50,056 bases of DNA from positions 1 through 50,056 of IMG/VR virus record IMGVR_UViG_3300028586_000005, one strand, 5' to 3'. The notes under the pieces were generated by a model. It ran no database searches. It was not told the DNA's origin and saw nothing but the letters and a program-made list of their open reading frames with translations. The stretch's first letter is position 1. Every line of letters begins with the position of its first letter. Source of the DNA: a virus. Its lineage: Duplodnaviria > Caudoviricetes. This document shows, in pieces, positions 1 through 50,056 of the stretch. Position numbers and translations under genes: made by a program.

Positions 1-127
1 CAAGACGTTCATCTGCCACGACTTTGACGGTCAGGTCGTCATGGTTCACCAGCGCTACCAGACGAAGGATGGGGGCAAGGGCTTCATCCCTTGGACGCGA
101 TGGAGCGACGGCAAGTGGCGCAAGATG
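1..127. repeat. Exact terminal direct repeat (copy 2 at 49930-50056); probably assembly overlap of a circular contig
   Basis: The first 127 nt are identical to the last 127 nt and lie inside a reading frame; 127 is a common maximum assembler k-mer. Confidence 0.95.
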
Positions 128-1894
128 GAGCCGGAGGTCATGCCCTTCTATGGGCTCCCCGGCGCGAAGGAACACTCAACCCTTTATATCCACGAGGGCT
201 CGAAAGCCGCCTCCCGCGTGCGTAGGATCATCGAAGGGCGGGAGCCGGAGGCGAAGCTGCCCTGGCTCGAAAACATGCGCTACGGGGCGCATATCGGCTG
301 GATAGGGGGCGTTCACGCGCTGGAGCGGTCGGACTGGACCTCGCTCGCGAAGCTGGGCTGGCGCCGCGTCGTGATCGTCGCCGACAACGACCAGATGGGT
401 AAGAATGTCGTCCCGCAGATCGCCAAGTATTTCCGCTGCCCGACGTTCACCCTCCAGTTCACGGAGGAGTGGCCGGACAGGTTTGACCTCGGCGACGACT
501 GGCCCGAGAAGATGTTCGGCGATGAGGGGCAGTATATCGGCATTCCCTATGAGCGTTGCATCCAGCCGGCGACTTGGGCGACGGATGAGATCGAAGTCGC
601 GGGCGAGACGCCGACCGGGCGCCCGACCGTCCGCGTAGTACCTGAAATCCGCGACGTGTTCGCGGAACAGTGGGCGTGGATCGAGAAGGTCGATCAGATG
701 GTAAATCTGGAGATGCCGAACTATCGCCTCAAGTCGAGTAACTTCAACGCCTTCGTGCGATCATTCTCCCACTCGAAGGATACGCTTGAGCTGTTCCATC
801 GGTTTTATTCCGGTAACCAGATGGACCTCACTTATGACCCGTCCAATGAGGCCACGATCGTCCGCAACGCTGCCGGCCTCCAAGCGGTCAACCTCTACCA
901 GCCGTCGCCTGTCAAGCCGACGCCCGGCGACTACGGGCCGTGGCTCGACTTCATGGCGTACCTGATCCCGTCCGAGGCGGATCGCGCGCACGTCATGCGG
1001 TGGATCGCGACCCTCCGCGCGCGCCCGGCGACGCGGATGGTGTACGGCATCCTCCTCATGAGCGAGCAGCAGGGGATCGGCAAGGGGACGCTCGGGCGCA
1101 TTCTCGCCGAGCTAGTCGGGCGCGCCAACACCGCGTTCCCTGGTGAGTCGATGATTACCAATTCCGACTTCAACGGATGGATCGAGGGCAAGCGCCTCAT
1201 CGTCGTGGACGAGATTTACTCCGGCCACAGCTGGAAGGCGTACAACAAGCTCAAGCCCTACGTCTCTGACGAAACGATCGAGGTCAACGTCAAGCATCAG
1301 GCCACGTGGTCGATGCCGAATTGGACGCACTACCTCCTCATGTCGAACTCGAAGGCGGCGCTCAAGCTGGAGACGAGTGACCGGCGCTGGATGGTCCCAG
1401 AGGTCGCCGAGCGCCCGTGGACCGAGGCTCAGTTCCAGACGTTCAATGAATGGCTGTACCGCGGCGGGCTCGCGATCATCGCGCATTGGGCGCACACATA
1501 CGAACAGCGCGGTGAAGGCAAGTATGTCCGGCCCGGCGAAATCTCGCCGATGTCCGCGAGCAAGGCGAAGCTGATCGAGGAGAGCAAGAGCGAGGCCGAG
1601 CAGGAAATCCTGTCGCTCGCTTCTGAGTTGCGGGAGGCCGCGGAGCCCATCGCGATCCTACTCCCGGACCTCCGCGCCTGGGTTGCAACGCGGGTCGATG
1701 AGCGGGTATTCGAGACGGCGCAGGCGGTGACCCGGATCGTCAAGGGGGCAGGGCTCTGGGTCCTCCCTCCGATGAAGGTCGGCGGCGCGAAACAGGCCGT
1801 CATCGTCAACAAGGAGGAGATGACCGAGTGGGAGCCGGGCCGCGTCCGTGACGCGATCCGCGCGGCGTCCACGGTCATCGAGGACCCCATGTGA
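2..1894 (+). CDS. Primase-helicase (TOPRIM-like domain plus SF3-type/DUF5906 P-loop helicase), 3' part; the gene begins at 49634 and wraps the join (about 729 aa)
   Basis: TOPRIM-like YIHEG and IVADND motifs; Walker A EQQGIGKG; Walker B IVVDEI; frame continuous with GTG at 49634. Confidence 0.85.
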   Translation, partial: KTFICHDFDGQVVMVHQRYQTKDGGKGFIPWTRWSDGKWRKMEPEVMPFYGLPGAKEHSTLYIHEGSKAASRVRRIIEGREPEAKLPWLENMRYGAHIGWIGGVHALERSDWTSLAKLGWRRVVIVADNDQMGKNVVPQIAKYFRCPTFTLQFTEEWPDRFDLGDDWPEKMFGDEGQYIGIPYERCIQPATWATDEIEVAGETPTGRPTVRVVPEIRDVFAEQWAWIEKVDQMVNLEMPNYRLKSSNFNAFVRSFSHSKDTLELFHRFYSGNQMDLTYDPSNEATIVRNAAGLQAVNLYQPSPVKPTPGDYGPWLDFMAYLIPSEADRAHVMRWIATLRARPATRMVYGILLMSEQQGIGKGTLGRILAELVGRANTAFPGESMITNSDFNGWIEGKRLIVVDEIYSGHSWKAYNKLKPYVSDETIEVNVKHQATWSMPNWTHYLLMSNSKAALKLETSDRRWMVPEVAERPWTEAQFQTFNEWLYRGGLAIIAHWAHTYEQRGEGKYVRPGEISPMSASKAKLIEESKSEAEQEILSLASELREAAEPIAILLPDLRAWVATRVDERVFETAQAVTRIVKGAGLWVLPPMKVGGAKQAVIVNKEEMTEWEPGRVRDAIRAASTVIEDPM

Positions 1895-1943
1895 AATAAT
1901 TTTTGAATCTCAGCTTTACTTCAGGAACGGAAGGCCATACAAG
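1894..1943 (+). promoter_or_regulatory. Early promoter P1 (AT-rich UP element, -35 TTTACT, 17 nt spacer, -10 TACAAG)
   Basis: TTTACT 1915-1920 and TACAAG 1938-1943; same architecture at three other loci. Confidence 0.75.
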
Positions 1944-1981
1944 GGGGTTATTGAAGAGACGGAAACGAAGGAAACCAAGAG

Positions 1982-2290
1982 ATGACCACCGTGATCGACC
2001 GCTCGACCCTCCAGCTGGACGGCACCAAGACCGCCTTCATCTTCGGCGTCCGCCTCAACGGCACCGTGGAAGCCACCCTCGCCGGCAAGACCCGCCGCGT
2101 TCGCGCTTCTGTCTGGGAGGAGACGCCTGACGCGATCTACGCCCACGGCATCTCGGGCCGCTACCAGACGGGCTCGAAGGCTTGGCCTGCCACCGTCATC
2201 CTCTACGGCGATGGTCGCGAGCACATCCAGTTCGGTCGCGACGAGCGCGCGGGCCGCTGCACCAAGACCTCGCTCCACTTCGTCGACTAA
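1982..2290 (+). CDS. Hypothetical early protein
   Basis: AAGGAAACC RBS, strongly GC3-biased codons, first gene after P1. Confidence 0.8.
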   Translation: MTTVIDRSTLQLDGTKTAFIFGVRLNGTVEATLAGKTRRVRASVWEETPDAIYAHGISGRYQTGSKAWPATVILYGDGREHIQFGRDERAGRCTKTSLHFVD

Positions 2291-2344
2291 CACGAACCTA
2301 CCGGGGAGGGCTCCTCCTCCCCGGCCCTTGCGAAGGAAACGAAC

Positions 2345-3277
2345 ATGGCTACCCTCAAGCTCCGCGACAACAACGGCATCAAGCTCGACGCCGCCCTCAA
2401 GTCCGAGTTCCCCGCAATCTTCAACAAGCGCCGCTCGACGAACGTCAGCGAGGAGTACCAAATGTATAACTCGGCGGAGGTCGTCGACCTCATGCTGAAG
2501 GCCGGGCTGAGCCTCGTGGAGGTCGGGCAGGAGAAGCTGGGTTGGTCGACGAAGCGCCAGCCGCACACCCAGGTCCACACGATGCGCTTCATGTCGCCCG
2601 AGTTCGCCCGCAAGGACTTCGGCGTCGGCGACAGCCACCCGGAAATCGTCGTCATGAACTCGCACGACGGGCGCTGCGTGTTCCGGGCGATGGCCGGCGT
2701 GTTCCGGCTCGTCTGCTCGAACGGCATGGTGGTCGCCGATCAAAACTTCGGCATCGTCCGCCGCCGTCACTTCGGCGAGGCCAACGCCTTCGCGAAGGTC
2801 AAGGAGATCATCGCCGACATGCCGCGGGTCGTCGCCGAGGTCAGCGGGCGGATTGAGGACTGGTCCGCGGTTCGTCTGTCGACCGCCGAGCAGATCGAAC
2901 TCGCGCGCCTCTCGATGGCGGAGAAGGTGCCGACCGGCTCGGTGCGGGCTCCCGACTGGCTCCTCCCGGAACAGGTCCTAGAGGCTCGGCGCGACGGCGA
3001 GCACACCGCGGGCGACGGGACCCGCGACCTCTGGACGACGTTCAACGTTCTGCAGGAGTCGCTGACGAACGCCCGCATCCCGCGGCTCGCCGGGGAGGGC
3101 CGCGCCCGCACGATCCAGCCGGTTACGGACGTGGTGGGGAACACTGGGTACAACCAGAAGCTCTGGGCGACCGCGGAGGCTTACTTCAACGCGAAGCTGG
3201 AGACGCTGGCGGAGGAGGAGCGCGCCGCGATCGACGCAGCCCGCGCTGCTCGGGCTCCCGCTTTGATCGAAGCTTGA
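2345..3277 (+). CDS. DUF932/DUF945-family protein
   Basis: Signature PEIVVMNSHDG...AGVFRLVCSNG and DLWTTFNVLQE. Confidence 0.85.
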   Translation: MATLKLRDNNGIKLDAALKSEFPAIFNKRRSTNVSEEYQMYNSAEVVDLMLKAGLSLVEVGQEKLGWSTKRQPHTQVHTMRFMSPEFARKDFGVGDSHPEIVVMNSHDGRCVFRAMAGVFRLVCSNGMVVADQNFGIVRRRHFGEANAFAKVKEIIADMPRVVAEVSGRIEDWSAVRLSTAEQIELARLSMAEKVPTGSVRAPDWLLPEQVLEARRDGEHTAGDGTRDLWTTFNVLQESLTNARIPRLAGEGRARTIQPVTDVVGNTGYNQKLWATAEAYFNAKLETLAEEERAAIDAARAARAPALIEA

Positions 3278-3325
3278 GCTAAGGGAGGGGAGGCGCCGGG
3301 CCTCCCCTCCCGCATGAGGAAACCG

Positions 3326-5110
3326 ATGACGAACGTTATGGACCAGCTGCTGGGGATGAGCCAGCAAGACCATCTCCGCACCCTCTCGAAGGTCCCGCCA
3401 ACCCTCTCGTTCCGGGAGGGTATCTGCGAACTCGCGTTCGAGGCGATCAACCTCTCGACGTTCGAGGCCGCCAAGCAGATGCCGGGCGGAAGCCGATGGG
3501 ACGGCAAGACGCTCCGCTTCAAGGCGCATGAGTCGTCGATCGCCTACGTCAAGCGCACGTGGTCCAACGTCATTATCCTCAAGCCGCAAGTCCCGCGCGC
3601 AGCCAAGCCACTCCCGGACATCGTCGAGGTCGAGGGCGCACTCAGGTGGGTCCCGCGTCACCCGCCCTTCGAGCACCAGCGCATCGCCTTCAATCTCGGG
3701 ATCGGCAAGCGGGCGTTCGCCTACCTCATGGATATGGGGACCGGCAAGACCAAGGCCGCGATCGACGACGCAGCGTTCCAGTTCTCCAACCACCTCATCG
3801 ACCGGGTGCTAGTCATCGCGCCCAATGGCGTCCACGAGCAGTGGATTGACGACGCCCTCCCGGTCCACTGGCCGCTCGCGCTCGGCGCTGTCCGCTACGC
3901 GATCCGCACTGGTGACAGCTACATCGAGAAGGGCAAGAAGGTCAACCGCCGGCCCGACTGGTACCCGAGCGGCGCCGGCGCCGAGCGCGACTGTAAGTGG
4001 CTCGCGGTCAACATCGAGAACCTCAAGGCGCGCAAGATCAAACAAGGCGGGATCGAGCGCTGGGTGCTGGAGGGGCTGGCCGCGGAGCTTGAGGCGTTCG
4101 TCAAGGCAGGCCGCTGCATGATTATTCTCGATGAGTCGCACAAGACCAAGAACCCGATGGCAAAGCGGACGAAGGCGTGCCAAATCCTCGCCAAGTCGGC
4201 GACCTTCAAGCGCATCCTGACCGGCTCCCCGATCGCGAAGGGGGTGGAGGACTATTACAGCCAGTTCAAGTTCCTCGACCCGACGATCATCGGCTGCCAC
4301 ACAATGGCAGGCTTCAAGCAGCAATTCTGCATCATGGGGGGCTTCGACAAGGAGGAGATTGTCGGCTATCGCTCAATGGACGAGTTCCATCGGCGCATCT
4401 CTCCATTCTCCTACCGCGTCGAGAAGGATGACGTTCTCGACCTCCCGCCGAAGATGTACATGGAACGCTTCGTCGAGATGACGCCGGAGCAGCGCCGCGT
4501 CTATAATGAACTGAAGGTTCATCTTGAAACGGAACTCAGCGACGGCACTGTCCTCACTGTCGACCAGATCACTACCCGGATGCTGCGGTTCCAGCAGGTT
4601 GTCATGGGCTTCCTGCCGCGGGAGGACGGGACGGTCGAGCGGTTCCCCACGAACCGAATGACCGCGCTCCGCGATCTGATCGAGCAAGCGCCGGGCCGCG
4701 TCGTGATCTGGTGCCGGTTCCATCAGGACATCGACGACGTGCTCGCCGAACTCGGCGATGAAGCAGTCCAGTACGATGGGCGGAACAAGGCCCAGCGCCC
4801 AGAGATCAAGCGCGAGTGGCTCATGCCGGGATCGCGCAAGCGCTACTTTGTCGGCAACGCGCAGGCCGGCGGCACCGGGCTCGACTGGATCAATGGCGCG
4901 TCGACCGTGATCTATTACAGCAACAGCTTCGCGTCGATCGACCGCTGGCAGTCGGAGGACCGCACCCACCGGATCGGGACCAAGGGGACGGTCAGCTATT
5001 ATGACATCATCTGCCGCGCGACCGTCGACAAGGCGATCATCGCCAACCTGCGCGGGAAGCGCGACGTGAGCGCTATGAGCCTGACTGAGCTAAAGGAGCT
5101 AGTCGGATAG
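3326..5110 (+). CDS. SNF2-family helicase/ATPase
   Basis: MDMGTGKT, ILDESH, LTGSP, QSEDRTHRIG; start placed at the ATG after GAGGAAACCG. Confidence 0.9.
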   Translation: MTNVMDQLLGMSQQDHLRTLSKVPPTLSFREGICELAFEAINLSTFEAAKQMPGGSRWDGKTLRFKAHESSIAYVKRTWSNVIILKPQVPRAAKPLPDIVEVEGALRWVPRHPPFEHQRIAFNLGIGKRAFAYLMDMGTGKTKAAIDDAAFQFSNHLIDRVLVIAPNGVHEQWIDDALPVHWPLALGAVRYAIRTGDSYIEKGKKVNRRPDWYPSGAGAERDCKWLAVNIENLKARKIKQGGIERWVLEGLAAELEAFVKAGRCMIILDESHKTKNPMAKRTKACQILAKSATFKRILTGSPIAKGVEDYYSQFKFLDPTIIGCHTMAGFKQQFCIMGGFDKEEIVGYRSMDEFHRRISPFSYRVEKDDVLDLPPKMYMERFVEMTPEQRRVYNELKVHLETELSDGTVLTVDQITTRMLRFQQVVMGFLPREDGTVERFPTNRMTALRDLIEQAPGRVVIWCRFHQDIDDVLAELGDEAVQYDGRNKAQRPEIKREWLMPGSRKRYFVGNAQAGGTGLDWINGASTVIYYSNSFASIDRWQSEDRTHRIGTKGTVSYYDIICRATVDKAIIANLRGKRDVSAMSLTELKELVG

Positions 5111-5142
5111 CGGCTAGATCGTGCAGCGCGCTTGCAGGAGCA

Positions 5143-5184
5143 CAAAAAGAAAGGCCGGCGTTCCGATATACTGGAGCGCCAGCC
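5143..5184 (-). terminator. Rho-independent terminator ending the late operon (possibly bidirectional)
   Basis: Minus strand AGGCTGGCGCTCC...GGAACGCCGGCCT followed by TTCTTTTTG, between convergent genes. Confidence 0.75.
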
Positions 5185-5206
5185 TCACTGTTCCTAGGCC
5201 CGGAAA

Positions 5207-5419
5207 TCAGCTGTTCTCGGCGACCAGCTTCTGGAGGTCGGCGTGGGCGTCGGCGGCGCCGTCGACCGCGAGGTCATACGCCCGGCGCAGCGTCTCCTGA
5301 TCGGCGTTCTTGTCGAACGTCGACACCGCGGCATCGAACAGCTTCTTGAACTCGGGCAGGGCGGCGATCACCGGCCCGACCGACTGGAGCGCCTTGAGCG
5401 CGAGGCCAACCGTCAACAT
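5207..5419 (-). CDS. Small protein at the end of the lysis cassette
   Basis: TGATG coupling to the upstream lipoprotein gene; good codon bias. Confidence 0.7.
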   Translation of the reverse strand: MLTVGLALKALQSVGPVIAALPEFKKLFDAAVSTFDKNADQETLRRAYDLAVDGAADAHADLQKLVAENS

Positions 5420-5796
5420 CAATTATCTCCCGAGGCGGCGAGGAGCCCATTGGCCGCGGCGCGCGCCTCCTTGACCGCGGCGTTGAAGGCGAGAATGTCC
5501 TGCGCGTCATAGGCGCGGCGAACCTTCTGCGTCGCATCGAACCCGACATTGTCGAGTTCGCCGATGTGCGCGATCGTCTCCTTGTCCTTCACGACGCCGG
5601 CCCGGATCGCGAGCGCGGCGGCGCGGCTGGCGGCGGTGTAGGCGAGCGTCACGGTCAGGCCGACCTGTTCGTCCACCTTGGAGGTTCGCGGGTCGAGGGA
5701 GACAGTCGGCGTGGCGCCGTTCGGGATGGGCTCCGCGACGTTGCAGGCCGCGAGGGCAAGCGCCGGGAGGAGAGCGAGACGGAACAATCGGGTCAT
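5419..5796 (-). CDS. Lipoprotein, possible spanin component
   Basis: Signal peptide with lipobox LALAAC; directly downstream of the endolysin. Confidence 0.6.
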   Translation of the reverse strand: MTRLFRLALLPALALAACNVAEPIPNGATPTVSLDPRTSKVDEQVGLTVTLAYTAASRAAALAIRAGVVKDKETIAHIGELDNVGFDATQKVRRAYDAQDILAFNAAVKEARAAANGLLAASGDN

Positions 5797-5817
5797 GGTA
5801 GTTCTCCTGCTATCGAG

Positions 5818-6360
5818 TCAGAGGCCGACGCGGGTGCGGAGCCAGCCGAACACGAACTCTTCATTGGGGGCGCGCGAGCGGGCCAGCTGCTTGTACTTGG
5901 CGCCCTGGTCGCTGTTGAGGCCCTTCAGCATGACCTCGACCGCCTCGCTGCCGCGCGCCTTGAGGAAGGCGCGGAACGCGGCGATGGTCGCCGGCCCGAT
6001 GTCGCCGTCCTCCTCGATGTCGGCATAGAGTTTCCCTTGCCTGTTGAAGGCGTTCAGCCACTCTTGGAACCAGCGCGCCGGGACGTCAGGCCCCATATTG
6101 ACGCCCGTGTCAAATAGTTCCTCGGCGACCGCCATGTTGACAGTCGCGACTAGGTTGAAGCCGGGCTTGACCCAATACTTCTGCTGATAGATCGCAACTG
6201 CTTCCGCCTGCCGCATCGACTTCATCGGGCCGGTGTAACCGTTCGCCCGAGCGACCGCGACGGTGATGCCCCAATTCGTCTCGCCGCCCTTGTCATTCGG
6301 GTTGTTGACGTAACCGCCCTCTTTCGCGAGCGTCGAAGCGATGATCTCAGTGATAGTCAT
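5818..6360 (-). CDS. Endolysin, glycoside hydrolase family 108 with C-terminal peptidoglycan-binding domain
   Basis: EGGYVNNPNDKGGETNWGIT, FDTGVNMG, DGDIGPAT, FVFGW. Confidence 0.93.
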   Translation of the reverse strand: MTITEIIASTLAKEGGYVNNPNDKGGETNWGITVAVARANGYTGPMKSMRQAEAVAIYQQKYWVKPGFNLVATVNMAVAEELFDTGVNMGPDVPARWFQEWLNAFNRQGKLYADIEEDGDIGPATIAAFRAFLKARGSEAVEVMLKGLNSDQGAKYKQLARSRAPNEEFVFGWLRTRVGL

Positions 6361-6722
6361 TTCGTTTCCTCCGTTGCGCCGATCAGCGCCTTGATCGCGG
6401 CCATGATCCGCTTGCCGATAACGTCGAGCACCAGGATGCCCGAGAAGCCGAGCCCGATGCCCCAGACCACCGCCATACCCTCGCCGATGCGCCCGCCACC
6501 GAACTTACCGGAGACGATCATGAGGAGGAGGATCGCGAGCACCGCGGTGAGCGCCCACTCCTGCTTAGGCGTGAGCTTACGCGCCGGCTCGGGCGCGATC
6601 TGACGGACCAGCAAGAGGCTCGCCAGCGACAGCGCGAACGCGAGCAGCGGAATGTCGAGGCCGGCGACCGTCACGATGGCAGGACCGATCGCGGGCACGG
6701 CGACTGGAACTTGATCCTTCAT
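6357..6722 (-). CDS. Putative holin (about 3 TM segments)
   Basis: Hydrophobic helices, basic C-terminus, ATGA overlaps with both neighbours, directly upstream of the endolysin. Confidence 0.6.
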   Translation of the reverse strand: MKDQVPVAVPAIGPAIVTVAGLDIPLLAFALSLASLLLVRQIAPEPARKLTPKQEWALTAVLAILLLMIVSGKFGGGRIGEGMAVVWGIGLGFSGILVLDVIGKRIMAAIKALIGATEETK

Positions 6723-7282
6723 TTCCCAAGTGCGACCCCGAGCGAGATGAACGCGCAGATCGCAGCGATGCGGATTTGCGGGAGCATCTGCCGCCATCTC
6801 GGCCAGAGGTCGATTGGCAGCGGTTGGATAATAAGCTGATAGTTGATGACCGGCTTCGCACGGTACCAGAGGATCAGCGCACTGACGATCGGAAACATCA
6901 CCATGCCGTCCATGAAGCGATCGACCTCGGCGATACGCATGGACGAAGTGTAGGAGACTTCGCCCCAGGTCAGCATGACAACGGCATCCGGGAACGCCCC
7001 GATCAGGATGCCTAGCAATAGTTGCCAGATGATGTAGCGGTTGATGTTGATCGGATCGCGCCAGCCGCTAAATTTGCGCTGTTCGATCGCATTGTGGATC
7101 GAGCCATAGAGCGCGGTCGAGACCATGGCGCAGGTGAAGAGGAGGGAGAACAGCGCGAAGCCATACGTGCCGCGCTCACCGTGGAACGAAGGCGGGATGC
7201 TTGCCATCGACTTGGAGCCGGCGAGCCAATCCACCGAGTTCGTCAGCGGGTCGGCGCCCGCTTGGATGAGTGCGGCGAGCAT
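6719..7282 (-). CDS. Multi-pass membrane protein (about 4 TM)
   Basis: Four hydrophobic segments; GGAGG RBS. Confidence 0.7.
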   Translation of the reverse strand: MLAALIQAGADPLTNSVDWLAGSKSMASIPPSFHGERGTYGFALFSLLFTCAMVSTALYGSIHNAIEQRKFSGWRDPININRYIIWQLLLGILIGAFPDAVVMLTWGEVSYTSSMRIAEVDRFMDGMVMFPIVSALILWYRAKPVINYQLIIQPLPIDLWPRWRQMLPQIRIAAICAFISLGVALGK

Positions 7283-7294
7283 AGCGCCCTCCTG

Positions 7295-7573
7295 TTATGC
7301 GATTGGGGCGAGCGGCGCCGGGAGGATGCGCGCCATGCCATTGAGGCCGGTGCGGATCGCGTTCACCATCGGCGCGACCTCGGGCAGGACCACCAGCTCA
7401 TCCGGCAGCGCGGCGAGCGCGGCGTTGAACTCGGCGAAGCAATCCGACCCGAGCAGGTCGCGGAGCGGCTTGAACTTCGCATCACGCTCGGCGGCGATAG
7501 CGGCGTTGCGGCGCGCGATCGTCATCTGCGCGGCCTGATACTCTTCATCGCTGGGATTGGCGTTGTCGGCCAT
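7295..7573 (-). CDS. Hypothetical protein
   Basis: RBS and codon bias; co-oriented with the late operon. Confidence 0.7.
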   Translation of the reverse strand: MADNANPSDEEYQAAQMTIARRNAAIAAERDAKFKPLRDLLGSDCFAEFNAALAALPDELVVLPEVAPMVNAIRTGLNGMARILPAPLAPIA

Positions 7574-7639
7574 GGCGTCCTCTTGGGGATAGCGGAGAAG
7601 GCCAAGCCTAACGCTTCGCGCGCGTCAGTAGGAACAGGG

Positions 7640-8386
7640 TCAAAAGAACGTGGCTGGGAGGGGAATGTCGGTGACGTCGATCACCATGACTTCGCCCGGC
7701 ACGTACCAAGACGGCGGCACGCCGGTCGTGTCGATCGTCGCGTTGTCCCAAAGTATCTGATCGAAATACGCGGTGCGGCCGTCCGGGCTGATCTTGCCGC
7801 CGTGGACGTATCCTTGCATGTTATAGCGGTATGAGTCACAGTTGCCATCGTCCGGGACCGGGACGCCGTTAGCGAGACAGATGCCCTCGCCCGGATCACT
7901 CTGGCCGCCAAATACTCCCTGCGCGGTCGCGAGCGTATATTCATTCCCATAGTTCCGCTGCCCGCCGCCGACCAGAACATCCATGACGATGAGGGGGAAA
8001 TAGTCGCTACTAAACTTTATGACACCCGTCAATTCGTCCCAGAACACTACCGCGGCATTTGGGTCAGGGGCAGGGAGGCTTTCGCCGGGCTCGAATATCC
8101 AATAATTGAAGTTGGTGCCCGGCGGCGCGTTCGTTGCGAACGTCCGGGTGCCGGTGACGGACTGGTTGCCGACGAACGCCGCGGTGTATCCGCCGTCGAT
8201 CCGAACAGCGATCACCGGCTGCACCGAACCGGCGGGCAAAGTGATCCGCATGAAGCTCTTGTACTGGGTCGAGCCGCCGTTGCGCGCGGTCGTCGGGCCG
8301 TGCCCGGTCCAACGGCAGAAGTGCGACAAGAACTCAGTCGAGCACTGTAGGGCGCCGGTGTCCTCCGCCCAGAACTCCATCTTCAT
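7640..8386 (-). CDS. Putative minor tail / tail-tip accessory protein
   Basis: Position after the tail tip gene; beta-rich composition; N-terminus xEFWxED echoes the neighbouring gene. Confidence 0.55.
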   Translation of the reverse strand: MKMEFWAEDTGALQCSTEFLSHFCRWTGHGPTTARNGGSTQYKSFMRITLPAGSVQPVIAVRIDGGYTAAFVGNQSVTGTRTFATNAPPGTNFNYWIFEPGESLPAPDPNAAVVFWDELTGVIKFSSDYFPLIVMDVLVGGGQRNYGNEYTLATAQGVFGGQSDPGEGICLANGVPVPDDGNCDSYRYNMQGYVHGGKISPDGRTAYFDQILWDNATIDTTGVPPSWYVPGEVMVIDVTDIPLPATFF

Positions 8387-8701
8387 CTACCAAATCCCGT
8401 ACAAGAACGCGGCGTTGGGCCGTGTAGTGGGGGAGGCGGGATCATTGCGATAGCTCCACGTCAAAGTATTGCCCGAGAAGCTAATCGTGACTAGGTTGCC
8501 GGAAACATCCACCTGCCCGTCAATGAATATTGTGCGTGGTTCGTTCGCCGGATAGGCGGTGAAGCGCGGGTCAGTAATCGTCCCGGACTTCGCCGCGCCG
8601 GTGAAGTTCCAGCCGACTTGCGCCATGCCGAGGCGCTTGAAGCAGCGCTGCCCGATCCTGAGCCGGCGGCGTCCATCAGGCGCCCATAGTTCGAGCGGCA
8701 T
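8387..8701 (-). CDS. Putative minor tail protein
   Basis: Directly coupled to the tail tip gene. Confidence 0.55.
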   Translation of the reverse strand: MPLELWAPDGRRRLRIGQRCFKRLGMAQVGWNFTGAAKSGTITDPRFTAYPANEPRTIFIDGQVDVSGNLVTISFSGNTLTWSYRNDPASPTTRPNAAFLYGIW

Positions 8702-11700
8702 CAGCTTATCCTGAAGGATCGACCACCGTTGGAATAGAACCCTTCAATGAGTTCATCGGTGATCTGGATGCGCTTGCCGGTCTTGCCGAGCCCGACCGCG
8801 AGCCGCCCGCGGAACGTCGTGTCGCCGACGATGTCGACGCCTCCGCCGCCGTTGGTATCGGCGTACACCGTCAGCTGCGCGCGCCCGTCCCCAGCGACCG
8901 CTTGCACCTGCCAGCGCGCGGCGGCGTACCCTTCGAGCGTCGCGATGGCGCTCTCAGTCGTCGACACACGCGCCTCGATGCCGGAGAGGTCAGCTTGCCC
9001 GGCGTTGATCTCGGGCTGGGTCGCCGGGCGGATACCACAACGATGCCAAGTCAGCCGCTTCTCGGTCACTGACATTCCAGCAAAACCGCCCTGCCAGCCA
9101 GTCATCAAGTATATTTTGACATGAGTGCAGGGGGCAATATCCATCAGCTTAGTGAAGCGATAGCGCTTACCCTCAACGCCGCCGAGGTTAGCTTGATTAC
9201 CGCTAACGTCGGACTTGTCGTGGTAGAAACTCATGGTGTACTGAGCGATCAAATTAAAGTTGGCATCGAGTGCGTACACCAGCATTCCCGCGCCATTAAA
9301 AGTCCCGCCCTCAAGAGTTACATCTGCATCAACTACTAGCTTGCCGCCGCCCAGACCCGTTAGGCCAGGATCAACTTGATCTTCAGCCTCCAAGCCGCGG
9401 AAAGAATTTGGCGGGCAATATTGCCGAAAAGCATAGGCTCCGGCAATCCCAGTGATCTTCTGGTGATCCCCGTAGTTCCAGTTCCTCCAATACGATGGCA
9501 AATCTTGACCATCAGGCCAGTTGCTGAAGCTCGCTCCAAGGTTTGTCAGCGGAGTGCTAATGCGCGCCGCGACCTCCGCTGAACGCTGGGCTGCTGCTGC
9601 TTCAGCAGTAGCGAGAGCGAGAGATGAGGAGGAGGATTGAGCGGAGGAGAGGGCCTGATCGCGATAGGTGGCCGCGTTACCAGCCGCCGTCTCCGAGGTC
9701 GCCCGGCTCGCGTCCGCGGCGACTGCCGACGACTGCGCCGCCGTCGCGTACCCGCTCGCGCTGCCGTTCGCCGCCGCTGCAGCCTGCCTCGACGCTTCTG
9801 CAGCCGCCGCAGAGTTACCGGCTGCGGTCGACGCTGCACCCGCCGAGGTCGACGCGGAGGAGGCCGCGGAGGCGTACCCGCTCGCGTCCGCGGCGCGATC
9901 AGCGGCAGTCTGCGAATAGGTCGCCGCCTGCGCCGCCTTGTCGGTCGCGATCTGGGCCTTGCCCTCAGCATTTGCGGCGGAGCTTCCGGCCTCGGTCGCC
10001 TTGACGGCGGCTGCGGCGGCTGCGGCCTGCGCGGCGTCTCGGGCTTCCTTGGAAAGCTCGGCTGCTGCCTCGGCTGCGTCCGCGTACTGCTTGAGGTCGC
10101 CGCCGGCTTCGAGCCGCTGGTTGAGCGCTTCGATGTCAGCGAGGGTCTTGTCGACCTCGGCGAGCAGATTGACAACCGGGCGGTCGCCGACGTTCGTGCC
10201 GGGAGGTGCGCCGACCGTCGCGCCGTCGTCTGGCTTCGTCCCGTTCGGATCGAGCACGTCATCCCAGTTGACCGGCGACGTGTTGAGGTTCCCGAGCGAC
10301 ACCGGCCCGAGGATGCGCCGCTCGCCTCCGACGCCGCGCACGACGTACCGAACGCCACCCTCATAGATGCCGCCGGGCTTCAGCGTCGCGATGTCAACAG
10401 TCGTCGCAAAGACTGAGTGGATGGAGGCCCCGATCCATTCCGTGGTCCCGCTCTCGCGGTAATCGAAGATGATCGCCTCGGCGTTCGGGTTGTCGACTAC
10501 GCCGGTGAACCGCAGCACCGGATAGCCGCCCGCGGAGCCCTGCTCCAGCTGGATCGCCTGCAGGAGCCACGCCCCCGCGATCGGAGCCGCGACAAGGGAA
10601 GAGTCAGGCGCGGTGAGGGAGGGGATCGGAGGGACGGCGCCGGGCTTGCCGAGCGCATAGTCATGCTTGCCGTCCGTCTCCGATCGGAGCGACAGTTGGA
10701 CTGAGCGCCCATCGCCGTTGAGCGTCCGCGACAGAACGATGCACTTCTGCCCGTTGAGGTTCAGTTCCGGGATATTGAGCGTGACGCAGTCGCCCGGCTC
10801 CAGTCCGATCCAGCGCAGTCGCAGGTTGAGCTCGATGGGACCAATCTCGCGCCGGTTGACTAGCTCATAGGACGTGAGTTCCGTCGCCTGCTTGAGGTAG
10901 GGGACGAACTCAAGGTCAAACTCCTCGGTGCGGTCGCCGCCGTCCAGCGCCGAGTATTCCGGCACGCGCACCACGTCCGCCGGGACGATCTGCCAGCCGA
11001 ACTCCTCCGCCGGGAAGCGCGGCACCATGCCGTTAATGCGCGAGCGCCGCGACTGCGTGCCGACGACGGTGCCCTGCCCGACCATCTGGTCCGCGTCGAT
11101 CGTCGCGACCGAGACGCGCGGCGCCGACTGGATCAGCGTCAGACGCCCGCCCGTCTGGACTGGCTCCCAGCCGCCGGCCTGCCCGATCTGCTTCAGCCGG
11201 TTCCACTTCGGGTCGGTCGAGTAGAGCATGCCGCCGATGCGCCAGTTGTTCGCATCTTCGATGTTGGCGGCTTGCGCGAACGCGGCCACGTCGATCTGGT
11301 CCGGGCGGAAGCCCATCCCCATCCGGCGCTTGCCGTTCTGGTAGCGCCCGAGCGCGTAGGTCAGGCCGTGGAGCGCCGGGCGATCCGAATACACATAGGT
11401 GGACTCATTGTTCGCCCGGCATGGTCCGGAGCCACCGGGGAAGGTGCTGTCTTGCCGCGGATCGTACACGAGCACGCCGCGCCCGATGACGCCCGGCGCT
11501 GGCACGCCGCCGGTGTACTTTTTGCCCTTCGTGTCGAACTTCAAAATCCAGTGCGACGCAGCGAGGCCGCTGAGGCGATCGGTCGCCGTCCATCCGGGAT
11601 AGCCGGAGATGGGAGGGGCGAGGAAGGGCGACGGCTGGAGCCCGACCTGCGCCGACAGCCACATGAACCCGTTGAGTGATCCGACCGCGGCGCCGCCCGA

Positions 11701-12084
11701 GAAGCTGATCGGCGTCGTGCGGTCGACCAAGAAAGCGTCAATGCCGGCGATGGGGCCGTAAGAGTAAACGGACGTGAAGCCCTGATACTCATTGTCCTTG
11801 CCCCAAGTCTCGCGCTTGACGCCTGAGCCGGCGTAGAACGTTCGGCCCATCATGTATGGGATGCCGCCGTTCGGGTCCAACTTGTATTCGGTGATGCTGC
11901 CGTTGATGCCGGCTTCCGGCTTCTTGGCCGTCATCGTCAGCAGCGTGGATGCGACGCCCGCGATCGTGCTGACGGCAGTCAGGGTGCTGGCGGCGATGCC
12001 GATGCCGACGCCGAGCGCGCCGACGCCCGAGAGGATAGCCGCACCAACGCCGATGACGACAACAGCGGTGCGGATCGCCTTCAT
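8701..12084 (-). CDS. Central tail tip / host-specificity protein (gpJ-like) with FN3-like region, Ala-rich coiled coil and variable C-terminal domain
   Basis: About 1127 aa; GxxVYDPR motif typical of tail tip proteins; position after tape measure and distal tail genes; ATGA overlap at the start. Confidence 0.85.
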   Translation of the reverse strand: MKAIRTAVVVIGVGAAILSGVGALGVGIGIAASTLTAVSTIAGVASTLLTMTAKKPEAGINGSITEYKLDPNGGIPYMMGRTFYAGSGVKRETWGKDNEYQGFTSVYSYGPIAGIDAFLVDRTTPISFSGGAAVGSLNGFMWLSAQVGLQPSPFLAPPISGYPGWTATDRLSGLAASHWILKFDTKGKKYTGGVPAPGVIGRGVLVYDPRQDSTFPGGSGPCRANNESTYVYSDRPALHGLTYALGRYQNGKRRMGMGFRPDQIDVAAFAQAANIEDANNWRIGGMLYSTDPKWNRLKQIGQAGGWEPVQTGGRLTLIQSAPRVSVATIDADQMVGQGTVVGTQSRRSRINGMVPRFPAEEFGWQIVPADVVRVPEYSALDGGDRTEEFDLEFVPYLKQATELTSYELVNRREIGPIELNLRLRWIGLEPGDCVTLNIPELNLNGQKCIVLSRTLNGDGRSVQLSLRSETDGKHDYALGKPGAVPPIPSLTAPDSSLVAAPIAGAWLLQAIQLEQGSAGGYPVLRFTGVVDNPNAEAIIFDYRESGTTEWIGASIHSVFATTVDIATLKPGGIYEGGVRYVVRGVGGERRILGPVSLGNLNTSPVNWDDVLDPNGTKPDDGATVGAPPGTNVGDRPVVNLLAEVDKTLADIEALNQRLEAGGDLKQYADAAEAAAELSKEARDAAQAAAAAAAVKATEAGSSAANAEGKAQIATDKAAQAATYSQTAADRAADASGYASAASSASTSAGAASTAAGNSAAAAEASRQAAAAANGSASGYATAAQSSAVAADASRATSETAAGNAATYRDQALSSAQSSSSSLALATAEAAAAQRSAEVAARISTPLTNLGASFSNWPDGQDLPSYWRNWNYGDHQKITGIAGAYAFRQYCPPNSFRGLEAEDQVDPGLTGLGGGKLVVDADVTLEGGTFNGAGMLVYALDANFNLIAQYTMSFYHDKSDVSGNQANLGGVEGKRYRFTKLMDIAPCTHVKIYLMTGWQGGFAGMSVTEKRLTWHRCGIRPATQPEINAGQADLSGIEARVSTTESAIATLEGYAAARWQVQAVAGDGRAQLTVYADTNGGGGVDIVGDTTFRGRLAVGLGKTGKRIQITDELIEGFYSNGGRSFRIS

Positions 12085-12515
12085 AGCGGCAAAGTCCTCC
12101 AAGCGGTGATGGCTTCGTTAAGGCGCCCGACGATCGCGCCGCTAACATCCTCGTGGTAGGCGATCACTAGGCCATTTCCGAGCGCGACCGTAAGCGTGCC
12201 GAGTGGGCCGTCGCCCGCGACCTCGACGACATCGCCGGGAAGCGCAGCCGCGGGCGGGATGCGCGGGAAATACTTATCCATGACTTCCGGCAGCGTCGTG
12301 ACGCCAAAGGCACGGCGGAGCGCGGCACGGGCGCCAACGGCAGTCTTGTAGCTCCCCACCTTAGCGATCGGCATGGCGACGCCGAGTTCCTTCAAATTGT
12401 GGTGAACCATCTTCCCGCAGTCGCGCCCGTCTGCGAAGCTGAAGTCTTGCTCCTTGAACTTATCGAGCGTCGACTGTGCGGCATTCCGGCGAAGAACACT
12501 AGTTGCCTGGGACAT
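12081..12515 (-). CDS. NlpC/P60-like tail tip assembly protein (DUF6950-like)
   Basis: FxxGRDC motif and ALPGDVV; typical synteny. Confidence 0.7.
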   Translation of the reverse strand: MSQATSVLRRNAAQSTLDKFKEQDFSFADGRDCGKMVHHNLKELGVAMPIAKVGSYKTAVGARAALRRAFGVTTLPEVMDKYFPRIPPAAALPGDVVEVAGDGPLGTLTVALGNGLVIAYHEDVSGAIVGRLNEAITAWRTLPL

Positions 12516-13191
12516 TCTTCATATACCTTGCGATCTGCCCGAACGGGCCTAGGTTTCCATAATTGATTTGACCGGACTGGCCGCCAGTGATCTTGTCGCC
12601 CGGCCCCCAGATGATCTGCTTGATGACGCCAGTCACGTCCTCAAGCCCTGTTTCGCCCGGCCAGACCTCCTTGTGGTTAGCATTGGAGAGGCGGATGCCC
12701 TCCTCATCCGAGAACAACCGCTCGAACGCGCTAACGGCTTCAAACTCTAGCTCACGACGCCCGTTGTCGATTGTCAACAGCGGCTGATCTATCTCGCCCT
12801 CGAACATGAGATAGGGCGCATCAATGACGAACTTGGAGGCATTGTCGATCGCGCCGAGCCAGATGCGGATGCGGGAGCCCTGCATGTTCGGCTGGGAGAG
12901 GAGGGCGGAGGCCGTCTCGCCCGGCGGGAGGAGGGCGAAGGACAGAGCCGGCGCTTGATCGCCTACGCCGTCGCTGAGCGCGTCGATCGACTGGAGGGAG
13001 CCGAAGGTGTTGCTGTATCCGGTGAACTTGGTCGCCTTCGTGGTACCATTCCGGTAAGATACGTTGAAGGTGACTTCGCCTTCTGCCTCAAGCAACGCGA
13101 GGTCGGTGCCGGGGAACTCCACCAACATGCAAAGGAACGGCGTGAGAACGTCGGACGCGAGCGCGGCGTCCATTGAAGGCGTGGTACGCAT
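12499..13191 (-). CDS. Tail tip / baseplate hub-like protein
   Basis: Synteny; WPGETGLE and IIWG motifs as in alphaproteobacterial tail modules. Confidence 0.65.
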   Translation of the reverse strand: MRTTPSMDAALASDVLTPFLCMLVEFPGTDLALLEAEGEVTFNVSYRNGTTKATKFTGYSNTFGSLQSIDALSDGVGDQAPALSFALLPPGETASALLSQPNMQGSRIRIWLGAIDNASKFVIDAPYLMFEGEIDQPLLTIDNGRRELEFEAVSAFERLFSDEEGIRLSNANHKEVWPGETGLEDVTGVIKQIIWGPGDKITGGQSGQINYGNLGPFGQIARYMKNVPGN

Positions 13192-13745
13192 TACTCTTCA
13201 ATCCTGAAGGTCAAGCCGTAAATCTTAGCGTTGTCGACCGTCCAGCCTAGCTGGTTGCCCTTGACGAACCCCTCGATCATGCAGTCCCGAAAGGACACCG
13301 GCTCGCCGCCCGTGAGAGAAACGCGAAGCGGCGGCTGGATGCCAACGAAGTCAGCGCCCTCGGTCGTGATCTGGTGGACGTAGCGCCGGCCCGATCGGAC
13401 CACCGAGAAGAAATGTCCCTCCAGGTACTGGCCGACCGTCAGCCGGATAATCTCCGCCTGCGCCACTGCCGCGGCGGCGATCCCGGCGCTAGGGGTGGGG
13501 TGCAGGACGCCGGGCTGGGGGAAATAGTAGGACGCCCGCTCGCGCGATCCCCGCAACAGCCTAGCGACCCAGACGCGCGCCTCCTCGCCCTTCATCGGCG
13601 GTAGTTGGTACTCGCAGCCCCACCTCATCCCGAGGCGGTTGACGCGCTGGTCTGGCCCGCCGAGCGACCCGGCGACGACGCCGCCGAAGTCGATCAGGTA
13701 TGGGGAGGCGGAAGCAGCCTTGCGGAGGGGGAGGGCAACAGTCAA
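13191..13745 (-). CDS. Distal tail-like protein
   Basis: Directly after the tape measure gene; QRVNRLGxRW motif. Confidence 0.65.
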   Translation of the reverse strand: MTVALPLRKAASASPYLIDFGGVVAGSLGGPDQRVNRLGMRWGCEYQLPPMKGEEARVWVARLLRGSRERASYYFPQPGVLHPTPSAGIAAAAVAQAEIIRLTVGQYLEGHFFSVVRSGRRYVHQITTEGADFVGIQPPLRVSLTGGEPVSFRDCMIEGFVKGNQLGWTVDNAKIYGLTFRIEE

Positions 13746-16228
13746 CGCAGGGCGCTCCTCTGACGACGCATAGCAGTGCGGTTGGCGAGGGAGGCTCCGC
13801 CCACCGTCCCGCGCACCGCCGCGCGATCTGCGAGCGGTGAGGCGATGCTATCGACTTTCGCGTCAAAGTAATCGTTCGCGACAACCTTGACGATGACAGG
13901 CTCGCGTCGGCCCTGATCGCCGCGCCGCACATCGACGATCTCACCCGGCGTCGCGCGGATGCGGACCATCTGGCTGTCGACGCCGCCGGTGCCGCCGACC
14001 TTGAAGCTGCCGCCGGTCGAGAAGCCGGGCGCGCGGTTGTAGGTCGGCGTCGCCGACTTCCCGGTGATCCCGCGGAATGCGCCGACCGCCTGCGTCACGA
14101 GGTCGAGCAGACCCGAGATGCCGCCGAGAATGTCACCGCCTTTGAATGCCGAGACCATGTTGCGGAGGGAGCCGACCGCATCGCGCGCCATCTCCGCCCA
14201 GGCCTGTGCCATCTCCGCCGTCTTGTTCTTCATCTTATCGGTGATCTCACCCATGGTCTTTTCAGACTGAGTGGAGATGTCTTTAAGAACTTGATCGGTG
14301 GAGGGGAGGGCGGCAGGGTCAACGTTGCTGTAATCGACCTTGGTGCCTTCGCCGTACTTGGCCTTTTCATTCTCAGCGTGGAGGCGCGCGACTGCAGCAG
14401 CGGTCTGATCCGCCGTGAAGCCCATCGCCTTCATGCCTTTTTCGAGCGTCTCAATTTCCTTCTGTAGGGCGTTCTCGCGGGCCTGCTCCGGGAACAGCCG
14501 GTCCAGGATCGTGCCGACCTCCTGCTGTAGCGCGGCGAACGCCTGCGCCGCCTCGGCGGTCGTTTTCTTCGCCTGCCCGACCATGTTACCGTCGAGGCGC
14601 CGCATGTGCTGGCCGATTTCATCGACCATGTCGGGGATATAGCTGTGACCGACAACGGCATCATACAGACCATAGAAATACTCTTTGGTCTTGTCGATGC
14701 CGTTCTTGACGAAATTCCAAATGGCACCGAGCTTATCGACCATGTACGTCTTGATAAGATTATACAGGTTGACAATGATCGGCTTGATCTTGTCCCAATT
14801 CTTCCATGCGTAATACCCGGCGACAACTGCCGCAGTCACCGCGGCGATTGCCAGCCCGACTGGGTTCAACATAAGCGCCATCAGCGCGCGACCGACGCCA
14901 ATCACGACCGGGATCAGGTATCCCATCGCGGTGGAGAGGACAGTGATGACCGGCCCGAGCTTCGCGAGGAGGGGGAGGATCACGCCGATGGACTGGATGA
15001 GCGATCCCATCACGATGATGACGGGTCCGACCGCGGCGAGGATGAGGCCGATGGTGCCGGCGAACTTCAGCGTCTCTGGCGACGCCTTCGCCATCCAGTC
15101 GACCCACTCGCCGAGCGCGGTGACAATCTTTGTCATCTGCTCCAACAGGCCTGACTCGGCGAAGCGGATCGCGAGCGTTTCGAGCGCGCCCTTAAGCTGC
15201 TCCAGCTGGCCGTTGAAGCCCTTCATCCGGGCTGCGGCTTGGTCGGCTGCGCTCACCTTCGCGATGCGCGCCTGCATGTCCTCGAAGCCCTTAGCGCCGA
15301 GGTCCATCAGTCCGATCGCAGTGCGGATCGCGTCCGACCCGAACATGTCCTTGAGCTTCGCGTTGCGGTCCTCAGTCGAGAGGCCGGACAACTTCTCCTT
15401 GAGTTCTTGCGCGATCTGCGCCATTGGCTTCATTTCACCAGCCGCATTGAACGCGGTGAAGCCAATCGACTTGAATGCTTCGATCGCCGGCTTGGTGTCG
15501 GGGACTAGCCGCTGGATGAAAGTCTTAAAGCTGGTGCCAGCGTCCGAGCCTGAAGCAAACTGGGAGGCGGTCCCGGCGAGCGCGGCGGTGAACTCCTCGA
15601 ACTTGATGCCGGAGGAGGCCGCGACGGCGCCGGCCTGACCCATGCCTGCTTGGAAGTCGGCGAAGTCAAACTTGGACTCATTCACCGCGCCGGTGATGTT
15701 ATTAATGACGTTCGGCAAATCCTTCGCAGTCTTTTTGAACTGCGACATGGTATCGGTGATCGCCGCGGCGGCAGGGTCGAGTTCCGATCCGGTTGCGATG
15801 GCGAGGTCAACTGCCGCCTTCGCGCCGCCGCCCAGAATATCCTTTGCGGACATGCCGGCCTTCGCGAGCATATCCATTGCGTCGGAGGCTTCGGAGGCGG
15901 ACTTGCTGGTATCGGCGCCGATCTGCAGCGCCTGATCGTGCATCGCCTTGAGTTGGCCCTTCGTCGCTCCGGCGGAGATGCCGACGCGATTCATGGACGC
16001 TTCGAAGTCGCCGCCCATCTTGACGGCGGCGACCGCGAGCCCGGCGATGGGAGCCGTGACATACTTCGACAGGTCCTTGCCGAAGTCCTTGATCTTTTGC
16101 CCCTGCTTATCGAAGTCCCGCTGGAACTTCCGCATCTGGGCCTGGGCCCGACTAGTGCCCGCCTCGAACTCCGAAATGTCAATTCCGAGAGTTACGCGGA
16201 GTGCACCAATCAGGCCACTGGTCGCCAT
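13742..16228 (-). CDS. Tail tape measure protein (TP901-like core)
   Basis: 828 aa Ala/Gly-rich helical protein; FEASMNRV, SDAGTSFKT, hydrophobic segment, GFSTGGSF. Confidence 0.93.
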   Translation of the reverse strand: MATSGLIGALRVTLGIDISEFEAGTSRAQAQMRKFQRDFDKQGQKIKDFGKDLSKYVTAPIAGLAVAAVKMGGDFEASMNRVGISAGATKGQLKAMHDQALQIGADTSKSASEASDAMDMLAKAGMSAKDILGGGAKAAVDLAIATGSELDPAAAAITDTMSQFKKTAKDLPNVINNITGAVNESKFDFADFQAGMGQAGAVAASSGIKFEEFTAALAGTASQFASGSDAGTSFKTFIQRLVPDTKPAIEAFKSIGFTAFNAAGEMKPMAQIAQELKEKLSGLSTEDRNAKLKDMFGSDAIRTAIGLMDLGAKGFEDMQARIAKVSAADQAAARMKGFNGQLEQLKGALETLAIRFAESGLLEQMTKIVTALGEWVDWMAKASPETLKFAGTIGLILAAVGPVIIVMGSLIQSIGVILPLLAKLGPVITVLSTAMGYLIPVVIGVGRALMALMLNPVGLAIAAVTAAVVAGYYAWKNWDKIKPIIVNLYNLIKTYMVDKLGAIWNFVKNGIDKTKEYFYGLYDAVVGHSYIPDMVDEIGQHMRRLDGNMVGQAKKTTAEAAQAFAALQQEVGTILDRLFPEQARENALQKEIETLEKGMKAMGFTADQTAAAVARLHAENEKAKYGEGTKVDYSNVDPAALPSTDQVLKDISTQSEKTMGEITDKMKNKTAEMAQAWAEMARDAVGSLRNMVSAFKGGDILGGISGLLDLVTQAVGAFRGITGKSATPTYNRAPGFSTGGSFKVGGTGGVDSQMVRIRATPGEIVDVRRGDQGRREPVIVKVVANDYFDAKVDSIASPLADRAAVRGTVGGASLANRTAMRRQRSALR

Positions 16229-16240
16229 GTTATCCTCCGA

Positions 16241-16582
16241 TTAGCTCTGCTGGGCGACTTTCGCGTTGTGAGACGCGACCCAGGACGTCACAGCGTCCCA
16301 CAGTTCATCTTCAGTCTGAGCTTTCGGCGGTACTCCCATCAAACGCGACAGGTCGGGTAGAGACTTCTGGCGGGCTAGGGCCTCTGTGTGCCAAGCCAGC
16401 CAAGCTCTGCCCTTATCCTCGCGCTCGATCGCCTTCGCGTGGGCGATCATCACAAGGTTGATAGTTCTCGGTGTATGCCGCCAGAAGTCGTCGGGATCGC
16501 GGCCTGTTTCGAGCCAAACCTTTAGCGCCTCGATCCAGTCCCACTCTTGCGAGCCTTCGCCCTCGGCGGCGAGGCTTCCCCC
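16241..16582 (-). CDS. Tail assembly chaperone extension (gpT-like), reached by -1 frameshift
   Basis: The -1 frame from G GGG GAA reads ...WDWIEALKVWLETGRDPDDFWRHTPR..., a PxxFWxxTP motif. Confidence 0.75.
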   Translation of the reverse strand, partial: GGSLAAEGEGSQEWDWIEALKVWLETGRDPDDFWRHTPRTINLVMIAHAKAIEREDKGRAWLAWHTEALARQKSLPDLSRLMGVPPKAQTEDELWDAVTSWVASHNAKVAQQS

Positions 16583-16914
16583 GCGTCTGTTTCCTTCGGC
16601 ATCGACAGCTTGACGGCTTCCATCATCGCCTCGACGACCGCCATGTCTGGCGTCGGGAAGCCGATCAGGTCCATCGCCTCGGCGCGCGTCATCGTCGGTT
16701 GGTGGCGCTGCGCCAGCGCGTTGAGGAGGTCGCCGAGGTCGCCGAGCTTGATGTTCGTCTCATCCCAATTCGAGATGCGCTCCATCACGCCCTTCATTCC
16801 GACGCCCCACTTGTCCTCCAAGTGCGCGTAGGCAGTGCCATCGAAGATGAGGAGGAGAGGCGGTTGCCCCTCCTCCCGCGGCAGCGACACTTCACCTTTG
16901 TGCCGGTTCGCCAT
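16522..16914 (-). CDS. Tail assembly chaperone (gpG-like)
   Basis: Between the major tail and tape measure genes; MANxxKGEV start; slippery site near the 3' end. Confidence 0.8.
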   Translation of the reverse strand: MANRHKGEVSLPREEGQPPLLLIFDGTAYAHLEDKWGVGMKGVMERISNWDETNIKLGDLGDLLNALAQRHQPTMTRAEAMDLIGFPTPDMAVVEAMMEAVKLSMPKETDAGEASPPRAKARKSGTGSRR

Positions 16915-16915
16915 C

Positions 16916-17350
16916 TCAGTTCACCGGCGCTGGAGCGAAGATGAGGGGGCCGCTAACCTTGAGGGTCAGTGAGGCCGTCATCTTGTCGTCGATCACCACG
17001 TCAGCCGGCGCGTAGCTGGTGACGAGCGCCGAGCCTGAGACGCGGTGCTGCGCCGTCGTGCCGGGCTTGTTGAGGTCCATCGCGAACGCGCGGAGGTCGC
17101 CCGCCGCCATGGCAGTGTTGATGAGCGTGTCGTCGACCGATCCTGGATTGTAGTGGATCAGGACGGTCGCCTCGCCCGCGTCGATCAGCGAGGAAATGAA
17201 CTCGCGATAGTCGCCGGTCGAGTCATGGGTGGTCGTGTCGATCGTGTCGCGCGTCGGCGACGGCGGCGTCAGCGAGACAACCTCCGCGATCTTCTGGAGC
17301 GCGGTTCCGTTGAAGAGATGGAACCGGGCGCCTTTGCCCTTCGTGGCCAT
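16916..17350 (-). CDS. Major tail tube protein
   Basis: DTIDTTTHDS...REFISSLIDAGE...LKVSG (Phage_tail_2-like). Confidence 0.88.
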   Translation of the reverse strand: MATKGKGARFHLFNGTALQKIAEVVSLTPPSPTRDTIDTTTHDSTGDYREFISSLIDAGEATVLIHYNPGSVDDTLINTAMAAGDLRAFAMDLNKPGTTAQHRVSGSALVTSYAPADVVIDDKMTASLTLKVSGPLIFAPAPVN

Positions 17351-17362
17351 AACATTATCTCC

Positions 17363-17761
17363 CTACTGAGGACGGTGAGGCACCAGGAAATCCATGGTGG
17401 TACGAAAGGTCTTGCGCCCTCCCTCCGAGGCCGAAGCGTCGCCGTCACTTTCATACACCAGGATCGCGCCCTCGAACACGACCCCGGCGACTACCTTGCG
17501 CCGTTCGAGTTCATTGAGAAGCAGTCGCGATACTTTCGCCGCATCTGCCTTCGTGCGCGCATATACATCGAACTGAACGCGAGGATACTGGAGGTCAGCC
17601 GCGCCATCATGCGTGTAATCACGGTTGCGCGCCGCGAGTTGAATGATGAGATAGGGGGCCTTGCTCCCCTCGGGTGCGATGCCCCAATAAACGTCGCGAC
17701 CGATCACGCGATACATCTCCGGCGCGTCGATCAGGCGCTTGATGAGCGCTTCCTCCATCAC
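17363..17761 (-). CDS. Tail terminator / completion protein (DUF3168-like)
   Basis: PYLII and RVQFDVYA motifs; synteny; GTGA overlap. Confidence 0.8.
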   Translation of the reverse strand: MMEEALIKRLIDAPEMYRVIGRDVYWGIAPEGSKAPYLIIQLAARNRDYTHDGAADLQYPRVQFDVYARTKADAAKVSRLLLNELERRKVVAGVVFEGAILVYESDGDASASEGGRKTFRTTMDFLVPHRPQ

Positions 17762-18201
17762 CGCCTCCTCTGCCGCCGGGCGCGTCGCGCCGCCGTGTCG
17801 ACAATCTCTTGCCCTAGGTCGCGCTCGATCGTCCGCAGCGCGCCTTCCTTGCCGCCCTCCCACGCGCTGCGAAAGAACGGCTGGGCGCGCTGATGGGCGT
17901 TGCCGAACTCATTCGCGATGCCCGCCGGATCAGCGGTGCCGAAGTGAACCTGAGTTTCCTTCGGGCGATCCTTGTTGAGCGAGCGCTGCCGCTTGTTGAG
18001 CTTGTTCTTGCCGCCTTCGATGAGGCTCTCTTCAAGGTCGCCGTAACGCTCCGGCGCGTCGCGCTTCACTTCGTCCGCGATAGGCTTGAGGGCCTTCGAC
18101 ATGACGCGCCGGAGGACGCCCGATTGCGTCGACTTGGGGAGGGCCGCTAGATTGTCTAGCAACTCCCTCCCGCCGTCGAGCGTGAACGGGCGCTTCGCCA
18201 C
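17758..18201 (-). CDS. HK97 gp10-like neck protein
   Basis: AP..YGDLEES and EFGNAHQRAQPFFRSAW. Confidence 0.85.
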   Translation of the reverse strand: MAKRPFTLDGGRELLDNLAALPKSTQSGVLRRVMSKALKPIADEVKRDAPERYGDLEESLIEGGKNKLNKRQRSLNKDRPKETQVHFGTADPAGIANEFGNAHQRAQPFFRSAWEGGKEGALRTIERDLGQEIVDTAARRARRQRRR

Positions 18202-18504
18202 TTAGGCGCCGACCGGCGCGGGCGCCGCCTTGCGGGCGCGCTTACGGGTGCGCGGCGCCTTCTCCTCGACGACATAGCCGGGATCAGCCGGCATCTCGCC
18301 GCTCAGAGGGGCGCCGCCGTCGATCGCCTCGGTGACCGCATCGCCTTCCTTGAGGGCATCGTGCCCGCCGCCATAGACCAGCGTGTTGTACGCCGAAATG
18401 GAGAGATGCCGCAGCACCGTCCCTGCTGAGTGATTCCCGACGCCGCCGGTGATGTCGTGGGTCAGCTTGACTGCGAGCTCACCCGGCTGTACCTTATCCG
18501 CCAT
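18202..18504 (-). CDS. Small neck-operon protein; paralogue of the N-terminal domain of the 30547-33060 protein
   Basis: GAGGGAG RBS; between head-closure and gp10-like genes; 22/45 ungapped identity to 30571-30705. Confidence 0.75.
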   Translation of the reverse strand: MADKVQPGELAVKLTHDITGGVGNHSAGTVLRHLSISAYNTLVYGGGHDALKEGDAVTEAIDGGAPLSGEMPADPGYVVEEKAPRTRKRARKAAPAPVGA

Positions 18505-18505
18505 A

Positions 18506-18877
18506 TCAAACTCCCTCATCGGTCGCGGCGGTCAACCGGATATTGTCGCCGCGCTCCGCCTGTTCCCGCGGCGACAGGATGTTGTAAGTTGTCACGACGT
18601 TATCCGGCGTCGTCACCACCGCTCGATCCTTCGCCAATAGATCGCGCGCGCGCTCTTCAGAGCGTATCTCGATCATGACGGGGAGGGTCGCGGACGTTTG
18701 GGCGTCTGTGAAGCGTTCGTACCCAGGCGCCGGATATACAGCACAGCGCGCCTTGAAGAGTTCCGACCATCCATTCTCGGTGGGTTCGTTGAATTCGTCA
18801 CGAGCTTCCGTCCTCCGCTGGAAAGTTACCAGACAGTCGAGCCGGCGACGTTGCTTGACGAAGGATGGGCGGCGCAT
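18506..18877 (-). CDS. Head closure / head-tail adaptor (SPP1 gp16-like)
   Basis: VTFQRR..RDEFNEP...W; synteny. Confidence 0.85.
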   Translation of the reverse strand: MRRPSFVKQRRRLDCLVTFQRRTEARDEFNEPTENGWSELFKARCAVYPAPGYERFTDAQTSATLPVMIEIRSEERARDLLAKDRAVVTTPDNVVTTYNILSPREQAERGDNIRLTAATDEGV

Positions 18878-19410
18878 CAGAGGCTCCTAACTCGCTTCAT
18901 TCCGAGCAGGCTGTGGACCGCTTTCCACTGGGCGTCAGCTTCCTTTCCATCCGGCTTGTCATAGAAAATACGCACGATCAGAGCCGTCGCCTGCTTCGCG
19001 ACCGCTGGCGCCTTCCCGGCCTCGAAGCCGGCGACGTAAACCACCTGTACCGCGCCGCTCTCGCGCTGCAGGAAGGGCCATACGGCGCCCGAGGTAGGAA
19101 GGAGTGCGGCGAAGTCTCCCGCAACAGTACGGGGCTGCAGGGCGACGCCCTTCACCGACATGGAGAGGAGGGAGACGAACGGGCCGAACGGCAGGTGGAA
19201 TGGGAGGGGGAGGCTGTCGGCAAAAAGCGTGACCGTCGCGCGCGACAGGAACAGCCCCAGATAGTCCTCCACGTAGTCCTGCGCGGACTTGATGTAGTCA
19301 CCGATCATGGCATCATCGTCCGGGAAGGTGACGTCAAGCTCGCGCTTCGCCTCCTCCAGCGTCAGCAGGTTCAGCGCCTCGCGTTCCGTTACGATGTGCG
19401 ACCAGTTCAT
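18877..19410 (-). CDS. Head-tail connector protein (gp6-like)
   Basis: LTLEEAK..L.V...DDDAMI..YI.SA..YVE.Y; YVAGF. Confidence 0.88.
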   Translation of the reverse strand: MNWSHIVTEREALNLLTLEEAKRELDVTFPDDDAMIGDYIKSAQDYVEDYLGLFLSRATVTLFADSLPLPFHLPFGPFVSLLSMSVKGVALQPRTVAGDFAALLPTSGAVWPFLQRESGAVQVVYVAGFEAGKAPAVAKQATALIVRIFYDKPDGKEADAQWKAVHSLLGMKRVRSL

Positions 19411-19420
19411 GCCTGTTTCC

Positions 19421-19462
19421 TATACAAAAGGGGAGCGGAGCCGCGCCGCCCCGCTCCCCTTG
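19421..19462 (-). terminator. Rho-independent terminator after the capsid and accessory genes
   Basis: GGGGAGCGG...CCGCTCCCC followed by TTTTG on the minus strand. Confidence 0.75.
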
Positions 19463-19483
19463 AGCCGCCCCGAAAGCCGCCGG

Positions 19484-19831
19484 TCAGCTGAGGCCGAGCG
19501 ACGCCCGCACCGCTTCCTGCGGGTCCAGGTTGGGGTCGTTGAAGTCGACCGCGTTCTGGCGCACCGTGGTGCCCTCGCGCGGGTTGTTGTCGACCGCCGG
19601 GTGATTGACGTCGATCGCCTTCTTGGCGCCGTCCTCGATGAACGTGCCCGAGGCTTCGAGATTGCCCTGCTTGGCGGCGGCGATCTGCGCCGGCTCGCGG
19701 GCCTTCTCGGCTTCCTTGGCCTGGAACTCGCGGCTGGCCGCGATCTGCTCCTTGGTCGTCAGCGCCTTGGGGGCCTCCGCCTCCTCGGTCTTGGTGGCGG
19801 TCGCGCCGCCGGTCGTGTTCGTGTCCGCCAT
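19484..19831 (-). CDS. Capsid-adjacent hypothetical protein
   Basis: GAGG RBS, very high codon bias, directly after the capsid gene. Confidence 0.75.
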   Translation of the reverse strand: MADTNTTGGATATKTEEAEAPKALTTKEQIAASREFQAKEAEKAREPAQIAAAKQGNLEASGTFIEDGAKKAIDVNHPAVDNNPREGTTVRQNAVDFNDPNLDPQEAVRASLGLS

Positions 19832-19900
19832 GTTCGCCTCTCTGTTGGAGGGGGAGGGCTGGCCTCCCCGTCCGGGGGTCATTCGGTCGATGCGCTGCCG

Positions 19901-21232
19901 TTAGGCGATGCGCTTCACCGCGCGCATATATTCCGGGTTCTGGACGCCGCCGCCAACGCGCTTCGTGGTGTAGAACATCACGTAGGGCTTGTTGGTGTAG
20001 GGGTCGCGCAGCACTCGGATGCCGATGCGGTCGATCACCAGATAGGTCGAGCGCATGTTGCCGAACAACACGAACGTGGAGCCGACGCCATCGGCGTACA
20101 CCGGCATGCCGGGCAGGTCGATGATGCCATAGCCGTGGATCGTCCCCGGCTGGCCGGCGGTGATGCCGGGCTGCCAGAGATAGTTGTTGTCGGCGTCCTT
20201 GATCTTGCGGATCGCGGCCTGCGTCGAGCGCGCCATGTAGAACTGGGCGCCGTTGATGCGCTCTGCGGGCGTGTTATACACGACGTCGAGCAGCAGGTCG
20301 GTGAACGCGGTGTTGGTCGGCGCCGCGTTGGTCGTCTCCGCCTTGATCGCGCCCAGCGGGTGCTCCGTCGCGCGCGCCGCGCCCTCGACGAAGGTCAGCA
20401 GGCCCTTGGGCTTGTTGACGCCGTCGCCCGCGAGAAAGGCGATGCCCTCCTGCCGCGCGAACTCGTCACGGACCTCGCCGGCCAGCCAGTCCTCCAGATT
20501 GATCGCCGCATCGTCGAGCGCCGTCTGGGTGATCGCCGGGTTGGCGTAAATCTCGCCGATGCCGAAGGTCACTTCGGCGAACGTCGGCGTGGAGGTCTGC
20601 GGACGCGCCGCAGTCTCGCCGACCCAGCCCGAACCGGGCCGACCGACCGCCACCAGACGCTTGAAGCCCTGGCCGGTGATCGTGATGCTGTCGGCATAGG
20701 GCCGGATCGACGGCGCCGTCAGCAGCTGCTGGGTGATCGAGCGATCCCACTCGATCGGAGCGAGGAAGCCGCCATCAGCCTGCGAGCCCATCTGCATCGC
20801 CGCGTCGACCCGCGCGCGCAGCGCGGCCCGGACCTCGACGTTGTCGTCCTCGCCGCGGCGCATGAACGAATTGAAGGTGCGGACATAGGCCGGATCGCCG
20901 GGAATGTCGCCGATGACATTCTCGGGCGCCTGCTGCGTCTGCACCGCTTCCTGGACCGACTGGAGCGCCGTCTGCAGGTTGCCGATGTGCTCGTTCATCT
21001 TGTCGACCTTGGCGGTGACGAGACCATCTTCCTTCTTGGAGGCGTCGATCTCACCGCGCATGGACGCGAGGGTGCGGTTGAGCTCCTCGAACATCGCCTG
21101 CGGGGTCGGCGCGTCGGCGCGGATGCCCGACAGGCCCATGCCCATCGTGGCGCGCAGCGCGCGGGGGAGGACGGGAAGGGCGGCGGCGCTGGAAGCGGCG
21201 GACGCCATTGCGAGGATATTCGGGTGCTTCAA
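19901..21232 (-). CDS. Major capsid protein, HK97 family
   Basis: DGGFLAP, WVGET, FLAGDGVNKPKG, LRDPYTNKPYVMFYTTKRVGG. Confidence 0.96.
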   Translation of the reverse strand: MKHPNILAMASAASSAAALPVLPRALRATMGMGLSGIRADAPTPQAMFEELNRTLASMRGEIDASKKEDGLVTAKVDKMNEHIGNLQTALQSVQEAVQTQQAPENVIGDIPGDPAYVRTFNSFMRRGEDDNVEVRAALRARVDAAMQMGSQADGGFLAPIEWDRSITQQLLTAPSIRPYADSITITGQGFKRLVAVGRPGSGWVGETAARPQTSTPTFAEVTFGIGEIYANPAITQTALDDAAINLEDWLAGEVRDEFARQEGIAFLAGDGVNKPKGLLTFVEGAARATEHPLGAIKAETTNAAPTNTAFTDLLLDVVYNTPAERINGAQFYMARSTQAAIRKIKDADNNYLWQPGITAGQPGTIHGYGIIDLPGMPVYADGVGSTFVLFGNMRSTYLVIDRIGIRVLRDPYTNKPYVMFYTTKRVGGGVQNPEYMRAVKRIA

Positions 21233-21251
21233 GACAGCCTCCTTGGCCGGA

Positions 21252-22244
21252 TTAAGAACGAGCCGTGGCGAGCAATGCGCCCATCGCGGCAGTGAGATCG
21301 AAGTCAGCGTCGCGCTTGGCCTCGACCGTTTGTCCGTGATCCCCCGCGGCAGCGTCCGGCTTGCCCTTGAGTTTCCCTAGACGTTCACGGGCTTGCGTCC
21401 GCGTTAGTCCAGAAGCGAGCAATATTCGCTCCATGCCGCGGATTTCGTTGGCGTCGCGGTCCTTGACCTTCTCGCCTTCGTCGACCGTGACGTGATCGGA
21501 GGGGAGGAGTTCGTCGGCGAAACCGCGCTCGATCGCCTGCGCGCCGCTCATGTACGTCTCGGCGTCGAGCCACTTCGTGAGGTCGTTGACCTTCTGGCCG
21601 GTGCGCGCGGCGTAAACGTCCTTGAGCGCGTTGTCGAACGGCTCCAAGAAGTCGGCGAGTTCACGAAGGTCGTGCTTGTTGCCGTACCCCATGACCGAGC
21701 AGTTATGGATCATGATAAACGCCGCCGCGCCGATTTGGACCGTATCGCCGGCCATCGCGATGATCGAGGCGGCGGACGCGGCCATGCCGATCACCTTGAT
21801 GGTGACGTTGTACGGGTGCTCGCGCAGCGCGTTGTAAATCGCGAAGCCCTCGAACACGTCGCCGCCGGGCGAGTTGATCTGGACCTCGACCGCGCCGCCG
21901 ATGGCGCGCAGCTGACGGCTCACAGACTTGGCGGTGATGCCTTCGTCCCAGAAGTCCGCGCCGATCGCGCCGAAGATGGTGATGACGTTATCGCCGCGCT
22001 CGACCGCGCGCACGCCCGCGTGCTCGTTGGCCCACTTCGCTGCCACTTCCGGGTCGGCGAAGGCGCGCACGTTCTCCCGATGGGGGACCGGGAGCGCAGG
22101 CGGACGTTCATTCACGACGCGACCGATTAGGCCCTTGGGCCGGCTTACCGGCTGGCTGGGCGCCTCCGGCATCCGGCTCTTGCCCGTCGTCGCCTTGTCC
22201 GGCGGCGTCGGCTGCGACTTTTGCGGCTGGTTGGGGGAGGTCAT
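21252..22244 (-). CDS. ClpP-type prohead maturation protease
   Basis: INSPGGDVFEG, GMAASAAS, MIHN, ETYMS; start at the ATG after GAAGGAAGG. Confidence 0.92.
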   Translation of the reverse strand: MTSPNQPQKSQPTPPDKATTGKSRMPEAPSQPVSRPKGLIGRVVNERPPALPVPHRENVRAFADPEVAAKWANEHAGVRAVERGDNVITIFGAIGADFWDEGITAKSVSRQLRAIGGAVEVQINSPGGDVFEGFAIYNALREHPYNVTIKVIGMAASAASIIAMAGDTVQIGAAAFIMIHNCSVMGYGNKHDLRELADFLEPFDNALKDVYAARTGQKVNDLTKWLDAETYMSGAQAIERGFADELLPSDHVTVDEGEKVKDRDANEIRGMERILLASGLTRTQARERLGKLKGKPDAAAGDHGQTVEAKRDADFDLTAAMGALLATARS

Positions 22245-23523
22245 TGCCACCTTCCTTCGGGTTGAGCTCGAATTTGCCGCGCACCTCATTCTGAGTCATC
22301 CAACCCTTACCGCCACCGGCGCCGAGCGCCTTGCTGAAGAAGTTGGCCTGACTTTCGAGCGAACCACGAAGCAGGGCACCGTCGTTGAACTTGGCATAGT
22401 ATTCGTCTGCTTCCTCTTCAGAGAGAAGCGAACGGGCAATTGCCTCCTCGATGGACTGGAACCACGAGAGCAGGCAGTAAGTGATGAAGAACAGGCCGAG
22501 CACTTCGATGCCGGAGCCCCAGCTAGTATCGTCCATGAAGAGGAGCGGACGCGGGACATTGGTGAAGCGCCCGACTTCTTCGATCTGGAACTTGCGGTTT
22601 TCGACGTTCTGCGCGTCCTTGAGGGAGGAAGCGTTGTTGATCGACACCTGAAGCCCATCCTCGGCGACGATCCACTTGCCCGCGTTCTTGGGCGATGCCT
22701 GCCGCTCCTCGAATTGCGCCCGGAGCCGGTCGACCGCCGGCTGCGACAGGGGCTTGTCGGTCGAGAGGACGCCACCGACCAGCGCGCCGTTCTTCAGCAC
22801 CTTCGCCGCAGCCTCCTCGGACTGCGAGGCGAGGGCAATCGTCTCCAGCGCGACCTCGACCAGCTTCGTGCCGGTGATGCCGTCCGACGACACCGGAGAG
22901 CGGAACCAGAACATGTCCTTTGAAGGTATCTTGGCGCCCTTGTGGGTGAAAACCAAGTCGTCGCCTTCGATCTTGTAAGTAACGCTCTTGGGGTCGAGCG
23001 GGATCAGCGCGTCGATCCGGCGCCCACCCTTGACGGTCATGTCGATCACGTAGCGCTTGTGCGCGTAGCAAATGCCATCGAACAGAGCGCGCGTCACCAT
23101 GTAGTTTTTGAACTCATACGGCGTCATGAACTTGTTCGGGCGCTTCTTCAGGATGCGATAGACCGGGTGATCCTTCGCCTTCTTGGCGCCCTCCGCCTTT
23201 TCGTCGTCGTCAAGCTCCTCACCTTCCAGATCGTCAAGTTTGATCTTTTGATACAATTCGAGCGGCAGCATCCCGAGGGAGCCGGCGATCAGGTGGACGG
23301 CGCGGTGGACCGCGGAGTTGCGAAGCGCCAGTTTCTCATTGACGCTAATGCCGGTCGCGGACTGCGTGGAGTTGCCGCGCAAGTATTCGATCACGCCGGG
23401 ATCGTCGAGGCTCACGAAGTCCATGACCTGCGTGCCGCCAGCCGCGCTGAGGCGGTCGATCGCCGGCAGCGACATGGTAGTGTTGCCGAGGAGCGCATCC
23501 TTTACATTGCTGAGCCAGCTCAT
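22108..23523 (-). CDS. Portal protein, HK97 family
   Basis: RPNKFMT, SLKDAQ..ENRKFQIEEV, LLRG, MTQNEVR. Confidence 0.95.
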   Translation of the reverse strand: MSWLSNVKDALLGNTTMSLPAIDRLSAAGGTQVMDFVSLDDPGVIEYLRGNSTQSATGISVNEKLALRNSAVHRAVHLIAGSLGMLPLELYQKIKLDDLEGEELDDDEKAEGAKKAKDHPVYRILKKRPNKFMTPYEFKNYMVTRALFDGICYAHKRYVIDMTVKGGRRIDALIPLDPKSVTYKIEGDDLVFTHKGAKIPSKDMFWFRSPVSSDGITGTKLVEVALETIALASQSEEAAAKVLKNGALVGGVLSTDKPLSQPAVDRLRAQFEERQASPKNAGKWIVAEDGLQVSINNASSLKDAQNVENRKFQIEEVGRFTNVPRPLLFMDDTSWGSGIEVLGLFFITYCLLSWFQSIEEAIARSLLSEEEADEYYAKFNDGALLRGSLESQANFFSKALGAGGGKGWMTQNEVRGKFELNPKEGGNDLPQPAAKVAADAAGQGDDGQEPDAGGAQPAGKPAQGPNRSRRE

Positions 23524-25181
23524 AGGAAGATCATCCCTCGTTCCTCGTACACATTCGGCTCCTCCGGCTCCTCTGCAGCAGAAGCTAGACCAAGCATCTG
23601 GACTAGTGCCTGCATGCCGTCGATCCGGCCCGTCGACTTGGACTTGTCGAGCTTCCGATTGCCCGCCGTGTCCTTAATCACTACCGCGTTCGAGGCGCAC
23701 ATGCGCATGACTGCGTTGCCGCCGTGAATTACTTGCTCGTTCAGGAACAGGACCTCGGCGGCGTCCATCGCGGGAGCCATCGACACGTAACCCTGCCCCC
23801 ACTCGACGAAGGGGAGCGACACTGGCGGGTTCATGTCTTGGAACTTCTTCTCCAAGAGTTTGAACCGGTGCCGGTCATACGCGATCCCGATCAGGTTGAG
23901 TTCTTCAACCACGTTCGCAATGTCGCGCGCGACAAATTCATAGTCGACAGCTTTGCCAGGCGTGGTCGTAATCAGCCCTTCCTCAGCCCAGCGCTCATAT
24001 GGCTGCCGATCGCGCTTCGCATGTTCCTTGATCGTGGCTTCCGGCTTCCAGAACATCGCGTTACAATGCCAGTTCTTCTCGGCGTCCTGCGCGCCCCACA
24101 CGAACGCGCTCAAGTCGGTCGTCTCAGCGAGGTCGAGCCCTCCATACACGCGACCAGTGCGGATTACTTCCTGATCTACCTCACGGTTGCCCTTCGCCCA
24201 GATCGAAGCCGGCACGAACACAGCGATGCGGTTGACGCGCTGGTTGAGATACAGGTTACGGAAGCTGTTTTCGAAGGACGGCATGCGGTTCGCTCGCGCC
24301 GCTTTCCTCTCAAGCTCGACTGCCGAACGAAAAGTGCCAAGGGCCGGATTTGCCGCACGCCACGCGTTCTCATCGAGAACATCAATCTCTTCAGGCTTGA
24401 GGTCGCGATCCAGCGCCTCAAAGTCGGCGCTATACACATGGGCGATCGTGTGCGGGTCAGTATCTCCGGCCCGGATAGCGTCGTCGATGCGGATCGACAG
24501 CATGTCCGCGTCGGTCGGCGCCTGCGTCGAGATGATAATTTCCAGAGCATCGTCATACGCGCCCTGCGCCGTCTCGATCGCCTCAATGAAATCATCCTCC
24601 TCGCCGCGAACCTGCCCCATTTCATCGATGATCGCGAGGACAGGGGACAAACCGTGGTTCGAGCCGCCCTCCGCGGACAGTGCGCGGTACTCAGTGCCCA
24701 TGGTGACGCCGAGGAGTGTCTTGCTAGAGGGGACATCGCGAATGATCTTGCGAAGTTCCGGGTTGAGGTTCACCATCTTGAGAGCGAGCTTGAAGACTAG
24801 CGCCGCCTGATCCCGGCTCCGCGCGCCCGAGACGATCTGCGAGTTGAGGCGCGCTTCCGGCCCGACAAGGTGGGCGAGGGCGATAGCTGCGATGAGCGCA
24901 GTCTTGCCGTTCTTGCGCGCGATCGACAGAATGGCAGTATTCGTCTCATGCGGGTTGTCATACACCGCGAGGATAAAGAGCTTCTGGAAGTGGTCCAAGA
25001 CTATCGGCTTGCCAACATGCTTGCCCTCCGGCACGCGGCAGTAACGCTCGATGAACTTGATGACCTTCTCGCCGCGGGTGAGTTTCCGCATCAGCTTCTG
25101 CGTGGTATCATACAGAAGCTCTGACGCGAACATCCAATCAGGCGTCGGAATACAAGACGGGAGGCGGTGCTGTATTTCCAT
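23520..25181 (-). CDS. terL: Terminase large subunit (start may be ATG 25091)
   Basis: ARKNGKT Walker A, IIDE Walker B, GLDLA..TDLSA, RIDG. Confidence 0.96.
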   Translation of the reverse strand: MEIQHRLPSCIPTPDWMFASELLYDTTQKLMRKLTRGEKVIKFIERYCRVPEGKHVGKPIVLDHFQKLFILAVYDNPHETNTAILSIARKNGKTALIAAIALAHLVGPEARLNSQIVSGARSRDQAALVFKLALKMVNLNPELRKIIRDVPSSKTLLGVTMGTEYRALSAEGGSNHGLSPVLAIIDEMGQVRGEEDDFIEAIETAQGAYDDALEIIISTQAPTDADMLSIRIDDAIRAGDTDPHTIAHVYSADFEALDRDLKPEEIDVLDENAWRAANPALGTFRSAVELERKAARANRMPSFENSFRNLYLNQRVNRIAVFVPASIWAKGNREVDQEVIRTGRVYGGLDLAETTDLSAFVWGAQDAEKNWHCNAMFWKPEATIKEHAKRDRQPYERWAEEGLITTTPGKAVDYEFVARDIANVVEELNLIGIAYDRHRFKLLEKKFQDMNPPVSLPFVEWGQGYVSMAPAMDAAEVLFLNEQVIHGGNAVMRMCASNAVVIKDTAGNRKLDKSKSTGRIDGMQALVQMLGLASAAEEPEEPNVYEERGMIFL

Positions 25182-25234
25182 TTGACTTTGATGCCCTGTT
25201 CGCTATTCGCGCGCACTCACGCGCGAGGCATGGA

Positions 25235-25726
25235 TCAGTTGACGACGTGCGAAGGGGGGCGAGCGAGCAATTCTTCATCGTCGTCATGTAGGGGCGAGCC
25301 GGCGTCTTGGTCGCGCTGGATAACCGCCCGGTTGCCGGCATCCTTCTTGCTGACGCCCGCGGTCGCGTGGAGGGCGAGCGAGCGGCGCATCTGGAGGATG
25401 GAGGAGTTTGCACTGTTGATCGCCGACACGCGCGGGTTCAGGCAAGGGTTGCCACGGGCGTTCTCGATGACGGTGCCCTCATTGCCAAGAAGTTTTCCAT
25501 CTTCCATGGCTTGGCAAATGGTTCGGGCAAGCATCCCAGCGAGGACGGTGGTGTGCGGCGTCCACGTCACCTTCGCGAACTCATTGATGATGTTGTTGAA
25601 CTGCTTGATTTCATCACCGTCAAGGTCAAGCTCTTCAGGGGGCTCGATGACCCGAGTGGCTGCTAACATGGTATTTACTGCCTCTGAGGGGCTGTCAACT
25701 CGGGCTTTCCGGTCATCGCTGCTCAT
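25235..25726 (-). CDS. terS: Terminase small subunit (P27-like)
   Basis: Upstream of terL; ENARGNPCLNP motif; CAGGAG RBS. Confidence 0.8.
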   Translation of the reverse strand: MSSDDRKARVDSPSEAVNTMLAATRVIEPPEELDLDGDEIKQFNNIINEFAKVTWTPHTTVLAGMLARTICQAMEDGKLLGNEGTVIENARGNPCLNPRVSAINSANSSILQMRRSLALHATAGVSKKDAGNRAVIQRDQDAGSPLHDDDEELLARPPSHVVN

Positions 25727-25903
25727 GCTCATCTCCTGTGATTTTGGGCCGAAAATGGTGGTTAGATAGTGCGTTCGAGGCCAGCGCCGGTCTAGCCCAG
25801 CGACGATCGAGAACTTTTCAACCCCCCACCCCATCTGCTCATGTTCATTTCGATCCCATCTTGGTAATAAAACAACATCGTATAATATACGATCTGGCTG
25901 GGC

Positions 25904-26212
25904 TTACCCTGAGTACCAAGGGTGGTTGGGGTCGAGGGGGCTTCCGTCTAGGTGCGACCCTCGCCTAGGCTGGCCTGCCTCCATCGACTGCTTGACGCTA
26001 CTATGGTGAGAGGAGCAGAGGCTATCTAGTACGCCGTGGTAGAACGCAAAGACGTCCCCTCTATGGGGCTCTCTATGGTCCGCTATAGTAGCTGCTACTG
26101 TACGCCCCTCCTCCTCACACATCTTACAAAGGGGGTATTCCCTAAGCTGTAGCTCCCTACGCTTACGCCATTCAGTGGTATTGTAGAGATGGTGATACTC
26201 TTTATTTGCCAC
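25904..26212 (-). CDS. Terminase-associated HNH endonuclease (HK97 gp74-like)
   Basis: PLCKMC...ADHREPHRGD...SLCSSHH...GSPLDPNHPW; adjacent to terS. Confidence 0.9.
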   Translation of the reverse strand: MANKEYHHLYNTTEWRKRRELQLREYPLCKMCEEEGRTVAATIADHREPHRGDVFAFYHGVLDSLCSSHHSSVKQSMEAGQPRRGSHLDGSPLDPNHPWYSG

Positions 26213-26624
26213 GATTGAGCTCCGCTATACGGGAACACATAAGGGGGAGGGCGAAAGGGTCGGCCTCTAGCCAACGCACCTTCCTACCACCCAGCTTATA
26301 TACATTGCGCGTAAGGTTAGGCTCCTTGGGAGCTACCAGATAGGAGGGGAGGAGCCAGAAGCCCTCCCGATCTAGCACAGCGAATAAGGCTTGCGATCCG
26401 CCAGCCTCAAGGAAGGCCCTGTGCCAGCGCAGCTGTGGCGCTCTACACTTGAAGTCGCCCGAGGCTTCGGCAACCTTGAACTCGACCCAGCCGGAGAACT
26501 CAGCATGGAATAGGGAGGCATCGGGAGTGCCGAAGGTCGAGCCCTTCGCCGGCTCTACCATCGTCGCGTGACCCGGCCAAAGCCGGAGCCAATCTTTCCT
26601 CAAGTCGAGTTCTTCGCGTCCCAT
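26202..26624 (-). CDS. PD-(D/E)XK nuclease, VRR-NUC / Holliday junction resolvase-like
   Basis: GTPD...WVEFK...QLRW. Confidence 0.75.
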   Translation of the reverse strand: MGREELDLRKDWLRLWPGHATMVEPAKGSTFGTPDASLFHAEFSGWVEFKVAEASGDFKCRAPQLRWHRAFLEAGGSQALFAVLDREGFWLLPSYLVAPKEPNLTRNVYKLGGRKVRWLEADPFALPLMCSRIAELNRGK

Positions 26625-26670
26625 GCCTCTACTGGCGCCAGATCGCCATCAAAGGGGAGGGGAGGCGCCG

Positions 26671-26796
26671 AGGGTCTAAAACCTAGAGGGGAAACGGTAC
26701 GCCGTCTTTTCCCCTATTTCTTAATTTCTTCTCTTTTCTCTTTTTACTCGTTAGGTGCAATAGAACGTACCCTATCCCCTCTAGGTTTTAGACCCT
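26671..26796. repeat. 22-bp perfect inverted repeat flanking a pyrimidine/AT-rich tract at the transcription divergence point
   Basis: AGGGTCTAAAACCTAGAGGGGA (26671-26692) and TCCCCTCTAGGTTTTAGACCCT (26775-26796). Confidence 0.92.
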
Positions 26797-26908
26797 AATC
26801 CGACCCTGACCTACGCTATTCTTTCTGGACTTCGCGTATCCTATCAGGTACTTGTTAAGCCTCCCTTGTACCGCGAACCGCGGTGCGCCAACCGAAGGAA
26901 ACGAACCG

Positions 26909-27517
26909 TTGATTATCATTCCTGAACTCGAAACCGTCGTCATTCTCACTCCGAGGACCGGCACGCGGTCGCTGAAGAACCAGCTCATGGCCAACTATCC
27001 GAACGCCTTCATGTTGTATCGCCACATGGAAGCGGACGGCGTACCGCACGGTTACGATCGCTGGCCCAAGGTCGGCGTAGTGCGCGACCCGACCGATAGA
27101 CTGTGGAGCCTTTACAACTATCTCCAGCGCTTCGGCCTCGACTGGTGCACCGAGCACGACGAGACTTACACCGCACAGATGCGAGCCAGCGTCGCGGTTC
27201 CGTTCGAGCAGTGGATACTCGACAACAACTTGCCGTTCACGCAGCCTTATGATAGTGCCGGGCTCGGGCGCTTCTATCCGGCATATGCCTGCCGCCATCC
27301 GTTACCCGAGAACCGCAAGTCGCAGTTCATGTACCTTCGCCCGGACCTCGGGACAGAAGTGTATCGCTACCGCGATCAGTTGGGCGCGTTATTCGCTCGG
27401 CTGGGCGTCGCGCCGTCGCGCTCGAACGAAGGGGGAGGCGGCCACGTTCCGTGCCTGACCGAGCAGACGTGGGATTACGTCGAGCGCTGGTTCAAGTGGG
27501 ACTTGGAGAACGCATGA
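26909..27517 (+). CDS. Sulfotransferase-family (Sulfotransfer_2-like) P-loop protein
   Basis: 5'-PSB-like PRTGTRS and 3'-PB-like VRDPTDRLWSLYNY; TTG start after GAAGGAAAC. Confidence 0.7.
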   Translation: MIIIPELETVVILTPRTGTRSLKNQLMANYPNAFMLYRHMEADGVPHGYDRWPKVGVVRDPTDRLWSLYNYLQRFGLDWCTEHDETYTAQMRASVAVPFEQWILDNNLPFTQPYDSAGLGRFYPAYACRHPLPENRKSQFMYLRPDLGTEVYRYRDQLGALFARLGVAPSRSNEGGGGHVPCLTEQTWDYVERWFKWDLENA

Positions 27518-27861
27518 TGACCGATGACCTCGAACCGCAGACCGAGCAGCGCCGCTTCGTGATCGAGTGGCGCTCCGGCCCGACCTCAACCATAATGGCC
27601 GCGACGCGCGCGAAGGCGCTATATGCCGCGTGCCTTCTCTACAAGGAGATGTATCGCAGCGCGGATATGAAGGACATTCTGTCCGAGCAGATCGTCCGTT
27701 GCTCGATCCATCCCGACGACAAGCGGCCTCGCGGCCCCAAGCCGGGAACGCCGAACGCATATTTCCAGCGCTATCCCGGCGAGCTATCGCTCAAGGAGCA
27801 GCGCCGACGCCGCATCAAGCCCGAGGGCGCGCGTCTCGATCCGAGGAGGAACCCGAAGTGA
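27514..27861 (+). CDS. Hypothetical protein
   Basis: ATGA overlap with the upstream gene. Confidence 0.65.
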   Translation: MMTDDLEPQTEQRRFVIEWRSGPTSTIMAATRAKALYAACLLYKEMYRSADMKDILSEQIVRCSIHPDDKRPRGPKPGTPNAYFQRYPGELSLKEQRRRRIKPEGARLDPRRNPK

Positions 27862-28058
27862 CGGAGCGTCGATACGTCCCAGATGAGCGCAGCCTATTCT
27901 GCGAGCTATGCGGACGGTCGGGCGTTCGGCATTATCCCAGCAAGCGCGGCCTGCTCTGCGACGCGCCAGCGCCCGAGCTTCACGGCCCGCGCCAGTTGGA
28001 TTATACGGGCGACTGGCTCCCGGTCGGCATTCTCCGCGATCCCATAGAGGGAGATTAG
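27858..28058 (+). CDS. Small CxxC-containing protein
   Basis: GAGGAGG RBS, GTGA overlap, CELCG. Confidence 0.55.
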   Translation: MTERRYVPDERSLFCELCGRSGVRHYPSKRGLLCDAPAPELHGPRQLDYTGDWLPVGILRDPIEGD

Positions 28059-28060
28059 CC

Positions 28061-28171
28061 ATGCGAAAGCGCCCGTTAACCGCGGAAGTCCTCGCGTTCA
28101 TCATCTGGCTGGCGGCCATCGCTATCGGCCTCTCGCTCGCGATCGACGCGGCGTGGCGCCTTGTAAAATAA
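28061..28171 (+). CDS. Small single-pass membrane protein (36 aa)
   Basis: GAGGGAG RBS; MRKRPLTAEVLAFIIWLAAIAIGLSLA. Confidence 0.55.
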   Translation: MRKRPLTAEVLAFIIWLAAIAIGLSLAIDAAWRLVK

Positions 28172-28215
28172 TTTCACCAAAGGTGCTTTACTTATCCTCT
28201 CGGTGCCCGTACAAG
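28165..28215 (+). promoter_or_regulatory. Early promoter P2
   Basis: AAAATAATTT UP element; TTTACT 28187-28192; 17 nt spacer; TACAAG 28210-28215. Confidence 0.75.
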
Positions 28216-28242
28216 GGCTCTACCAACGAAGGAAACCAGACG

Positions 28243-28416
28243 ATGCCCGCCAAGATCGAAACCGCCAACGAAGCCGCCGCTAAGATCAGCGCGATGTCGC
28301 CAGCGACGATCGAGAAGCTCATCAAGGGCCTTCGCGCTCAGCATCCGCATCTCCGCCACGCGCCCGACAAGGCCGTCCGCGACATGCTCCGCGGCTTCGT
28401 CGCCGCGAACCGCTAA
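28243..28416 (+). CDS. Small hypothetical early protein
   Basis: GAAGGAAACC RBS; first gene after P2. Confidence 0.75.
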   Translation: MPAKIETANEAAAKISAMSPATIEKLIKGLRAQHPHLRHAPDKAVRDMLRGFVAANR

Positions 28417-28475
28417 TCCCTTTACTCTGAACCCGCCGGGAGGCGGTATCCTCCCACCAACAGAAGGAAATACCA

Positions 28476-28790
28476 ATGCGCCTCTTCACTCGCTCGCTCG
28501 CCCTCGCCGCCGCCGTTCTCTCGCTGGCGCCCGCCGTCGCCGTCGCGCAGGACGCGACCAAGCCGGTCAAGTATATCATCGCCGACAACCGCGCCGTCTG
28601 CTCGGGCCGCGTCGGCGAGAACAAGGCCCGCCAGAACGTCCGCTGGGCGCGCGAGCAGGCGAACGTCATCAACTTCGCGGGCGGCAACGCGCTCGCGGTC
28701 GAGCTCAAGCCCGGCATGACGATCGCGAGCTACACCGGCCCGCGCGCGCTCGACTTCTCGGGGGCGGCGGTCCAGAAGCTGACCTGCTGA
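28476..28790 (+). CDS. Small secreted/periplasmic protein
   Basis: Signal peptide MRLFTRSLALAAAVLSLAPAVAVA-QD; two Cys. Confidence 0.75.
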   Translation: MRLFTRSLALAAAVLSLAPAVAVAQDATKPVKYIIADNRAVCSGRVGENKARQNVRWAREQANVINFAGGNALAVELKPGMTIASYTGPRALDFSGAAVQKLTC

Positions 28791-28843
28791 GCGGAGGGCT
28801 CCGGCCCTCCCCTCGACCGACCTCGAACCAAGGAAACCAAGCC

Positions 28844-29062
28844 ATGGCCGCTAGGCCCCTAACTCCCGATCACGTCGCGTCGATCAAGCTCGCTCGGCAC
28901 TACCTCACCGAGATGAGCGCGACGCTCGACCGCATGGAGCGCGATGAGGACGCCCGCCCGGTCGCGCTCCTCTCGATGCGGATGAACTCCCTCAACCTGA
29001 CGGGCGCGATCGACGGCATCAATGCCGCGAACGTCAACGCCGGCTTCGCGGTGGTCGTATGA
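28844..29062 (+). CDS. Hypothetical protein
   Basis: AAGGAAACC RBS. Confidence 0.7.
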   Translation: MAARPLTPDHVASIKLARHYLTEMSATLDRMERDEDARPVALLSMRMNSLNLTGAIDGINAANVNAGFAVVV

Positions 29063-29352
29063 AGCGCCGCTGGCAGCGCCGCCAGCGCATCTGGCATCCG
29101 TCGATCGGCTTCGGCACGGTCACTCGCGTTCACAACCGCTTCAACGTCATCTTCGCGATCGATGACCGCACCGGCAAGGAGGTCGAGCTTAACTCCGTCT
29201 CGGCGATCCTCCTCAAAGGGACAGCGGAGTATCGCGTCAAGCTCGCCGAGCGGGAGGGCGGTTACGAACTCAAGTGGTTCGTCCTCCACCAGCTGTCGAT
29301 CGGTCGCGATCCGCGCGACATCAGGAAGATGCTGAAGGCCGCTTCGGCATGA
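29059..29352 (+). CDS. Hypothetical protein
   Basis: ATGA-coupled chain. Confidence 0.7.
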   Translation: MKRRWQRRQRIWHPSIGFGTVTRVHNRFNVIFAIDDRTGKEVELNSVSAILLKGTAEYRVKLAEREGGYELKWFVLHQLSIGRDPRDIRKMLKAASA

Positions 29353-29528
29353 AGCAGACCGCCGCCGAGTGGGCCGCGAACCGCGAAGCGCGGAAGCTCC
29401 CCCATTACGGCGGCAACCGCATCCCGGCGTCCTACCTCGCGCGCTTCGGTGGCCGCGTAGCGAGGCAGGACGATCACCCGGACGATCTACCAGAGGCCAT
29501 CGACAGCTTTCTGAGAGACCAGCTATGA
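29349..29528 (+). CDS. Hypothetical protein
   Basis: ATGA overlaps at both ends. Confidence 0.6.
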   Translation: MKQTAAEWAANREARKLPHYGGNRIPASYLARFGGRVARQDDHPDDLPEAIDSFLRDQL

Positions 29529-29869
29529 AAGACGAAGGCATGACGCTCAAGATCGACCTCGACCAGAAGGTCAAGGATGCGTTCGCCGGCCTCACAAAGG
29601 CGCTCGGATCATTCCGCCCGCACATGTCGCCGGAAGAAATCGAGACGGCGGGCCGGCTCCTCAGTCGCCGCAAGTCACTCAAGGATCGCATCGAGCAGCT
29701 GCGCGGCGCTAGCAATCGTATCCGGGCCGGCGAGGTTATGGGAACGCTCCACGGCGTCATCATTCCGTCGAGCGCCACGGAAGAAGTCGCCGCGGTCGTC
29801 GAGCGCCACATCCTGATCGACCTCAACTCGATCGAGCGCCAGCTGGCCGACCTGGGGGTGGCGCTGTGA
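29525..29869 (+). CDS. Hypothetical coiled-coil protein
   Basis: ATGA/GTGA overlaps. Confidence 0.7.
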   Translation: MKDEGMTLKIDLDQKVKDAFAGLTKALGSFRPHMSPEEIETAGRLLSRRKSLKDRIEQLRGASNRIRAGEVMGTLHGVIIPSSATEEVAAVVERHILIDLNSIERQLADLGVAL

Positions 29870-30474
29870 GTACCAAGGGCCTCATCGCGGACAAGCGCGT
29901 CGAGCGCGTCGACCTCAATGAAGCAGGCAAGGCGGCGTTCCTGACGCTCGCTGACCCGTGGCGCTACAACGGCGAGAAGGGACCGTTCAAGCTCGATAAC
30001 GTCGACCACGGCCACAAGATCGTGAAGGGCGCGACCGGCGGGACCTCCGCCCGAGCGCCGCGCGCGGCGACAGCGCCGGCTCCCAAGCCCGTAGCGCCGA
30101 AGGGGAACCCCACCGAGGCCATGAAGCGCGATCCGGGTAGCGAGACGCCCTCGACCGCGGCGCCTGTCCCTCCTGGCTTCGTAAGGGGCGAGGCCAAGAT
30201 ATACGTGTACCGCATCGTCCAGAAGTCGGAAGCCCTCAACCATGAGGTTGTCGGCTGGCTCAAGACGAACCGCCCTTGGCCCAAGGACTGGCTCGCCTCC
30301 CATTCGCAGGAGCAGCTGTGCCAAGCCTTCAAGGGCGAGCGCGAGGCGTATCACTTCTATGAGGACGGCTCATTCCTCTGGACCAAGAAGATGGAGGAGG
30401 ACGCGCGCAAGGCCGGCGACATGGGCTCGCCGTTCCGCAGCGAAAATCTCGAACACGGAGCCAACGGCGAGTAA
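29866..30474 (+). CDS. Hypothetical two-domain protein with Pro/Ala linker
   Basis: GTGA overlap; codon bias. Confidence 0.7.
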   Translation: MSTKGLIADKRVERVDLNEAGKAAFLTLADPWRYNGEKGPFKLDNVDHGHKIVKGATGGTSARAPRAATAPAPKPVAPKGNPTEAMKRDPGSETPSTAAPVPPGFVRGEAKIYVYRIVQKSEALNHEVVGWLKTNRPWPKDWLASHSQEQLCQAFKGEREAYHFYEDGSFLWTKKMEEDARKAGDMGSPFRSENLEHGANGE

Positions 30475-30546
30475 CCGCGGGCAACCGCTTCCCTCTGACG
30501 CGCTCGCGACGAAGGGAGGCGGTTGACTTTCTGTAGGGGACCGCTG

Positions 30547-33060
30547 ATGCCGACCGTTGCCGTCAACTCGCTCGCCGTCAAGCTCAAGGGCGAGACTGGC
30601 ACGCCGTTCGGGACCTTCCCGGCGAACACCGTACTCTTCAACCTGAGCCGCTCGCTCTACAACACGCTCTGGCAGACTGGGTACGCCGACCGCCTTCTGG
30701 AGGGCGTGAGCTTCGGCTTCCCGAGCTATGACGTCGACAAGGCAATCTACATCGACGCGAGCGGCAATACCGCGACCCCGCCGGGCGGTCAGCCGGGCGG
30801 CGGAGGCGGCAACCCGAACCCGACGCCGGGCGGTTCCGCGATCATCCCGGTGACGCAGTCGCAGTACAACTCGCTGCTGGCCTCCTCCTCCCTTCAGGCG
30901 CTGGCCTTCTACCTTGTCGCGGGCGCCAAGCTCCTATTCGCCACGACCGCCGCCGCCGCGCTGACGATCGCGGACGGGACCGGCGGCTCGACGCCGACCC
31001 CCACGCCGACGCCCGGCGCGGCCTTCTCGATGGCGCAGCTGCCCGCGGCCAACCGCATCTATCAGCGCAAAACCGTCACCGGCGGCACCAACGCGAAGGG
31101 GACCGGCGACATCGTCGTCCCCGCGACCGTCACCGCGTCCGGGACCGTGACGGCGCGCTGCCGCGACGTGACGAGCAATTCGATCGTCCAGCCGGCCTGG
31201 AACGCCGGCACCGCGACCGCGGGCCAGACCTCGATCACCGTGACCGGCGTCGCCGCGCGCTCGGGCTGGTTCTACCTCGATCTGTCGCAGGACGGCGGCA
31301 CGACGTGGCAGCCGGGCACCGTTCCGATCGGGATGGGCCGGCTGGTCGCGATGAGCGGGCAGTCGCAGACGGTACGCCAGTTCGCGAAGATGCCGACCTA
31401 CAGCGGCACGAACGCCTCGCTCAACGTCAGCATCTCGCCGCTCACCGCGGTGTATGCGCGCTACGCCGACAGCGGCAAGACGCTCACGACGCCGGCTTGG
31501 GCGGTCCCGGCGGACGGTAGCAACTATGACTCGACCTTCGTGTCCGAGTTCCTGCGCCGTCAGGTCGATCTGTTCGGCGTCAACTGCGGCGCGATCGGGC
31601 ACGCGGTCGGGTCGACCAAGATCGCCGACTGGTTGCCGGGCACGCAGAACCACACGGACCTCTCCGGCGTCTTGAACGCCGCGGGCGGCTTCGAGGCGTT
31701 CTACATGCATATCGGCGGGACTGACGCAGGGGTGCCGACCGCCGCCGCCGACTTCGCGACCGGCTTCACCACGTTCTTCAGTTCGCTGACTGCGCTCAAC
31801 GGCGCCCGCGGATCGAGCTTCGCGCGCTACGTCACGGCGATGGCGACGCGGCTGGCGACCGGCACCGAGGTCAACGTCCGCAACCTCCGCTCCGCGCTCA
31901 AGGCGTGGGCGGCAGGGACCGGCGCGGCGATGTATCTGGAGCCGCGCGACGTCACGCTGGCGGATGACGTCCACCAGGACCCGGCGGGCAATATCCGGCT
32001 GGCGCAGCACCTGTACCGCGCCACGCGGTCGGAGGCGAGCTTGGCCGCGGACGCCGGCCCGACGCTGGCGAGCGCGGTTCGCGCGACCGGCTCGGCGGAC
32101 ATTCTGCTGACGTTCAACCTGCCGACTGGCGCGACCTCCCTCTCGATGGTCGGCGCGGGTCAGCTGCGGTTCGTCGTGAGCGTCGCCAACGACACGACGC
32201 CACTGGCGCTCGACGCGACCACCCCGATCGTCGTGGGGACGAACACGATCACGCTGAAGCTGGCGGCGGTCCCCGCCAACACCGTCGCGCTCGACATCTG
32301 GGTCCTGAAGCACCCGGACCCCTCAGGAACGACCGCGGCCTCGGCGATGATCTACGACAACCACACGAACGGCGACGGGATCGCGGTGGGTCGCCACCTG
32401 ACGCCCTCCTACCTCCCGACCGTCGCCGCGGCGCCGGGCGGCGGCTCGACGCCCACCCCGACGCCGACGCCCTCGGCGCCGTTCGTGGACGACTTCACCG
32501 ATACGGACGGCGTGAGCCTCGCAGCCCACGTCTCCGCGACCGGCCATACCTGGACGGTTCCGGCGGGCACGCTGACGATCAGCGGCGCTAATGGTACGGT
32601 GATCGGCGCGGCCTCCTCGAATGGCCTGTCCTCCTACATCGCGCCGAGCGCGGACGCCTACGTGGAGGGCGTCATCGTCGAGCCGGTCGGGACGCCCAAG
32701 GGGAACTCGCTCTGGCTCCTGCTCGGCGTCAACGGCGGCAACAACTGGTACCAGTTCGGCCTTCAGCGTCCGGGTACCACGGCGCAGCACGGTTGGTACA
32801 TCGGCAAGACGGTCGGCGGGACGTTCACGGCGCTCACAGGGGCCTTCGCCGCGCAACTCTTCACGCCGGGCGAAACGTGGAAGCTCCGCGGCGAGCGACA
32901 GGGCAATGTCCTCCGGCTGTTCGCCAATGACGTCAAGGTCATTGAGATCACGGACACGACGTTCAGCGTCGCGGGCGGCGTCGGCGTCCGCAACTCGGGC
33001 GTCGCATCGCTGGTCGATGGCGGGACCCAGTTCACGAGCATGAAGGCCGGCGTCCTCTGA
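30547..33060 (+). CDS. Multidomain protein: neck-protein-like N-terminal domain, PT linkers, SGNH (sialate O-acetylesterase-like) hydrolase, C-terminal beta-sandwich/lectin-like domain
   Basis: MSGQSQ (block I), AVGST (II), IGGTD (III), DDVH (V); two GGSTPTPTPTP linkers; no signal peptide. Confidence 0.75.
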   Translation: MPTVAVNSLAVKLKGETGTPFGTFPANTVLFNLSRSLYNTLWQTGYADRLLEGVSFGFPSYDVDKAIYIDASGNTATPPGGQPGGGGGNPNPTPGGSAIIPVTQSQYNSLLASSSLQALAFYLVAGAKLLFATTAAAALTIADGTGGSTPTPTPTPGAAFSMAQLPAANRIYQRKTVTGGTNAKGTGDIVVPATVTASGTVTARCRDVTSNSIVQPAWNAGTATAGQTSITVTGVAARSGWFYLDLSQDGGTTWQPGTVPIGMGRLVAMSGQSQTVRQFAKMPTYSGTNASLNVSISPLTAVYARYADSGKTLTTPAWAVPADGSNYDSTFVSEFLRRQVDLFGVNCGAIGHAVGSTKIADWLPGTQNHTDLSGVLNAAGGFEAFYMHIGGTDAGVPTAAADFATGFTTFFSSLTALNGARGSSFARYVTAMATRLATGTEVNVRNLRSALKAWAAGTGAAMYLEPRDVTLADDVHQDPAGNIRLAQHLYRATRSEASLAADAGPTLASAVRATGSADILLTFNLPTGATSLSMVGAGQLRFVVSVANDTTPLALDATTPIVVGTNTITLKLAAVPANTVALDIWVLKHPDPSGTTAASAMIYDNHTNGDGIAVGRHLTPSYLPTVAAAPGGGSTPTPTPTPSAPFVDDFTDTDGVSLAAHVSATGHTWTVPAGTLTISGANGTVIGAASSNGLSSYIAPSADAYVEGVIVEPVGTPKGNSLWLLLGVNGGNNWYQFGLQRPGTTAQHGWYIGKTVGGTFTALTGAFAAQLFTPGETWKLRGERQGNVLRLFANDVKVIEITDTTFSVAGGVGVRNSGVASLVDGGTQFTSMKAGVL

Positions 33061-33092
33061 TAGGTACTGACCCGGACCTAGGTTAATGGGAG

Positions 33093-33117
33093 GGGAGGGC
33101 CGCGAGCCCTCCCTTTT
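33093..33117 (+). terminator. Rho-independent terminator
   Basis: GGGAGGGC-CGCGA-GCCCTCCC-TTTT. Confidence 0.7.
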
Positions 33118-33131
33118 CATGAGGTCTGTAT

Positions 33132-34004
33132 ATGAAGCCGATCATCGCAGTCAACGCCGGCAACGAGCCGAGCGAGTACCAAGCCTTCAACGCCTTCGTC
33201 AACGGACAACTGGGCGGCGGCTCAGTGTTCTTCGATCAGCGATCTGAGGCGCAGTTCCGCGGAGCCGCGGTCAGCTATCAGGCGCCGCAGGGCGGGCTGG
33301 TCCAGCGCGCGGTCCCCGGATCGTTCATCAAATATTCGCTGTCGTTCCCCGGCGCCGCGATCGACGTTTGTCAAGCGGTCGCCGAGGGGAAGTTTGACGA
33401 CCTCTACCGCGACATTCTGCAGGCGATCGCACGCGCCAATGCCGGCAACGTCCAGATCATCATTCGCCTGCCGTGGGAGTTCAACCTCAAGCGCGAGTAC
33501 CAGAATCAGTCGGTCGAGGGCGTCCAGAGCTGGTTCAAGTCGGCGCAGAACCGCATCGCGCTCATCATCCGCCGCATCCTGTCGCGGGCGCTGATCGAGT
33601 GGTGCCCGAACGTCGGCATGCAGCAGTTTGATCCGGCGCCCTACACGCCGTGGACCGAGCTTTACGACATCGTCGCGCAAGACCTCTACATTCCCGATCA
33701 GTCGTGGGTCTGGCCGGGCCTCGCCAGCTGGCTCATCAACGACGGCGGTGGTCGCGGCTGCGCCTGGGCGATCGACCTCGCGCTCCGCAAGGGCAAGAAG
33801 TTCGCGCTGGCCGAGTGGGCGGTTGAGAGCGAGCGCCACGCCGCCGAGATGCAGGTCATCTGCGACTTCCTCAAGTCGCTCGATAGCTCGACCCTCCACC
33901 ACCACGCCTACTGGTCGCGGGGCGATGGTCCGATCACGGGCAAGCTGCACGACGGCTCGCGCCCGACGCTGGCCGCCATCTACAAGGGAGCTTTCGTCCA
34001 ATGA
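33132..34004 (+). CDS. Glycoside hydrolase, GH26-like (clan GH-A)
   Basis: IRLPWEFN (acid/base), WCPN, DIVAQDLY, ALAEWAV (nucleophile). Confidence 0.75.
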   Translation: MKPIIAVNAGNEPSEYQAFNAFVNGQLGGGSVFFDQRSEAQFRGAAVSYQAPQGGLVQRAVPGSFIKYSLSFPGAAIDVCQAVAEGKFDDLYRDILQAIARANAGNVQIIIRLPWEFNLKREYQNQSVEGVQSWFKSAQNRIALIIRRILSRALIEWCPNVGMQQFDPAPYTPWTELYDIVAQDLYIPDQSWVWPGLASWLINDGGGRGCAWAIDLALRKGKKFALAEWAVESERHAAEMQVICDFLKSLDSSTLHHHAYWSRGDGPITGKLHDGSRPTLAAIYKGAFVQ

Positions 34005-35272
34005 TGAGATACCTTCTCGCCGCCGCCGTCGCCTTATTGGCGGCGGCTCCCGCATCGGGGCAGGCCGCTTGCGACCTCCCCGCCAACTCGAAAGTCGCCA
34101 CGTCGACCGACAAGGCCGCGCTGCAGAAGGGGCTCGACTGCCTCAAAGCGCGCATCAAGGGCCGTGAGGACAGCATCGTCGGGTTGACCGCCGCGAACAA
34201 GATCGACGCGACCCAGCGCGACGCGCGCGCCGCCCGGATCGCGAAGCTCAACGCGCAGCCGGCGACGCCAGCCCCCTCGCCGACGCCGACGCCGACGCCC
34301 AAGCCTCCCGCGCCGGTCACGCCGCCGCTCGGGCAGGGCAAGGCGGCCATCGCCTCGAACTTCGACACGTCGGCGTTCATCTCCACAGGGCTCGCAATCC
34401 CCGGCACCGCGGCGCCGGACGTCGTGGGGGCGTTCCGGCTGATCTGCCAGCCGCTGCCCGGCTCCAACCGGCTCGGCTTCGTCGACCCGATGGTCTGGCC
34501 GGGCGTCGTCGGCAAGAGTGAGCTTCACGAGTTCGCCGGCAACACCGCGGTCGACGAGAACAGCACCTATGAGACGCTCCGCGTGAAGGGCGACAGTAGC
34601 TGCATGAATCTCCTCAATCGTTCGAGCTACTGGCATCAGGCGCTGCTGACCGGCGACGACAAGTATGTCATCAGCTTCGATTACATCAGCTTGTACTACA
34701 AGCGCTTCCCGGTCTGGTCGCCACTTTGCGCTCGCGCGATCTATGGCTGCGTCAACTTGCCGAACGGACTACAGGCCAAGGCGGACGTGACTTCGTTCCG
34801 TTGCTTCACCAATCAGATCCATCGGGATACGATCGATGAAGCGATCAAGGACTGCGGCGGTGAGGGGCAGGTCCTTGCGTCGATCACGTTCGGCGATTGC
34901 TGGAACGGGCAGCTGGATAGCCCGGACCATTACTCGCACTTGATCCCGTTCTCGGGCAAGAAGGAAGCGCCTTGGGAACTGGAGTGCAAGGCCGGCTACA
35001 ACTGGATCATCCCACAGCTGACCCAGACGATCGCGTGGACCATCAAGAAGTCGGACGGCGCCGTGCACTTCTCGACGGGACCGGGCCACAAGCTCCACGG
35101 CAACTATCAGCTGGCCTGGGATCAGCCGACCCTCGACACGGCGATGGATAACTGCATCAACAAGCTGCTGAACTGCAGCGACGGCGACCTCGGCAACGGG
35201 TCGATCCTGAAGCGGTGGGCCGGCTTCGGATACCTGACTGAGCCGCGGTTGGTCCTCGCTCCCCTCCGCTAA
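34001..35272 (+). CDS. Secreted DUF1996-domain protein with coiled coil and PT linker
   Basis: Signal peptide; GAFRLIC...DPMVWPG..G.S.LHEFAGN, NRSSYW, FGDCWNG.LDSPDH.SH. Confidence 0.8.
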   Translation: MMRYLLAAAVALLAAAPASGQAACDLPANSKVATSTDKAALQKGLDCLKARIKGREDSIVGLTAANKIDATQRDARAARIAKLNAQPATPAPSPTPTPTPKPPAPVTPPLGQGKAAIASNFDTSAFISTGLAIPGTAAPDVVGAFRLICQPLPGSNRLGFVDPMVWPGVVGKSELHEFAGNTAVDENSTYETLRVKGDSSCMNLLNRSSYWHQALLTGDDKYVISFDYISLYYKRFPVWSPLCARAIYGCVNLPNGLQAKADVTSFRCFTNQIHRDTIDEAIKDCGGEGQVLASITFGDCWNGQLDSPDHYSHLIPFSGKKEAPWELECKAGYNWIIPQLTQTIAWTIKKSDGAVHFSTGPGHKLHGNYQLAWDQPTLDTAMDNCINKLLNCSDGDLGNGSILKRWAGFGYLTEPRLVLAPLR

Positions 35273-35292
35273 CCGGCGAGCCCCTACCCTCT

Positions 35293-35343
35293 GAATTATT
35301 TTCATGGTAGGGGCTTTACGGATGGGAAACTTGCCGTTACAAG
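35293..35343 (+). promoter_or_regulatory. Early promoter P3
   Basis: GAATTATTTT UP element; TTTACG 35315-35320; 17 nt spacer; TACAAG 35338-35343. Confidence 0.75.
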
Positions 35344-35402
35344 GGCGTTATTGAGACTGACCGACCCGGCGCGATCCGGGAGTAAACAAAGAGGAAACGA
35401 AG

Positions 35403-36068
35403 ATGACGACCCTCAACGAAACCGTCGCCGCGATGCAGCCGAAGCAGCTGCTGGCTACCTTCAACGCCCTCGCCGCGACGATCCCCGGCATGGCCCCTTG
35501 CGCGCGTTTCTCCTCCCGCAATTACGGCGTCGCCCGTACCCAGAAGCTCCTCGAAGTTGTCCTGGAGCGCGAGCACAAGGATGACGTTGACGCCGAGTTC
35601 GCCGGTCGCGCCGCCGCGATCGTCGAGGGCCGCGAGTTCGTTCCCGCCAACCGCCGCAACGGCGACCGCCCGGTCACCGCGACCGAGGAGAAGCTGGACG
35701 CCGCCGTCCCGGTCGTCGCGAAGCTCGCCCGCAAGGACAGCGCGCTCGACGCCGAGGGCAAGGTCCGTCACGAGCGCAAGCCGCGGACCTCGGGCCGGAT
35801 CATCCTGAAGGCCAACAAGGAGGTCCGCGCGCAGCTGACCGCCGCCGCCAAGCGCCTCGGCGCGACCCGTCTCGCCCCGATCGGCTTCACCGACTACAGC
35901 GCGTTTCTCAACGGCTTCGAGCCGCGCGAGAGCGTGGTCTTCACGCCGGTCGGCGGAACCGTTAAGGCGGACGCGACAGTGTTCGAGCGCGGCGAGGTCA
36001 AGCTGACGATCGACGACGGCAAGTTCATCGTCGAGGCGTACCGCGAAGGCGCGCTCATCATCGAGTAA
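35403..36068 (+). CDS. Early protein; C-terminal domain paralogous to that of 40295-41227
   Basis: GAGGAAACGAAG RBS; shared AAKxL/RL...G...Y..FL.G/SVVF/TI..GK pattern. Confidence 0.8.
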   Translation: MTTLNETVAAMQPKQLLATFNALAATIPGMAPCARFSSRNYGVARTQKLLEVVLEREHKDDVDAEFAGRAAAIVEGREFVPANRRNGDRPVTATEEKLDAAVPVVAKLARKDSALDAEGKVRHERKPRTSGRIILKANKEVRAQLTAAAKRLGATRLAPIGFTDYSAFLNGFEPRESVVFTPVGGTVKADATVFERGEVKLTIDDGKFIVEAYREGALIIE

Positions 36069-36118
36069 TCAACCCGAGGGAGGCGCGTTGCCTCCCTCCT
36101 CAACCGAAGGAAACGAAG

Positions 36119-36823
36119 ATGACTGTCAACAGCAATGACATCCGGGTCGGCGTCAGCCCGCATGACGTCCGTGTCGTGATCCCTCACGACAGCCCCTACT
36201 TCGAGTTCAGCGAGATGGGTCTGTTCGTCGAGTTCACGAGCAACGAAGCGCGGGACCTCCTCGCCGTCATCACGATCGGGCACGAGCAGTCGCGGCGCGG
36301 CGGCGTGTACGAGCGCAACCACAAGAGCGCGGGACCGGCCAAGGACTGGCTGGTGTCGATCGCGCCGCGGTACGTCCCTGGCGTGGAGAAGGTGGAGCCC
36401 TTCTCGATCACGTCGACCGAGATTGTCGGTATCGACGGCATGACGATCACCGTCAAGCTTCCCTCCGCTCGTCCCCGGTTCCGCGCCCGTCCCAAGACGC
36501 ACTCGCACAATCAGGGAGGCGGGACGCGCTCGCCGATCTATAACCCGCCGAAGGGCGCCCCTCGTTCCGCGGAGAAGCTGCAGGAGCCCAAGCCGGAGCT
36601 TCCGGCGATCGAGGCGCTGGCCGGCCAGACGCAGGCCCGCTGGACCGTCTCCGGGGAGCCTAGCGGCGCTGAGGTCAAGGTCATCGAGGACAGCCCGATG
36701 CGCCCGGCGATCGAGGCGGCGCGCGAGCTCAATGCCTGGGTCCGCGACGGCTCGCTGCGCGTCAAGCTCGACACCGAGGGCTGCGTGGTCCTGTTCCGGC
36801 TGGTCGAGCAGGAGATCAAGTGA
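36119..36823 (+). CDS. Hypothetical protein
   Basis: GAAGGAAACGAAG RBS; codon bias. Confidence 0.8.
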   Translation: MTVNSNDIRVGVSPHDVRVVIPHDSPYFEFSEMGLFVEFTSNEARDLLAVITIGHEQSRRGGVYERNHKSAGPAKDWLVSIAPRYVPGVEKVEPFSITSTEIVGIDGMTITVKLPSARPRFRARPKTHSHNQGGGTRSPIYNPPKGAPRSAEKLQEPKPELPAIEALAGQTQARWTVSGEPSGAEVKVIEDSPMRPAIEAARELNAWVRDGSLRVKLDTEGCVVLFRLVEQEIK

Positions 36824-37158
36824 TGTCGCCTTCGATCGTTCGCCGGGGCAAGCGCCTCGGCACCGTCATCCTCTTCAACCGCGTCACGGTCGGCGCCTCG
36901 CGCTTCCCTTGGCAGAAGCGCCTCGGAATGGCCGCCCTCTCTGACCCCAAGACCGAGGGCGCCGGCACCCGGTACGGGTGGAAAGGGACGCCCGGCATGG
37001 GCCGCTTCGGCGGCGGATGGAATTGGTGCCTCGGCTTCCGCGCTGGCGGCAAGTCGATCTACATTGAGTTGCTGGTGGGGGCCATCTCCATCAGCTGGTA
37101 TAAGCCGGAGAGACTGAATTATGATGTACCGCGAGACGCCCAAGGACAGAGGGTTTGA
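36820..37158 (+). CDS. Hypothetical Gly/Trp-rich basic protein
   Basis: GTGA overlap. Confidence 0.6.
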   Translation: MMSPSIVRRGKRLGTVILFNRVTVGASRFPWQKRLGMAALSDPKTEGAGTRYGWKGTPGMGRFGGGWNWCLGFRAGGKSIYIELLVGAISISWYKPERLNYDVPRDAQGQRV

Positions 37159-37288
37159 AGACTATCACCAGGGCGCCTTGCGGATATCATGCCCGTATCC
37201 CCCGCGTACCAAGCAAGAGGAGGAGTGGCTCAAAGGATATGACGCCGCGGCGACTGGACGACTGAGCCTCAACGACAAGTTCAACTGA
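37121..37288 (+). CDS. Rmf/CrpP-fold small protein (55 aa, below the ORF-track cutoff)
   Basis: MMYRETPKDRGFEDYHQGALRISCPYPPRTKQEEEWLKGYDAA matches the RMF pattern RGY..G..G....CPY......WL.GW; GGAG RBS. Confidence 0.7.
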   Translation: MMYRETPKDRGFEDYHQGALRISCPYPPRTKQEEEWLKGYDAAATGRLSLNDKFN

Positions 37289-37358
37289 GGCTTTCTCTTG
37301 AACCGCGAACCGCGATACTCGAACAGGCCGCACCCGCGGCGGATGAAAAGGAACAGTT

Positions 37359-38234
37359 ATGGTAACGAAGGCATCGCCGGCGCCGACCGGCAAGAACGAA
37401 CTCGCGACGACCACTGCGCCCGGCGCGCTCGCCCTTCCGGGTATCATGGGCGACTTCTTGATGGCTGAGGCCGAGAAGCACCAGCCCAAGATCACGATGG
37501 CCGATACCATCATGCCGCGCCTCTCGGTGCTGCAGGCGCTGTCGCCGACCGTTAACAAGCGCAAGCCGGAATACGTGCCCGGTGCTGAGCCCGGCATGAT
37601 CCTCAACGTCGCGACACTCGAACTCTTCACCGAGCGCCGGCTGCTCCCGGTCCACTATATCCGTCACCACGTCGAGTGGCGCCAGAACCGCGGCGGCTTC
37701 GTCGCCGATCACGGTGAGGATGATTCGATCATGGCGCGCGTCGTGTCGCGCGACGACAAGAACTTCGAAATCCTCGACAACGGCAACATCATCCAGCCGA
37801 CGCCGACGTGGTACTGCCTCGACCTCGACAACGACGGCGCGATGGTCGTGCTGTCGATGCCGCGCACTCACTCGCGGACCTCGCGCTCGTGGATGAGCCA
37901 GGTGACGAACGAGAAGATCACCCATCCGGGGACCGGGCAGAAGTTCAACCCTCCCATGTTCTTCCGCTCTTGGGTGCTCGGGACCTTCCTCACCAGCGAC
38001 GACAAGAACGAGTGGTTCATCTGGAAGGTGCTCGAAGCCGGCCCCACGATCGTCGACACGGTCGACGGCAAGCCGGACGGCGAGCCCGTCCTGCCGCTCG
38101 GCACGATGGAGAAGGCGATCCGCTTCCGCGACATGCTCGTGTCGGGCGCCGTCAAGGCGGACGCCTCGCACTTCGAGGAGGCCGGCGGCGGCAACGGCGG
38201 CGGCTCGCGGTCGGACGACAGCGCGCCGATGTAA
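37359..38234 (+). CDS. Putative ssDNA-binding / replication accessory protein
   Basis: MPRLSVLQALSP...YVPGAEPG motif recalled from phage replication modules; Gly-rich acidic tail (SDDSAPM). Confidence 0.55.
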   Translation: MVTKASPAPTGKNELATTTAPGALALPGIMGDFLMAEAEKHQPKITMADTIMPRLSVLQALSPTVNKRKPEYVPGAEPGMILNVATLELFTERRLLPVHYIRHHVEWRQNRGGFVADHGEDDSIMARVVSRDDKNFEILDNGNIIQPTPTWYCLDLDNDGAMVVLSMPRTHSRTSRSWMSQVTNEKITHPGTGQKFNPPMFFRSWVLGTFLTSDDKNEWFIWKVLEAGPTIVDTVDGKPDGEPVLPLGTMEKAIRFRDMLVSGAVKADASHFEEAGGGNGGGSRSDDSAPM

Positions 38235-38338
38235 TCGGTTTGGGCGGGAGCGATCCTCCCGCTCATTCGTTCCCCGGTCGGTTTGTTTACTCAGGGGTGG
38301 GTCGGATGGCCCGACCGGGGAATTGAAAGGAAACGAAG

Positions 38339-38656
38339 ATGATTGACGAAGTCCTCGCGCTGAAGCGCCTGCTGGCGATGAGCCCGGCGGAAGTCCGCTC
38401 GCGCAAGAATGCATGGGAGGAGGTCCAGCAGGCTGGAGCCGCGCTGCTCGCCGCGATCCCCCTCCACGTCCAGGTCCAGAGCGGGCCGATGACGGACGCC
38501 CAGCTGGCGGACGTTCGCTCGCTGATCGACGCGCAGCGGAGCGGGCAGGCGGACCCGCTCGTCAGAACTGTGATCGTCGGCACCGCCACGATAGTAATTG
38601 AGCCGCGAACCGCGGATATGGGCGCGGTGGTCGACGCCATCCGAGGGAGCGAGTGA
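38339..38656 (+). CDS. Hypothetical protein
   Basis: AAGGAAACGAAG RBS. Confidence 0.7.
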   Translation: MIDEVLALKRLLAMSPAEVRSRKNAWEEVQQAGAALLAAIPLHVQVQSGPMTDAQLADVRSLIDAQRSGQADPLVRTVIVGTATIVIEPRTADMGAVVDAIRGSE

Positions 38657-39054
38657 TGCCGAAGGTTTGGGTTATACAGAAGCCGAGAGACGGGGACTAC
38701 CTCGACATGGCCGCGTTGCGTGCGCTCGGCGAGGTCAACTATGCCCTCCCCTCCGCGCCCAATCTTCACGACCAGCAGCGCGTCACCGCTGACCTCAAGG
38801 AACTGACCCGGATCATCGCGACCTCGGGCGACAGCGACGTGTTCGTGTCGCTCGGCGGCAGCTTCCTCAGCCAGTATCTGTTCGGCTCCGCCTTCTCGCT
38901 GAGCGGCAAGGAGTCGGTCAACGTTGGGCTCTACTCGCGCGGTCGCGATGACGACGGACGCCGAGGCCGCACCGCCGGCTCGTACCGGGTGATCCGGGTC
39001 GACCTGGGGCTTACCGACCAAGACCTCGCCGACTGCCTCCCTGCAGCGGCCTAA
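38653..39054 (+). CDS. Hypothetical alpha/beta protein
   Basis: GTGA overlap; KVWVIQ start. Confidence 0.7.
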   Translation: MMPKVWVIQKPRDGDYLDMAALRALGEVNYALPSAPNLHDQQRVTADLKELTRIIATSGDSDVFVSLGGSFLSQYLFGSAFSLSGKESVNVGLYSRGRDDDGRRGRTAGSYRVIRVDLGLTDQDLADCLPAAA

Positions 39055-39068
39055 CGAAGGGAAACGAC

Positions 39069-39410
39069 ATGACGACGCAACCGCCTCGCGCTCGCCCGGC
39101 GCCGACCGGCACGAAGCCCCCTCCCTCCGGCGAGGACGCCCCCAAGCAGCAGCCGGTTCCCGGCGTCAGCGAGATGGTCGCCGAGGCCCTGGCCGCGCAG
39201 GCGACGAAGCCGGCCCCTGAGGTCGAGCAGGATCGCGTCGAGCGTCTTGCGCGCGTTCTCACCGCCGCAGCCGGCGGTGATCCCGACAACTTCATCCTCG
39301 GGCGCCCGCTCTGGCACGAGATGCTCCATGACGCCAAGCTGGCGATCGCCGTGCGCGAGTTCTTCGCGCAGGAGGAGCAGGAGGCCCGCGAGGATGCCGA
39401 CGCCTCCTGA
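39069..39410 (+). CDS. Hypothetical protein
   Basis: GAAGGGAAAC RBS. Confidence 0.7.
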   Translation: MTTQPPRARPAPTGTKPPPSGEDAPKQQPVPGVSEMVAEALAAQATKPAPEVEQDRVERLARVLTAAAGGDPDNFILGRPLWHEMLHDAKLAIAVREFFAQEEQEAREDADAS

Positions 39411-39606
39411 CATTGAGGCGTTCGGCTATCGGTGCATGTCGTTGCGCGCGCTTAAGGCCGCGATCGACGAAGCTCTCGACGCTGACCCGACGCTCATCGA
39501 CAAGCCGATCTGGACCGGGAACATTCCGCCGGTCCACCGGCCCCTTCGCTTGGTATCACACGGAACGGCGGGCATGACCCTCCTGTTCGAGAATGGAGGA
39601 AACTAG
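39394..39606 (+). CDS. Hypothetical protein
   Basis: GGAGG upstream; fills the gap to the next gene. Confidence 0.55.
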   Translation: MPTPPDIEAFGYRCMSLRALKAAIDEALDADPTLIDKPIWTGNIPPVHRPLRLVSHGTAGMTLLFENGGN

Positions 39607-40227
39607 ATGTCAGACCCGATGGACGCGCTGTTCGCCAACCAGATGGTCGCGGGCGACAACCAGCTGAAGAACCTCGCCGGCCTGATCGAGCAGGAGGACG
39701 AAGCCAACAACGAACTCGCCGCGCTCGAAACAATGACCGCGGACGTCAAGGCCCGGCGCTCGAACCTCCGCAACAAGCTCATTCCCGAGGCGATGCTGGA
39801 GGCCAAGACCCGCGACTTCACGACGGACAGCGGCCTCAAGGCCAAGCTCGCCTTCGCCACGGACGGCTCGCTCGGCTCCCCTAAGACTGAGGAGGAGCGG
39901 CGCGAGAAGGAAGCGAAGCTGGACCTCATCATCGCGCACGGCGGCGGCGAGATCGTCAAGCAGATCGTGACGGTGGAGTTCCCCAAGGAGATGATCGAGG
40001 AGGCGGAGAAGTTCCGCACTTGGCTCATCGACGAACTCCAAGAGCGCCGCGGCTGGGCTGTCAACATCTCGCGCGAGCGGTCGGTCAACCACCAGACGCT
40101 GATGTCGTTCATTCGGACCCGGATGGAGGAGGAGCGGCCCGAGGACCGCATCCCCATGACGATCTTGGAGAAGCTCGGCATCTGGTACGGCGAAATCGCC
40201 AAGATCACGCGACCGAAGAAAAAGTGA
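39607..40227 (+). CDS. Conserved phage replication-module protein (coiled coil, IPEAM...VNHQTL)
   Basis: GGAGG RBS; motif pattern recalled from siphophage replication regions. Confidence 0.7.
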   Translation: MSDPMDALFANQMVAGDNQLKNLAGLIEQEDEANNELAALETMTADVKARRSNLRNKLIPEAMLEAKTRDFTTDSGLKAKLAFATDGSLGSPKTEEERREKEAKLDLIIAHGGGEIVKQIVTVEFPKEMIEEAEKFRTWLIDELQERRGWAVNISRERSVNHQTLMSFIRTRMEEERPEDRIPMTILEKLGIWYGEIAKITRPKKK

Positions 40228-40236
40228 CAAGGGGGC

Positions 40237-40265
40237 TTTACGGAGCCCTCTTCTCATGTTACAAG
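40237..40265 (+). promoter_or_regulatory. Early promoter P4
   Basis: TTTACG 40237-40242; 17 nt spacer; TACAAG 40260-40265. Confidence 0.7.
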
Positions 40266-40294
40266 CGTGATAGTTGGAAACGAAGGAAACGAAG

Positions 40295-41227
40295 ATGCCC
40301 GGTCGCGAACTCTGGACCCGTACCACCGCCAAAGAGCGCGACGCCTTCGACCTCGGCGCCCAGTCCAAGCGCGGCGGCACCTACATCGGGAAGGGCAAAG
40401 AGTGGTACCGCAAGGACGAAGCCAACCTGACGGCTTGGTTCGAGCGCGGCTATCGCCTCCAGCAGAACTTCCCCGGCCAACAGGTCCGTTTTTCTACCCA
40501 CAATCCGTTTCTCAATGATGAGAAGCAGGCTAAGGTCGAGCCTGTCGAACCGATCGACCACAACGAGGAAACCGACATGAAGACCCGCACCACCGACGAA
40601 ATCGAGGCGCTGAAGGCGGATTACCGCACCAGCACCTATGACGCCTATGCCGCCGAGCAGGTCAGCGCCGGCTTCGAGCCGCAGCCGTTCGATGAAGCGT
40701 TCGCCGCCCACCTCGCCGCGCTCGACGACGCCGAGGCGCCCGCGGAGACCGAGACGGCGGCGGAGAAGCGCAAGCGCGAGAGCGCCGAGAAGAAGGCCGC
40801 AGCCGACGCCGCCAAGGCGGAGAAGAAGGCCGCAGCCGACGCCCTCAAGCAGAAGAAGCTCGACGACGCCGCCGCCGCCAAGGCGGAGAAGAAGGCCGCA
40901 GCCGATGCCGCCAAGGCCGCCAAGGCCGCGGAGCAGCCGGCCAAGGAGCCCAAGGCCAAGAAGTTCCGCCCGACCTCCGAGGATCGCGTCACCGTCATGA
41001 CCGCCGCCAAGGCGCTGGTCGGCGACGAGACGCCGCGCCTCAAGCTCGCGGGCGGCGCGACCTATGACGACTTCCTGAAGGGCACCCAGATGGATGTCGA
41101 GGGCAATGCCTCGGTCGTGTTCGATGTCTTCACCGCCAAGGCGATCCGCACCGATGGCGCGGCGCCGGTCGGCAAGCTCGTGGCGACGATCGAGGGCGGC
41201 AAGCTCGCCAAGGTCGCCAAGGCGTGA
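40295..41227 (+). CDS. Early protein with AEKKAAADA repeats (histone-H1/TolA-like low complexity) and probable internal start at 40577
   Basis: GAAGGAAACGAAG-ATG at 40295; GAGGAAACCGAC-ATG at 40577; three GAGAAGAAGGCCGCAGCCGA copies at about 40787-40905. Confidence 0.8.
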   Translation: MPGRELWTRTTAKERDAFDLGAQSKRGGTYIGKGKEWYRKDEANLTAWFERGYRLQQNFPGQQVRFSTHNPFLNDEKQAKVEPVEPIDHNEETDMKTRTTDEIEALKADYRTSTYDAYAAEQVSAGFEPQPFDEAFAAHLAALDDAEAPAETETAAEKRKRESAEKKAAADAAKAEKKAAADALKQKKLDDAAAAKAEKKAAADAAKAAKAAEQPAKEPKAKKFRPTSEDRVTVMTAAKALVGDETPRLKLAGGATYDDFLKGTQMDVEGNASVVFDVFTAKAIRTDGAAPVGKLVATIEGGKLAKVAKA

Positions 41228-41454
41228 CGGGCGCGGGGGTCGGGAGGGAGCGCAAGCCCTCCCGGCTCCGGCACTCGAATGGGTGCGTCATTGAATTCCA
41301 TCCTGTTACGAAAGACATGATGGAATTGGTCCGGGTAGTTAGCTCACGTCCGGGTCGCGACACTTATGAGTTCACCACGGGTCGCTGGTATGCGGCGGTG
41401 TGTTGGAAGGGCTGGCTGGGGGAAGGCTTCCAGCAGGAAACAGAAGGAAACTGA
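41224..41454 (+). CDS. Hypothetical protein (or structured leader)
   Basis: GTGA overlap, but atypical codon use and overlapping hairpins. Confidence 0.4.
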   Translation: MTGAGVGRERKPSRLRHSNGCVIEFHPVTKDMMELVRVVSSRPGRDTYEFTTGRWYAAVCWKGWLGEGFQQETEGN

Positions 41455-41455
41455 G

Positions 41456-41668
41456 ATGATGTCGAAGTGCTCGACCTGCCGGGGAACCGGCGAACTCCTC
41501 CATTCGATCGACCGCCGCAACGGCCATCCGATCTATCAGGAGTGCCCGAATTGCGAGGGGCAGGGCGTCGCGGGTATCCGTCCGCTCGACCGTCTCCTCT
41601 GGGCCGGCTTGATCCTCTGCGCCCTCTTCATCGCCATCGAGACGCTTCGCGGCCTCGCTTCTCACTGA
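41456..41668 (+). CDS. CxxCxGxG zinc-finger protein with C-terminal TM helix
   Basis: CSTCRGTG...CPNCEGQG followed by a hydrophobic segment; GAAGGAAAC RBS. Confidence 0.7.
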   Translation: MMSKCSTCRGTGELLHSIDRRNGHPIYQECPNCEGQGVAGIRPLDRLLWAGLILCALFIAIETLRGLASH

Positions 41669-41693
41669 TCCCGAACCGACCTACAGGGGACGT

Positions 41694-42668
41694 ATGACTA
41701 AGCCTATCATCATCATTGGCGCCGGGATGGCGGGCCTCCTCGCGGGCAACATGCTCCGGCGCCAGCCGTTCCAGATCGTCGAGCGGCAGACCTCGCTCCC
41801 CAACAACCACCACGCGGTCCTCCGCTTCCGCACCCAGCGCGTGGCCGAGCAGGTCCATGTCCCCTTCCGCGAGGTCCGCGTCTTCAAGGCGTGCGACGAA
41901 CCGGACCCGATCCGGGCGGCGATGCTCTACAGCTACAAGGTGACGGGCCGCTATGAGGTCCGCTCGCTGATCGACCTCGCCCCCTGCTCGCGGTTCATCG
42001 CTCCGCCTGACTTCATCGAGCGCATGGCCTCTGGGTTCGAGGAGGGCAAACACATCGCCTATGGGGTCGACGGCGCTGAGTTCTTCGATCCGCGATCAAT
42101 CACGGCGGGCGTCAAGGCGATCATCTCGACGCTGCCGATGCCGGCGCTGATGGACGCGCTCGACTATCAGGGGCCGCGCCCGGCGTTTTCCTCCATGCCC
42201 GGCTACACCCTCTCGGTCGACCTGCCGGGCGTCGATGTGTACGCGACCCGCTACTATGCGTCTCCCGATGAGTTCTACTATCGCGCGTCGATCACCGGCA
42301 ATCGCCTCATCGTCGAGTATGCCGGCGAGCCGCGCGCGCATATGGTGAACGAACTCGCCGGCTCGACCTACCGCATGATGGAGGTCGAGCGCGTCTTGGC
42401 TGACTTCGGCATCAACTCTTTTGCGATCCACGCCGATAGCGTGAAGATCAATGTCGCGCCTTACGCGAAGCTCGGCGCGCTTTCCGTGGAGGACCGCCGC
42501 AAGGCGATGGACTTCATGTACTGGGCGACGACGCATTTCAACATTTACTCTTTGGGGCGCTTCGCCACGTGGCGCTCCCGGCTCCTCATGGATGACATCG
42601 TCGATGATGTCCTCAAGATCGAGCGGTGGATCAGTGGCAGTCGTTATGACATTCAGAAAGGTCTGTGA
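41694..42668 (+). CDS. FAD-dependent oxidoreductase/mutase-like flavoprotein
   Basis: IIIGAGMAGLLAG dinucleotide-binding motif; IISTLP; C-terminal SLGRFATW. Confidence 0.85.
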   Translation: MTKPIIIIGAGMAGLLAGNMLRRQPFQIVERQTSLPNNHHAVLRFRTQRVAEQVHVPFREVRVFKACDEPDPIRAAMLYSYKVTGRYEVRSLIDLAPCSRFIAPPDFIERMASGFEEGKHIAYGVDGAEFFDPRSITAGVKAIISTLPMPALMDALDYQGPRPAFSSMPGYTLSVDLPGVDVYATRYYASPDEFYYRASITGNRLIVEYAGEPRAHMVNELAGSTYRMMEVERVLADFGINSFAIHADSVKINVAPYAKLGALSVEDRRKAMDFMYWATTHFNIYSLGRFATWRSRLLMDDIVDDVLKIERWISGSRYDIQKGL

Positions 42669-43462
42669 ACGTGATTAAGGAAACCAACATTGGCGTCGAC
42701 CTGATCGACTACACCGGCGCCGGCCACGCTGACCCGCTCTATGCCGGGCGCCTCCTCGCCTTCACGAAGTCGACGCGGCTCAACATGTCGCCGGAGGGCT
42801 TCCAGCGCTTCCTCGACATGCCGGCGGAAGCCATCGCGGAGGAGCTTCACTACATGGTGTCGACCCTTCCCTCCAGCTGGGAGTTCGTCAACGCGACGTT
42901 CTGCGTTCGCGAGGTCAGCCGGGCCTGCGCGCAGCAGATCACCCGGACCCGCTGGTCGCCGATGGAGGCCGACATCTTCGGCTCCTACGCGATGCAGGCC
43001 CAGCGCGTCACGGACGTGAGCGAGGCCCCCATGCACGTCCCTGCCGCCGTCAAGGCGATGGAGGGGACGAACGAGAACAGCGACACGTGGGAGGAGTGGT
43101 ACAAGGCGGTGCTCGGCGTCGCCACCGATAGCTACCGCCTCGCGCTGGAGGGCGGGATGCACGCGGAGGATGCGCGCGGCCTCCTCCCGATGCATACTGC
43201 CAGCAATCTTGTCGTCCAGTTCAACCTCCGCGCGCTGACGGAACTCTGCCGCAAACGGTCGTCGATGCGCGTCCAGGGCGAATACAACACGGTGGTGGCA
43301 CTGATGCGCGAGCACATCTGCCGCGTCTGGCCGTGGTCGGCGCCGTTCTTCGAGCCCAAGGAGTCGATCGCCTCCGCGATCATCGAGGAGGTCGCCAAGG
43401 AACTCCCGCGCGAGCTTCGCCTCAAGCTCGCCAAGGCCGCAGACCTCATCAAGGTCGGGTAA
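42665..43462 (+). CDS. thyX: ThyX-like flavin-dependent thymidylate synthase homologue with a non-canonical active-site motif
   Basis: SSWEF, VSRACAQQITRTR, EDARGLLP, NLRAL, RVQGEY. Confidence 0.8.
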   Translation: MNVIKETNIGVDLIDYTGAGHADPLYAGRLLAFTKSTRLNMSPEGFQRFLDMPAEAIAEELHYMVSTLPSSWEFVNATFCVREVSRACAQQITRTRWSPMEADIFGSYAMQAQRVTDVSEAPMHVPAAVKAMEGTNENSDTWEEWYKAVLGVATDSYRLALEGGMHAEDARGLLPMHTASNLVVQFNLRALTELCRKRSSMRVQGEYNTVVALMREHICRVWPWSAPFFEPKESIASAIIEEVAKELPRELRLKLAKAADLIKVG

Positions 43463-43463
43463 T

Positions 43464-43580
43464 ATGTGGCGGCTTCCGTTTTCCGGGCTGCAGGTGCGCC
43501 ACGGCGGGCTCCCTTGGGGCTTCGCTCTGGTCGCGCCAGTCTGGGCCCTAGCAGCCCTCCTAGCGCGCGCGATCGTCTGA
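43464..43580 (+). CDS. 38-aa hydrophobic peptide (not in ORF track)
   Basis: MWRLPFSGLQVRHGGLPWGFALVAPVWALAALLARAIV; starts 1 nt after the thyX stop and ends TGATG on the HNH start. Confidence 0.45.
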   Translation: MWRLPFSGLQVRHGGLPWGFALVAPVWALAALLARAIV

Positions 43581-43933
43581 TGTGCGTCTGGGACCGCTTC
43601 GCCGACAAGATCGCTCACCATCCCGGCGGCTGTTGGGACTGGATGGGGGCTCGGTCGACGGGCGGGAGGAGGGGCGCGGAGGAGAAGCTAGTGTACGGGA
43701 CGTTCCGCGACCCGGACAACGGACCTCTCCGCGCCCACGTTTGGATCGCGTGGCAATTCGGCTTGATCGAAGGGCCGCGCGTCCCCAAGGGTTATCAACT
43801 CGACCACTTGTGCGAGAACTCGCTGTGTGTGTCGCCGTGGCACCTAGAGCTTGTGCCGAGGATCGTGAACTATGATCGACGTTTCAACCGACCAGTCGCT
43901 GTCGCTCGCGCCGCAGCAATACGTCCTCTTTGA
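43580..43933 (+). CDS. HNH endonuclease (HNH_3-like)
   Basis: CWDWMG, YG.F, RAH, LDHLCENSLCVSPWHL. Confidence 0.88.
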   Translation: MCVWDRFADKIAHHPGGCWDWMGARSTGGRRGAEEKLVYGTFRDPDNGPLRAHVWIAWQFGLIEGPRVPKGYQLDHLCENSLCVSPWHLELVPRIVNYDRRFNRPVAVARAAAIRPL

Positions 43934-44342
43934 CCTCGACGGGACGCTCATCAACGTCAACTCGATCACGCATCTGATCGGCCAGTGGGAGGACTTCGCC
44001 GAAGCGACGCTGTCCTGTCCTCCGCACGAGCGCATGGTGAAGTTCGCGCGGTTCTGCCAAGGGATCGCCGAGGTCATCGTGGTGACCGGCAAGTCCGAGG
44101 TCTATTACCCGCGGGTGCTCGACTGGCTGCGGCTGCAGGGTATCATGCCAGAGGTCGTCTTGATGCGGCCTCAACTCAATTCCGAGAGCGACGCGACTTT
44201 GAAGCCGCGGCTCATCCGTCAGTACCTCGGCGAGGACTGGCGCGATCAGGTTCTGTTCGCGGTCGAGGACCGGGACAAGATGGTCGAGGCGTGGCGCGCG
44301 CTCGATGTCGTCTGCCTCCAATGCGCGCCCTCCCTCTACTGA
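43872..44342 (+). CDS. HAD-superfamily phosphatase (PNKP/PseT phosphatase-like)
   Basis: FDLDGTL, VTG, LMRP, VEDRDK. Confidence 0.88.
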   Translation: MIDVSTDQSLSLAPQQYVLFDLDGTLINVNSITHLIGQWEDFAEATLSCPPHERMVKFARFCQGIAEVIVVTGKSEVYYPRVLDWLRLQGIMPEVVLMRPQLNSESDATLKPRLIRQYLGEDWRDQVLFAVEDRDKMVEAWRALDVVCLQCAPSLY

Positions 44343-44353
44343 AGGAAACGACG

Positions 44354-44995
44354 ATGGACAATATCATTCTGACGCTCGGTTCGATGTCGATGCTGTCGGC
44401 AGCAATCCACCAGAGCAACGTCGATGCCGGCTGGTGGACCCACCACCTGACTGGTGAATCCCTCCTCGGCAACCGGCTCGACGATGGGCGCCCGATCCGC
44501 AACAACGGCGAGCTCATGATGCTGATCGTCAGCGAGCTTTCCGAGGGCTCCGAGGGCGCGGTCGACGGGCGCATGGACGACAAGCTCCCTCACCGCGTCA
44601 TGTATGAGGTCGAGTTGGCCGACGCCGCCGTCCGCATCCTGGACCTCGGCGGCGCACGCAAGGTCGACTTCGACGGCATCCTGCGCGATCTGGAGGAGTT
44701 CGAGGCGTTCGTGAACGTCGACCCGGCGTGGATGCCCGACGAAGCGCTGATGGCGATCGTCAACTGCATCTCGGCAGCGATGGAGGGGGATCGCAAGGAC
44801 TCCGCCGACAAGCGCGTCCCGACCCGCAAGGCGTTCGATGTCGGCCTGACGCGCGCGCTCGCCGCCATCTTCGCGGTCGGCGAGATGGAAAACCTCAATG
44901 TCATGTCGGCGCTGGTGGAGAAGTGGGAGTTCAACAAGACGCGCCCGGACCACCAGCTGGAGAACCGCCGCCGCGCGGGCGGGAAGGTGTACTGA
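44354..44995 (+). CDS. MazG-like all-alpha NTP pyrophosphohydrolase (apparently duplicated domain)
   Basis: LIVSELSEGSEG...DDKLPHR...EVELADAAVRILD; second repeat IVNCISAAMEGDRK; EKWEFN..RPDH. Confidence 0.8.
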   Translation: MDNIILTLGSMSMLSAAIHQSNVDAGWWTHHLTGESLLGNRLDDGRPIRNNGELMMLIVSELSEGSEGAVDGRMDDKLPHRVMYEVELADAAVRILDLGGARKVDFDGILRDLEEFEAFVNVDPAWMPDEALMAIVNCISAAMEGDRKDSADKRVPTRKAFDVGLTRALAAIFAVGEMENLNVMSALVEKWEFNKTRPDHQLENRRRAGGKVY

Positions 44996-44996
44996 G

Positions 44997-45431
44997 ATGA
45001 TGGTGTGTAACGCCTGCGGCGTCGCTCAGTACCAAGAGCACAAGAATATCCCTCATCATGCTTGGAGATGGGTCGAGCGCCCGCCAGAGCGGCCCCCTCT
45101 CGGCGCCAAGCCGGTCTGGCTCCGGCTGGAGGACGCCGCAGGGGTCAGCAAGGCGAAGGACAAGGAATATGGCGAGAGCTACCTCAGCTTTGGCCCCTTC
45201 GCCGCGGCTCTGTTCCCCAATGGCCTCGAACTCAAGACCGCGGAGGACTGGGGGCGGTTCGCGATCTTGTTCGAGGTCATTCAGAAGGTCCATCGCTACT
45301 CGCTCAACTTCCAGAAGGGCGGGCACGCGGACAGCCTGACCGACATCACGGTGTACGCGCAGATGCTGGCGCGGCTCGATGACCTTGCCCGACCAGGCAG
45401 GATCGTCGTGAAGGAAGAAGGTGAGCGCTGA
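44997..45431 (+). CDS. Nucleotide-modification-associated all-alpha domain protein (DUF1599/DUF6378-like)
   Basis: KDKEYGESY...K..RY...HADSLTDITVYAQML pattern. Confidence 0.6.
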   Translation: MMVCNACGVAQYQEHKNIPHHAWRWVERPPERPPLGAKPVWLRLEDAAGVSKAKDKEYGESYLSFGPFAAALFPNGLELKTAEDWGRFAILFEVIQKVHRYSLNFQKGGHADSLTDITVYAQMLARLDDLARPGRIVVKEEGER

Positions 45432-45846
45432 CGCCCTCCGCCGCTTCGCCTCGAAGTGCCGCCACGATGCCGCCACCGGCTGCGTCATCTGGACCGGCGG
45501 CACGACGACGGGGCGAGGCGGCAACGCGCGCGTCGGCGCCTTCAAGTTCGAGGGGAAGCGCTGGGCGGCGCACCGCTGGGCGGCCAAGTATATCCATGGG
45601 CTGGAGATTGAGGGGGCGTCCGTCAGCCAGACTTGCGGTGATCCGCTTTGCCAGCAGCACATTTCCGCTTCTCCTATCCCCTCTGAAACCGACTTCCGTT
45701 ACCACTGGGTGCTCGTGTCGGTCGGCGCCCGTCCGCTTCCCGAGGTCGAGAAGCCCGACGCGGAGGCGGTCCCGTTCTATCTGAAGCCGTCCTGGCTCAG
45801 TCCGTTCGAGAATAAGGAAACCCAAGCTGATGTCGCGCCCTTCTAG
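45421..45846 (+). CDS. Degenerate HNH_3-like protein
   Basis: GCVIWTG, AAHRWA, SQTCGDPLC (catalytic DH replaced by SQ). Confidence 0.65.
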   Translation: MSADALRRFASKCRHDAATGCVIWTGGTTTGRGGNARVGAFKFEGKRWAAHRWAAKYIHGLEIEGASVSQTCGDPLCQQHISASPIPSETDFRYHWVLVSVGARPLPEVEKPDAEAVPFYLKPSWLSPFENKETQADVAPF

Positions 45847-46387
45847 CATCATCGTGTACGATACTGAGACGACTGGACTTATCGCCAACGCGGCGATCCC
45901 CCTCAAAGAACAGCCTCAGATCATCGAGTTGTATGCCTCGAAGCTCGACGGCGAAACGCTGGAGGAGGTCGAGACTTTCCACTCCCTGTTTTATGCGAAG
46001 AACATCACGCCAGAGATTACCAAGATCACGAGCATTACGCCGGAGATGGTCCGCGAAGCGCCGACCTTTCCGCAGATGGTCGACCCCCTCGCCCGGTTCT
46101 TTCTCGGCGTTGAGATGATGGCCGGCCACAACCTTTCCTATGACCGGGACATGCTATCCATCGAGCTACGCCGGCTCGGGCGCGAGTGCCGCTTCCCGTG
46201 GCCACCGCGTCATCTCTGTACGGTGGAGGCCACCGAGCACCTTGAAGGCTTCCGCCTCGGGCTCACTGCTCTCCATGAGAAGCTGTTCGGTTGCGCGTTC
46301 GAGGGGGCTCACCGAGCCAAGTCGGACGTTGACGCGACGGTCAAGTGTTTCCGTAAGTTGGTAGAGGAGGGCACTATAAGCATTTGA
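45830..46387 (+). CDS. dnaQ: DEDDh 3'-5' exonuclease (DnaQ/epsilon-like)
   Basis: YDTETTG, GHNLSYD, AHRAKSDV. Confidence 0.92.
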   Translation: MSRPSSIIVYDTETTGLIANAAIPLKEQPQIIELYASKLDGETLEEVETFHSLFYAKNITPEITKITSITPEMVREAPTFPQMVDPLARFFLGVEMMAGHNLSYDRDMLSIELRRLGRECRFPWPPRHLCTVEATEHLEGFRLGLTALHEKLFGCAFEGAHRAKSDVDATVKCFRKLVEEGTISI

Positions 46388-46422
46388 TTGATGTTCGATG
46401 TTCGATGATGATTTAACGGAGA

Positions 46423-46806
46423 ATGATGATGCTTTTCTATCGCACCGAAAATGGCCGGTACTATCGCACGCAGACCGAGGCTCTGCGCTCCAATCAGGAG
46501 GTCGCGACGCTCAACTGGAGCCACCAGCAGATCGTCGACCAGCTGAACGCGAAAGCGTCGCCGACTGCTGTCGGGTCTGAGACCGCGGCCCGCGGCCCAA
46601 GCCCTGATAGCGATGAGGGGCGGATCGCCGCCATTCTCGCCCGCCGATTGAACTTGTCGGATGAGGACTATGACAAGGCGCTCGACTTGGAGCATAAGAT
46701 TGGGCGCGGGATGAGGTTCAGCGATAAGCAATACAACCTTCTTGACATCCTCTACGACAAGGCGCTGCGCCGCGGGCGTTTCACCAATCGTCCCAACAAC
46801 TACTAA
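46423..46806 (+). CDS. Hypothetical protein
   Basis: GGAG RBS; C-terminal FSDKQ..LL.I. Confidence 0.7.
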   Translation: MMMLFYRTENGRYYRTQTEALRSNQEVATLNWSHQQIVDQLNAKASPTAVGSETAARGPSPDSDEGRIAAILARRLNLSDEDYDKALDLEHKIGRGMRFSDKQYNLLDILYDKALRRGRFTNRPNNY

Positions 46807-46826
46807 TCGACCCGGCGGAGCGGAAA

Positions 46827-49637
46827 ATGAGAGTTCGTACAGGATACAGTTTCCGCTCCGCCATGGGCCGGATTGAGGAAGTCATCGACCAGATCGAGAC
46901 GCCTTGGGCGCCGATCACCGACCGCGCGAACACCTTCGGGTTTAACAACTGGACGAAGCTCTGCAAGAAAAAAGGCAAGCGCCCGATCTATGGCGTTGAG
47001 CTCGCCGTCTCGCCGGAGCCGACCGCCAAGAAGGTTACGCGCTCCCACTTCACCTTCATCGCGACCGATAGTCTTGTCCCGCTCAACCGCCTAGTCTGGC
47101 GCGCGTCCGAGCAGTTCAGGTATGAGCCGCTGCTCCGCTATGAGGACATTGACGAAGTCGCGCGTGACGGTTCACTCCTCATCTTTCCCGGTCGCAACGC
47201 GATCCTCTCCCGGCTCGACCCCAGCTGGGGCAACCTCAAGGTCCTCAACTCGCCCGGCACGCCGTCCGCGATCCTCGATTGGGCGACCGCGAACGGCGTG
47301 GAGTTGGTCGCGAGCAGTGACAATTACTATCCCTGCGCCGACGATCGCGAGGCGTATGAGATACTTTGCGGACGCGGCGCGACCACGCAGACTTTCCCGA
47401 TGCATCTCCTCTCTCGCGGGGAACTCCTCGCGCATTGCGGAGAGGGGGCCGTCGCCGCCGCCGAGCGCCTTGCAGAGCGTTGCACGGCTACCCTACAGCC
47501 GGCGTCGCTCCTCAAGCCGGAGCACCCCGCTACGCTGGAGGAGATGTGCCGCGAGGGGGCCGCGAAGCTCGGCTGCGACCTCACGGATGAAGTTTACGCC
47601 GCTCGCCTGAAGCGCGAGCTTGATATGATCGCGGAGAAGGATTTTGCGGACTATTTCTACATCATCGCTGACTTGGTCGCGTTTGCTAAGAAGCATATGT
47701 TTGTTGGCCCTGCGCGCGGTTCAAGTTGTGGCAGTCTCGTATGCTATCTGCTTGGCATCACTACCATTGACCCGATCCCTTACGATCTCATTTTTGAACG
47801 CTTTATCGACATCAACCGATCCGATCTACCTGATATCGACATTGACTTCAACGATGAGCGGCGGCATCTAGCCTTCGAGTATTTGGAGAGGAAATATGGC
47901 AAGCAGAGGGTTGCTCGCTTGGGTGCTGTATCTCGCTACAAGCCGACTGCCGCGATCAACGAGACGGCAGCAGCCCTCAAGATACCAAAGTGGCGCACCG
48001 AAGCCTTCACCGGCTCCATTATTGACCGAAGCTCCGGCGACGCCCGCGCCCTCCAAGCGATCGAAGACACCTTCAAGGACACCGAAACCGGGCGCAAGCT
48101 CATTGCGGACTTCCCTGAACTATCCCTCGCTCAGCGACTTGAGGGACACCCGCGACATTACACGCAACATGCCGCCGGAGTGGTGGTAACTGAGCGCCCG
48201 GTCGAGGAGTACGTCGCGCGAGACTGCCGCACAAAGGCGCTGATGTGCGACAAGAAGGATGCGGAGGATTTGAACCTCCTCAAGATCGACTGTCTCGGGC
48301 TCACCCAGTTGTCGATCTTTGACGATTGCTTGGAGATGATCGGCAAGACGCCCGATTATCTCATCAATTACCCGACCGACGACAAGGCGGCGTTCGAGGT
48401 CCTCAACCAGAAGCGTTGGAGCGGCATCTTCCAGTTCATGGGGGACGCCCTCCAGTCGATCTGCCAGAGCGTCAAGATCGTCGAGCTGGAGGACATTATC
48501 GCCATCACCGCGCTCGCGCGACCCGGCCCGCTCGCCTCGGGCGGAACGGCGCAGTGGATCGAGCGCAAGAATGGCCGCGAACCGATCACCTATCCCCACC
48601 CGGCGATGGAAGGTATCTTGGGCTCCTCGCTCGGCATCGTCGTGTACCAAGAACAGGTCATGTTGATCGGGCGCGAGATTGGCGGACTTACTTGGGACGA
48701 TGTGACCGCGCTCCGCAAGGCGATGTCTAAGTCTCTCGGCAAGGAGTTCTTCGATCAGTACGGCGACCGCTTCAAGGCCGGCGCGAAGGAACTTAACATG
48801 AACCCGGAGAAGCTGAACCGGCTCTGGGATGATCTCTGCGCCTATGGCTCTTGGGCGTTCAACCGCTCGCACTCGGTCGCCTATGGCCTTATCAGCTACT
48901 GGTGCTGCGTCCTCAAGGCGCACCACCCGCTAGAGTTCGCAGCGGCGACCCTCTCCCACCAAGATGATCCCAACAAGCAGCTCAAGATGCTTCGCGAGAT
49001 GGTCCGGGAGGGTTACGATTACCAGCCGGTTGACAAGGACCTATCGACGAACAAGTGGCAGGCGGGCAACGGGAAGTTGATCGGCCCCCTCACCAACGTC
49101 CAGGGCCTCGGTCCGAAGATGATGGAAGAGGTTCTGTCGGCCCGCGTCAACGGGCATGATATCCCGAAGCGCGCGGCGAAGCTCCTAGCGGAGCCTATTA
49201 CCAAGATCGACGAATTGAACCCGGTCGACAAGCGCTTGCGGGAGCTAGTACCTGAAGGGCTCCCGTCTATCAATATCTTGACCCGTCCGACCGACATCAT
49301 CGACTGTCAATGTGAGACGCTCGGCGGCAAGGAAATGCTCGTCATATGCAAGATTATGGATATCAACCCGCGGAACCTGAACGAACCGCAGCTGGTCGCG
49401 AAGCGCAATGGCCGTGAGATCGCCGCCGACCGCGCCGACTTCCTCAACCTAATTATCGAGGACGACACGGACCAGATACGGGCGACCGTCTGGTCCCGTC
49501 AATTCGAGAAGGTTGCACGAGAGATCATGAATAGGGGCGACGCCGGCAACGTACTGTATGCGATCAAGGGGAAGCTCGGCACCGAGTTCCGCGGGATAGA
49601 CGTTGACCGGATCAAGTTCTTGGGGACTATGAAGTGA
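46827..49637 (+). CDS. dnaE: Family C DNA polymerase (Pol III alpha-like) with degenerate PHP domain
   Basis: GPARGS, FERF, PDIDIDF, HAAGVV, KIDCLGL, VYQEQVM, AFNRSHS. Confidence 0.96.
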   Translation: MRVRTGYSFRSAMGRIEEVIDQIETPWAPITDRANTFGFNNWTKLCKKKGKRPIYGVELAVSPEPTAKKVTRSHFTFIATDSLVPLNRLVWRASEQFRYEPLLRYEDIDEVARDGSLLIFPGRNAILSRLDPSWGNLKVLNSPGTPSAILDWATANGVELVASSDNYYPCADDREAYEILCGRGATTQTFPMHLLSRGELLAHCGEGAVAAAERLAERCTATLQPASLLKPEHPATLEEMCREGAAKLGCDLTDEVYAARLKRELDMIAEKDFADYFYIIADLVAFAKKHMFVGPARGSSCGSLVCYLLGITTIDPIPYDLIFERFIDINRSDLPDIDIDFNDERRHLAFEYLERKYGKQRVARLGAVSRYKPTAAINETAAALKIPKWRTEAFTGSIIDRSSGDARALQAIEDTFKDTETGRKLIADFPELSLAQRLEGHPRHYTQHAAGVVVTERPVEEYVARDCRTKALMCDKKDAEDLNLLKIDCLGLTQLSIFDDCLEMIGKTPDYLINYPTDDKAAFEVLNQKRWSGIFQFMGDALQSICQSVKIVELEDIIAITALARPGPLASGGTAQWIERKNGREPITYPHPAMEGILGSSLGIVVYQEQVMLIGREIGGLTWDDVTALRKAMSKSLGKEFFDQYGDRFKAGAKELNMNPEKLNRLWDDLCAYGSWAFNRSHSVAYGLISYWCCVLKAHHPLEFAAATLSHQDDPNKQLKMLREMVREGYDYQPVDKDLSTNKWQAGNGKLIGPLTNVQGLGPKMMEEVLSARVNGHDIPKRAAKLLAEPITKIDELNPVDKRLRELVPEGLPSINILTRPTDIIDCQCETLGGKEMLVICKIMDINPRNLNEPQLVAKRNGREIAADRADFLNLIIEDDTDQIRATVWSRQFEKVAREIMNRGDAGNVLYAIKGKLGTEFRGIDVDRIKFLGTMK

Positions 49638-50056
49638 TTACTGATCTGAGCCAGCTGCCCGCCGTCGCCGCCTACCTCCGCCGGGTCGGCGCCGAGGCGA
49701 TGAACTTCAAGACGGCCACCGTTACTGAGATGCGAAACGGCTATCCCTTCGCCGCCGGTCGCATCACCTTCGGTCCCTCCGGCTCGGTCAGCGTCCACGG
49801 CGACGCCGCCCCGCCGACGCCCGAGGAGCGCGAGGCCATCGCCGCCGACTTCGAAGGCGCCGAGTTCCCCAAGCTCATTACCCTCGCCGCGATCGGAGAC
49901 GGTCCCCCGGACTGCGACTTGGACGACCCCAAGACGTTCATCTGCCACGACTTTGACGGTCAGGTCGTCATGGTTCACCAGCGCTACCAGACGAAGGATG
50001 GGGGCAAGGGCTTCATCCCTTGGACGCGATGGAGCGACGGCAAGTGGCGCAAGATG
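49634..50056 (+). CDS. 5' part of the primase-helicase (continues at position 128)
   Basis: GTGA overlap with the dnaE stop; open frame MITDLSQLPAVAAYLRRVGAE... running into the terminal repeat. Confidence 0.85.
   Translation, partial: MITDLSQLPAVAAYLRRVGAEAMNFKTATVTEMRNGYPFAAGRITFGPSGSVSVHGDAAPPTPEEREAIAADFEGAEFPKLITLAAIGDGPPDCDLDDPKTFICHDFDGQVVMVHQRYQTKDGGKGFIPWTRWSDGKWRKM
49930..50056. repeat. Terminal direct repeat copy 2
   Basis: Identical to 1-127. Confidence 0.95.

Follow-up and report, generated by a model that had tools for sequence, protein, structure and literature searches.

Why should a phage carbohydrate esterase that is encoded among replication genes begin with a domain that also exists as a small stand-alone protein in the operon joining head to tail? 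The question arises in a 50,056-nucleotide stretch of DNA (the window), a complete 50-kb phage genome. It belongs to a siphophage of leaf litter and soil that has not been cultured, and the host is probably Sphingomonas-like. An N-terminus that copies a joining-operon protein (P0003) suggests, from sequence, that the esterase (P0005) may ride on the virus particle. The likely real starts, ATG 30547 (837 aa) and ATG 18504 (100 aa), agree with database gene calls and, for P0005, with an alignment as well; BLASTP was run with the longer ORFs (845 aa and 105 aa). Soil metagenomes from another study contain contigs that span the head completion gene, the small gene, and the gp10-like gene (17808-18986, 13 differences), as well as the gene upstream of the esterase, its N-terminal domain, and the esterase body (29349-31890). 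A near-identical strain in those metagenomes has both genes whole and at these positions, and the arrangement is not an assembly artifact. Among the sequencing runs listed for the region, none is recorded as RNA.

Table 1. Positions of the esterase gene, its modules, the small paralog, and neighboring elements in the window.
Feature	Position	Strand	Detail and evidence
HK97 gp10-like gene, GTG start	17758..18201	-	Pfam HK97-gp10_like, E 2.3e-4
P0003 gene, stand-alone paralog, 100 aa	18202..18504	-	structured domain, residues 1-62 = 18319-18504
Head completion (stopper) gene	18506..18877	-	Pfam Phage_HCP, E 9.4e-12
GC-rich hairpin, 13-bp stem	30482..30525	+	RNA fold -36.8 kcal/mol, z -3.13
P0005 gene, modular carbohydrate esterase, 837 aa	30547..33060	+	ORF list, alignment, database call, fold model
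N-terminal shared domain ('anchor'), residues 1-62	30547..30732	+	BLASTP, independent HMM, profile search
Spacer and Gly/Pro-rich linker, residues 63-96	30733..30834	+	sequence reading; pLDDT <50
Second small domain, residues 97-143	30835..30975	+	alignment to P0034
Gly-rich then (Thr-Pro)n linker, residues 144-158	30976..31020	+	sequence reading
Beta-sandwich, SASA/SGNH acetylesterase body, further beta domain, residues 159-632	31021..32442	+	Foldseek
Proposed catalytic residues Ser273, Asp473, His476	31363-31365, 31963-31965, 31972-31974	+	conserved columns
C-terminal concanavalin/CBM66-like lectin domain, residues 646-837	32482..33057	+	Foldseek
Terminator-like hairpin, 15-bp GC stem ending UUUUCAU	33086..33120	+	-35.0 kcal/mol, z -2.51

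The shared domain and its two genomic settings

BLASTP returned a single match between the two ORFs, at the coordinates given in the earlier note (30571-30705, plus strand, against 18477-18343, minus strand), in which residues 8-53 of P0005 align with residues 9-54 of P0003 without gaps and with 22 of 46 positions identical (E = 1e-6); the note had counted 22 of 45. When all 57 proteins of the window were compared with each other by BLASTP, this pair was the only clear paralogy (E = 1.5e-5), and none of the window's tail proteins proved similar to the anchor. We also used an independent HMM of 22 foreign small homologs, from which both window copies and the foreign fusion protein P0034 (see below) were excluded. 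It matched P0005 over residues 5-55 (E = 4.7e-10), and the runner-up among the 57 proteins reached E = 1.2. Across a 47-column core, the nearest of 23 small-family proteins to the anchor was the copy in its own genome (47% identity; median 36%, range 26-47%). The duplication is old, since the two segments share 50% identity in DNA and 38% at third codon positions. By these comparisons, the two N-terminal domains are firmly homologous.

The small gene lies between the head-closure and gp10-like genes, as proposed before and as both Pfam assignments indicate (Table 1). One base separates the stop codon of the head completion gene from the P0003 ATG, and no base separates the P0003 stop codon from the gp10-like GTG; because of these spacers inside the joining operon, P0003 is taken to be co-expressed with the neck proteins. 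Its AF2 model has a mean pLDDT of 81.7 (~90 across residues 11-50), and past the structured domain come an acidic stretch, which is disordered, and a basic tail ending APAPVGA. A homolog between the head completion and gp10-like genes is absent from the closest neck/tail relative (L054), and no homolog was found in 80 loci (best E = 0.64) or in 50 whole records from phages whose capsid gene is related. By this distribution, the P0003 gene is an accessory insert rather than a conserved, core neck gene. The idea that its product is a structural "plug" found no support. A predicted complex of the head completion, gp10-like, and P0003 proteins scored 0.00 in both runs, which had no controls, and counts neither for nor against an interaction.

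A distance of 12 kb separates the P0005 gene from the structural module. The gene is on the opposite strand, in a replication arm that encodes DnaE, a DUF5906 protein (presumably primase/helicase-like), an SNF2 helicase, and ThyX. Downstream of it are encoded a 290-aa protein without family matches and a DUF1996 protein that has a PT linker and begins with a signal-peptide-like segment. These two look non-structural, which fits an accessory polysaccharide-modifying cluster. The hairpins said to flank the esterase gene were both recovered by RNA folding, though a consensus promoter/terminator scan listed neither of them on the plus strand and gave no promoter. The first follows the upstream gene (29866-30474) and precedes the start of the esterase, and the second begins 26 bases past the stop codon.

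Modules of the esterase and their exchange

The order of modules proposed from the letters alone (anchor, Gly/Pro linker, SGNH esterase, lectin-like domain) was confirmed by sequence, fold model, Foldseek, and the conserved GQS and DxxH blocks. The esterase body was modeled with a pLDDT mostly above 85 (residues 160-630) and matched the PDB entries of SIAE (8f9p, E = 1.1e-17), XAC1771 (7kmm, E = 1.9e-17), and a CE20 enzyme (9ega, E = 4e-10), all at a Foldseek probability of 1.00; the model has the SGNH alpha/beta fold together with the N-terminal beta-sandwich of SIAE-like enzymes. Residues G271, Q272, S273, D473, and H476 reach at least 90% conservation across 27 sequences and do not vary among the 11 closest ones, and we take the GQS and DxxH motifs to be blocks I and V of the SASA/SGNH family. 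With Pfam SASA (PF03629), P0005 gave 17.3 bits where the gathering score is 24.8 (E = 0.0038; on the 845-aa ORF, residues 352-500), and a PDB sequence search with the esterase profile gave 0 matches at E <=0.01. According to the model, the body folds as an SIAE/XAC1771-type SGNH carbohydrate acetylesterase. The C-terminal domain, preceded by a short (TP)n linker, is a beta-sandwich jelly-roll that matched CBM66 structures (4b1m, E = 7.4e-9; 4azz and 4b1l, E up to 1.4e-8; TM by target 0.73) and the baseplate and central-fiber chains of mycobacteriophage Douge (E = 3e-8 to 5e-7). Phage fibers and decorations are usually built in this way, with long disordered linkers and a CBM at the end.

Upstream of the body, P0005 can be aligned to P0034. 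The first 15 residues of the 63-96 linker are common to both proteins, the second small domain is common only to these two, and the sequences diverge past the 144-158 linker. Residues 97-143 had no Pfam match and no PHROG match; Atlas leads to PTL_trimer and Mtd_N, all below the bar of that service, are the lead by which this domain may be a fiber-type trimerization module. The anchor has a pLDDT below 50 within the full-length model, and a PDB sequence search with residues 1-160 found only low-complexity matches (E = 0.075 and 0.16). No signal peptide was visible by eye, in agreement with the earlier reading.

We found 25 esterase homologs with an enzyme core 40-54% identical to that of P0005. 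None has this N-terminus, and several different N-termini were distinguished by eye. Because homologous esterases bear many unrelated N-termini, an anchor-linker-payload logic is plausible, and module swapping is further illustrated by P0034, which bears the cassette ahead of Ig-like repeats. PF03629 has a precomputed match in 20 of the 25, and 5 of 8 homologs passed a rescan of 10 proteins (34-36 bits). The N-terminus of one homolog (P0025) matches the PHROG "virion structural protein" family phrog_10356 (E = 1e-12), and internal fn3 regions of two homologs match tail-protein PHROGs. A tail-tube start of P0017 and P0022 was not established: P0022 alone had a weak tail-tube Pfam match, under the cut-off (E = 0.0031), neither protein had an N-terminal BLASTP match to the tail-tube protein of the window (best segments, E = 0.05-0.09, in the esterase body), a PHROG match, or an NCBIfam match, and P0022 had no PDB sequence match. 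No other window protein matched at loci with esterase homologs. The homolog in Sphingomonas sp. PsM26 (L003) lies in a region with integrase, portal, S78 protease fragment, and BRO/ANT genes, a locus that is phage-associated and uninformative on virion location.

Relatives of the shared domain

A scan of 1.84 billion representatives recovered 22 stand-alone homologs of 70-113 aa and one other fusion, P0034. The shared domain is a rare phage family without annotation. The profile search that had been advised for fusions with other payloads thus yielded one, with an Ig-like payload, and the other 22 foreign members stand alone. With both window proteins counted, fusions make up 2 of 25 genuine family members, therefore a general "display platform" is not evident. 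P0034 has the same N-terminal cassette as P0005, then a (TP)n linker, then the Ig-like repeats; reading their alignment by eye puts the two proteins at ~68% identity over 150 residues, and identity is 51% over the 214 residues aligned. Kept in P0034 while the downstream part changes, the anchor and second domain behave like a portable cassette.

Annotation resources gave little. With E allowed up to 10, no relevant Pfam model, DUF7210 (PF23843) included, was matched by any of the 25 family members; P0003 and P0005 had no PHROG match, and P0003, P0005, and P0034 matched no NCBIfam model. DUF7210 came up in fold comparison (BFVD Foldseek E = 0.14, TM 0.60 over 44 columns) and in Atlas (feature score 0.85, structure TM 0.36-0.51, all below the service's bar), and a literature search on it found no paper. 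No structural relative of the domain was convincing, the best values being E = 2.0 for Foldseek against the PDB, E = 0.058 against BFVD, and Z = 4.6 for VIA, where, per the tool, Z <8 may reflect merely a common arrangement. Weak VIA matches to the lambda gpFI C-terminal domain (2lsm; Z 3.6, rmsd 3.0, 45 residues) and to the prophage protein YqbF (Z 3.8) are within that tool's stated noise range. A PDB sequence search with the domain family gave nothing useful (one match, E = 4.4).

Nucleotide and word-based searches were likewise negative. Residues 1-165, used in a word-index search of proteins 460-1465 aa long, retrieved the query itself only, and a pattern scan with alignment A3 gave no confirmed relative in viral_contigs (27 stretches), genome_contigs (18 stretches), or metagenome_contigs (13 stretches). 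Nothing was found for P0003 or P0005 by tblastn against 50,697 phage records, and the domain was found in 0 of 3 host genomes carrying esterase homologs and in 0 of 401 genomes of the family of Sphingomonas sp. PsM26 (G001); the window alone served as positive control for the pattern scan, the tblastn, and each of these genome searches. The clusters of 10 family members are singletons or have two members, come from Logan, ENA, JGI, and NCBI assemblies, and bear uninformative names. The P0034 locus was not found in viral_contigs, and its single metagenome match (L006), a low-GC tail protein, was rejected, as only a short Gly/Thr-rich stretch matched. The profile search also returned eight long proteins (P0050, P0053, P0054, P0055, P0057, P0058, P0060, and P0061), each matched in 5-22 short stretches. 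They were set aside as repeat noise because the four of them that were fetched (P0055, P0058, P0060, and P0061) are repeat proteins.

Virion display, its alternatives, and partial precedents

We lean, at slightly less than an even chance, toward P0005 being an O-acetylesterase held on the head-neck region by a docking module common to P0003 and acting at adsorption. The first ~60 residues would bind the same head-neck partner, the capsid lattice or the connector, as P0003, which would itself be co-translated with the head-completion and tail-completion proteins. The second small domain and the flexible Gly/Pro and (Thr-Pro)n linkers would hold the esterase and the CBM66-like lectin off the particle, and the enzyme would bind and de-O-acetylate host capsule, EPS, or LPS during adsorption. 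We infer the presence of both proteins in the virion, the docking place, and the substrate. The docking on neck or capsid that the earlier note had put forward is a good hypothesis, tempered by three observations: the P0003 gene is accessory, the esterase gene is in the replication arm between two hairpins, and no structural relative of the domain was found. A fuller two-gene display, in which the 100-aa protein is an accessory collar or capsid decoration, its diverged paralog in the esterase fusion fills some of the same sites, the phage thereby bears a polysaccharide deacetylase on head or neck instead of tail, and the ~60-aa domain is a new, portable docking module, we regard as unlikely.

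Virion-borne SGNH deacetylases are well documented, and an N-terminal anchor with a C-terminal enzyme is the accepted architecture of receptor-binding proteins (PMC6872550, PMC8262889). The N-terminal module is new, but modular phage enzymes of this kind were known before. Should the domain prove to be a docking module, it would give a function to a small phage protein family without annotation and provide a compact (~60 aa) natural tag for cargo on HK97-type particles. It would also mean that a siphophage of soil alphaproteobacteria displays an enzyme away from the tail tip, which bears on how phages cross acetylated exopolysaccharide layers. If it is not, the locus is a clean case of module shuffling among widespread, uncharacterized SIAE-like phage and prophage esterases.

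The main alternative, which we consider rather unlikely yet still a serious contender, is a soluble accessory enzyme that stays off the particle, is produced from the non-structural arm along with its carbohydrate-active-looking neighbors, is released at lysis, and strips acetyl groups from host polysaccharide, thereby destroying receptors or loosening the EPS matrix. The shared N-terminal domain might then, for example, self-associate or bind an assembly intermediate, and P0003 might be an assembly or packaging helper such as a lambda gpFI-like chaperone, with a folded domain and a disordered basic tail. The position of the P0005 gene in the non-structural arm, the hairpins, and the downstream neighbors, including the DUF1996 protein with its signal-peptide-like N-terminus and PT linker, are consistent with this, as are the dispensability of the P0003 gene in relatives and its folded domain followed by a disordered tail ending in basic residues. 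The VIA matches to gpFI and YqbF would point the same way but are not significant. The description of gpFI as a prohead-lattice-bound chaperone acting via DNA binding (PMC4856287) is in line with this reading, yet a gpFI-like binding to the capsid lattice would itself place the esterase on heads. Nor does a soluble enzyme need a conserved two-domain N-terminal cassette with long linkers, which P0034 keeps while its downstream part differs.

Most enzymatic receptor-binding proteins dock at the tail tip, and RcGTA tail fibers are encoded away from the tail genes. P0005 might similarly be a side fiber of the tail or baseplate, a virion-borne esterase docked at the tail tip and encoded away from the tail genes. 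P0003 would then either have nothing to do with the docking site or serve in attachment or assembly. The tail belongs to a type that has a large central fiber protein (8701-12102; phrog_5616 "tail fiber protein", E = 3e-74), the below-bar leads for residues 97-143 are tail-fiber trimerization modules, and depolymerases and esterases sit on tails as a general rule. However, the anchor's one paralog is encoded in the operon that joins head to tail and not near baseplate genes, and none of the window's tail proteins was found to resemble the anchor. We think this reading quite improbable. Finally, chance similarity or an assembly chimera, to which a short match (46 residues) in a GC-rich genome from a metagenome could give rise, has a negligible probability and is effectively refuted by the independent profile match and the bridging contigs of the other study, and foreign family members exist.

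Returning to display on the particle, the earlier note had known of no description of such an arrangement. No description of the domain pair turned up in our literature searches or among Pfam, PHROG, and NCBIfam models, the family being nameless and so not searchable by name, but the arrangement has partial precedents in the anchor that the lactococcal neck passage structure (NPS) shares with BppU (PMC6669499) and in the RcGTA head fiber (PMC7296036). The NPS (collar-whisker) of 936 and P335 siphophages is a non-essential accessory fiber at the head-tail junction. Its N-terminal anchor is conserved, its C-terminal carbohydrate-binding modules vary, some resembling CBMs of carbohydrate esterases, and the anchor fold serves twice per virion, for NPS and for the baseplate protein BppU (PMC6669499). 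While the NPS has an anchor of ~130 aa that is a BppU-type beta-sandwich, the P0005 domain has ~60 aa and no detectable relative. Residues 1-160 had no Pfam match, and fold matches of the small-domain model did not include BppU, the anchor in the full-length model being of low pLDDT (see above). No NPS-like coiled coil was seen in P0005, and its payload, unlike that of NPS, is a complete enzyme. Its gene, unlike the NPS gene, is outside the structural module, in the replication arm and on the opposite strand. The second anchor copy is a tiny stand-alone protein here and another fiber in the NPS system, and NPS is at the neck, a location that is hypothetical for P0005.

The enzymes of phages Aristophanes (Acinetobacter), Possum (Pectobacterium), and epsilon15 resemble P0005 in combining an SGNH-type deacetylase with an N-terminal attachment part. 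They are, however, tail proteins from the tail module, whereas the P0005 gene is elsewhere, and P0005 differs from them in being of SIAE/XAC1771 (SASA) type with a CBM66-like end. G7C gp63.1 is reportedly an esterase/deacetylase tailspike or fiber. Klebsiella phage receptor-binding proteins consist of anchor, linker, and enzyme in horizontally swapped modules (PMC6872550, PMC8262889); P0005 is like them in build, but its anchor family differs, no branching partner or docking peptide was identified for it, and, unlike theirs, its anchor has a stand-alone paralog in the neck operon.

The RcGTA head spike (base Rcc01079, fiber Rcc01080) belongs to an alphaproteobacterial HK97-type particle, and its flexible, capsule-binding fiber is attached through the extreme N-terminus (PMC7296036). 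Unlike P0005, this fiber attaches by a 9-residue Leu-Gly repeat on a jellyroll base pentamer, and it has no enzyme domain (PMC7296036). PDB sequence searches with residues 1-160 of P0005 or with the domain family gave no useful match to any solved chain. The RcGTA head-fiber genes lie outside the main GTA gene cluster. Lastly, SPP1 gp17.1/gp17.1* and T7 10A/10B each comprise a short form and a payload-carrying long form with a common assembly domain; these pairs are near-identical and arise from frameshifting within one gene. P0003 and P0005 are instead two old paralogous genes, 47% identical, 12 kb apart, and on opposite strands, and if the display reading is true, they would be the duplicated-gene counterpart of the frameshift-made long forms of tail tube and capsid.

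A duplicated domain and its family

An all-against-all comparison of the 57 window proteins returned a single clear case of paralogy (E = 1.5e-5), between the 100-aa protein P0003 and the N-terminal domain (residues 1–62, hereafter the anchor) of the 837-aa esterase P0005. The alignment from which the earlier note had claimed this duplication proved exact, with 22 of 46 residues identical, no gaps and E = 1e-6. An independent profile, built from 22 foreign small homologues with both window copies and the fusion protein P0034 left out, recovered the small protein (E = 5.7e-30) and residues 5–55 of the esterase (E = 4.7e-10); no other window protein scored better than E = 1.2. The domain stands at the very start of both proteins, and the working starts (ATG at 30547 and ATG at 18504) agree with the stored gene calls. 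The two segments are 50% identical in DNA and 38% identical at third codon positions, hence the divergence of the two copies is old. Soil contigs from another study bridge both loci, namely the head completion gene, small gene and gp10-like gene (13 differences over 1179 bases) and the gene upstream of the esterase, anchor and esterase body, which rules out an assembly chimera; an artefact of any kind is an extremely improbable explanation of the duplication.

When 1.84 billion cluster representatives were scanned in full with HMMER, 33 matched at E ≤ 1e-3: both window proteins, 22 stand-alone proteins (70–113 aa), the fusion P0034 (268 aa, possibly partial) and eight long repeat proteins. The last group showed many short partial matches, and the four that we inspected were rejected as unrelated repeat proteins. 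The small proteins have in common a core of ~50 residues at or near the N-terminus, followed by a variable acidic or Ala/Pro-rich tail that ends, by eye, in an AP(x)G motif and basic residues in about 13 of 23. In an AF2 model of the window's small protein, the core (short strands and one helix) was confident (pLDDT about 90) and the tail poorly ordered. Pfam matched none of 25 family members, PHROG neither of the window pair, and NCBIfam none of P0003, P0005 and P0034. Structural searches with the domain likewise returned no significant relative in the PDB (Foldseek, best E = 2.0), BFVD (best E = 0.058; DUF7210 proteins at E = 0.14), the Atlas (scores <0.9) or VIA (best Z = 4.6), where ribosomal L9-like, GINS B-domain, YqbF and lambda gpFI C-terminal folds at Z = 3.6–4.6 fell in the tool's range for common arrangements. 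Core identity was 72% between P0005 and P0034, compared with 26–47% (P0005) and 21–43% (P0034) to the small proteins; by this measure the two fused proteins form a subgroup of their own. The closest small relative of the window anchor is the small protein of its own genome (47%).

Exchange of N-termini around a common esterase core

The AlphaFold model of the large protein (27 sequences) was confident for everything from residue 160 onwards and fell below pLDDT 50 over residues 1–156. Residues 160–630 resembled mammalian sialate O-acetylesterases and the Xanthomonas carbohydrate acetylesterase XAC1771 (Foldseek, E about 1e-17) as well as CE20 enzymes, and the GQS serine and the DxxH pair were conserved across the 27 sequences. 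The Pfam SASA score of the window esterase was under the cut-off, and that of most homologues over it. The last ~190 residues resembled CBM66 and other concanavalin-like lectins (E = 7e-9, TM 0.73), with further matches to baseplate and central-fibre chains of mycobacteriophage Douge.

The enzyme core was common to all 25 esterase homologues (40–54% identity). The anchor was found in none of the 25, which carry several different N-termini instead, among them a helical type followed by Ig-like repeats. In one homologue, P0025, an N-terminus of ~240 residues matched a PHROG 'virion structural protein' family (E = 1e-12), and internal fn3 regions of two others, P0014 and P0029, matched tail-protein PHROGs. 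Among proteins of 460–1465 aa, residues 1–165 of the window esterase were found in nothing else. P0034 retains the anchor, the spacer and a second small domain, at about 68% identity across 150 residues (estimated by eye) and 51% across the 214 aligned, then past a (Thr-Pro)n linker switches to Ig-like repeats of the type seen in other esterase homologues. Because homologues without the anchor share the core, and P0034 keeps the N-terminus with a changed payload, the N-terminal 150 residues behave as a portable cassette, with a flexible linker leading to the payload. This build is standard among phage receptor-binding proteins (PMC6872550, PMC8262889).

Two further homologues, P0017 and P0022 (from NCBI and JGI sources), carry about 150 N-terminal residues ahead of the core, with one sub-threshold match to a lambda-type tail tube (E = 0.0031); should this match prove genuine, the tail tube of some relatives would carry this enzyme along its length. 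A 711-aa homologue in Sphingomonas sp. PsM26 lies in a mosaic region (8520–18886 of its locus, L003) that also holds a prohead-protease fragment, an integrase, a portal gene, BRO/ANT genes and defence-like ATPase genes (AbiEii-type AAA_21, KAP NTPase, a DpnII-type restriction enzyme).

The small gene within the late operon

The window, 50,056 bp long, is an entire IMG/VR virus record that has direct terminal repeats and a completeness rating of 100%; its GC content is 63.7%. It came from a leaf-litter metagenome, and a near-identical strain is present in soil metagenomes of another study. Its late operon, on the minus strand, is of the classical siphophage type. Comparisons with Pfam or PHROGs, which covered roughly 45 of the 57 ORFs, revealed no integrase; this suggests that the phage is lytic. 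The GC content and the Sphingomonas origin of esterase homologues suggest a Sphingomonas-like host.

Features of the window
Feature	Position	Strand	Remarks
Likely large terminase	23520-25181	-	named by position only; shared with 61 of 80 capsid-related loci
Portal	22108-23523	-	
ClpP-type protease	21252-22289	-	
HK97-fold capsid protein	19901-21232	-	
132-aa protein	after capsid gene	-	no family match
gp6-like adaptor	18877-19410	-	
Head completion (HCP, stopper) protein	18506-18877	-	
100-aa protein (P0003)	18202-18504	-	between head completion and gp10-like genes
HK97 gp10-like protein	17758-18201	-	
gp17-like tail completion protein	17363-17863	-	longest ORF, overlapping the gp10-like gene by ~100 bases; Pfam match begins at residue 38, so true start probably further downstream
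Tail tube protein	16916-17350	-	
Protein at tail-chaperone position	16522-16914	-	130 aa
Likely tape measure	13742-16228	-	named by position and size only
DUF6950 protein	late operon	-	
'Tail fiber' protein	late operon	-	1133 aa; phrog_5616
GH108 endolysin	5818-6360	-	
DUF5906 protein	41-1894	+	replication; we take it to be primase/helicase-like
SNF2 helicase, ThyX		+	replication
DnaE-type Pol III alpha subunit	46827-49637	+	replication; PHP, NTPase and finger domains
Esterase (P0005)	30547-33060	+	replication arm
290-aa and DUF1996 genes	33132-35272	+	directly after terminator-like hairpin
Pam3 gp34-like protein	37359-38234	+	
Pam3 gp33-like protein (DUF7307)	39607-40227	+	near Pam3 gp34-like gene
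Strain difference	28850-29349		

The small gene is tightly packed: a single base separates the upstream stop codon from its ATG, and the GTG of the next gene directly follows its own stop codon, which argues for co-expression with the neck proteins. In L054, the closest available relative in the neck and tail region, the stopper and gp10-like genes are directly adjacent. The domain was found within 7 kb in none of 80 loci of phages with a 42–48% identical capsid protein (best E = 0.64), in none of 50 whole related records, and in none of 401 genomes searched in the family of strain PsM26. Thus, the small gene is an accessory insertion rather than a conserved element of such necks; an optional decoration or collar and an assembly helper fit this equally well.

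We also noted a weak similarity (30% over 56 residues, E = 4e-4 among window proteins) between the protein at the tail-chaperone position and the Pam3 gp34-like protein of the other arm.

Possible sites of esterase action

We tentatively propose that the esterase may be displayed on the particle, held in the head-neck region by the shared domain. Of the arrangements described so far, the lactococcal neck passage structure comes nearest: it is an optional collar and fibre whose N-terminal anchor is conserved, with a fold that recurs in the baseplate protein BppU, and whose CBM ends vary (PMC6669499). The head fibre genes of RcGTA are located away from the main structural cluster. These fibres set a precedent for head appendages that bind capsule (PMC7296036). 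What is new, for one phage lineage and one further fusion protein, is the anchor family itself, the occurrence of a tiny stand-alone paralogue among the head-to-tail joining genes, and the location of the enzyme gene.

A soluble esterase, whose N-terminal domain has another role while the small protein serves as an assembly helper, is less likely; it draws on the surroundings of the gene, which lies in the replication arm between two hairpins, followed by the 290-aa and DUF1996 genes. The hairpins fold as the earlier note had described (z = -3.1 upstream and -2.5 downstream); neither was listed by a simple consensus scan. A non-virion, polysaccharide-modifying accessory cluster would also suit this setting. 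Less likely still is a tail-docked side fibre carrying the esterase. Esterase tailspikes are common.

The first downstream product (290 aa) had no Pfam, PHROG or NCBIfam match. The second is a 423-aa DUF1996 protein (E = 1e-22) with a Sec-signal-peptide-like N-terminus followed by a (PT)n linker; a phage DUF1996 protein, if secreted, would be unusual. Together with the esterase, these genes may form an accessory polysaccharide-acting cluster. Lastly, the soil strain (runs X2 and X3) differs just upstream of the esterase region by a small cassette swap, in which 498 bases are replaced by 615 others between flanks that are 98–99% identical.
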